In this document: positions 1 to 51,401 of the stretch, piece by piece
How positions within the stretch are numbered: position 1 is the first letter of the stretch
Layout of the letters: every line of letters starts with the position of its first letter
Assembly: GCF_001194135.2 (NCBI RefSeq)
Contig: NC_068994.1
Span: 59,611,184 to 59,662,584, forward strand
From: Octopus bimaculoides
Lineage: Eukaryota
Length of the DNA: 51,401 nt
Direction of reading: 5' to 3'
Notes under the pieces: model-generated
Told to the model about the DNA's origin: nothing
Databases searched by the model: none
The model's input: the letters and a program-made list of their open reading frames with translations, nothing else
Translations under genes and position numbers: made by a program

Positions 1-1156
1 TCCATGCTCATTAACAATCTTTCGGGCGTGAAACTGAATTAATACAGTCAGCAGAAGAAACATTTGCATGCAGGTACAGACTTCTTTGTTCGTAAACTTA
101 TTGTCGTGGCAAAAACATTTGCAAACTTATCCCATTGACGACACACACAGCAAGCACGCATGCGTGTTTGTGTGCGTGCGTGCGTGGGAAGATTAAGTTA
201 GGTGGTGGCTATCAAATATTTGATGGTGGCAAGTTACTTTTCATTAAATCTCCTCAAGACGGAGAGAGAAAGATATGGCAATATGATAGTGGCAGATTGG
301 ATTTCTTCTTGAAGATCAAATGTGTGAATCTGAATAATGTAGGATAATTGGGTTAATATCGTGCAGAAGATAAAGGTGACCTTACAGAATATTGTGATAT
401 ACTGTGAGGCAGAATAGCCTTATCAAGAGTCATTCATTGGCTACGATTTCTGTGTACTAAAACATTAATAAGGGTGACGGTTGGCTGGTATGCATGGTCT
501 TCCATAAAAAAAAAAATCTTGCCCGGATTTAAGCCTCGGAGGGTAACTTTCTAGGTTCAAACCATTCATAGCCGAACGGGCTCTTGAACCTTTCTAAACA
601 TTAATAAAAATAATAAGGAACTAATGAGAAGCCCCTACACTGCACAGGGTCCAACAGCTTGAAATAGCAATGTGTTCTCACTCAGATAATTCCTTGCCAT
701 CTTATTGGACAATGTCCATTCGATCTTTTGTTTGTTGTAGCTGCAACACCATGTTTGATATATAACTCTTGATATTTAAGTGGTTGGTCACGAATGGAAA
801 GCCTTTGATCACAGCTCTGCTCGATCAGGTGGACCTAAGGATAAACAACAAAAATAAAACATTAATTGCCATAATTAGACAACGATGGAATCTTTAGCAC
901 AGATACCGTCGTAATGAAAGGATAAGCACATTAGACGATGTAGTCCTAGGTGTACGTGGAATGGTCTCGGTTGTAACACTTCCATCATAAGTCTGCTGGT
1001 CAATGCTGATCTTACAATCACGCCTCGGTTACCAAAGATTTACTTTATGGAACAAGCATGCTTCTTTATGTGTGTATAGGATCTTATATGGGGGCAGGGA
1101 TGATACTTCGAGTCCCTGGCAGGGCAGAATATCGAACCAACACACGCCTGCGCGCG

Positions 1157-1196
<40 letters not shown>

Positions 1197-2005
1197 NNNN
1201 NNNNNNNNNNNNNNNNNNNNNNNNNNNNNNNNNNNNNNNNTATATATATATATATATATACACACAATAAGGAAATAAGTTATATAGATAGCTACTTTAT
1301 ACAGCTCAATCAATTAGCGCTCTGCTAGAGCTTCAGGAATATAGAATTAAGGAGGAGAGAAAACAAATTCAAAGGTTGATGTATATATTCATTGAATCCA
1401 TGATAACGAAATTCTCTGTGGGATACAATATACATACATAGATACATTCATCTATATGGTATATAAAACTTCTAAGAATTTATATATATATATATATATA
1501 AAGGGATTAAAATCCGAGCTGTGTCCTCATGTGACACTTTTGCGAATCCCTGCTTTCAGTTGTAAGTAGGACAAAACTATCCGTACAAGCTGCAATTCAT
1601 GTTCAAGTATATTCGTCGCAAGACATATATGTATATATATATATGCAAATAATATGTGACAATTATTCGGTAGCATATACTTACATATCTAGACATACTC
1701 ATATATATTTAAATGATAAACTTCTGGAAAGTTTTGCAGATTTTTACAGTTTCACTGATGGATCGGATCTGAAGTCCTCGAATCAGCTTTCTCCTTTCTG
1801 GTTTTGAGAAGCCTAATTTCTCAAGATTGGTATTTAGTCAATGTGTTACATATCCCAGGGCCCCAATAATTACAGGTATAAACCTGAACTTGTATGCACG
1901 TATGTATGTATGTGTGTATGTGATGGATGTATGTATGTACGTATGTATGTATATATGGCGTACATAGATTGTCTAAAAGTAACGTAGTAACTTCTATGAT
2001 TTCAG

Positions 2006-2274
2006 CTTTCTGATAAAGTATCAGAGGAACGCAGAAAGGGACACAATGTGATAGTGTTGGGTGGAGATCATAGTCTCGGGATTGGTTCTGTGCACGGCCA
2101 GATAGAAGCTGAAAAGGAAAAGCCTGTACTACTATGGATAGATGCACACAGCGATATTAATACGCCGAAGACATCGCCTTCTGGTAATGCCCATGGAATG
2201 CCAGTCGCCTATCTGATTGAAGAAATGAGAAACCAATTGCCCGAGATTCAGCAATTCAATTGGGTGAATCACTC
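2006..2274 (+). CDS. ARG: Arginase internal exon ([23 protein letters not shown]...DAHSDINT...SGNAHGMP...WVNHS)
   Basis: ttcag acceptor at 2001-2005 and gtaagt donor at 2275 (phase 0 in, phase 2 out). Carries the arginase signatures GGDHS, DAHxDINT and SGNxHGxP (Mn-ligand and catalytic residues). Confidence 0.95.
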
Positions 2275-2332
2275 GTAAGTTGTCCGTTCATGACCATTCA
2301 ACGATAACAGGAGCATAATTTCAAAATTATTT

Positions 2333-2335
2333 TAG

Positions 2336-2388
<53 letters not shown>

Positions 2389-2394
2389 GATCTA

Positions 2395-2491
<97 letters not shown>

Positions 2492-2497
2492 TTATCT
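2333..2497. repeat. Compound tetranucleotide microsatellite (TATC)n(TGTC)n
   Basis: Directly visible in the arginase intron. Confidence 0.95.
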
Positions 2498-3192
2498 AAA
2501 CTCTATTTGCTTCTCTCTGTTTGTCTCTTTCTCTCTCTTTCTCAATACACATACACATATACATATATCGTATGATAGATCTAAAAAGATTTCGAAACTT
2601 GTATTACATTAAAATCTTGGGAAATCATTATTCTATTTGACGGGTTATTGTAGATTTAAAAAACCTGCCCTGTGTCCCTTTGACACTCACAGAGGAGTTA
2701 GTGCTTCAACAGAAATAAGATTTCATAAGGTTTTATATCTTAGAGCAACTTAAAACCAAATTTCCTTGTATCATTGGAGAGTTATATGATAGCGATGGTC
2801 TTTCAGGTTTAAATATTTGCATTTAGTTCCGCCCAAAATATAGATAGAATTAGAAAAGTATTGCACCCGTTCTTTAAATATCTTCTTTATGTATAAATTT
2901 AAAACTTCATCTGAAAATCATTTAGGTTTTAGACGTGACTAAAAATGCTTTCTTTTTTTTATGCCAAATGAGATTTTGTTTCATTTGGGATAAAACTCAA
3001 GGAACAGTTCAGAGAATGTAGTTTTAAATATCTCTGATTATGCCTTATATTGAAATAATAATAAAAAATGGCTTCAATGGGAATATTTTTAATATTCTTC
3101 AATCTGATACCATAAAGAATATAACGTGAGTATACAATATTACTTGGTTCCACCCAATATAGGTACCTGATCTTTTTAGCAAACTTTACGCG

Positions 3193-3229
<37 letters not shown>

Positions 3230-3232
<3 letters not shown>

Positions 3233-3415
3233 TGTGTCATTGCGTTTGTGTTTGTCCCCCACATCCGCTTATTTGTTTACGTAACGTAGCGGTTCACCAC
3301 AGACATCGATAGAATAAATTCAAGACTTCGAGTCAATTCGTTCAACTAAAACCCTTCAAGGCAGTGCCCCAGTATGGCCGCAGTGCAGTAACTGAAACAA
3401 GTGACAGATGAAAGA
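3230..3415 (+). mobile_element. SINE family B 3' half
   Basis: TGTGTTTGTCCCCC...GATAGAATAA...GTGCCCCAGTATGGCCGCAG...ACTGAAACAAGT following a (CA)n tract. Confidence 0.7.
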
Positions 3416-3495
3416 TATTAAACATTTTTAAGAGGGGCATGATAGTGAGTTCGAAGTTTTGTCTACGTATGATCTAATCTTAATTCTATTTTTAG

Positions 3496-3552
3496 GATCA
3501 AAGCCAAAGACTTGGTTTATATTGGACTTCGTGATATTGACGTCGGGGAAAT
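3496..3552 (+). CDS. ARG: Arginase internal exon ((S)IKAKDLVYIGLRDIDVGE)
   Basis: tttag acceptor and gtaagt donor at 3553, phase 2/2 matching the flanking exons. Matches the arginase YIGLRDVD motif. Confidence 0.92.
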
Positions 3553-3869
3553 GTAAGTACTCCTCCTCCTCCTCCTTCATCACCTTCATTTTCGTCTTCT
3601 GCAGACACAGTCACACCTGCTTCCAATTCCATATCCTCATTTAGACACACATGGAAATAAGCATAAATGCGAACACCAACTGATGCAGAAGTGTACAGTT
3701 TCCTTCTACCAAATTTCTTTCACAAAGATTTGGTCGTTGGTTTTGCGCAGTGGAATCGAACGCGGAACCACATAGCTGCGGAACAAACTTCTTGACCTCA
3801 CAGCTATATCAACGCCTTCACGGATGAGATACATTTGATAAAACCTGGTACTCCGTCGTTTACGACGAC

Positions 3870-4160
3870 GAGAGTTCCAGTTGATCCGATGAACGGAAGA
3901 GCCTGTTTGTGAAATGAACGTGCAAGTGGCTGAAGGTCCCACAGACACGCGTACCCTTATCGTAGTTCTCAGCATCACACATAATGGGACAAGGTCGACC
4001 CTTTGAAATACATATATAAGTCATTTTTTTGCCAGCTGAGTGGACTGGAGCAACGTGAAATAAAGTGTCTTGCATAAGGACACAACGCGTCGCCGGGAAT
4101 TGAACTCATGACCTTACGATTGTCAGCCGAATTTCCTAGCCACTGAGCCACGCGCATTCA
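3870..4160 (-). mobile_element. tRNA-derived SINE family A
   Basis: Reverse complement reads GCGTGGCTCAGTGG...GAGTTCAATTCCCGG...TTGTGTCCTTATGCAAGACACTTTATTTCACGTTGCTCCAGTCCACTCAGCTG. Confidence 0.8.
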
Positions 4161-4269
4161 CTGACATATTTGATAATGTAGTCTGGGATACAGGAATGGA
4201 CGGAATTGTTGTGCCATTGATTCTCGCCAAAGTAAATATAATGTTTTGACATATTTCTTGATTTTTTAG

Positions 4270-4329
4270 ACAAACTATGAAGAACCTGGGTGTGAAATTC
4301 TTTTCAATGCAAGAAGTTGAAGAATATGG
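4270..4329 (+). CDS. ARG: Arginase internal exon, truncated by assembly gap ((I)QTMKNLGVKFFSMQEVEEYG...)
   Basis: ttttag acceptor at 4268-4269 with compatible phase. Matches arginase LGIKYFSMTEVDRLG. The sequence runs into Ns at 4330. Confidence 0.9.
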
Positions 4330-5289
4330 NNNNNNNNNNNNNNNNNNNNNNNNNNNNNNNNNNNNNNNNNNNNNNNNNNNNNNNNNNNNNNNNNNNNNNN
4401 NNNNNNNNNNNNNNNNNNNNNNNNNNNNNNNNNNNNNNNNNNNNNNNNNNNNNNNNNNNNNNNNNNNNNNNNNNNNNNNNNNNNNNNNNNNNNNNNNNNN
4501 NNNNNNNNNNNNNNNNNNNNNNNNNNNNNNNNNNNNNNNNNNNNNNNNNNNNNNNNNNNNNNNNNNNNNNNNNNNNNNNNNNNNNNNNNNNNNNNNNNNN
4601 NNNNNNNNNNNNNNNNNNNNNNNNNNNNNNNNNNNNNNNNNNNNNNNNNNNNNNNNNNNNNNNNNNNNNNNNNNNNNNNNNNNNNNNNNNNNNNNNNNNN
4701 NNNNNNNNNNNNNNNNNNNNNNNNNNNNNNNNNNNNNNNNNNNNNNNNNNNNNNNNNNNNNNNNNNNNNNNNNNNNNNNNNNNNNNNNNNNNNNNNNNNN
4801 NNNNNNNNNNNNNNNNNNNNNNNNNNNNNNNNNNNNNNNNNNNNNNNNNNNNNNNNNNNNNNNNNNNNNNNNNNNNNNNNNNNNNNNNNNNNNNNNNNNN
4901 NNNNNNNNNNNNNNNNNNNNNNNNNNNNNNNNNNNNNNNNNNNNNNNNNNNNNNNNNNNNNNNNNNNNNNNNNNNNNNNNNNNNNNNNNNNNNNNNNNNN
5001 NNNNNNNNNNNNNNNNNNNNNNNNNNNNNNNNNNNNNNNNNNNNNNNNNNNNNNNNNNNNNNNNNNNNNNNNNNNNNNNNNNNNNNNNNNNNNNNNNNNN
5101 NNNNNNNNNNNNNNNNNNNNNNNNNNNNNNNNNNNNNNNNNNNNNNNNNNNNNNNNNNNNNNNNNNNNNNNNNNNNNNNNNNNNNNNNNNNNNNNNNNNN
5201 NNNNNNNNNNNNNNNNNNNNNNNNNNNNNNNNNNNNNNNNNNNNNNNNNNNNNNNNNNNNNNNNNNNNNNNNNNNNNNNNNNNNNNNNN
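4330..5289. other. Assembly gap interrupting an arginase exon
   Basis: N run. Other gaps: 1197-1240, 9269-9880, 13162-13748, 16180-17070, 25035-25244, 26321-26399, 31932-31941, 38561-38859, 41727-41862, 47915-48215, 49493-49646. Confidence 1.
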
Positions 5290-5567
5290 AAAGACTCCTC
5301 CTTATTTCTCTGAGCATCAACTTAATACACCTTGTTTGTTTGCTTTTTTACACACCATTTAAAAAAAAAAATTTGCTACACACACACACGCACACACGCA
5401 CACGCACACACGCACACGCACACACGCACAAACGCACGCACGCACGCACGCACACACACACATTCACATATACAATATGTTAATAATTATAATTCCAGTA
5501 GAGAATAGATTACAAAATCTTATTTCAACTGATTTCTAAATTATGAAAGAGGAAGAATTGTTTAATG

Positions 5568-7023
5568 TATTCTTTTATTCTTTTATATGTTTCAGCCCTA
5601 AGGCTGAAGGAGGAAGTTCGACACTGCTGCCTTCTTTCGAGTCTCCTGCCTTGATATTGGTTCCTCTGGGACCTTGGATGGCAAGCAGTCAAGTTGTTTC
5701 TTGAAAACATCTACTCCCACTCCATGGAGACCCCTCAAGTGTTTTGGCAAGGAGTTAAATAGTTGTGAGCCCTTGAATCCCAAGCTATTGCAGTACATGA
5801 TTCTCACTCTAGACAGGATAACTTGGACCTTTGGAACTGTGCAGTGACGTCCAGTTCGGGAGCTGGTATAGCTCTGGATACCAAAGTTTGGTACCAACCC
5901 CCTCAGGATCCTCCATACATATATCACTGCATACCTGTCCTGTCTTCGCTTCAGGGAATAGAGTCGTAGCACTTTCAGTCTCTCCCAGTAGCTCAGCTGT
6001 TCCATTAAAATACATGTTCTTTTCTTCAGCCCCTTTATATATGGCATCTCGGTCATTTTTGTAGAAGATTGGCATCAGAAGTTTCTTTGACCACTTCTAC
6101 TACTTTGTGTCGTCGGCATAGCTAGTAAGTGTGGCTGTCTGTGCAACCGATGGCATGTCTAAAAGGGTCACCATGAACATTAGCGGCTCCAATACAGTTA
6201 TCTGAGGCACCCCACTTTCTATTACTGTCTCCTTGGACAGGACTCCATTGGCCGCCACAGCCTGGCGTCTGTCTTTTAAGAAGCCATGCAACAGCTCTCC
6301 CAGTTTTCCGAATATATCGAGTCTCCGTAGTTTGTGAGATATCATCCCGTGATCAACCTTACCAAAAGCCTTATCACATTCACGTTTAGGCGATTCATTA
6401 ATTGTTTCAACACCCAGTCATGATGCTGCAAAAGTTGTGTAAGGCAGCTTCTTCCTGAGCGGATGCCATGCCGAGTGACAGGAAGCAAGTCATTGTCTTC
6501 AAGGAACACAGTCACTTCCCTCCTGACAATGCGTTCCATGATTTTGCTGACACGGGAGGTTAGAGAGACAAGCCCATAATTTTTAGCATTCGCTCTGCTA
6601 CCTTCCTTATGGATGGGACATATTATGCCTTCTTTCAACTTTTTGGAAAGTCTCCTAGTTGCGAGGAAGCTCTGGGAGAGAATCTGAAGTGGTCTTGCTC
6701 GTCGGCAAACCATTTTCTTCGAATAGTAGCCCTATCTTGTACTCTACTGAAACAGATTCTTTTGCATATCTATAGAAGACTTTAGGGTTTGTCTTTATAT
6801 TTTTGACAGCCCTGGCTCCTCCTTTTTTGCCCTCTACTTTTGATGGGAATTCACTTTCGGTCTCAAACATTGTTTGTTTAAGATAGGGTCGTCTGCTATC
6901 CTTTAGCGGCCCACTTAGACCGTTTGAGGTTTTTGATTGTCGTCTCATTAATATCCGCCTATCCCTAGGAATTTTGTTCCATGACCTCTTTCTCAGTGCC
7001 TTTCCTATCAGCTTTGTGACCAT
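5568..7023 (-). mobile_element. Decayed, 5'-truncated CR1/L2-superclade LINE (RT domain to 3' tail)
   Basis: Frameshifted ORFs read NIKTNPKVFYRYAK, CPIHKEGSRANAKNYGLVSLTS, HGIRSGRSCLTQLL, SGVPQ.TVL.PL.F, YADD and LSYWERLKVLRLYSL. The 3' end has a hairpin plus (ATAAAAGA)2 tail at 5568-5608. Confidence 0.9.
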
Positions 7024-7260
7024 ACTGGAGTTGTTTCATCCGAGACTCTTGATGATAGTAGATTAATTTCTGTTTTGGAAGGATATTGAAGAGATGTGGG
7101 CCCTTCCAATCTCAAGCTGTTGCAATATCTTGCCTTGTATTTTGATGGCAAGGAGTGAATCTTTGTCACTATGCAATGGCGACCTGTTTGGGGGATAAAT
7201 CTCAATGGTCAAGTCCTTCCAGGAGTTTTTTCCGCCTTCTCCTTTTAAGTCTTTCTCTGT
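7015..7260 (-). mobile_element. Second, older CR1-like LINE 3' fragment abutting the first
   Basis: Translates as KLLEGL...QTGRHCIVTKIHSLPSKYKARYCNSLRLEG, paralogous to RILRGL...RTGRHCTVPKVQ...YCNSLGFKG at 5800-5900. Confidence 0.65.
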
Positions 7261-7789
7261 ATCTCTATTGTGATAACCATGACAACCAATGTATATCCTC
7301 CCATTCCAACATCGTAACAGAATCGCGAAACAAAGACTGGCGTTGCCTTATAAGTCTCTATCTTTTCCCTTTCCTCAGTTCCAGCAGGTTTGACATTGAG
7401 AGAAGCGTTATACATTGCCGAGGTCATATTCCAAACAGGTAAGACAATGTTTCGTCTCTAACCATTTTTGCATTCCTAATTACTTGAAATAATACCGATA
7501 TATTCACACCTAATCGCCCTTTTTTCCACATGTATTCGAACCCCGTATTTGGAATGAAACTCTTCATGAAATCTCCGGAAGTCACCATCTGTTGTTTACA
7601 GCCTTGCTATTTAGTGTACTGATTTCTTACGCTTTAACGAGAATTTCTGGGGCTTAGCTGACCCGGGAATTGAACTCACGCTTAAACACTTAAAGCCTCA
7701 ATTATATCACTAACCCATTGTCTTGTAGGACATTTACAGAATAGAAATCAGGAACTTTAGTTTATGATTGAATGTTTATAATCGTTCAT

Positions 7790-8560
7790 GCTTGTTGGTT
7801 TAAGCGGTTGTCAACGCCAAAATGTTTCCTATTTATTTAATTCCATAAATGATCAACCATGTCTGATTTCTCTGGCTTCCTACGGATTATGGATTTACTT
7901 TTTATGGATCTCACCTTTATATTTACTGACACAACTGTTTGTGTGTGGAGGCGGGATATACGCTGTTCTTGTTCATAAACTCTTCTGGCAGAGAGATCTC
8001 CAAGAACGATAGACTTGTTTTGTCCTTAGGATGCATGGACCGCAGATCTCAAATTTCCTGGCATACATCAAACATAGAGTCGACATATCGTGGCAGTTTT
8101 CTAACTTCTTCCACTGTTATAGCTCTCCTTTTGGAAGCCGATGTTATACTGTCAGGTTTGGTTGTTACTCAGAAAAGTCATTATAATTCTAACCATAGCA
8201 TTTAAGACCGGTCGAAGAAGACTTAAAGTTTTATAGACATTCATCGACATATTTTCTTTCGTGATTTTGTCTAATCTCGAATTTGATGCTTGCGTGAGCT
8301 CAATCTGTATCAGCGTGAAAGGAGAACTGATATATTTGAACATGAATACTTTTCGGTGTTGATGTCCATCTAAATTATCTTCCTTTATGTCTATGTCCAC
8401 CTTGCATATTCAAAATGTTAGGTTTAAACCTCTCGATGTTCACTTTATATTGTTGTACGGCACGATGTCGCGTGAATTCGAGTTCAACTCTAAACGCTTC
8501 AAGCTGTGTTTATGCCGTCGTATTTTTCCAGGTCATTATGTATCTTGGACTACGTTATTT
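7790..8560 (-). mobile_element. Highly decayed RTE-like LINE RT C-terminal remnant
   Basis: Broken frames give LDGHQHRKVFMFKYISS and VYKTLSLLRPVL, resembling RTE-type .dG..L..V..FKYLGS and YK..VRP.L motifs. Many stops. Confidence 0.4.
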
Positions 8561-8710
8561 AATGTATCCTAGCCGTATTTACAACAGTAAGGTTTGATTT
8601 AAGGAAGATTTGACTGCTGTTTCTGGCAAATCGACTGACTATGAACAAGTTCAAAGCAGAGTCTTCATTAGCTCAACTGCCTCGCACTTGTTAAGGAATG
8701 TCTTATAAAG

Positions 8711-8750
<40 letters not shown>

Positions 8751-8870
8751 ATGCGTGTGTGTGAGAGAGAGGGGGGAGAGAAACAGAGTGTGACGTTTGT
8801 GTATGTGATGTGAATGTGTGTATGCGTGTGGGTATGTATGTACTTTCTATGAATATATACGTCAGGTGTA

Positions 8871-8906
<36 letters not shown>

Positions 8907-9233
8907 GGAGTGTGTATGTGATTCTACATCAGCAATCACCTGTTTACACCTGAGAATGCAACCAATTTGTTAGAGTACAAAATGAAATCCCGGTCAAATT
9001 AGTGTGTTACAAGAATGATGTAACACACTCACGCTCATACACACGTACACACGCACTGACAAAGACACACACACTGTGGAGACTAGAAAAATGTCCCCGA
9101 TAACTTCAGAGCAATTCCTATCGATATTCTTATATTTCGATCAAGCGTAAAATGTTCGACTTTAGGGAGATCTTGTGGTCATGATGGCGACACATACAAA
9201 TATTACATGGCAGTACAACTACAGCAGTTTTTG

Positions 9234-9268
<35 letters not shown>

Positions 9269-9880
9269 NNNNNNNNNNNNNNNNNNNNNNNNNNNNNNNN
9301 NNNNNNNNNNNNNNNNNNNNNNNNNNNNNNNNNNNNNNNNNNNNNNNNNNNNNNNNNNNNNNNNNNNNNNNNNNNNNNNNNNNNNNNNNNNNNNNNNNNN
9401 NNNNNNNNNNNNNNNNNNNNNNNNNNNNNNNNNNNNNNNNNNNNNNNNNNNNNNNNNNNNNNNNNNNNNNNNNNNNNNNNNNNNNNNNNNNNNNNNNNNN
9501 NNNNNNNNNNNNNNNNNNNNNNNNNNNNNNNNNNNNNNNNNNNNNNNNNNNNNNNNNNNNNNNNNNNNNNNNNNNNNNNNNNNNNNNNNNNNNNNNNNNN
9601 NNNNNNNNNNNNNNNNNNNNNNNNNNNNNNNNNNNNNNNNNNNNNNNNNNNNNNNNNNNNNNNNNNNNNNNNNNNNNNNNNNNNNNNNNNNNNNNNNNNN
9701 NNNNNNNNNNNNNNNNNNNNNNNNNNNNNNNNNNNNNNNNNNNNNNNNNNNNNNNNNNNNNNNNNNNNNNNNNNNNNNNNNNNNNNNNNNNNNNNNNNNN
9801 NNNNNNNNNNNNNNNNNNNNNNNNNNNNNNNNNNNNNNNNNNNNNNNNNNNNNNNNNNNNNNNNNNNNNNNNNNNNNNNN

Positions 9881-10030
9881 GTTTGTTTGTTTGTTTGTTT
9901 GTCCGTGGACAAGATATCTCAAGAACCACTGGATGGATTCGGATGAAACTTTCAGGGATGTTTGGCCTCGTGACTGGCACGAACTGATTAGATTTTGGAA
10001 TTGATCAGGTACTGGACAAGGATTCTGGAT
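9881..10030 (+). mobile_element. Helentron/DINE-like non-autonomous element (HINE) 5' portion
   Basis: (GTTT)n microsatellite followed by GTCCG...AAGATATCTCAAGAACCACTGGATGGATTCGGATGAAACTTTCAGG...GATTAGATTTTGG, a layout I recognise from Helentron-associated elements. Left end is lost in a gap. Confidence 0.5.
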
Positions 10031-10374
10031 TCTTTTTTCTTTTTTTTTTTTTACTTAATTTTTGAGAGCGGTCGGGTTCATTTTCAGTATTCTCGTTTGT
10101 GAGAGCAGTCGAGTTTATTTCAGATATTCTCATTATAAAGATCATCTCTGGCTAATCGTTGAGAGGACGTTGGTATTGCTCTGGCGGAGGTTTGCGCTCT
10201 CTGAGTTCTCTTGTTATTGTTATCATATGTTTGACTCTTGCTTTGTATTTGTACAAGCTGACTCCAAGTCCCTTGTCCAGAGATCTCAAGAGACAACAAG
10301 TTAGAAGTTCCTGTTGGTGTTATGTCTAGGGTGTCATCTATTTGGTTTTGCACATAGTATTGTTCTAGAGAATG

Positions 10375-10525
10375 TGCCACGCATCAGGTGTCGAAGTGAT
10401 TGCAGAGCAACGTGAAATGAAGGGTTTCGCTTAAGAACACAACGAGTTCGCCCTGATCCGGGAATCGATACTTCGATCTCGCGATCTTGAGCGCAACACC
10501 CAAACCACTACACCATATGCCCTCA
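10375..10525 (-). mobile_element. tRNA-derived SINE related to family A
   Basis: Reverse complement has TGGTGTAGTGG and a B-box-like GTATCGATTCCCGG, then ...TTCATTTCACGTTGCTC. Confidence 0.65.
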
Positions 10526-13500
10526 TACATACATACATACATGCATACATACATACACACATACATAGGGAAAGGGGGGAGTGGGAAGGAGGTAAACCGG
10601 ATAATAACAGTTTTGATGAATTTAGTTTCTTAATTTTCGTTCTTTCTCTTTTTCACTTTCTTTCACGCGAATTCTTTCCTCTCCATCTCTTCGACGTTCC
10701 CGTCTACTGGATAACCCCGTTCAAATCAAATCTATTTCTTTGCTTAAATATATTAGGCTTTGTAAAAGTTGGCCACAACGAAGCTCACGATCATTGATTT
10801 TGTCATCTTTAAATATATTACGATGTCTGATCATTAATATGGAAGGAAAAGATAGAGTAACAGACACAAAGGAGGTGGGGGTGGAGACTGAAAGAAAGAG
10901 AAGGAAATGGAGAGAGGGAAAAGAAGGAGAAGGGGAGGGACACGAAAGGAGAGAGAGAGGAAAATTAAAAAGAAGAAAAATTTAGAAGAGAGAGAGAGAG
11001 AGAAAAACACAAAGGAAGAAAAGAAAAGAAGCAAGAAGGGAAAGAAGGAGCGAGAGAGGGAGGAAGGGGGGGGGAGAGATGAAAGGAAGATGATTTGTGT
11101 GTCAGGTGAACTAGAAACGGCGCAAAGTTTTGTATCGGTGGACTATATTTGAAATTAGGGAAGGTGTGTAAAAGTAGAAAGAAAAGCTTGTAAGACACGT
11201 GTGAAAAGAAGCAGAAAGAGGAGGAGGAGGAGGAGGAGGGGGAGGAAATGTATTTGTAGGGTAGCAGTGAGAGGTACGACAAATATGTGTGGGTGTGGGT
11301 GTGTGTAATGACAGACCATAATTGTATTAGCTATGTCAAAGTGAAGTTGACCTGTCAGAGCTAAATATGGTGGCTGCAATGTTACAAATTTTCAAATATT
11401 CTGCTGGACGGGTGTAGAATTTTCCAGATTATATCCTGAAAGATCTGATAACTCGGCTTATGTGTGCCAGTCAGAAAAGATTTTTCATCTTAACATTTCT
11501 TGTCAATGAGTTAATTTCGCAATGTCACCAAAATGAGGTTTTTCCGAGGAAAATACAGACTAGATAGCTTTACAGACACAATAGCTTTAAAAATGGAATT
11601 TCGTTGAAATTCTTCGACTTTTTAAATGAGTTCTCTAAAAATATCAATTTTTTTTTCTTTTTTTTTTTTTTTTGAACTTGAATTTAGTTATTAAGGTTAT
11701 CCAGCAGATTCAATGTTGCTCAAAAACATTTCGCAGAAGTCAGAAAATATTCGTAAACACTCGTATCTGTTTTTTTTTTCTCTTAACGTCGACAAAGGAA
11801 CTTGGGATTATCTGCTGAATTTTCTGACCATTTTACTTCACTTATATTTTATTCCATTGTATATATTTATCAGGTACCTATTTTCTGTACTCTAATTATA
11901 TTTCTCTCTCAAATTTACCATTTATTTATTTCTATACAATTCCTTTCCTTTCATCCCGTTCTATTCTAGTGACATCTTTATTGGCTGGAATGTTTTCTCT
12001 CTATTTCCGTACCCCGTCAACAACAATCTAACTTTCCTTACAACTTTCAGCCGTCTCTTTTCATACCATTTCACTTTCATACACCTTTTATTTTTAAATC
12101 TTCCTTTCTGTCTTCTTTCTCAAAACATGAAGACTTCCGCTCAGAGTAACAGCGCGCGCTTTTCAAGAGCGTTTATCCAGTGGTTGTCGAAATGTTGGAA
12201 CGTTAACACCTGGTTCTTTTTCGTCACCGTTTTGCATTATCTCATTCAAATGTAGACACTAATCTATCTACAAGCTTATGGCTCGTCTAACTCGACATGG
12301 AATTTCTACCTCGCCTCGCTATCACTTCAAAACTTATTGGATATTTTAGATCTGCATCCAAGTACCGGAGCTAACTACCTTGATGTCTATTAAGGAATTA
12401 ACTCGTGTCTCATACACCCTGTTGTCTTGTACGCTTATCTCTGTTGTGCCAGGTACTTCATGTGTGAGCAAGGAATAAATTATGTTTGCTAACCAAAAGT
12501 ATTACCTTCTGATTGTTATCGTTACCTTTATGTAAAACATGCATTTATACGTTTCAAACCGTCTTACGTGCACACATCTAAATATATTTCCTAAACTGGT
12601 GAAGCCCAACTCTTTACTTACCTCTTGTTACATTTGTATTCCTCCGCCACTAGCTTTTAAAGAGCGGAGGAACGCAGCACCAGTGTACTGCTGCGCTGGA
12701 GCGAAGTAATTCGACTGCTTTGCTATGCTACAGTTTTGTTGTAGGATTTGATAGAATCTAGGCAGATCAACATGTAGGACGCCAGTAATGGCTACGTACA
12801 ACAATAACATAGGGTTCATAGTGAGATAAAACAACCGTAAAGGTAAGATACTGTAGATATGTAGATATATTAGTACTAAATCCACTTCAAACCGTAGATC
12901 CGACTCAAGGTTGGTTCTTTGTACAACGTAGATATAAAAAAGAACACAAATCGGGTTTAAAAATGAACACAACTGTTTGGGCAGAACTTTTCATTGATGT
13001 CTTCATAGAATGCACCACAGCACAAATCCACTCTATTCCGGTGTAAACAAATATAAACAGGTGGGATCAGCGGAAATATCTTTAATCTTTTCACTCCAAC
13101 AACGTAAAAAGATAAACCGCCAATAACGCACAAATGCATGCCACCACCACCACCACCACCANNNNNNNNNNNNNNNNNNNNNNNNNNNNNNNNNNNNNNN
13201 NNNNNNNNNNNNNNNNNNNNNNNNNNNNNNNNNNNNNNNNNNNNNNNNNNNNNNNNNNNNNNNNNNNNNNNNNNNNNNNNNNNNNNNNNNNNNNNNNNNN
13301 NNNNNNNNNNNNNNNNNNNNNNNNNNNNNNNNNNNNNNNNNNNNNNNNNNNNNNNNNNNNNNNNNNNNNNNNNNNNNNNNNNNNNNNNNNNNNNNNNNNN
13401 NNNNNNNNNNNNNNNNNNNNNNNNNNNNNNNNNNNNNNNNNNNNNNNNNNNNNNNNNNNNNNNNNNNNNNNNNNNNNNNNNNNNNNNNNNNNNNNNNNNN

Positions 13501-13748
13501 NNNNNNNNNNNNNNNNNNNNNNNNNNNNNNNNNNNNNNNNNNNNNNNNNNNNNNNNNNNNNNNNNNNNNNNNNNNNNNNNNNNNNNNNNNNNNNNNNNNN
13601 NNNNNNNNNNNNNNNNNNNNNNNNNNNNNNNNNNNNNNNNNNNNNNNNNNNNNNNNNNNNNNNNNNNNNNNNNNNNNNNNNNNNNNNNNNNNNNNNNNNN
13701 NNNNNNNNNNNNNNNNNNNNNNNNNNNNNNNNNNNNNNNNNNNNNNNN

Positions 13749-13789
<41 letters not shown>

Positions 13790-14469
13790 TACACACATAT
13801 ATATATAGTATTATATGTTTTACATTTATTTTTATGTGCGTATGTTTCTGTATGTATGCGTATGTCAGACAGTGAACGTATATGTATAGATGATCAGAAG
13901 CAAAGAGTTTTTTAACATTATATAATCTATACTAAAACGCCGTCTGTGTAACTTTCTCTATTGCTCTCTCTAACAAGGGTGACCTCAATAAACTAAAACA
14001 TGATCTCCACTTCATAATTACTTTTAGTTTAATATTTGATACCCCCAGCATTAAGTATATTAACACTACCATAACGATTGCTTTGCATGCGGTTGGAGGA
14101 ATACTTATTCTCGATAGTGAAGTTTCTCAAACATGGCACCTCAGAACCTAATAGCTCTATATCAGATGTTAGCAATTCCATAACTGATTTTAGAGAAACA
14201 AACCCGCTGTGTGCTGGTTTTTAACTTGTACCCAAATAGTTATAATAAAAACTTGTTTATTTAAAAAGAAATTAATTTTAGAGGTAATGTTTTAATATAG
14301 GATATATAATGTTCAAAATTTCTTTGCTTCTGATCATTCATACATATATGTTTGTGTTTTTTTTTCTTATGACTAATTTGATTCATTTAAAAGGCACAGT
14401 TTTTACTGGAAATCCGCTCCAGTTTATTATTATTAGCAAGTAACATCTGGTCGGTGGCGTGTTGTAGGC

Positions 14470-14720
14470 GTATAAAATATTTGAATTTAATGGAAGGACA
14501 TTCATGAGATAACGAAGTCTTTTGTCATACAACATGCTGGATAATTATATGGAAGAATTTCATAGTTATTGAAGGCAAAATAAGGAGAAGAAGACTACTG
14601 TATGTAAGCAATGTGTACATGATTCGCCATTATACCACAGGACAGGTATGTCTTGTCGAATAAGACACGAGCATGTTAAGCAAGGAAGAGTTCAAAGAGA
14701 GTGAGAGACCATCTCGTGAT
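14470..14720 (+). mobile_element. Possible decayed RTE-like LINE 3' remnant
   Basis: Weak translation KIRRRRLLY after a ..NE.. segment, resembling RTE TNEE...IR.RRLR.AGH. Very degenerate. Confidence 0.25.
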
Positions 14721-15144
14721 ATAGAACGACAAAGTTCCGTGTAGACAGCAGATGGTTCTGTCTGGGGATAAATTCGCCAACATTTTGTAATCGTTAACAG
14801 AAGTATCTAGAACTTTCAACCAAACTATTTGGCGTGACTTCCTTTTCATGTTCATTGCATCAACCATAACAAGTCAGACAATGCTGAGGAGTCGAATTCT
14901 GTTCACGTAGGCGTTTATGCCATATTTAGAAATCTAGTTATACTGGGGATTTAATGAAGAAATCTGCACGTGGTGGTTTTGAATGGCGATAACATCCTCG
15001 TTACGTCATCTTTCGGAGGGTTCACCAACATCTCTGGGTATGATAATTCCATGCAAAGACAATTTAACTAAAAGACCGACAACAACAATCTACAGACTTT
15101 CAAACAGTTTCTAGAGTCTGTAATAAATGCATACAAACCATTAT

Positions 15145-15535
15145 TTTTTACTTGTTTCAGTCATTAGACTGTGGCCATACTGGGGCCCCGGCTTAAAGAA
15201 TCTTTTGTTGAATGAATGGATCCCAGTACTAATGTTTTTTAAGCTTGTCTCTTTTGCCGAACAGCTAAGTTACAGGGGATGTAAACACACCAACACCTGT
15301 TGTCAAGCAGGGGTGGGGGACAAACACAGACACAAAGACACACACACACACACATATACACGCACGCACGCACGCACGCACACACGCACAAACAGACATA
15401 TATACGACGGGCTTCTTTCAGTTTCCGTCTACCAGACCCGCTCACAAGACTTTGGTCGGTCTTTGGAGGCTATGGTGGAAAACACTTGCCCAACGTGTCA
15501 CACTGAGAGGCTGAACCCAGAAAGAACTTCCATAA
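15145..15535 (-). mobile_element. tRNA-derived SINE family B, near full length, internal microsatellite
   Basis: Shares head (GGGCTTCTTTCAGTTTCCGTCTACCA...ACACTTGCCCAA...CTGAACCC) and tail (TACTTGTTTCAGTCATTAGACTGTGGCCATACTGGGG) with other copies. (CA)n/(CACG)n lies in the middle. Confidence 0.85.
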
Positions 15536-15728
15536 AACTTTGCATATTTTAATGCACAAATTTGAAACCCGTTTTATACGAAAAATGTGGAATGCATTAA
15601 AGCAGTTGAATTAAGTTAAAATTATTTTTGGAAATTAATTTTCTGTGCAGTTAAATTGTTAACTTATAAAGCCATAGCGCCCTGGGAGTGACCTTAATTC
15701 GGCATGTCACAGTGGCTGAAGATTACAT

Positions 15729-15762
<34 letters not shown>

Positions 15763-17070
15763 AGCAGCATCATTTAACGTCCATTTTCCATGGTGGCATG
15801 GGTTAGATGGTTTGACTGGGACTAGCAAGCCAGGGAGTATAAAATATTTATTCTCGAATAGACTAGGCTATCAGTCGCCATAACAATCAACATTATGATG
15901 TATAATTCTGGCTGAGTTGAAGGAACTTGGCTGCTTTTTCTAACTAGTCGACCTTCCCACAATATTAAGGTTCCTGTTGTTTGTCTTCATTGTAACACAT
16001 ATATACTTTGCGTGGGAAACGAAAACCGTATACGCGAAAGAACCTTCCCTTTGCACTGAAATAAACATCAATTTATTCATTGCACTACAATAAACATACA
16101 AAAAACCTGTCAGACTTTTAGTGTTGGGACGTTCAATTAATTCGAAGATAAGTTTTATTACTTTTATTCATAGTTAAATNNNNNNNNNNNNNNNNNNNNN
16201 NNNNNNNNNNNNNNNNNNNNNNNNNNNNNNNNNNNNNNNNNNNNNNNNNNNNNNNNNNNNNNNNNNNNNNNNNNNNNNNNNNNNNNNNNNNNNNNNNNNN
16301 NNNNNNNNNNNNNNNNNNNNNNNNNNNNNNNNNNNNNNNNNNNNNNNNNNNNNNNNNNNNNNNNNNNNNNNNNNNNNNNNNNNNNNNNNNNNNNNNNNNN
16401 NNNNNNNNNNNNNNNNNNNNNNNNNNNNNNNNNNNNNNNNNNNNNNNNNNNNNNNNNNNNNNNNNNNNNNNNNNNNNNNNNNNNNNNNNNNNNNNNNNNN
16501 NNNNNNNNNNNNNNNNNNNNNNNNNNNNNNNNNNNNNNNNNNNNNNNNNNNNNNNNNNNNNNNNNNNNNNNNNNNNNNNNNNNNNNNNNNNNNNNNNNNN
16601 NNNNNNNNNNNNNNNNNNNNNNNNNNNNNNNNNNNNNNNNNNNNNNNNNNNNNNNNNNNNNNNNNNNNNNNNNNNNNNNNNNNNNNNNNNNNNNNNNNNN
16701 NNNNNNNNNNNNNNNNNNNNNNNNNNNNNNNNNNNNNNNNNNNNNNNNNNNNNNNNNNNNNNNNNNNNNNNNNNNNNNNNNNNNNNNNNNNNNNNNNNNN
16801 NNNNNNNNNNNNNNNNNNNNNNNNNNNNNNNNNNNNNNNNNNNNNNNNNNNNNNNNNNNNNNNNNNNNNNNNNNNNNNNNNNNNNNNNNNNNNNNNNNNN
16901 NNNNNNNNNNNNNNNNNNNNNNNNNNNNNNNNNNNNNNNNNNNNNNNNNNNNNNNNNNNNNNNNNNNNNNNNNNNNNNNNNNNNNNNNNNNNNNNNNNNN
17001 NNNNNNNNNNNNNNNNNNNNNNNNNNNNNNNNNNNNNNNNNNNNNNNNNNNNNNNNNNNNNNNNNNNNNT

Positions 17071-17790
17071 GTAGAAGGGTACCGGCAGATGAGGAATGCA
17101 CTGAATTGAACCATGGACCGCTATTTAGCTGCAAGGCGGAACGGAGGCAGGCACGTCGGTGCTGGTCAAGTAATGCCTCTGGCCACACCAAGATGGACTT
17201 GCATCTGATGTCGTCCCAATTGTGTTGGACATCATATTCTCATGGACAGCCCCCCCCCCCCAGTTGTATAATCGGCTAGAGCTAACTCTTGTTCCTTGGC
17301 GACATTTGATTCGGCCACCTCGTGGGGCACCTCACCGATGAGAGTGTGGCCGGAGGAGCGCGAGGAAAGTTAAGCCAGCAGAGCCAGGTTCACTGCAGAA
17401 CGGAGACCAAGGCCACCGAATCCAACAAACAGATCGGCCCGTTGCCAGCCAACGCTGCCAAAACTGACTTTGAAGATCTGTTCGGCACAACGCTGGATGT
17501 TGTTATCCAATCCCTTCGTTCGTTTTTAAGACGGAAAAGGAGCGTTTCCCAAAATAAAGAACGCCAAGACAAGATTCGTTTATTTTTGAAATTCTTTACA
17601 ATACGTAAAATGTGTATAAGGAGGCGAATTGACAGAATGATTAGCAGCCATCTTGACCACCTGAGTGTTGTAGCCTCCCAGGAAATTAACCGTGAACCCA
17701 ACCAAGCACTAAATTTCACACTTGTCATGAAGAACTGTAACAACTTTAGTTGTTATTGTTGTTCAACTCCAGGTCAGCCCTGATCAAGCA
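17071..17790 (-). mobile_element. Decayed CRE-clade-like (RLE-type) non-LTR retrotransposon fragment
   Basis: Minus-strand reading gives KCEI...ILGNAP...GWQRADLFVGFGGLGLRSAVNLALLA*LSS...LLDQHRRACLRSALQLNSGPWFNSVHSSSAGTLL, matching my recollection of CRE motifs W.QA.LP...GGLG.RS...A..A..SS and D.ARL......SG.WL...P....G..L. Continues into a gap. Confidence 0.6.
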
Positions 17791-18333
17791 AGCTTATGAT
17801 TAAAAGGCATTCTATTCCAGCATTATTCTTCAGATTGCACATGTGTCGAAGCACAGCATATTCTTTTTTAAAACCGGTAGACAAAGATTTGAAGGTGTTT
17901 TCACTGCTATTTCTAGCGAATCAGACAAATCCGTTGAGACCCCTTCGTTGGCTTTGGTTATCTGGAGACGTGTAGTGACTAGAGATGCAGATAGTCTTCA
18001 TATAGCTGAATGTTTTCCTTCTATGAACTGGCCATAAACAATCGAAAGTCCTTGAAATCAAAAACTTCTTTAATCGAAGCACTTAAACAGTATTAAGACG
18101 ATCGTTATTGGCCACGCTGTAGAGATTCATTGCACATTAATGTACAAATGCAGTCTGCCAGAAATCCAAAACAACTTTAGAAAGGGTTTCTTTTTTAGCC
18201 GAAGCGCAATGATGACGTTTTATTATTATTATTATTTTATGTGTGTAGTTTTTATGTCAGTATTGGGACATGAAATAGTGTTTGTTGTTAAGATATATCA
18301 ATTGTCGGTCGTTTGAAAGCTTCCAGCTCGTAA

Positions 18334-18600
18334 GTGCACGAACCATGGTTCTCTCTCAGATGCATGGATCTTTATCGACCGCATCCAATGGAAAGCCATT
18401 TACAAATGTATTTTAATAATGACATAATCAGCAAACAACAGATTTTCGAATGGCCTCGCAGAATGTCACATCTAATTGCCCGTGATTATTGGCTGTGGTG
18501 CTATTTGAAAGCCAATCTCCATTTCCCTCAGCCTTAGAATATCTGCAACGACAAAAGGCAACAATATCAAACTTCATTCCTGCCAACCTCATTACGGAAT
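18334..18600 (+). mobile_element. Tc1/mariner-superfamily transposase C-terminal remnant
   Basis: IISKQQIFEWPRRMSHLIARDYWLWCYLKANLH is a decayed match to IISR....WPPRSPDL.P.D..LWGYLK..VY. Confidence 0.55.
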
Positions 18601-18759
18601 AATGGAATCTCAATAAATAACCTTTACATTCTAATTCCATTTAGTGTTTGCTAAAATGCATTTTTAAATTGAATATTACAGTCTCTCCCTCCTTCTCTCT
18701 CACTCTCTTTTTCTTTTCCATGCTCTTTATCTGTAATATACATATATACATACATGCAT

Positions 18760-18808
<49 letters not shown>

Positions 18809-19422
18809 AATATAAAAATGGAACAAAAACGCAATAGAGGACAATGAAACATTTGGACAGATAGCTGATACAAAGGCAGACTTGCATCTCCTCGGCCGGG
18901 TTCAGGAGCGAGTCTCTAATATGATTGGTCACTCTCATGCTCCAACTCTGCAACTCTTGTCACATCGACATCATCAGTCTAAGTTCAATCTATCGTTAAT
19001 GCTACAGAAAGTGCTCGAATGAACTTTCTCTCTCAGTTCCACATCACTTTGTGCCATCTCACTTGACTCGAATCTCACATCGTCTTCATCCAAATACTGT
19101 TACACTTCCGCGAAGAAGGAAGTCTTTCTACAGTTGTAGCCTTTTCCTTTCCGACTGCCGCCCTTTGCAACTCTCTTCCAGCTCATTGTTTTTCTCCTTC
19201 TTATCACTCTTTCAAGTCAATTCATTCCTTTCGTCATAATTCCTCTCTTTCATCAGAGTCCCTTAAACTAAATGCTTCACACTTTCTTTGCGACTTTCTC
19301 ATACAGAAAAATTAACACCAAAAATTATTTTATGATATTTTATATGAAATGTTACGTTTCTCCTGGTGATTCTTTGTGGCTTTTTTTCTCTTGCTGCTAA
19401 ACTTATAGCATTTCGGCTTCTG

Positions 19423-19465
<43 letters not shown>

Positions 19466-19694
19466 CCTTCATCTCCCACGTTCTGTTCGTCATCAATAAT
19501 TCTATAACTTTGATTTTGTTCCAGGTCGGTGGTGTTCGCTCTCTGCAAACTCACTTTTGATTGTGGGAAGAGGTGATCCATACGGCCCTTCCATTTTGAC
19601 TTGTTCAGCATAGGAAGGAAGGAGCTGGTGGTCTCTTGGGGTCATTAAGGCACACGGGCCTACACAACACAACAAAGACTACACTTTGTTATAG

Positions 19695-19837
<143 letters not shown>

Positions 19838-19848
19838 TACATATATTT

Positions 19849-19910
19849 ATATGAATAATAACAATAAATGGAGCAAAACGCATTGCTCCATTTATTGTTA
19901 TTATTCATAT
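19849..19910. other. Perfect inverted repeat: 28-bp arms, 6-nt spacer
   Basis: ATATGAATAATAACAATAAATGGAGCAA-AACGCA-TTGCTCCATTTATTGTTATTATTCATAT. Confidence 0.95.
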
Positions 19911-20177
19911 CTGCTCAAAATGCATCTCTTCAACTTGGTATCTCTACCTATAAAATGGGTGTGATATCCTGGGGCTTTTTGTGTGATTTTTGCTACCCAT
20001 GGTAACTATTAACATACTTACATTGTCAATATTTTTTAAAACTGAGATAATATTAATACACACACACACACATATATATATATATACATATATAACTATA
20101 CTTGAATGCACAAGCATAGAAGCAAACATGCACACACACACACACGCGGATATAAATATGTGTTGTTTATGTTTCAG

Positions 20178-20314
20178 GTCGAATGACTGTGCTGGATGTG
20201 GTTGAACTGAATCCAGAACTTGGAACAGAGACGGATGCCAAGACGACAACCGACAATACAGTCCTGGTCATTGAACATTATTTTGGCAAAAAACGGATGG
20301 GAAACTTGTCTTAA
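20178..20314 (+). CDS. ARG: Arginase last coding exon ((G)RMTVLDVVELNPELGTETDAKTTTDNTVLVIEHYFGKKRMGNLS*)
   Basis: gtttcag acceptor at 20176-20177 and TAA at 20312-20314. Matches the arginase C-terminal LDIMEVNP...FG..R.GN pattern. Confidence 0.9.
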
Positions 20315-21101
20315 GGTGTCACCTAAACCTTCGTTTGAATAATCCGGTGGATCCATTACAATTCACAGCCGCTATACTCCCCCTCTAATAGCCATTAATC
20401 TCTCTCCATCCCTCCCCTTCTAACAGCCACTATATTCTCAATCCCGCCTCTCACACAATGTCCAGCTTCAACTATGAATTGCTCTATTTTAATTATTCAC
20501 GATGATTCATTTAGATAATTATGTGGGGTTTTTTCTTATACAATCTATTTAATACTAGACTCTTGTATTTTTTACTGTGTTCTACATACATACATGCATA
20601 CACACACACATACATGTATGAATATATATACATACATATATCAATAAACCCGACGAATGGGTGTTATGCCATCTGTTATGGTATAGCTGCAAAAGTACTT
20701 CATTAAGAGATTCGAATCATACAGGTAGGTGTGTGAACGTTTGCTATAGTCGTAAGAGGACGCTATATATTCTCCCGGGTCTTCAGGTTACACCTTAATT
20801 AAAACAGGTAAATAGTGATATCTTCCTAAGGTCCACGCTTGCAGAGAAAGGAAAAGAGTAAAAGTGGTGAGCTTCAACTATTCTAGCCAGGAAGTTTATT
20901 AATTCCCTACCACCACCACCACTGCATGTAATGAGCCTCTTTAATTAAGACTAGAAGTGGATAAAATCGAGTATCCAAGGAAACCGGTGATTACCTGTAC
21001 CGGTAAATATAAATCAATATAAAATTTGAAAGACCCCAAAAGTTGAAGGTAAAATTGAAGAAAATACTGTTTCATCGAATTGATCTTTCCTGTTAAGGTG
21101 C

Positions 21102-21159
<58 letters not shown>

Positions 21160-21509
21160 CTATTTTGCTTTGGCATAGCGACAGTAATAACTTGAGGTTA
21201 GAGTACGCACCTGCTTCAGAATAAAGCGTTTGTCGATTGCAGAGCGTAATATGAAATTAAATGAGAGACAAAGAGACGGGAAATTATGTAATAAACCTCA
21301 TTGCATAATCCCCTGCGTGTGTGTGTGTGTGTGTATGTATGTGTTTGTAGGGATTACAAATTAATAAATCGACAGATGCAATATTTTGCATAAATATATA
21401 CATATATACAGAAATTAACTTTTGTTCTTGTTAAACCTTATTTTCATGAGATAAATAAAAATGTTGACAGCCATTGTGTTGTTGTTGTTCAGTTGGGGTT
21501 GCCTTCAGC

Positions 21510-21553
<44 letters not shown>

Positions 21554-21919
21554 CTGTGTGTGTGTTCGTATGTTACTCTATGTATACGGTATTATAGATC
21601 CATTGCAGCCAATCTTACCCATAGTTTTCCTACCGGATATTAGATAATTGGATGATTGTCCGGTGCTTATGTTCTTTAGAAATGGCAGGTATAGAAATAA
21701 AAACCGGCGTCTGCCTTCTTTAACTTCAGCTATGAAAGTTCCACATCCGGTTCGCGGTTGCTGCGGAAAAGACGAACCGAAGCAATGATTTATCAACAGT
21801 TATGTTCTTTGCACTCCATTTAAAGAAAACTGAATGTATTGTGATACATATTGGTCCATCTGCACCGATGGTGGAGATCGTGGATCATAACCGTGGCAGG
21901 GGGGGGGGGGATCTACGTA

Positions 21920-22260
21920 TAAGCCATCACGTATTTTCTTTCATGTGGACACAGGCTAGAGATCTCGCTCCTGTAGTTAAGGTAAATATCCATGTATCTG
22001 CAATTTCTGCTTTTGTAAAAATAAGGCTGTCACTTTTCAAACATTTCCCAATTTATATTGTAATCAATGGCTCATTCCTTCAACGACCACACATGCTTAG
22101 CCAGCGCTGTAATATTGCGTCCCTCCTGAATATTAATGCAGGATTTTTGGTTGTTAAATCTGTTTCTGAAAGGTTCTTCTGCAGTGCCGACATTTATTTG
22201 CATGTTTGATTACACGTTGGAATCATTTGTCGTCACCCCTCCTCATATACAGCTGCTTCT
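21920..22260 (-). mobile_element. Penelope-like element GIY-YIG endonuclease remnant
   Basis: QINVGTAEEPFRNRFNNQKSC...TALAKHVWSLKE*AIDYNINWEM...RSEISSLCPHERKYV matches the PLE pattern YIG.T...FK.R..NH.....T.LSK.VW.LK...Y.I.W...RSEL...C.H..KY. Internal stops. Confidence 0.7.
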
Positions 22261-22862
22261 GTGTTGCTGAAGCTGGTCAGAGGAAATGTGATGTTGCCTC
22301 TGCATTAGCATTCTGTGTCAGGTGTGGACCGACCTATTAATAGATTCTCTATGCTAAGGAAACTCTTACAAAGTTTCTATGAAAGAGCAAGGGACATAAC
22401 TGTTGATATCTAATTCTCTTGTCTCCTGTTATTTTGCTACATTTTTATTATAACACCCTTCAAGCCGGACATCGCAATTCCTCACCTCGAGTAATATTTA
22501 AAGCATTCAGCATTCTTTTCCGTACCTGTTTTTCATTAAAGAGCTCGTGTGTTAGATAACCGTCGAGGGATCTAATATCTTGCGTGAAACCGATTGGTAA
22601 GATCGTCTGTAATGTATCTCTAAAACTGTGTACCCTGTTAATTACTTTAATATATCCATGCAGTTGACAAATATACGAGAGCTAATTTTTATGTTGATTT
22701 TTCAGCAACAATATATAGGCACATATACACATTTATATGTTATGTGCATGGGGACCTGGTGTGTGTCGCGGTTTGTTATTTAAGCCCACGTCGATTCATC
22801 CGTGCTGTTGTTTTACATTTATAATAAAATAAATATATACAAATTCTAAAAATATATATATA

Positions 22863-22942
22863 CAGTACAATACTGTTTCTACTTCGCGGATGGGGTGCGG
22901 AATGGGTGGAATGTAACACCCACGATAGTCAAGAGATTACTG
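22863..22942. mobile_element. Possible short Tc1/mariner (Tigger/pogo-type) MITE
   Basis: CAGTA...TACTG ends flanked by TA on both sides, with imperfect terminal inverted repeats. Confidence 0.3.
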
Positions 22943-24815
22943 TATTCCTATCGGCCTATATTCTAGAAAACCTTTATAAAAATTCGCTAAAACAGGTCTT
23001 GTAAGACCTGTTTTATAGAATTCAGTCGATTAAAAGAGAAACCAGCTTTGTCAAGAGTTACTTCCCCTTATTTTAAGAATTATTTCCCTTTATTCAATAA
23101 TTTTGATGGCCTCAAGTAATTGACTGTTAAGGATGAGGTATTTCCTATGTCGAATTGCTGGTAGCAAGCAGTATTTATAAGAAAGACTTCTGTCATAATC
23201 TTTTTTAATCATTTTCCCCCCCATATTTTTATTCTTTTATTTTTCTCTTCATTTTTTTTTCTGAAGGTTTTTTTGTACCTCGAGGTACAAACTTTCAGGT
23301 TTTTCATTCATAATCAGTTTTCGTCTTTCTAGCTTGCTATCTGCTGCATTGGTTTAATCATTTAAAATGTCTGGAGACCAAAGTCAAGACTTGGTGGGTT
23401 GTTTTCTAGTGGCAATGAGAAGAACAAATTTAACAATTTCTAATTATTTAAGGAAGAACCTAATTCTGACAGACTGCTGCAGAATGCCTCAACAATTGTA
23501 ACTGGTGTCTGATATCTGACCAATATTGATTCAGAGAATTCTGACAAACTGGGATCATATTTGGTCCTTTCGATGCAAAGATTTTCTAGAAAATGCTAAT
23601 GTTTGTTTGTTCTCTTGTCATTGTACCCACTCTTTTTTTTGGCAACAAATAAAAAATTTGAAAAAAAAATCAGTCAAAGGTCAGAAATGAACAAAACCGT
23701 ATAATATGGTAAATTACCAATAATCCCTTCATACAGGTGGAAAAGGTAGGGAAGCCTGCACAGCATTCAACTCTTACCCCCCAGAAAGTCAATCGAAAGG
23801 CTGAGTAGAAACCAGCCTTAAATCATTATAAAAGACAGAATCCAGTTATTTAACAAAAAAGATTTGAAAAAAAAAAGAAAATGGAGAATAAATTAAAAGG
23901 TTGCAGCAATTTTCTTTTTGTTTTTCTCATTCTTGAAATGACCAAAAATGGCTTTTGTCAATTCAGTGGTTAAAGTGCTGACCACTTCTTCCCTTTCACT
24001 ACAGTTTCAGTGTGTCTGTGACAAACAGACATTGTTACTGGCCGAAAATAGGCACCAACTGGTATAACAGAACATACTACAAATAATGGTGCTAAGAATA
24101 TGGCCAGTTTCTTGGTAAGGTCCAAAAGTTGCGAGAGAGAGAGAGAGAGAGAGAGAGTAAACTAGTGAGCCTTGGGTGTATTAACAAGGGACAGACACAA
24201 TTGATCATCAATACCAGACACCCAACTCTCACTTTGATCATAGGACAACACAGACCTGTCCTAGGATTAAACAACAAATGCATTTATATTACCGGAATTT
24301 TTATTATGAAAATAACAAATTTCTTACACATTTTGTCTGGTTTTCAGTTTCGAATAATCAAAATGAAATATAACTTCTAAACAAATAATAATAATAATAA
24401 TAATAATAAAATATAAGTAAATTGTAGAGGTATGTACAAATGTGTGTGTGTCTCAATGTAATAATTTTTTCTTCTCAGGATTCATTTGAGCTTTGGTTTT
24501 AACAATCACTATAATGAAGTTATACATTATATTGTGGTGGTAGCAGTAGATTATATTGTGGTGGTAGAGGTACATTCAAAAGGGTTACGAGAAAATGATG
24601 GAAGAACAGAAAGCATTGCCTGAATTTTTTTCTCAAAGTAAAATTAAGGAGAGAATGTGAAAAGAGAGGGGAATATGGCAGATACATGTTCAATTCAAGT
24701 CAGGGATATCAGATATCAATTGGGATCTCGGTGCATACATTATGAGGGCAAGATATAATATATAAGTATGCAAGAAATATACCAACATGCACACACACAC
24801 ACACGTGTGTGTGAA

Positions 24816-25026
24816 GGTGCATGGCTCAGTGGTTAGAGCATCGGGCTCACAATCATGAGGTAGTGAGTTCGATTCCCAGATTGGGCTGTGTGTTGTATTC
24901 TTGAGCAAGACACTTTATTTCAAGTTCTTCTGTTCACTCAGCTGTAGAAATGAGTTCCGATGTCACTGGTTCCAAGCTGTATCAGCCCCTTTGCCTTTCC
25001 CTTAGATAACATGTGGTGTGGCAAGG
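24816..25026 (+). mobile_element. tRNA-derived SINE family A
   Basis: A-box TGGCTCAGTGG and B-box GAGTTCGATTC, then TTGAGCAAGACACTTTATTTCA (CORE-like). No tRNA acceptor-stem 3' end. Confidence 0.85.
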
Positions 25027-25244
25027 TGGGGGGGNNNNNNNNNNNNNNNNNNNNNNNNNNNNNNNNNNNNNNNNNNNNNNNNNNNNNNNNNNNNNNNNNN
25101 NNNNNNNNNNNNNNNNNNNNNNNNNNNNNNNNNNNNNNNNNNNNNNNNNNNNNNNNNNNNNNNNNNNNNNNNNNNNNNNNNNNNNNNNNNNNNNNNNNNN
25201 NNNNNNNNNNNNNNNNNNNNNNNNNNNNNNNNNNNNNNNNNNNN

Positions 25245-25282
<38 letters not shown>

Positions 25283-25284
<2 letters not shown>

Positions 25285-25446
25285 GATGGGCTTCTTTCAG
25301 TTTCCGTCTACCAAATCCACTCACGAGGCTTTGGTCGGCCCGAGGCTATAGTAGAAGACACTTGCCCAAGGTGCCATGCAGTGGGACTGAACCCAGGACC
25401 ATGTGGTTGGTAAGCAAGCTACTTACCACACAGCCACTCCTGCGCC
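25283..25446 (-). mobile_element. SINE family B head (A/B-box-like and CORE-like region)
   Basis: Reverse complement reads GGAGTGGCTGTGTGGTAAGTAGC...GGGTTCAGTCCCACTG...CCTTGGGCAAGTGTCTT. Adjacent to (TA)n and a gap. Confidence 0.85.
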
Positions 25447-25503
25447 TAATAAAAAATAATAAACCTCGATATGTGAACCATGATATGGCGAGGGATTACA
25501 TTA

Positions 25504-25546
<43 letters not shown>

Positions 25547-25820
25547 CCACACATACATATCTATACTTACACACACACACATATATATATACTTATGCAG
25601 AATATGTATATATGAACACATATCTAAGTTGACTCAAATATATTTTATATAACAAAAATCTACTATAAACTGAAGAATCGTTTTAAAATGCACCAAATGT
25701 TGATTATAAAATATTTATGAGAATTTAAAAATATACACAAGTAACTAGTAAAATATAAGAAATATATATATGTATGTATGTATATACATGGGGTGAAGGG
25801 GGAGTAGTAGAGGAGGGCAG

Positions 25821-26079
25821 TTAAAGGAGAGATGAGAAGAAAAAGAGAAAAGAGAGAGCTGCAAGTAAGAGGGAAGGTGAGAGTCGCTGGATGGGACTGC
25901 CATCTATAGGCATACATGTGTACTGCTTGAGGGCCTCAATTTGGCTGATGAAATTGGGGCCAAGGTAGGTCTTGTAGTTCTGCTTCTCTTCTGGAAGCTG
26001 CATCAATCGAACAGCAGAATCGGTGAACAAGAGATCGTTGTAGTAGGTTCCAGAATCGAACATATGGAAATCGCCATCG
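25821..26079 (-). CDS. MELTF: Transferrin-like exon 14 (DGDFHMFDS...DLLFTDS...YLG...CMPIDGSPIQRLSPSLLLAALSFLFFFSSLL*)
   Basis: F.MF.S, DLLF.D and Y..YLG motifs. Terminal hydrophobic tail with no cytoplasmic residues. TAA at 25823-25821. Confidence 0.93.
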
Positions 26080-27586
26080 CTGGAAAAGAAAGACAAGGAG
26101 GACAGGATAAAGATCATGGTGCTCACACACTCTCCCACTCCCCGTCTTTCATACACTCTCCGACTCCATCTAACACCCCCCACACACACACTCCCACTCC
26201 ATTTTACACCCCCCCATACCTTCACTCCACCTTACATCCCCATACACATTCCCACTCCACCTTACCCCCTTCCCCACACAGTCTCCACCTTAAAACCCTC
26301 CCCATACACATTCCCATTCTNNNNNNNNNNNNNNNNNNNNNNNNNNNNNNNNNNNNNNNNNNNNNNNNNNNNNNNNNNNNNNNNNNNNNNNNNNNNNNNA
26401 CTCCACCTTGCAGCCCCCACCCCACCCCAGTCCATATTGTGTCCCAAAATAATCAAACAAATATCTATAATTACGTGTCTGATGAGAAAAACTGTTGTCC
26501 GTAATTGAGGAGATTCCAGTAATTTTCAATTGTGCTGTTGTCTTTATAACCTGAAATGGAAAAAAAAAAAAAAAAAAAAATATTCCTCAGTTTATTCCAC
26601 TCAAAGACACAAACACTTTGCCTGTGATAAAAAGGAAGAACTGTTCAAATCCACAAATCATTTCTGCTGACACAATTACCATTCTGGGGCGATGTTCGCT
26701 AAGCCAACATGTAGTTCCCAACCTGCTAGAAATAGAAGCCAAATGCTTTGTGTTGGCGAAAGGTAAGAGAAATATTTGAATGAGTGGAAATCATGTTTTA
26801 TGTTGGGAAGAAGACAAATTTAATACTTAAACAGACAAAAAAGGAAATTCCAAAAGGTCGTTTATTGTTAGTCACATAATAATGAGGGCTGAGCCCTTGA
26901 ATAAGTGCATGCAGCTGTGTGTAGGGGTTATCATTGTGTACGTGATCACCAACTCACTTTCCTTGATTATTTTTCAAACCTGTTGACATTCCTTATATTC
27001 TCCCCCCTCCTCCTTGCACTGACACTGTTGCCCCTTCTACTTGACACCTCCCCCACTTCTACTTGACACCTCCTCCCCTTCTGCCCCTCACTAATTTCTT
27101 TATCCTTCAAAACCAATTGACAATTCTTTTGTCTCCTTCGGTTCTGTCCAAAATAGTAGACTTCTTCCTAACTTCAGAAAACTTATTTCAACGTTTCAGT
27201 TATTTATACACAAGCAATATAAGTTCTGCTACACAATACATTATACACACAAGATTATACACTAGATATTATATATATATACTAGTTAATGTATACACTA
27301 GATATTATATATATATAGAAGTTGTATACTAGTGTATTAAAGAGCCGCTCTGCCTTACTTCAGGTTTTAAAAGCATCCTGGAGAGAAAAACTGTCTGAGA
27401 AACTCTGAGTGTGTGTGTGTGTGTGGTAAATGAGTCCATGGTCCATGTGGTTAAAAAGTTTGTTTTGTAACTGAGTAGTTCTGTATTTGAACCCACAGCA
27501 CTTTGTACATCTGTCTACTACTACCTTAGCATCACATTGGCCAATGTTCTGCGAGTAGACTTTAGGAGACAACAACTGCATCAATC

Positions 27587-27647
<61 letters not shown>

Positions 27648-30019
27648 GAAGCTGATCTCAGGATGCTGAACCTCATGGAAGATGACAAAATGCAGCAGCA
27701 GCAGCAAATGATGTGATGAAGCAGAAGAAAGGATCTGCTCATCTGATGCCAGCATGGATAGAAAAAGAGTCTGATGGTGAAGGTGGTGGGGAGACAGCCA
27801 TTAAACAACAACAACAACCAAAGAAAATGCAGCAAGAAAGAAGGAAAATATGAAGGAAAAGGAAGCAAAATGAAGAGGGAAAAGTAAAGAAGTAGACAAA
27901 GAGAAAGAAGAAACACATCAAAAGCAAACTGCATGACCGATTGACTGACCAAGGGTCATTTTTGTACTTACTTCCAGTAACAATGGCATTTGCAGGAACT
28001 TTACCAAGATGGCATTTCTCCCAGTCATCGATGTTAGCACGACCACCACCTTTACACAACAATTCGTAGTCATCAGAGCGCCGGTTCCTGGCCCACTTTG
28101 CATGGTTCCGCCCATCCGTATTATCCCTAGGTGTCAAGTGACGAACAAATGCCACATCTCCGCCAGCTGCAACATAATAAAAAATCACAATAATTCATCA
28201 ATCAGAGGCGACTAACGAGAACCCATAATGAACTCCAAACTTTCTGTAAATCACAGTACCACCATGGGACTGCACAGATAGTTAGTCTGATTGAGCCATT
28301 CTAACCTTCTTTACATTCGTTTTGAAGGAAGAGAGGAACTATAAATAAAAAAATAAATAAAAACCCTCGAATCCTATTCCTTTCTGTTCTGGAACTGGGT
28401 TTTTGACTGAGAAAATTTCAACAGGATTTTAACAGAAATCAGAGAAACGGCCATTGTTTATTCTTGTTTCAAAAACTTCTTTATTCTCTCTTGGTTGGCT
28501 CCACTTTTCCAACAAACATATCCTTACTCACACTTAACCCATTAACCATTCTAATGAATGAGACTCTTCAAAGAGTCACATTCTACGACCATAGAGTTAA
28601 TTACAACACTCCCCTTAATTCACTCACACAATCCTTCAAATGACAGCTGTCAATCACTCTATACACCACACCTTAATAAATGCTGCTGCCAACTCTTTCT
28701 CTCTCTCCTGCCTTTGTACTCCCTCAACCAAATGACAGGAGTCAATCAAGAAATTAATTCAAGAGTCAGGAACTTTATGCAATTCCTCACTCCTTCAAGA
28801 TGCCTCCTCCTCCTCATCATCATCATTAGCTGACATTTCTCTTTCTTTTAGACACCCAGGGTATCCAGTTCTTTTAGACACCCAGGGTATTCAGTTCCAC
28901 GGCCATACTTACATACAGCATCAGCTTTATTTCAAAATTAATACTCACACTCGACGAGACAACGGAAAGCGCCGTTTGCACCATAATACTGTTCTTCACT
29001 GTTCCTCTGACATTTTCGGAAACCTTCAGCGCCACAGCCTTCACACAAACTGATAGACGTTCCCTCTGAATTATATTCCTTGTCTAAGGCACCAGGGATA
29101 CATGCCCGGATAAACAACTCTCCTGAAAACACAATATTGACATTCTTTAGCAATGGACATCTGTGAGTAGAGATTACGAATATTAATACTGAAACATGAA
29201 GAGGGGTGACGGGGAGAGATGTAAAATGAATTCCTCCTCTTGGATAATCCAGATTATCTTTTGAAGAGTCTCACCTCCACTCACCTCTCTCCAATTCACT
29301 CACTACTTACCAATATTCCTGAAAGCATTACACTCTTCAGGGATGAATTGCTCTGTGTCTATGTACACACCAAGCGGTATTACCCATCCGTCCCCTCGTC
29401 CGACCCCTGCTTGACAGGCTCGTTTTTCTGAAAAAAAACCAACAAACACAACAAATAGAGAAAATCACATACAGACATAATGATCATAATGATGCTGTTG
29501 CTGATGAAGATGATTATAATGATGATGATGATGAAGAGGAATAATAATAATAATTTGACTTTCATCCTTTGGGGGTTGATAAAATAAGTAGAGCGTCTTA
29601 ATTGGTACGTCACACATACTGAGAAGAGCAGTATCGCTGTGAATTTGCTTCCCTTTACCCCCTTATTTTCTTTTTTCATTCTTCCCTTTTTTTCTATCAC
29701 ATGACTTTGTAAATGAACAATCTGGTGTGTTTATTTTGATGGCCTACCTATGTATACAGCCAGTTTCTCTGGCCTAGGTGTCAGGAAGACACTTGGCAAG
29801 AAATGGAAGCAAAACTGAAAGAAGATAAGAATAAATTTTTCTACTCACTTTTCATATTAAATAATGTCATAAAAGATTCTGTCTTTTTCGCAATAGCGAC
29901 AACATGGAATGACATGGTCATGTCACCATAATCTTCAGCAGCAATTGGAATCAGGTTATAACGTCTGCAACATAAATATTTCACTTTGATTGATGGATAA
30001 AAGTGTGTGTATATATACA

Positions 30020-30078
<59 letters not shown>

Positions 30079-31941
30079 TAAAAATTAATAATTAATTAAT
30101 AATTAGTAATTTTACCAAGTAGTTCGGTGTGTTAAAAAACCGTTATCAGTAAAAAGTTATATAAACATAATCAAAATTAGGGCTCAGCTCTCCACTTCCA
30201 CATTTAATTCATTTCTGTAAAAATATGAAATGTGATGACATTTTGAGGCTTGTTAAATATCTCAATCAATTATCTTAATTAAAGTCATCAGCATACCTGC
30301 CAGCCGTGTAAACATCTCCAGCATCAAGTGTCACTAAGTCAGCCACTCCCTCTTCAATGAGCTCCATGCAACCGATGGCACTCTCTGCCAGGATGCAGTC
30401 AAGTTCAGGGAAGATGTTCTTTGCCTTTAATGACATCATCAAATCCTCACATTTCATCTTCTCTGGAAGAGAGGTCACACACCAACGGGCAACGTGCAGA
30501 GGGCATGTGTTGAGAAGATTCAGACTTTTAATGTAGTCAGTTCCTGCAAAGACAAAATCCATCAGTATCACCAACATCCTGATGAGGGGGTTAGAGAGAG
30601 AGAGAGAGAGTTCGAATCACAGGAACCAAACCTTTTTTCTTTCAAACAAGTCATGTTGTAACAATGTTAAATTCTTTCATGTCCAAACCTTTAACGCAAT
30701 CTTCAGAGCTTAACACAAAAAATAAACCAAACTCACTAATGTCAACTGTCTCAGAAGAAAAAATTATGTATTGACAGAATAAAAGGAGACATTGCATAAA
30801 TGAGTTACTCAATAAATAGCCATTCCTTACTAGTTCTACCAAACTCTCTTAAACCTCTCCCTTCTTACCCACAATCTCCAAGCAGAGCACAGTGGCTGCC
30901 AGTTTGAAAGTGATGGACGAGCAGCCATCAGATCGGGAGTACGTGGAAAACTTTGATAAATCCATTTTCTCACATGGAAATGGACAATAACTACTCCCCC
31001 CCCCTGTTTAATGGTCAACAATAGAAAACAGTTCACATTTTTAAAACTAGATCCACACTGAGGTATGGCTTCGTCTGGTGTAGAACACCAAAGCAAATTT
31101 GCTAATCTTAACCTTTTTGTTACCATATCTCTGTAAAAATATAAATACAGACTTTTTCGTTTGTCAATTAATTTTGAAAATAATGAAGAATTTAGTAAAA
31201 CAACTTTGTTATTATTAAGCTGGTGTTTGGAATTTAAATAAACATGAAATTTTGATAAATTTGTTTAATGTAGATCACTTTGAAACGGAAACTTTATATC
31301 ATAGAATTAGGTGCCAGTTTTGGGTGGATCAAGAGATCAATATTCTAATATTTCATTAAAGATTTAGACAAGGGTAAATTGATCAAACTGCCAGATCCAT
31401 TTGGACATCACAATAATGGACATCATGACAAATTCATAAAATGTGATTCAATATCTACGTCAAAGAATGTTGAAGAACTGTCTGTAGTTTGGCAATAAAA
31501 GTTACTTACCAACCCAAGAATAGTAAGAATTATCTAACTGCAATTCTTCAAGGCCAACAGTTCCATCAGTAAAGAGGAGGTTACGTTCTGCATATTTGTT
31601 ATACTGGTTGGAATTATATAACTCGAAACTGTTAGAATTTGCACCAAAATAACCATCAATTATGGTCAGGAAATTCTTAAATGCTGTCAGTTCCACATCT
31701 GCCTTGGCTCTTGAAGCCATCACAATGTGTGAAGGAACAATACCCCAGTTGCAAGATTCATATTCAGAAACTTCCTTTATTCCACCATTTGGACAAACCA
31801 AACGGAATTCCTGCAGGAAAAGAGGTAAAAAAAATATCATAAAAGAAAACAATAAAATGTACAATAAGGAAATAAATGTTGGAGGTTAAGTAAGGGAGAT
31901 AACTACATTGAGATTTTATATATATATATATNNNNNNNNNN

Positions 31942-31979
<38 letters not shown>

Positions 31980-34900
31980 CTATATATATAGTAGACTACT
32001 CGTGACCCGTTGAGTCACCAGGGAAGTCTGAGTTCCCCAGCAACAGAGTTTTGTGTTTTGTAGGGTTTTTTTTCTTTTCCAAATGTGACATCGAAATCAC
32101 ACATAAATGACACCTTTCCCCAGAAAAGGAAATATTTGTATATTTCTTGCACGTCCTGCTACCATATAATGGGTATTTTGGGTCCTTTAGCCGTTATGTG
32201 GTGGCAGGGTATGCTAGAAGTAGCAGCTAAATCTTTGGAGGTGAAATAATACGTTGAATGCACTCGAAAATAAAACCTATGGAAAAAAACTATTTCACAC
32301 CAAGGTTACAAACAGATCTTTTACAAAATATTTTCCGTATTTTTAAAGTCATTTTAACCATAAAATATTTTGCCCATCGCAATGTGTCGAATGGAAAGGT
32401 TAGGGTTTCTCCCCTTCCAGGGTTATTTTCAGAGTATTTTCCCATAATGTACTGTTTGGGGTATTTATACCCAAAGCCCTGAATACCTGTGCCACCATCA
32501 CAAGCACTTTTACATGTGCCACCAGCATGGATGCTTCTATGTGGTACAGGTACAGACACTTCTATGTGGCACTGGCATCCTGAAGTCTGCAAGACTAGAA
32601 TCTCTTTGTTGAGAGAGTGATGTAGGGGACAGGCCTGCATGCATGGACAACTATGAATTTACTCAGTTTCACACGAATCTTATATCATTAACCATAAATC
32701 AATGGTATTCTAGCCATGACCATCCCATCTTTTTGACAGGTATCCAGGATCACATTATCTACTGTGTCCTTTCTAGTTTTTTTTTTTTTTAAGACAAAAT
32801 GAGATGAAGATTTGGCTGGTATTTTTAGCATGCAAAATGACCATATACTTGTTATCTCATTCTCAACATTGTTATTTTAATATTCACTTTTCCATGTTTG
32901 CATGGGTTGAACAGAGTTTATTGAGGCAGATTTTTCCTGCAGCCAGACGCCTTTCCTGTCACCAACCCTCTCCTGTTTCCAAGCAAAGGAATATTCTCCT
33001 CCAGGGCCAGACAGGTTTACCACAGAAGACGGGAAACAAACAGCATTGCTTTTATGACACAGTGACAATCATTTACAATAATCATGCACACACACACACA
33101 TATGATGGGCTTCTTTCAGTTTCTGTCTATCAATTCCATTCAAAAGATTTTGGTCAGCTTGGCACTACAGTAAAAGACATTTGCCCAAGGTGCCACACAG
33201 TGGGACTGAACCCCAAACCATATGGTTAGGAAGCAATCTTCTTACTCACACAGCCATGCCTGCATCTATAACTCATTATTCCTTGATTGGATAATTCAGG
33301 TTGAAGAGAAAATGACATATAATTGTGATATAAGAATGTAAATAATGCTGTACACACAGAGGCACACAGAGGCACACGTGTGTGTGCCTCTGTGTTTTAA
33401 GGTCCTACTTACATTTTCCGTAAGGATACTGTTAGCTACCATTTCTTTCACAGTGTTGTCACGGAGAAATGCCATGTCACCTCTGCCAGCTTCCAAACAC
33501 TTGAAAGCGCCATCATATCCTGAATAAGGGTCACGCATGGTGCAACGCTCATTGCCAGAACCACTGCAGCTGTCACAGATCGAGTTGGGATTGTTTCCTG
33601 CACACAAACCAAATAAATGATTAATAAAAATCTTTAATAATTAGTTAATTTAGAGATAATGTCATTGTCAGTTGAAGAAGTTTGTCTCATAATCCCAAAG
33701 CCTCGAGTTTGATCTCAGCTCTTTGTAGAGTCTTAGATGAGAGTCTCCTTGCCTTGCGAGCGAAACCAGGAATAGAGAAAGTCTGTCAAATGGCGTCCAG
33801 AAGGTACAGCTTTGTCACATAGACTGGGTCTTGCTTTTTCACTCACTCAAAAAAATTACATTCAGGGTCTGTTTATAGAATACTCAGAGAGTTCTTAGAT
33901 TAATTCAAAGAGAAGCTCATTCCCTTGATTGAACTGCTAAGACTCATTGTTGGAAGTGGACGAGGAGACCTTTATTGATCCCCTGCTCTGTAACCCCAAC
34001 CCTGTTTCTGCTGAATGCAATGATGATGATGATGACCCTGGGTTCTTTCAACCCTAATTACAACCAACAAGGAAAGCCAACAGAAGCCAACAGAATGGGG
34101 GTGATGATGTATCATTAATATTATAGATGGGGTGGTGGTGGTGAGACAAACATTTTCTGGATGCGTGGGTGGGCAGCAAATCCAATTCCTCTTCTAAATA
34201 CAAGACTTTGATACAAGGTATAGATAGAGTATACCAATAAGCAGCGGGAGCATTGTAGATTTGACAAGTCTTTCAATAAATTGCTATATTGAATTAAATA
34301 CAATTTAGGCTGAAAGTGTTTTAAAGATGGAAAATTTCATGAAGACAATATGAAGATGAATTCTGTGGTTGTAAAACGATGGAAACCTAAAATTTAGTTA
34401 AATAATGAATCATTGTTAATTAAGAATTTCAGTTTTAAATGTAACAAGTAATAGTTTTTAATTTATTTTGTTATGAAAAATGTCTAATAGAAAATTAATA
34501 ACCCAAAGTCCTGAATTTCATTCTTTTTTACAGCTTCTAGAACAGGGGTATCTTAGAAATAATCTTGTCACAATGTGGTAGATGACTATTCCTTGGTCAG
34601 GTTCAAGTAAGAATAGTCTTAAGAGAGGCAAGGACCTCCTTCCAAAACACAATATACAATAGGTGGGGGTGAAAGCATTCCTCAAATAGCTTAGGTCCCC
34701 CATTACACAGAAACTGCAGACTCCTGCTGTGAAGATCAACTCAAGAGGAGATAATAGAATATAAGGAAACAAAATACTTACCAAATGGGTTGTAGTTGGC
34801 CTCAAAGCCACCAGGCAAGCACATACCACCAAAAAATGCTGCCACACTATTTCCTATAGAATTACAGTCTTTGATTTCCAACATTTGTTTTTTAATCATT

Positions 34901-37900
34901 TCTGATACAGGGTACACCCAGCCAGCTGCATTACCAATACCTGAAACACATCAACAATTGAATTAAATAGGAAGAAAAAAAAAAAAGAAAACATGACAAC
35001 AATAGCAATATTGTATTTGATACAGATTGACAGAGCAATGAGTGGTAGTAGAGAGAGAGGTGGGGGGAAGAGCTTGAACATTGACACATTGAGAGAAAAA
35101 GAGTATAACACACACACACACTTTACATCAGCCGGCTGCTCTCCCCGTGTTCAGGGGTCAGCTTGCCTAAACTCCCCAGCTCCCTCTATGTCGCACTACA
35201 TGCATTCAACCAATCAGATTCTTGTTTCCAGTCCATTCTTTGTTGTGGTCAGTTCACAAACGTTTTTGAAAAGCTCTGGCTGTCTTCTCCATCACAATTC
35301 TTGTTAAGATGATCTGGGGAAGTGACTCATGGTGCATTATAATTCTGTGGCCTTGATTCTCAACTATACGAGTCTTTAGACTACCAGATTTTCTAGTACT
35401 GCAGCATTTGACATGCTGAATTTGCAGCAAATCTTGCCCAGTTTGCTAAAGGCTTCTCATCGTTTTTTTTTCTCTCCATAGCTGTGTACTTTGTTGAAGT
35501 TTCTACCCTGAAAAAGGACAACTTATCAGCCACAATTACTTTAAATGCTACGTCTCTTGAGGTGAAAGTCTTTTCCATTCTTATAGATTCTGTTTTAGCT
35601 TTAATTATTCTTTGAGTAACTTCTTTATATATATATATACACACACATATATTGTCTAAATTGTGATGATATTTGGTGACGGGGTTCAGCTTGTCTGTGT
35701 CTGTCCTGTGTTTTTTAAAATTTTCTTTGTCATCCCTCTGTACCACTTTTTCCATTCCATATATAATCGTATATCTTGGCTTGGCTTCAAGATATCCAGA
35801 GAGGCATGTTCACATCTGTTTCAAGTTTTATGATGCCCAACAAGTGCAATTCAAGACAAACAGGTCTGACCACAGATGCCACAGGAGTGGGTAGGTCGGC
35901 TGATCAGGGAGGCTTGTAATGTCCTTGTTTTCCTTTCTTTTTTTTTTCTCTTGTTGGCAAGGATGGCCATGCAGATGTCTTCAAAGGACTGAGATGCCAG
36001 GCTTTGTGGTTAGTGACAAGAACAGACCACGGTGGGAAGGAACGTGACAGGCATTGAGAGATTCCCTTAGGAAATCCTTGTACTTTTTCTTTGGTGCTTT
36101 TCTATCATAAGAGTATAATTAAAATTATCTTAAAGATAAATTCATTAACAAAGAAAACTAAACAATGAATAAACAAACAAAAACAAAATTGTCTTACTTG
36201 GAAAACAGATTCTCTTTCCTTCCATTGAGTTGATTGTTATCTGAGAATCGGCATTAACGACAAGTACAGAGTAGAATTTCAAAGGATCAGAGTCTGAAAA
36301 CGGTTGAAAAAAGAAAGTGGAAATTTAGACATTCTTGCAAAACGGAATGAAAGGTAAACAGACTTCTCCAGATAATTCTAGATGTGGACCAGGCTGGGTA
36401 AACTTTTATGTATTTTTCCCACTTTCATCGGTAGTTTTGTTTGAATATTTTTGACTGGCTTTGTGCCGGTGGCACGTAAAAATCACCATCCGATCATGGT
36501 CAATGTCAGCTCCACTGGCCCCTGTGCCGGTGGCACGTAAAAAGCACCCACTACACTCTCAGAGTGGTTGGCATTAGGAAGGGCATCCAGCTGTAGAAAC
36601 ACTGACAGATCAGATTGGGGCCTGGTGCAGCCTCCTGGCTTCCCAGACCCCAGTCAAACCGTCAAACCCATGCCAGCATGGAAAGCGGATGTTAAACAAT
36701 GATGATGATGGTGAGGATTTTGTGTGTGGGGGTGCAATGCTGGTTGAAGTTGTTTAGCAATAGGTCCATCCAAAGCTTAAGCAGGCCTCTGATGAGAAGG
36801 TTCTCGATCAGTGGACCGTCCTGTCTAATTTCAGGGAGTATGTATTGACCACTACATTACCCAGGGTGTCTTTCATTCTTTAAAACAGTAAGGGACTGAT
36901 CTGAGGCTGATATGGCTGATGTTTCTATCATTTGCAAAGTAAGGTAATATTACCCTGACGAGTAGACATCATTCCATGTAACATTGTGAATGAAAGACAC
37001 TGCTTGTATGAGAGTGGCACTCGCTTACAACCATCACTGAAAGTCAAGGCAAAGACACACTAACACGCGCACACACACACACATGTAAGCATGGGTTGTG
37101 ACCACTGAGGACATGCATAGGCTTGAAAGAATACATATATATATAAGTGATAGTCTTCTTTCAGTTTCTATCTGTTTAATCTTCTAAGAAGGCTTTGATT
37201 GGCTGGGGGCTGTAGCAGAAAACACTTGCCCAATGTCCAATGCAGTGGGACTGAATCCGGAACTATGTGTCCAAGGAAGCAAGACTCTGCCCCTCTTAAT
37301 ATTCCCTGCCAGTCTTCCTTCTGCTCCCTATTGAGCAGAAGGTTTCTGCTCTTTGAATGTATTTAGCATAGTTTAATGGAACAACAGAAAATCAATCATC
37401 TTAATTTTAAATCAGAAGAATAAATAAAAAATCAATAACTATTAAATAAACAAACACTGTAACATCCAGAGTCATTTATTTGTTATTATTTGATAATTTG
37501 AAATATAAACAAAAGCAAGAAAGAAAATTAACAAAATAATTTTCATAAGGTTTCATTCTTTACATGTAAAAATGGCTGAAACAATAACCAAGTTGTAAGG
37601 AATGGAATGAGTGGATGGTTTGGAAGAAAGAACTTGCAGAACCAACCAAATGATATTAGTGTCTGTGAGAGAGAGAGAGAGAGAGACGGGGAGGTGGCAG
37701 GGAAAGACAAAAATAGTATAAGAAACTGTAAAATGAAAACTCACTGGAATATTTCTCCGCCATAATAGGATGCATGTAATGGTATTTGCCAGCATAGAAC
37801 CCATGACCAGGATCCAATGTTATGATGTCAGCTTTATTGGTTTGAATATTTTCCATACATTCAAAACTAAAACAGCAATTAGGAAAATTAACTTTCAACT

Positions 37901-38864
37901 AAAATAAAAAATAACAACAGCATCAAAGAAAAATAATGAACAAATAAATTAAGGATTTTGAAGGAGATTTCTTAGACGGTGCTTAATTATGTGTGATTTA
38001 CAAGTAACTAAATGAAACAAAAAAAAAAACCAAACTTACATATCAAACATCAGCAAACATTTTAATTTATATTTGGCAGCTCGTGGGTATTGAACAATGT
38101 TTTCTAACTTCTTCTGAAGGTCCTTACATTTTATTTCTTCAGTAGGATTCACCACACACCATCGAACCACAATCTCTGCAACACACAAGAGAGAAATGTC
38201 ATTCAGTCAGAACATAATAATAATTCTTTCTATTGAAGGCACAAAGCTTGAAATCTGGGGAGAGGGGATGAGTCAATTACATCGACTCCAGTACTCAAAA
38301 ATTGAAGTACCAAAGAGATCTTTATGATGGACAAGGACAAGGGAGATATCCATTACACTCACCACAACAATATTTGGTTGACATAATTTCACAAATCAGG
38401 AATAGATATTGAACAAGTGGATAAAGAATGGTTGATGACACTTCCATGCTAGCAGAGTTAATCTTGAACAAGTGAAACCACCCCAAAAGCACTGACAGGC
38501 CAAGCGTTTCTGGAAATTGTTCATAATTCTGAGCCAAAAGTCCTCCAAGATAGCTCATCCNNNNNNNNNNNNNNNNNNNNNNNNNNNNNNNNNNNNNNNN
38601 NNNNNNNNNNNNNNNNNNNNNNNNNNNNNNNNNNNNNNNNNNNNNNNNNNNNNNNNNNNNNNNNNNNNNNNNNNNNNNNNNNNNNNNNNNNNNNNNNNNN
38701 NNNNNNNNNNNNNNNNNNNNNNNNNNNNNNNNNNNNNNNNNNNNNNNNNNNNNNNNNNNNNNNNNNNNNNNNNNNNNNNNNNNNNNNNNNNNNNNNNNNN
38801 NNNNNNNNNNNNNNNNNNNNNNNNNNNNNNNNNNNNNNNNNNNNNNNNNNNNNNNNNNNATATA

Positions 38865-38936
<72 letters not shown>

Positions 38937-40306
38937 TAAATGTCAAACGATGAAAATGAGTGCTCAACTCCGGATTGGTGGATAGAATTTCTTTATTTGT
39001 GAATTAAGGCTACCATTGGTTTTATGTTAAGAAAAATAGGAAAATATCTTAATATCTCAACAATTTTTCAAGCTGATCACATGGCCGAATGGTGTTTGTC
39101 TCCATTTTGGATATAGGTGTGGTTAAGAAGTTTGCTTTCCAAATAAGTTTTGTGGTTCAGTTTCAGTGCTGGGTAAATTTCTTGTCCCATAGCAATGGGC
39201 CAACCAAAGCCGCCCGTCATATCCGCGAGCACGCGTTTATGTATTTGTCTTCACATCACGGGGAAGTTGCAAACGAGCTACACTGCCATTCAAATGTTGT
39301 CCCTTGTTTCCAGACTTCCCTGAAATGGTGTTCGAACATAAAACACATTACCTTAGTTGGAAAGAGGTGAAGGTTGGTGACAGGAAAAGCATCTGACTGG
39401 AGCAAATCTGTCTCAACGAATTCCGCCGTCTGACCCATGCAAGTAGGGAAAAGTGAATGCTAAATGACGGGGATGAGAATGACGAGTAGCAAGCAGGAAA
39501 CTTTCAGCACTTAAGTCACGGCACAGGTAAACAATATGCACAACCACCCGTTTTCGGCGTAACCCTAATCGCCGAAAACGGGTGGTGTGCGTTTTCTTTA
39601 CCTTCGCCCAAGTCACTTTTATAACTTTTTACCAATTACAATTTAAAATGTAAACACGCGCCCATACTTGTGTCTGCTTGCAAGAATGCAGAAGATGAGA
39701 ATGAAAAAGTTATCCATCTCTTTTTACAAACAGTTGTCCACGTTCAAACGACGGACCTTTAAGACATGAACCTAAAAAGTAAAGATCGCCTTTGTCTTTA
39801 AACACACATATATCTATGTACTTGATCATCATTGAATCTAAAACTTCGAGAGAAAATCAGAACACAATGCTTATCGTCACCCTCAATTATAAATAGGAAT
39901 CTTAAAAGAAACGAGAATACCAGCAAATCACGGTAACACTGCAATAATTAGGTCAGTTGAAGCAAAATGAATCGAAGTAGTTAATGGGTCTTTCTCGTAT
40001 TTATTTTGTGAGGTTATTTAAAATTTCGTTAGCTGTCGTTACCTGACAAGACAAGAAAAGAACATGGGATTAGATGGAATTGGGGATCTCTTCAGTTCGT
40101 ATTCCTGTCATTCATACAACGGAAATTACGATTCCGAAAGAATATTTTGTCCTCAAAAACAATTGAAATTGTTTTTTCTTTTGTTCCCAATTCCACATCC
40201 TTTTTTCCCCCCTCTTAAAGTGGGACAGCTATTCCAAAGTATATATATATTTTAAACATAAGAGTAAAAGAGTATAACGGTCAAGGGTGTTATTTCCTTA
40301 AACCCA

Positions 40307-40350
<44 letters not shown>

Positions 40351-40497
40351 GCTCACACACAGAGATATACTTGTAAAACAATTAAAATAATCAATAAAAA
40401 AAATGTTTGTAGTTGTTGACTTACCATCTTCCGCTTGTGACACTAAAATCGACGTCAATATGAACCAGAGGACAGTGAGAGAGAAGACGGACGCCAT
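25821..40497 (-). CDS. MELTF: Melanotransferrin-like bilobal transferrin-family protein, 14 coding exons, 2256 nt CDS (~751 aa), signal peptide and GPI-type C-terminus
   Basis: Manual exon assembly: 40497-40425, 38175-38040, 37866-37745, 36293-36198, 34940-34782, 33597-33413, 31810-31510, 30543-30297, 29964-29849, 29427-29311, 29122-28949, 28166-27972, 26550-26475, 26079-25821. All introns are GT-AG, phases match and there is no internal stop. Two lobes each carry VRWC, TLD, GW..P, GAF.CL..G.GD.AF and LLF.D motifs. The symbol denotes family resemblance, not proven orthology. Confidence 0.9.
26130..26425. repeat. Degenerate ~28-30 bp C-rich (+)/G-rich (-) minisatellite in the last transferrin intron
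   Basis: Recurrent CTCCACCTT/CCCCATACACATTCCCA units interrupted by the gap at 26321-26399. Confidence 0.7.
26475..26550 (-). CDS. MELTF: Transferrin-like exon 13 ((S)YKDNSTIENYWNLLNYGQQFFSSD)
   Basis: Phase 1-in/phase 2-out exon that bridges exons 12 and 14, with long polypyrimidine tract plus cag and a gtaatt donor. Resembles W.LL...Q..F. Confidence 0.82.
27972..28166 (-). CDS. MELTF: Transferrin-like exon 12 ((S)GGDVAFVRH...DYELLCKGG...CHLGKVPANAIVTG)
   Basis: GDVAFV.H, NTDG.N...WA, DYELLC and CHL motifs with canonical splice sites. Confidence 0.95.
28949..29122 (-). CDS. MELTF: Transferrin-like exon 11 (ELFIRACIPGA...CQRNSEEQYYGANGAFRCLVE)
   Basis: C.PG and YYG..GAFRCLVE motifs with canonical splice sites. 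Confidence 0.93.
29311..29427 (-). CDS. MELTF: Transferrin-like exon 10 (KRACQAGVGRGDGWVIPLGVYIDTEQFIPEECNAFRNI)
   Basis: Aligns to KKSCHTAVGRTAGWNIP, with canonical splice sites. Confidence 0.9.
29849..29964 (-). CDS. MELTF: Transferrin-like exon 9 (RYNLIPIAAEDYGDMTMSFHVVAIAKKTESFMTLFNMK)
   Basis: L.P..AE.Y and VA..KK motifs, with ttgcag and gtgagt boundaries and consistent frame. Confidence 0.9.
30297..30543 (-). CDS. MELTF: Transferrin-like exon 8 (interlobe linker and C-lobe start ARWCVTSLPEKMKC...ADLVTLDAGDVYTAG)
   Basis: RWC...E..KC and TLDAGDVY motifs with canonical splice sites. Confidence 0.95.
31510..31810 (-). CDS. MELTF: Transferrin-like exon 7 (EFRLVCPNG...CNWGIVPSHIVM...NLLFTDG...YYSWV)
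   Basis: L.C..G, VPSH (His249-equivalent) and LLF.D motifs with canonical splice sites. Confidence 0.95.
33102..33262 (-). mobile_element. SINE family B head in transferrin intron 6
   Basis: Same consensus as 25283-25446. Confidence 0.8.
33413..33597 (-). CDS. MELTF: Transferrin-like exon 6 (NNPNSICDSC...DPYSGYDGAFKCLEAGRGDMAFLRDN...EN)
   Basis: PY.GY.GAFKCL..G.GD.AF motif containing the Tyr188-equivalent, with canonical splice sites. Confidence 0.95.
34782..34940 (-). CDS. MELTF: Transferrin-like exon 5 ((S)IGNAAGWVYPV...FFGGMCLPGGFEANYNPF)
   Basis: AGW..P and FF...C.PG motifs with canonical splice sites. Confidence 0.9.
36198..36293 (-). CDS. MELTF: Transferrin-like exon 4 (SDPLKFYSVLVVNADSQITINSMEGKRICFP)
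   Basis: Aligns to transferrin YYAVAVVKK...LxGKKSCHT, with ttcag and gtaag boundaries. Absent from the ORF track. Confidence 0.88.
36460..36712 (+). mobile_element. SINE/RTE-type repeat family C 3' part with (GAT)n tail
   Basis: TTGGCATTAGGAAGGGCATCCAGCTGTAGAAA...CCCATGCCAGCATGGAAAGCGGATGTTAAA(CGAT/GAT)n. Near-identical copy at 51210-51385; related copies at 39110-39480 (+), 15725-15830, 32470-32600, 32920-33070 and 44220-44420 (-). Confidence 0.75.
37150..37290 (-). mobile_element. SINE family B head, diverged, in transferrin intron 3
   Basis: CTTCTTTCAGTTTC...AACACTTGCCCAA...GCAGTGGGACTGAATCCGGAAC. Confidence 0.7.
37745..37866 (-). CDS. MELTF: Transferrin-like exon 3 (FECMENIQTNKADIITLDPGHGFYAGKYHYMHPIMAEKYS)
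   Basis: C...I....AD..TLD motif containing the Asp63-equivalent, with tttag and gtgagt boundaries. Confidence 0.92.
38040..38175 (-). CDS. MELTF: Transferrin-like exon 2 ((E)IVVRWCVVNPTEEIKC...KLKCLLMFD)
   Basis: N-lobe start motif VRWC....E..KC, with tgcag acceptor and gtaagt donor. Confidence 0.9.
39543..39586. other. Perfect inverted repeat: 17-bp GC-rich arms, 10-nt spacer
   Basis: ACCACCCGTTTTCGGCG-TAACCCTAAT-CGCCGAAAACGGGTGGT. Confidence 0.95.
40425..40497 (-). CDS. MELTF: Transferrin-like exon 1 (signal peptide MASVFSLTVLWFILTSILVSQAED)
   Basis: ATG at 40497-40495, hydrophobic core and an SQA-type cleavage site. gtaagt donor, phase 1 matching exon 2. Confidence 0.8.
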
Positions 40498-41004
40498 GAT
40501 TGCAGGAAGTTTAGGTAAAAGTTTCACACAATCAACATACCTGTAACACCTGACAGTGATTGTTCTCTACCTATACGATCAATGGGGTCTTAAGCTTCCT
40601 CTTAATTAAGGCAAAGAAACTAGTTTATCAATTAATTATTTAAAGCAAATAAAATGAATTATTAAATAGATTATTAACGAAAAATTCTTAACTTGACAAA
40701 TATGTGTGTATGTATTTAAATTAGGTTAACACACCTGAAGAGTGACAAGGTATGAAGGAGGACGAGGAAAGCGAGGGAAGAAGAGGAGGAGGAAAACGAA
40801 CCAAGGAAGAGGAGGAAAGTAAGAGGAAGGGAGAGAGAGTGAGGGAGTGGGCGGGTGGAGGAAAATGAACAAAAGAAGACTTGAAATGTCGTTGGCCGGA
40901 ATGGTCAGTGCCAGAGAGCTGTTGAGTTAGGGTTTTCTACTTAAAAAGCGATTAAAGATGACGGACTTTCTAGTATATATTATTCTTGTATTTTTTTTAC
41001 TTAC

Positions 41005-42730
41005 GTCATTTGATTGTAGCCATGCTGGAGCACTACCTTTTTAGTCAAAGAAATCGACCCCTGAACTTATTTTTTGTAAACCTGGTACTTTGGTATTTAT
41101 TCTATTGGTCACTTTGGCCGAACCGCTAGGCTATGGGGATGCAAACACACCAATATCGGTTGTCAAGCGATGGTAGGGGAACATACACAGACACACACGC
41201 ATATGTACACGACGGGCTTCTTTCAGTTTCCGTCTACCAAATCCACTCACAAAGCTTTGTTCTGCTCAAGGCTATAATAGAAGACACTTGTCCAATGTGG
41301 CACACAGTGGGACTGAACCTGGAACCATGTGATTGGGAAGCAAGCTTCTTTATTTCTTTTAAATTGCCATAAAGGCATTACACAGAGGCGGGGGGGGGGG
41401 CACTACAACACATGTGGGGACATAGAACAATTAAAAATATAAAAATAAAATATGATATAATGAATGATACATGAAAATCAACATGAAGAACAAATTAAAA
41501 AATATGATAACATGAATGATATCTGAAACTGATATTATAAAGGGTGTGCTACTCACCCCACACTGAGTAACACCACTCGCCACCTCTGGGTCCTAAGTCC
41601 CTTTTCTCCTCCAGTCCAATCCTTTTCCCCCTTTCTCCATCACATAGTAATATCATTCTCTCCGCCATGCATTTGTAACCTTTTTCACCGGGAGGGGGGG
41701 TGTCTTCTAAATTTTGTGGTGTCTGTNNNNNNNNNNNNNNNNNNNNNNNNNNNNNNNNNNNNNNNNNNNNNNNNNNNNNNNNNNNNNNNNNNNNNNNNNN
41801 NNNNNNNNNNNNNNNNNNNNNNNNNNNNNNNNNNNNNNNNNNNNNNNNNNNNNNNNNNNNNNGTCTGTCTTTTCTTCTCTTTTCTCTTCCGTCTCTACAA
41901 CTGTATCCTCAGCCATTGTCCCCTGTAGAGGGAAGTATGCTTTAATGTGGCCCTTTTGGTCACATTTAAAACAACGTGGTACTCTGCCCTCTACCCATGC
42001 CCTCAGCACGATTTCCCCCAACATCACCGTCTCTGCCAAGTTCCTCCGCCTGAATAATTAGGTCAAGTGTCCTTCTTCTGTTTCTGTGGCTTGGAGGACA
42101 ACCATCTTCTCCTCGCTTCCAACAAGGACAGCTGCCGCCACCCAAGCCACTTCTATATCTGGTGGAATTACTTCTACCCTCACCTTGGAAGTCTTTCTTC
42201 CAAGGTATGTGGGCAGAGGCACTACCTCCTCTGCCACACTCGCCAGCCTCCTCGCCTCCTCTACTCTCCTAAATTGGATGACCATTGTCCCATATCTTCT
42301 TCCTTTGTACGTTCCCTCAGCGCCTTTTCCACTTCTGCCTCCACCTGTTCTGCCATTTTTCCTTTCAATGAGTACACCTTATAGGTGATCGTTTTCTTCT
42401 CCATCTTCTCCATAATTCCTTTGGGGAGGGACAACTTCATGTCACCGCCCACTTCTCATACTCCTTCAGACCAGCCAAGTCCAGCTCCCTTCGCTTCACC
42501 TCCGTGGCTTCAGCAAAACTCCTTGTCTTCAACACTCCCTCCATCTTTATGACCGCCGTTGCCAGCTTCGCTTTCTCCTCCTCCAACGATGACAACTCAG
42601 ACCTGTCAAAGTCTGACTACATCTTCCAAGCAACACAAAAAACTACGTCCAACTCTTACAAAATCCAGACAGCAAATAACCTGACACATGCACGGAAGCA
42701 AGCTTCTTACCACACAGCCACGCCAGCGCC
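41005..42730 (-). mobile_element. tRNA-derived SINE (family B) split by the above insertion (41005-41350 plus 42694-42730)
   Basis: Removing 41351-42708 restores ...GGAACCATGTGATTGGGAAGCAAGCTTCTTACCACACAGCCACGCC, matching the intact copy at 25283-25446. Confidence 0.85.
41351..42693 (-). mobile_element. ORF1-only (gag-like, zinc-knuckle) non-autonomous retroelement with 15-bp TSD
   Basis: TSD GGAAGCAAGCTTCTT at 41336-41350 and 42694-42708. Frameshifted ORF from ~42622 to ~41549 contains CFKCDQKGHIKAYF (decayed CCHC). A-rich 3' end and no RT motif. Confidence 0.75.
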
Positions 42731-43449
42731 CTTACCATGTTTATGAATTTGTGTTGCCAAATTCCTCATGTTGAAACAGATATTGCTCTATTTCGGAACG
42801 GTCATTTTTTTTCTTGCCAAATAAACACACTCACATTATATATTCGTTCTTCATTCGTTTATTACTGTTCATATTTTAACTCATGTCCATTGTCCGTAAT
42901 GGATTAAGCAGACAGAGCAGGAGCATACATGAGGACAGAAAGTGTGGCTGAAGAGACCAGAGGTGTGTAACGTTCTGGACAGTGAACAATAGATAAAAAA
43001 TAAGAACAGTAATAAACGAGGGAAGAACGAATGTAATATAAGTGCGTGTGAACTCTGAATGTAAAGATGAGCAAAACGTCACCAAGCATTTTGCCTGGCA
43101 TCCCAATGGTTCTGCCAGCAGGATACTACTACTACTACTACTACTACTAATAATAATAATAATAATGTCTGGTTTGTAAAAACAGATTATTACCAAAAGG
43201 CAATGCCTGTGCTCCATTTGATCTAGTTTTTTTCCAAGGTCTCATGTTATTTTTTTTTTGTTTTTTTTATATAATCTTGTATTGGGATAACGTTTGAGCT
43301 AAAAAAAACTATTGTATAAACATCCTCTTCTTTGAGAGTCTGCTGATAATTCTACATATTGGTTTGAAAGATTCCAGTAAAAAACCATTTGTTCAATAAA
43401 TTTAATATGAGAGAACTATTCAAATAATAAAATATAGAACAAATATTAA

Positions 43450-43466
43450 ATAATAATAATAATAAC

Positions 43467-43510
<44 letters not shown>

Positions 43511-43540
43511 TAATAATAATAATTATTATTATTATTATTA
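43450..43540. repeat. (AAT)n followed by (ATT)n trinucleotide microsatellite
   Basis: Directly visible. Confidence 0.9.
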
Positions 43541-44970
43541 CAGCATGAATATTATAATAATTTTTTTCCCCATCCTTCAAATGTTCTTTATTTGGTGGAA
43601 CGTCTTAAAGGAAAATAAAAGTGAACTAATGATGTATGTTTCGTAAAAACTGATAACAAGAAAAAGATGTATTGATTAGCATTTAATAACTAATATTTTA
43701 TTCAAAGCTACAGTGGTACCCTGCTACTAGTGAAGCTACAATGGTACCCTGCTACTAGCAGCAAATGTGTGCTATGGGATTCATTTTTAACTTTTTTTTA
43801 ATTTTTTTTTTTACAGTAGCTGGTAATTCTAAATATTCTTCCATTATCAAATTTAATTGGTTGTAGGGTGTGTGTGATTTTTTGTAAAATTTTATGCTTG
43901 GTTCAGAATTATTTAAAGTATTGAGAATTAAGAAATTTATTATGGCAGAAAAATGCTCTGATTTATTTATTTAAACTAGAGACAACTGAAGAGCTTTCTC
44001 TACTCTTATGGGAGAGATACAAACAACAGACTAAATGCTACCTTGGCCACAAGTATAACAGGTATCTGCTCTCACTGGATGCCTAGTCCTGACTTTACAA
44101 TGGATATTTTCATTAAGAGGTCATCAATTTTGGTTGTTTTTTATTTTTGAAAAGATACAAGACAGTGTGTCTCTTCCATGACAGCGTTAGCCATTGGAAG
44201 AGAAAAGTCCTAACGTCCCCACTGTCTCCCAACATCATCATCATCATCGTCATAATTTCACTTCCTCCAACCTGGCATAGCTTAAACTGTGAAACACGAT
44301 CCAATATCATGCTCCCTTCTCTCAGTTTCAGCATGATTTTTACCACTGGATGCCCTTCCTAATGCCAGTCCCTTTACAAAGTGCCCTTTTTTTCCCATGG
44401 TACCAACATTAGTGAAGTCCCCTTGTAACTTGCAAGACTAAAGAGTCCCTGACCCCCAACACACTTCGGCTGAGCTGGAAAATACACAACAGGGTGGAAA
44501 GTTTATAAAAGTAGGAATAAACAACTGCTGTATTTACAACTAATTTGGAGTTTGCTGTCAGGAAAAGGGGACACAGCTTTGCTTTCAAAATTGCACATTA
44601 ACGATTAATGGTGCCACCTCTTTCCCTTCCTACCCCCCTTCTCCCTCTCATCCTTTAACTACTACTACTACTACTACTACTACTTCTCATCATCATCAGA
44701 TATGATGATAGCCATTCCACATGTGCCATTCTCTCTTCAATGCCCCAAGTTCGTTAATAGTTGTGGCATAGCTGCTCCCCAATACCGTCTTCATGTTTTG
44801 GAAGGATGTTCATGGTTCATTCTACTTTGGGTTGGTTCTCAGATGAGGATTTGGCTCAGAGCAACTTTGGGTTATGATGTCGTTATCTCCCTTGAAAGTT
44901 GCTCTCTATGATGTGAAAAGTGAGCATTCATTGTGTTGTTATAAACTGTTGTATTTTTATTCAGCAAAGT

Positions 44971-45012
<42 letters not shown>

Positions 45013-45407
45013 TGAATGAGAAAGTGATATTGAATAAGAGAGATAGAATGAGAGAGAGAGAGATAGATTAAAGGATAACAAATGTTACAATATTGAACAA
45101 ATAAAAGGTAAAATATTTGACATAAATATTTAAAAAAGTATCCAATGTATTTTGAGTGCTTGCTGATAAGCCATTGCTAAACGCTGCATACTCTGCCCCC
45201 CCCCATCCAAGACCACTTTCATCTTTGGCATTCAGGATACATATTTAGTATTGACAAAGTATCATGGTTTCTGTTGCTGGAAAGATTCCAATCTTCTTCT
45301 ATGTTGTCTTTTATTAATTAGTCTGAGAGATGGTACGGTTCTAACCTTTTCCAGTTTCATCTAAATGGTGGGAGACAAAACAAGACAATTTGATATGATT
45401 AATGATA

Positions 45408-45715
45408 TGGAGGCGCAATGGCCCAGTGGTTAGGGCAGTGGACTTGCGGTGGGAGGATCGCGGTTTCAATTCCCAGACATTGTGTGTGTTTATTGAGTGC
45501 AAACACCTAAAGCTCCACGAGGCTCCGGCAGGGGGTGGTGGCGACCCCTGTTGTACTCTTTCATCCCAACTTTCTCTTACTCTTTGTTCCTGTTTCTTGA
45601 GTAACGCTGCGATGGACTGGCATCCCGTCCAGCTGGGGGGAACACATATGCCATAGAAACCAGGAAACTGGGCCCATGAGCCTGGCTAGGCTTGAAAAGA
45701 GTGCATAAATAAAAA
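45408..45715 (+). mobile_element. tRNA-derived SINE with conserved central domain (CTGCGATGGACTGGCATCCCGTCCAG)
   Basis: A-box TGGCCCAGTGG and B-box GGTTTCAATTCCC. The central motif resembles widespread V-SINE/MetaSINE-type domains (from memory, not searched). Confidence 0.7.
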
Positions 45716-46559
45716 TAATGATGTTAATCTACACAAAGACAAATCTACATAGGAATTAGGGCTGGAATAAAGAGAATTAATGTTCTCGGGAAGAAAGATT
45801 GAGGAAAGCAATAAGGAGGAGGGCAAAGTTGTATGCAAAGCCAGGTAGAGTTAGATGAAGAATGAGGTAACGGTGTATGAGGTGCAGGATGAAATTATCA
45901 ATGCATTGTTAACCCTTCTATCATGGCCCAAATTCAAAGGAAAACTTGACTTCAACGGTGGGATCTAATGAAACAGTTCACTGTACCCTTGCTGCTCACA
46001 AGGGTCACACATCTCACCCTGGTTCTTTAGAACTTAATCCTCCACAACTATCAATATAGGATTGAGGGAATAAGATAGAAGAGTTGAGAGGAAGGATTAT
46101 ATATTCCTCAAAATGAAATCACACATCAATACATATTATTCTCTGCTCTACAGACATGTTGTTTCACTCTTCTCTCTATCTACCTTTCTTTTTCACTGTT
46201 TATCTTTCTGTCTGTCTGTCACTCTCCCTCTCTCCCTCTGTCTATCTTACCTACCTACCTACCTCTCTCCATCCCTCCCTCCCTGCTACTGCAGTACTCT
46301 TGTCTCCTAATTGCTGCCATACCATCTCCTCTCAAGCACTCATAACTCGTCTCTTTATCTTTCATCACCAATAATGTTTTTTTCTTTAACTATGAACTTT
46401 CTTAGTCAGAAGACTCCCACCCTTCCATGCCTCACACTCTCGATTCAGTCAGTTGCCCCAGAACTTTGGTTCTTTGGAATTCCATCCTTACCAGTGGATT
46501 TTTTTCAGCTATCAGTCCAATAGAAACATGAACTGCTGCATCAGTATTGATTCCAAATT

Positions 46560-46745
46560 TTGGCACAGGGCCAGCATTTTTTTTTGTGGGGTGGGGGTGA
46601 GTCGATTACATCAACCCAATACTCAGCTGGTATTAATTTTATTGACCCTGAAAGGGTGAAAGCCAATTTGTCCTTAGAAAGTAAAGACGGACAAAATTCT
46701 ACAAAGCATTTTGTCCAGTCTGCGAAAGAGTCGGTCTGCTCGCCT
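46560..46745 (-). mobile_element. Further SINE-like repeat (family D), diverged
   Basis: GAGTCGATTACATCAACCC..TACTCAGCTGG...TTTATTGACCC motif, also seen at 38255-38300 and ~47345-47455. Confidence 0.45.
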
Positions 46746-47781
46746 CTGTGTCAATATTACTAGTTCTGAAAGGCATTTGGGAGACATAGCCATGGCCCCT
46801 TCCTTCAGGCCAAACAGTTAAAAAGAAAAAGAAATTCAAGAAATCTAAAGGAGCAGAAGAGTCACAGCACCAGAGAAATAGGGTCCACATCCCAGTTGGG
46901 AGTCTCGTAAATGGTGTCAGAAGTTCAGGAGTGAACAGTTGCTTATCAGCTAGATGGCCTGTTGTTCTTGCTTAGCTTCAGATCAACCTTGTTTTGGTGA
47001 ATCAAAGATGTTCCAGATGTTACCATCACATACTTTTTTTAATTTTTGCAGACATGCATCTTGAACTGAATTGTCTAACATTTGTTCTGGAGCCATCATG
47101 CTTTGGAGCCATGATCTTAACAAATAAAAATATGGGTTTCAAATTTTAGCACAAGGCCAGTGAGGAGGTTTAATGAGACTGAAACATGTCTTGAGTTGTA
47201 ACCATCCTGTCAAAGACCAAACACTCCCTCTCCTCCTATTCACATTCTATTTTTAATTTTAATTTATAAATTTCATTTCTTTGGTTTCTTGCTTCAAGTG
47301 TGTCATCACTCTCCTTACTATAATAATGTCTTGCAATCGCATATTATTACAGATTTGGTGGAGGGTGGGGGGACGGTTGAGTGAATTTATATTTATTGAC
47401 TGTGGAGAGATAAAATACTAATTCAGTACTCTGACTGGATTTGAACTCAGAGTCTAAAGTAGACAACAACAATAAAAAAATTTATAATTTCTGTAGTTCA
47501 TTGCTCTTCTATTTCTGCTCCTCCATTAGAACCATTTGAAAATTCAATTAACAATTCCCTGGATACTGGAAATGTGCTCTGCCATAGCACTTGCTGTTTT
47601 AACTCTGTAATTCTTTTAGATCAACATTAAATAGGTTTCCATGTATAGATTTTTATGACATGACACTTTGAGTGGACATCTACCATAAATAATGCAAAAC
47701 ATGGGGTATGTAGATACGGTGTATAGAAATAGTTTCACACACACACACACACACATGCACACACACACATGCACACACACA

Positions 47782-47828
<47 letters not shown>

Positions 47829-48759
47829 AAAAAAGGAGAAACAGAAATTATAGGGAGGGGCAAAAAGAAACAGACTTAAACATATATATGTAAAGGAAGA
47901 GAGAGAGAGAGAGANNNNNNNNNNNNNNNNNNNNNNNNNNNNNNNNNNNNNNNNNNNNNNNNNNNNNNNNNNNNNNNNNNNNNNNNNNNNNNNNNNNNNN
48001 NNNNNNNNNNNNNNNNNNNNNNNNNNNNNNNNNNNNNNNNNNNNNNNNNNNNNNNNNNNNNNNNNNNNNNNNNNNNNNNNNNNNNNNNNNNNNNNNNNNN
48101 NNNNNNNNNNNNNNNNNNNNNNNNNNNNNNNNNNNNNNNNNNNNNNNNNNNNNNNNNNNNNNNNNNNNNNNNNNNNNNNNNNNNNNNNNNNNNNNNNNNN
48201 NNNNNNNNNNNNNNNATATATATATATAGTGAGAGAGAGAGAGAGAGAAATGAGGATGAGTGATAGACAGACACAAACATATACACAGATGCTCACATAC
48301 ACATAAACAACAACTCCGATGCACTCTAACTTTTAATTAAGCACAATATTCTTCTTGTACATTAACATACTTCTATCTACACGCAACCGTCCCCCCAGAT
48401 AATGCCATCTGTTCACACTGTTTCTTAATCTTCCGCACATAGGTGTCAACAACAAGCAACCTAGATACACTATGTCACCCCTGAACTCCCACCTTCAAAC
48501 GAAATCCCTTGAGAATGACTTTCAATGGGTTCACCATAACAGCTAACTCTCTTTCAACAGCATAACGACTGGAATGCTAACCCTATTAAGGACCTCTCAC
48601 CATCTCCCTATAGAAACAACATACAAAAACCCTTGAAATATTTCTATAAATGCTTGGCATCACAGTCTCTGATGATCCCTCGACTTGACTCAACATAACA
48701 TTGTCAAAACTCCATTACGGAGACTAAGATTCCTCTTTAGTGCCAAGAAATTCTTCTCA

Positions 48760-49100
48760 TGGTTCAGGGTTCAGCCCATTGTGTGGAACCTTAGGCAAGG
48801 TCTTCTACTATAGCCCCAGGCTGACCAAAGCCTTGTAAGTGAATTTGGCAGACAGAATGGATAATGATAAAACTGAAAGGAGTCCAGCGTGTGTGTGTGT
48901 GTCTGTTTGTCCCCCATCACCACTTGATAACTGGTGTTGGTTTGTTTATGTCCCCATCACTTAGGAGTTCAGCAAAAGAAACCAATAGAATAATTACTAA
49001 GCTTTAAAAAAAAAGCACGGGGATCAATTCATAAGGAAAAATTCTTCCAAGCGATGCCCCAGTATGGCCACAGTCTAATGACTGATACAAGTAAAACAAA
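48760..49100 (+). mobile_element. SINE family B, near full length
   Basis: Head GGTTCAGGGTTCAGCCC...CCTTAGGCAAGGTCTTCTACTATAGCC, internal (GT)n, tail CCCCAGTATGGCCACAGTCTAATGACTGATACAAGTAAAA. Confidence 0.8.
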
Positions 49101-49461
49101 ATTAAAAGATAAGCCACTTGACTGGTTATTTCTGACCTCAAGAAAGAAAAGTAAAAACTGGGCTCAGCAGGAATTGAACTTGGAAGACAAAACTAGAAAC
49201 TGTTTGGTGGTGGAACATCAAGTTTTCTGCTTCCAGAGAAGAAAACAAAAAAATGGGGGGGATCTGTGGTGTAAGCAGTTTATTTTTTTGCAGTGAGGTC
49301 AAAAGCTGTTATGTTTAGCAAAACTTCAAATTGCATAAAGATTCATAGAGTGGGACAGATTTAGAAATTTATAGATACACTAATATGAGACAGACTGGCA
49401 AATATAGACAGGAGAAGCATACAAGCCAAGCTATAAATATGTGTGTGTGTGTATATATATA

Positions 49462-49492
<31 letters not shown>

Positions 49493-49941
49493 NNNNNNNN
49501 NNNNNNNNNNNNNNNNNNNNNNNNNNNNNNNNNNNNNNNNNNNNNNNNNNNNNNNNNNNNNNNNNNNNNNNNNNNNNNNNNNNNNNNNNNNNNNNNNNNN
49601 NNNNNNNNNNNNNNNNNNNNNNNNNNNNNNNNNNNNNNNNNNNNNNAAAAAAAAAACGAAGATTAAAATTATATTGCATACAAAAATAAGAGGAATGACC
49701 AGCAAAAGTGGACTCCTATATGCTATAAATAGATGCCGAATCATCTAACCACGAAAAAAATATATGTTCTCAGTAAAAATTCAGCGACACAACAGACTGT
49801 AAAAGGGCAAGACAAATGAAAAAATACTAAATAAAAACGATTAACCTACGTACCATGGTTTCACCTGTTAAAATTTACATAAGTAAATATCTGCAGGATT
49901 TTTTTAATATGCTAGACCACTGGTTCAAATTGATTAATATC

Positions 49942-49978
<37 letters not shown>

Positions 49979-50998
49979 CAACTGATAGATAAATGTGGAA
50001 AATAACATCAGACTGGTGCCAATAGCCAAAGGGTGTGCTAGCTAATTTTCTGCTTTACCCATCTTTACACACACACACACACACACATATACCCACATAC
50101 ATGTTGGCTAATGAAGGAGCTTGTACATGGTCGCTAAATATGTTAGAAATAACAACCAAAGTCCCTCAAATCATACCCCTGCTATCTTAAAAAAGAATGT
50201 CTCAGTTGCGTCCATTCTTGTTCTTTTTTAGCCCTGGGTTAGTCCTAAAAAAAGAAACATGATTAAAGACATCCCACTTGTGACCATATCATCTTTTTCT
50301 TCAGCTTTCACTCCAATAAGTGCAGGGTGTGATCTGAGGCAGATTTGGATGCTATTTCTAGCTTCCTCTTTTGGCTAAACTGAAATATTTATAATAAAGC
50401 CAGAGGCTTCAGCTGGTGAAACTACTCAATCGTGTCACGTTTTTAACCCCAGGTCAATCCGTAGTGAGCACAACTACAATCGAAGACATTCCAGCCTTGA
50501 CCATACCATTGATTTATAATATGTCTCGGACTACATTACTCAGTATGTCTTTTCCTTATTTAACACAGTAAAGAGTGATTTAAGAGAAACTGGCTGCACT
50601 TTTTCTAACAAGTTGAGCTACAATATAGGGGTGACAAGTGTAGGGATGGGGTCTGGCAGATTCGGTTGTGGTCCTGTTCAATCACCGATGCATTCAATGT
50701 CAACTCAAGTGTGTGTGTGTGTGTGTGTGTGTTTGTTTTCCAGGTTCTCAGTCAAGAGTGAATGGGAAATTAGTAACCATTTCTGTATGACTGGTAAACT
50801 TTATAATGGAAGTTTCGAATAAGTTCAGGAGACCATTATTGGACATTAATTGGCTGTCCTCCACCCTACTTTCAAGAATTCAAGGTCAGAGAATTGAATC
50901 TGTGACTAATAACCTCAAAGACTAGTTATTCTACCAATGTCATCTCTCATATGACATCCTACACATAATACACATTGGACACCCAACAAAAAGATACT

Positions 50999-51083
<85 letters not shown>

Positions 51084-51209
51084 TTTATTTTCAAGTTGAA
51101 AAACATAAAACTTTTGAAACAAACTCGCGATGCAAGTGTGAAGAGTCTGTAAATGTTTGTTATCTTAAATGCTGTCTACTTTTTTTTATCACAATGTATG
51201 TATGTATAG

Positions 51210-51385
51210 CACTCACTACACTCTCAGAGTAGTTGGCATTAGGAAGGGCATCTAGCTGTAGAAACTCTGCCAAATCAGATTGGAGCCTGGTGTAGCCACC
51301 TGGTTCACCAGTCCTCAGTCAAATCGTCCAACCCATGCTAGCATGGAAAGTGGATGTTAAACGACGACGATGATGATGATGATGT
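51210..51385 (+). mobile_element. Repeat family C 3' part with (GAT)n tail
   Basis: Direct similarity to 36545-36712. Confidence 0.75.
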
Positions 51386-51401
51386 GTATATATATATACA
51401 T

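Follow-up and report, generated by a model that had tools for sequence, protein, structure and literature searches.

A melanotransferrin-like protein of Octopus bimaculoides from the Tsf2 lineage lacks the canonical iron site in both lobes

The melanotransferrin gene of Octopus bimaculoides encodes an intact transferrin in which, as an earlier note on this DNA had claimed and our alignments bear out, neither lobe has the canonical Fe3+/carbonate site. The gene is an orthologue in the protostome Tsf2 / 'melanotransferrin-like' lineage. As ligand replacement is typical of this lineage in molluscs and arthropods alike, we regard the gene as an ordinary one and see no novel type of receptor in it. 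The best explanation, to which we assign a probability of roughly 0.6, is that its product is a GPI-anchored epithelial junction protein of the Tsf2 lineage whose metal binding is vestigial.

Results

Gene structure

The analysed window, a stretch of 51,401 nucleotides from contig NC_068994.1, encodes XP_014782585.1 ("melanotransferrin [Octopus bimaculoides]", 751 aa; P0001) without any difference. Threading this protein through the window yields 14 exons on the minus strand with a CDS from 40497 to 25821, AG acceptors and GT donors throughout, and a reading frame free of stops and frameshifts. The gene is thus intact, as had been proposed; the span originally given for it, 27972-37866, comprises exons 3 to 12 and so falls short of the full CDS. 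The features are listed below in window coordinates, with equivalent transferrin positions in brackets.

Exon 1, 40425..40497, minus strand: start codon and signal peptide (MASVFSLTVLWFILTSILVSQAED), aa 1-24; exact P0001 threading, GT donor
Exon 2, 38040..38175, minus strand: N-lobe start (VRWCV...), aa 25-69; AG/GT, Pfam PF00405
Exon 3, 37745..37866, minus strand: N-lobe; D88 (D63), codon 37814-37812
Exon 4, 36198..36293, minus strand: N-lobe; F117 (Y95; TTC 36276-36274), P142 (T120; 36201-36199)
Exon 5, 34782..34940, minus strand: N-lobe; N146 (R124; AAT 34932-34930)
Exon 6, 33413..33597, minus strand: N-lobe; Y223 (Y188), R241 (K206); 185 nt, likewise in Argonauta
Intron 6, 31811..33412, minus strand: 10-N gap 31932-31941 in a (TA)n/(GT)n microsatellite; one SINE-like repeat copy 33094-33243
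Exon 7, 31510..31810, minus strand: N-lobe end; H285 (H249), T338 (K296)
Exon 8, 30297..30543, minus strand: inter-lobe linker and C-lobe start; D431 (D392)
Exon 9, 29849..29964, minus strand: C-lobe; F459 (Y426; TTC 29909-29907)
Exon 10, 29311..29427, minus strand: C-lobe; A485 (T452) and R489 (R456), within the conserved GVGRGDGW
Exon 11, 28949..29122, minus strand: C-lobe; A566 (Y517)
Exon 12, 27972..28166, minus strand: C-lobe; the molluscan family's most conserved segment (TDGRNHAKWARNRRSDDYELLCK); N635 (H585)
Exon 13, 26475..26550, minus strand: C-lobe, aa 641-665
Exon 14, 25821..26079, minus strand: C-lobe end, candidate GPI omega site D725-G-S, spacer, hydrophobic tail 735-751, stop codon

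The encoded N-terminus is hydrophobic (KD 2.09, residues 5-20), and the exon structure is the same in Argonauta. Three of the 12 assembly gaps in the window fall within the gene span, all of them in introns (26321-26399, 31932-31941 and 38561-38859). The gap in intron 6 separates a (TA)n from a (GT)n run, with exon 7 lying 121 nt and exon 6 lying 1471 nt away; because the protein is collinear with the transcript-derived orthologue P0003 across the exon 6/7 junction, and exon 6 measures 185 nt in both Octopus and Argonauta, a hidden exon at this point was ruled out. We assign P0003 to a cuttlefish relative, since Sepia pharaonis MFI2 lies within its 90% cluster. Flanking open reading frames in the window gave no Pfam match above threshold, and ARAGORN returned nothing above threshold on the window.

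Fold and C-terminus

The octopus protein is a member of the transferrin superfamily: Pfam PF00405 matches it twice, in two stretches (E 9.7e-147), 25 Cys columns are invariant in an alignment of 40 sequences, and the AF2 model (mean pLDDT 90.8, pTM 0.79) adopts the two-lobed transferrin fold, matching transferrins with a Foldseek probability of 1.00. Its closest PDB structure is human melanotransferrin, 6XR0 (sequence E 2e-153, Foldseek E 1e-69). At the C-terminus, the last 17 residues (735-751) are hydrophobic (KD 2.25) and have no charged tail. They largely coincide with a modelled helix (734-750), which follows a linker with pLDDT below 50 (residues 724-732) that holds the candidate omega site D725-G-S; the candidate motif D-x-(S/A) is conserved in four cephalopods. 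Judging from these sequence features, the protein, a presumed secreted glycoprotein, is probably GPI-anchored to the outer leaflet.

Residues at the two iron sites

Residues were mapped by HMMER alignments to ovotransferrin and human melanotransferrin and by three MAFFT alignments, all of which agree. The N-lobe has D88 (D63), F117 (Y95), P142 (T120), N146 (R124), Y223 (Y188) and H285 (H249); of the canonical Asp63-Tyr95-Tyr188-His249 site with Thr120/Arg124, it lacks Tyr95 and both anion residues. The C-lobe, with D431 (D392), F459 (Y426), A485 (T452), R489 (R456), A566 (Y517) and N635 (H585), has lost three of the four metal ligands of the canonical Asp392-Tyr426-Tyr517-His585 site with Thr452/Arg456. 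The dilysine positions are occupied by R241 and T338.

Every substitution listed in the earlier note, in either lobe, was recovered in these alignments, including F instead of Tyr at positions 95 and 426 and the R and T at the dilysine-trigger positions, and the codon coordinates 36276-36274 and 29909-29907 proved exact, both reading TTC. The remark that A-to-I editing cannot restore the residues is also right, since none of the required changes is A-to-G. Y118 (Y96), which adjoins F117, was considered as a substitute ligand and rejected as a default: this position is Y, F, H or K in iron-binders and non-binders alike, and it lies one residue along a beta-strand. We infer that the octopus protein has lost transferrin-type Fe3+ binding.

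Lineage and relatives

In an NJ distance tree of 52 sequences with 100 bootstraps, the coleoid proteins group together (100%) within a molluscan group A (98%), which in turn joins arthropod Tsf2 (100%). Vertebrate and echinoderm melanotransferrins fall together (57%) and not with the Tsf2 clade; the NCBI name "melanotransferrin" for the octopus protein is a similarity label.

The molluscan 'melanotransferrin-like' proteins, for example the predicted proteins of Haliotis rubra, Patella, Pomacea, Biomphalaria, Mizuhopecten, Mya and Liolophura, are 44-53% identical to the octopus protein over the full length, equal to it in length, and share the C-terminal tail. They also share its C-lobe pattern, F/A/N together with D and R: among 32 molluscan orthologues, F459 is found in 27, A566 in 24 and N635 in 25, D431 is invariant, and R489 is present in 31. 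T120 and R124 are lost in this group except in the chiton, and within the clade both conchiferan molluscs and arthropods, Drosophila Tsf2 included, are without the N-lobe anion residues. Most of the molluscan proteins, however, keep Y at position 95, and many carry Y188F (10/32) or H249N/D (20/32); Y95L (4/32) occurs in the Biomphalaria and Bulinus orthologues. In the coleoids compared (O. bimaculoides, O. sinensis, O. vulgaris, Argonauta, Sepia pharaonis for the N-lobe only, and two transcriptome assemblies), the octopus substitutions are conserved. Y95F was found in every coleoid checked and is the only listed substitution restricted to them; D63, Y188 and H249 are kept in all of them.

The substitutions are therefore less singular than the earlier note suggested, as the C-lobe F/A/N is the molluscan majority state and the loss of T120/R124 is common to arthropod Tsf2 (P and S in Drosophila). 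They are largely standard in a molluscan subfamily, though not in an experimentally characterised one: in the literature searched, we found no experimental studies of the molluscan orthologues. Nor do the parallel Tyr-to-Phe changes, which had looked non-random, form a single event: since the C-lobe change is old and mollusc-wide and the N-lobe change coleoid-specific, the two arose at different times, each by a single TAY to TTY step.

Arthropod Tsf2 forms the sister clade (100% bootstrap) and resembles the octopus protein in its two-lobed fold, in a predicted signal peptide and a hydrophobic C-terminus of putative GPI type, in the replacement of T120 and R124, in R at K206 and N at the C-lobe H585, and in its better conserved C-lobe. 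It differs in keeping Y95 and Y426, both F in octopus, and in having T or M for the C-lobe Arg kept by molluscs; insect Tsf2 has an extra 60-100 aa. Drosophila is the only species in which Tsf2 has been tested for function and iron binding. That Drosophila Tsf2 retains an N-lobe iron site, as had been assumed, is correct for D, Y and Y and for reported iron binding (relayed in PMC3708341 from Tiklova 2010), but not for T120, R124 and H249, which are P, S and D.

Human melanotransferrin (MELTF/CD228), the best structure match, is likewise bilobal and, as is probable for the octopus protein, GPI-anchored, with an inactive, iron-free C-lobe that lacks the anion-binding residues (PMC7804310). Its N-lobe, in contrast, has DYYH with Thr and Arg and binds iron, and its C-lobe has decayed differently, keeping Tyr, Tyr and His while losing Asp, Thr and Arg; the octopus C-lobe retains Asp and Arg but not Tyr, Tyr, His or Thr.

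A second molluscan transferrin family (Haliotis cracherodii P0040, Lottia, Patella, and O. vulgaris P0134/P0206) is also bilobal and 31-36% identical to the octopus protein, but keeps canonical ligands and clusters with transferrins of annelids and of Penaeus/Tityus (88% bootstrap). The O. vulgaris member has a canonical C-lobe, D-Y-T-K-Y-H, and the second paralogue is likely to be the iron handler in octopus. The 688-aa transferrin of bigfin reef squid haemocytes, for which no anchor is reported (PMC6934447), probably belongs to this family.

Saxiphilin, the inhibitor of carbonic anhydrase (ICA) and the sea-urchin major yolk protein share the transferrin fold and degenerate iron sites, and the first two are among the distant PDB matches of the octopus protein. 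They are, however, vertebrate or echinoderm offshoots of different branches, soluble and not of GPI type, with no phylogenetic affinity to it. The octopus protein is not of the saxiphilin type: Pfam finds only PF00405 and PF12974 in it and no thyroglobulin inserts (PF00086), which are present only in the saxiphilin-like P0073.

Conservation and selection

The octopus gene is under strong purifying selection, with dN/dS of about 0.07-0.13 overall, 0.067 between Octopus and Argonauta and 0.107 between two decapodiform sequences. Full-length orthologue contigs of 2.4-2.8 kb from other cephalopods were found in Logan assemblies of sequencing runs; as their open reading frames are intron-less, they are evidently transcripts. 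Conservation is higher in the C-lobe than in the N-lobe, at 87.5% vs 64.2% between Octopus and Argonauta, 70% vs 50% across molluscs and 69% vs 57% in arthropod Tsf2, compared to 56% in either lobe of vertebrate serum transferrins. In the 32 molluscan orthologues, it is spread over long C-lobe segments (592-616, 652-676, 563-587), and the GVGRGDGW stretch that surrounds the lost anion site ranks with the best conserved ones. The N-lobe ligand columns rank at the 31st-59th entropy percentile, the average for that lobe.

Discussion

In Drosophila, Tsf2 is a core septate-junction component (PMC8006247; PMC3708341) and is said to play no major part in iron uptake (PMC11094094; PMC10117857). If orthology carries this role over more than 500 million years, the octopus protein would serve epithelial septate junctions in a structural or trafficking capacity, acting through protein-protein contacts made mainly by its highly conserved C-lobe. 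The C-lobe site was probably lost early in molluscan evolution, and the N-lobe site would then have decayed piecemeal by lineage, with Y95F arising in the coleoid stem. Iron handling in octopus would fall to the separate paralogue with its canonical C-lobe site.

An alternative, which we consider unlikely, is that only the C-lobe is metal-free. The N-lobe would bind Fe3+ or another ion non-canonically through D88, Y223 and H285, perhaps helped by water or additional anions, and assembly or trafficking at the junction would still depend on metal, as has been reported for Drosophila Tsf2. In insect Tsf1, two Tyr and two carbonates coordinate the iron, and among human N-lobe mutants Y95F keeps weak iron binding while Y188F loses it. 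As D63, Y188 and H249, three of the four protein ligands, are kept in all coleoids checked, weak or non-canonical binding by this lobe is conceivable. In addition, Drosophila Tsf2, with neither T120 nor R124 and with D in place of H249, reportedly binds iron and requires it for junction assembly (PMC3708341, at second hand from Tiklova 2010), so that the loss of both anion residues alone is no proof that metal binding is gone; if such iron dependence held clade-wide, an iron-free coleoid protein would fit our preferred explanation poorly. Against N-lobe binding, however, every coleoid combines Y95F with the loss of both anion residues, and serum transferrin mutants without these two residues no longer bind iron, a loss to which the iron-free state of the human melanotransferrin C-lobe, lacking both Thr and Arg, is also attributed (PMC7804310). 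Moreover, the molluscan N-lobe ligand columns vary like average ones (Y95 to F/L/H, Y188 to F/E, H249 to N/D), unlike those of a conserved site.

The earlier note had instead suggested that the protein may be a cell-surface transferrin-fold receptor for a non-iron ligand, with saxiphilin among its parallels; spelled out, a specific small molecule would be bound in one of the clefts. Strong purifying selection and a non-random C-lobe cleft, with D431 invariant, R489 nearly so, F459, A566 and N635 in the majority and GVGRGDGW highly conserved, are compatible with such a function. Yet C-lobe conservation extends in long segments beyond the cleft-lining positions, the pattern is clade-wide and the one studied member of the clade is a junction protein, and beyond transferrin domains without thyroglobulin inserts we found no ligand-specific feature that would support a receptor. 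With orthology pointing to the septate-junction protein Tsf2, we regard this proposal as improbable, more so than N-lobe metal binding. The notion that the gene model stems from faulty assembly or annotation, or that the gene is a pseudogene in decay whose substitutions reflect lost function, which the gaps within the gene span might invite, can be dismissed, given that these gaps are intronic, that splice sites are canonical with no stop or frameshift, that transcript-like full-length orthologues and a confident AF2 model exist, and that intact exons under purifying selection reject pseudogenisation.

Returning to a junction protein with vestigial metal binding, one can ask whether the iron-free C-lobe, and not the N-lobe, is the functional module across the Tsf2-type clade, its cleft (invariant Asp, the near-invariant Arg in a conserved R-G-D, and Phe/Ala/Asn for Tyr/Tyr/His) binding a partner other than a metal, be it a protein or an anionic ligand. 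Coleoids, in which N-lobe Tyr95 is gone as well, would then demonstrate that septate-junction assembly needs no transferrin-bound iron outside insects. We offer this extension tentatively and would expect it to fail sooner than to hold.

The contribution is modest and incremental; degenerate ligand sets in insect non-Tsf1 transferrins have reportedly been discussed already by Najera et al. (2021, Insect Science). For mollusc genomes, it means that the annotation "melanotransferrin" should not be read as iron carrier, and that iron in cephalopods is probably handled by the other paralogue. In coleoids the protein is a naturally occurring Y95F variant devoid of both anion-site residues, and this, with the markedly better conserved C-lobe of the Tsf2 type, offers a cheap test of whether the iron dependence reported for junction assembly in Drosophila is general or peculiar to insects.

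Results

Gene structure and assembly gaps

An ORF listing and a six-frame reading of the window between 20 and 42 kb yielded a series of minus-strand transferrin-like exon fragments, and concatenation of the draft exons led to a 751-residue Octopus bimaculoides protein annotated as melanotransferrin (P0001; XP_014782585.1), which threads onto the window with 0 mismatches; the gene already has an annotation. The span originally assigned to it, 27972-37866, holds exons 3-12 complete, including the ligand positions, but the entire gene is larger:

40497-25821, minus strand: coding sequence, 14 coding exons, each with AG acceptor and GT donor
31932-31941: run of 10 N in intron 6 (33412-31811), flanked by (TA)n and (GT)n
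26321-26399 and 38561-38859: gaps within the gene span, both intronic

The exon 7 acceptor lies 121 nt downstream of the 10-N gap, and exon 6 is 1471 nt away from it. Hidden coding sequence in this gap was ruled out, because exons 6 and 7 are in phase across the intron, the Argonauta hians orthologue likewise has 14 exons with an exon 6 of also 185 nt, and P0001 is collinear over the junction with P0003, a transcript-derived cephalopod orthologue. Where the flanks of gaps were read (31932-31941, 38561-38859, 25035-25244, 9269-9880 and 13162-13748), all abut (TA)n, (GT)n or (CA)n microsatellites, and these gaps look like unassembled simple repeats rather than lost unique sequence.

The window also contains several repetitive elements:

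25275-25424, 33094-33243, 37139-37288 and 41201-41350: four copies of an interspersed repeat of ~150 nt, 69-86% identical
5598-7023, minus strand: three adjacent broken ORFs, by eye resembling reverse transcriptase and a LINE C-terminus
41865-42039, minus strand: short ORF with a CCHC zinc-knuckle-like motif (RCFKCDQKGH), adjoining the gap 41727-41862

The ~150-nt repeat, with one copy each in introns 6 and 3, resembles a SINE-type element; ARAGORN found no tRNA-like part in the window. The ORFs at 5598-7023, whose Pfam matches all fell below cut-off, are probably a decayed non-LTR retrotransposon. The CCHC ORF, sub-threshold against PF00098, is possibly a retroelement gag fragment, ~1.4 kb upstream of the start codon.

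Ligand residues

All residue assignments agreed between three independent MAFFT alignments and HMMER comparisons with hen ovotransferrin and human melanotransferrin, with conserved and locally ungapped motifs around the ligand positions.

Iron- and anion-site positions (human transferrin numbering), octopus residue and codon (minus strand)
N-lobe D63: D88, 37814-37812
N-lobe Y95: F117, TTC, 36276-36274
N-lobe T120: P142, 36201-36199
N-lobe R124: N146, AAT, 34932-34930
N-lobe Y188: Y223, 33517-33515
N-lobe H249: H285, 31729-31727
C-lobe D392: D431, 30325-30323
C-lobe Y426: F459, TTC, 29909-29907
C-lobe T452: A485, 29410-29408
C-lobe R456: R489, 29398-29396
C-lobe Y517: A566, 28979-28977
C-lobe H585: N635, 27990-27988

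The substitutions and codon coordinates listed in the earlier note are all borne out, as is its remark that A-to-I editing could not restore these residues, since none of the required codon changes is A-to-G. The dilysine-trigger positions are occupied by R241 and T338. At the start of the former C-lobe anion-binding helix, within GVGRGDGW, lies an RGD tripeptide (R489-G490-D491; 29398-29390, exon 10) that is the consensus of the molluscan orthologues (GIGRGDGW; Arg in 31/32); it could be either chance or a conserved contact motif.

Phylogenetic placement

Neighbour-joining analysis of 52 transferrins (724 columns, 100 bootstraps) unites the coleoid sequences in one clade (bootstrap 100). They are nested among gastropod, bivalve and chiton proteins in a molluscan group (98), which in turn forms a clade with arthropod transferrin 2 (Tsf2; 100); vertebrate and echinoderm melanotransferrins group together. 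On these groupings, the window gene represents the Tsf2-type lineage in octopus, and the NCBI name "melanotransferrin" is a similarity label, not a demonstration of orthology to vertebrate MELTF. Najera et al. 2021 reportedly discussed degenerate ligand sets in insect non-Tsf1 transferrins; a literature search for treatments of the molluscan Tsf2-type group found no paper.

A second molluscan family (Haliotis P0040, Patella, Lottia, Octopus vulgaris P0134/P0206) joins annelid, shrimp and scorpion transferrins (bootstrap 88). In the Octopus vulgaris protein the C-lobe site is canonical (D-Y-T-K-Y-H) and the N-lobe partly so (S-Y-T-K-Y-D); its 694-residue isoform likewise has a hydrophobic tail. 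A haemocyte-expressed transferrin of 688 residues has been described from one squid (PMC6934447).

Distribution of the substitutions

Among 32 full-length molluscan orthologues, the octopus C-lobe pattern is close to a rule: D392 is kept in 32/32 and R456 in 31/32, and Y426 is replaced by F in 27, Y517 by A in 24 and H585 by N in 25, the last change being shared with arthropod Tsf2. N-lobe T120 and R124 have been replaced in every orthologue but that of the chiton, and in arthropod Tsf2 too (P and S in Drosophila). The chiton protein (Liolophura sinensis, P0024) has a canonical N-lobe anion site, CHTGIGRSAGW (versus window residues 140-150), together with Y, Y and H, whereas the corresponding sequence is CF(P/A)G in both conchiferan molluscs and arthropod Tsf2, which implies either that the site was lost in parallel or that the chiton gene underwent conversion by the other paralogue.

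Within the molluscan orthologues, the coleoid-specific change is F at the Y95 position, seen in Octopus bimaculoides, O. sinensis, O. vulgaris, Argonauta, Sepia pharaonis and two transcriptome assemblies; its presence in octopodiforms and decapodiforms makes it older than their split. Elsewhere in the Tsf2 clade, Y95F arose independently in a mite (Brevipalpus obovatus, P0159), a flea (Ctenocephalides felis, P0049) and P0131, from a transcriptome assembly; the mite protein has the N-lobe D-F-P-N pattern of octopus, differing by an added Y188F. Other N-lobe ligands vary as well, with Y188F in 10/32 molluscan orthologues, H249N or H249D in 20/32, and Y95L in Biomphalaria and Bulinus. The N-lobe ligand columns fall between the 31st and 59th percentile of column entropy, which is ordinary for that lobe and is the signature of a site no longer maintained.

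The earlier note had considered the same Tyr-to-Phe change in both lobes non-random. On this distribution, they are separate events of very different ages; each needs just one TAY-to-TTY step, so that they do not form a coordinated pair.

Lobe conservation, fold and selection

The better-conserved lobe is the C-lobe, the one without iron ligands, a point absent from the earlier note.

Sequence identity by lobe (C-lobe; N-lobe)
Octopus versus Argonauta: 87.5%; 64.2%
Molluscan orthologues, mean pairwise: 70%; 50%
Arthropod Tsf2, mean pairwise: 69%; 57%
Vertebrate serum transferrins: 56%; 56%

The 32 molluscan orthologues share 102 invariant columns in the C-lobe versus 46 in the N-lobe, and the C-lobe holds all of their most conserved stretches: 592-616 (TDGRNHAKWARNRRSDDYELLCK), 652-676, 563-587 and 481-505, the last including GVGRGDGW.

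A confident AlphaFold2 model based on a 40-sequence alignment (mean pLDDT 90.8, pTM 0.79) matched human melanotransferrin (6XR0) best, followed by ovo-, sero- and lactotransferrins, and Pfam found no extra domains in the protein. The sole disordered stretch, residues 724-732, coincides with a putative GPI omega site (D725-G-S) and its spacer, and a hydrophobic C-terminal helix (734-750) follows. This arrangement fits a candidate GPI signal; other cephalopods have D-x-(S/A), spacer and hydrophobic tail arranged alike, and the C-terminal tail is hydrophobic too in the other molluscan orthologues, in Drosophila Tsf2 and in one vertebrate melanotransferrin. From codon-aligned coding sequences of four cephalopods, dN/dS was 0.067 for Octopus-Argonauta, with synonymous sites close to saturation, and 0.107 between the two decapodiforms.

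Discussion

Several precedents bear on whether the octopus protein could still bind iron. The human melanotransferrin C-lobe is iron-free, which is attributed to the loss of both anion-binding residues, and a double anion-site mutation abolishes iron binding in serum transferrin (PMC7804310); a quadruple Tyr-to-Phe mutant of human transferrin binds no iron while keeping its fold (PMC13505439). These cases favour loss of iron binding. Residual, non-canonical metal binding by the octopus N-lobe is an unlikely but live rival, since this lobe retains 3/4 ligands and Drosophila Tsf2, which also lacks both anion residues, was reported to bind and need iron (PMC3708341, citing Tiklova et al. 2010). 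The earlier note proposed a receptor for a non-iron ligand. Nothing specific supports a dedicated small molecule in this role: the C-lobe cleft has a conserved Asp and Arg that are compatible with one, but conservation runs over long segments of that lobe, Pfam shows no additional domains, and the ligand pattern characterises the clade as a whole and is no octopus innovation.

Drosophila Tsf2, the one studied member of the Tsf2-type clade, is a core septate-junction component needed for junction assembly, and its loss is embryonic-lethal (PMC8006247, PMC3708341); its part in iron transport is regarded as slight at most (PMC10117857, PMC11094094). Given the junction role and a second transferrin with a canonical C-lobe site, the best reading is that the octopus protein would be a GPI-anchored epithelial surface protein that, by orthology, may act in septate junctions. 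It would work via protein contacts, mainly through its C-lobe, and would have lost canonical iron binding, with iron handling left to the second transferrin paralogue.
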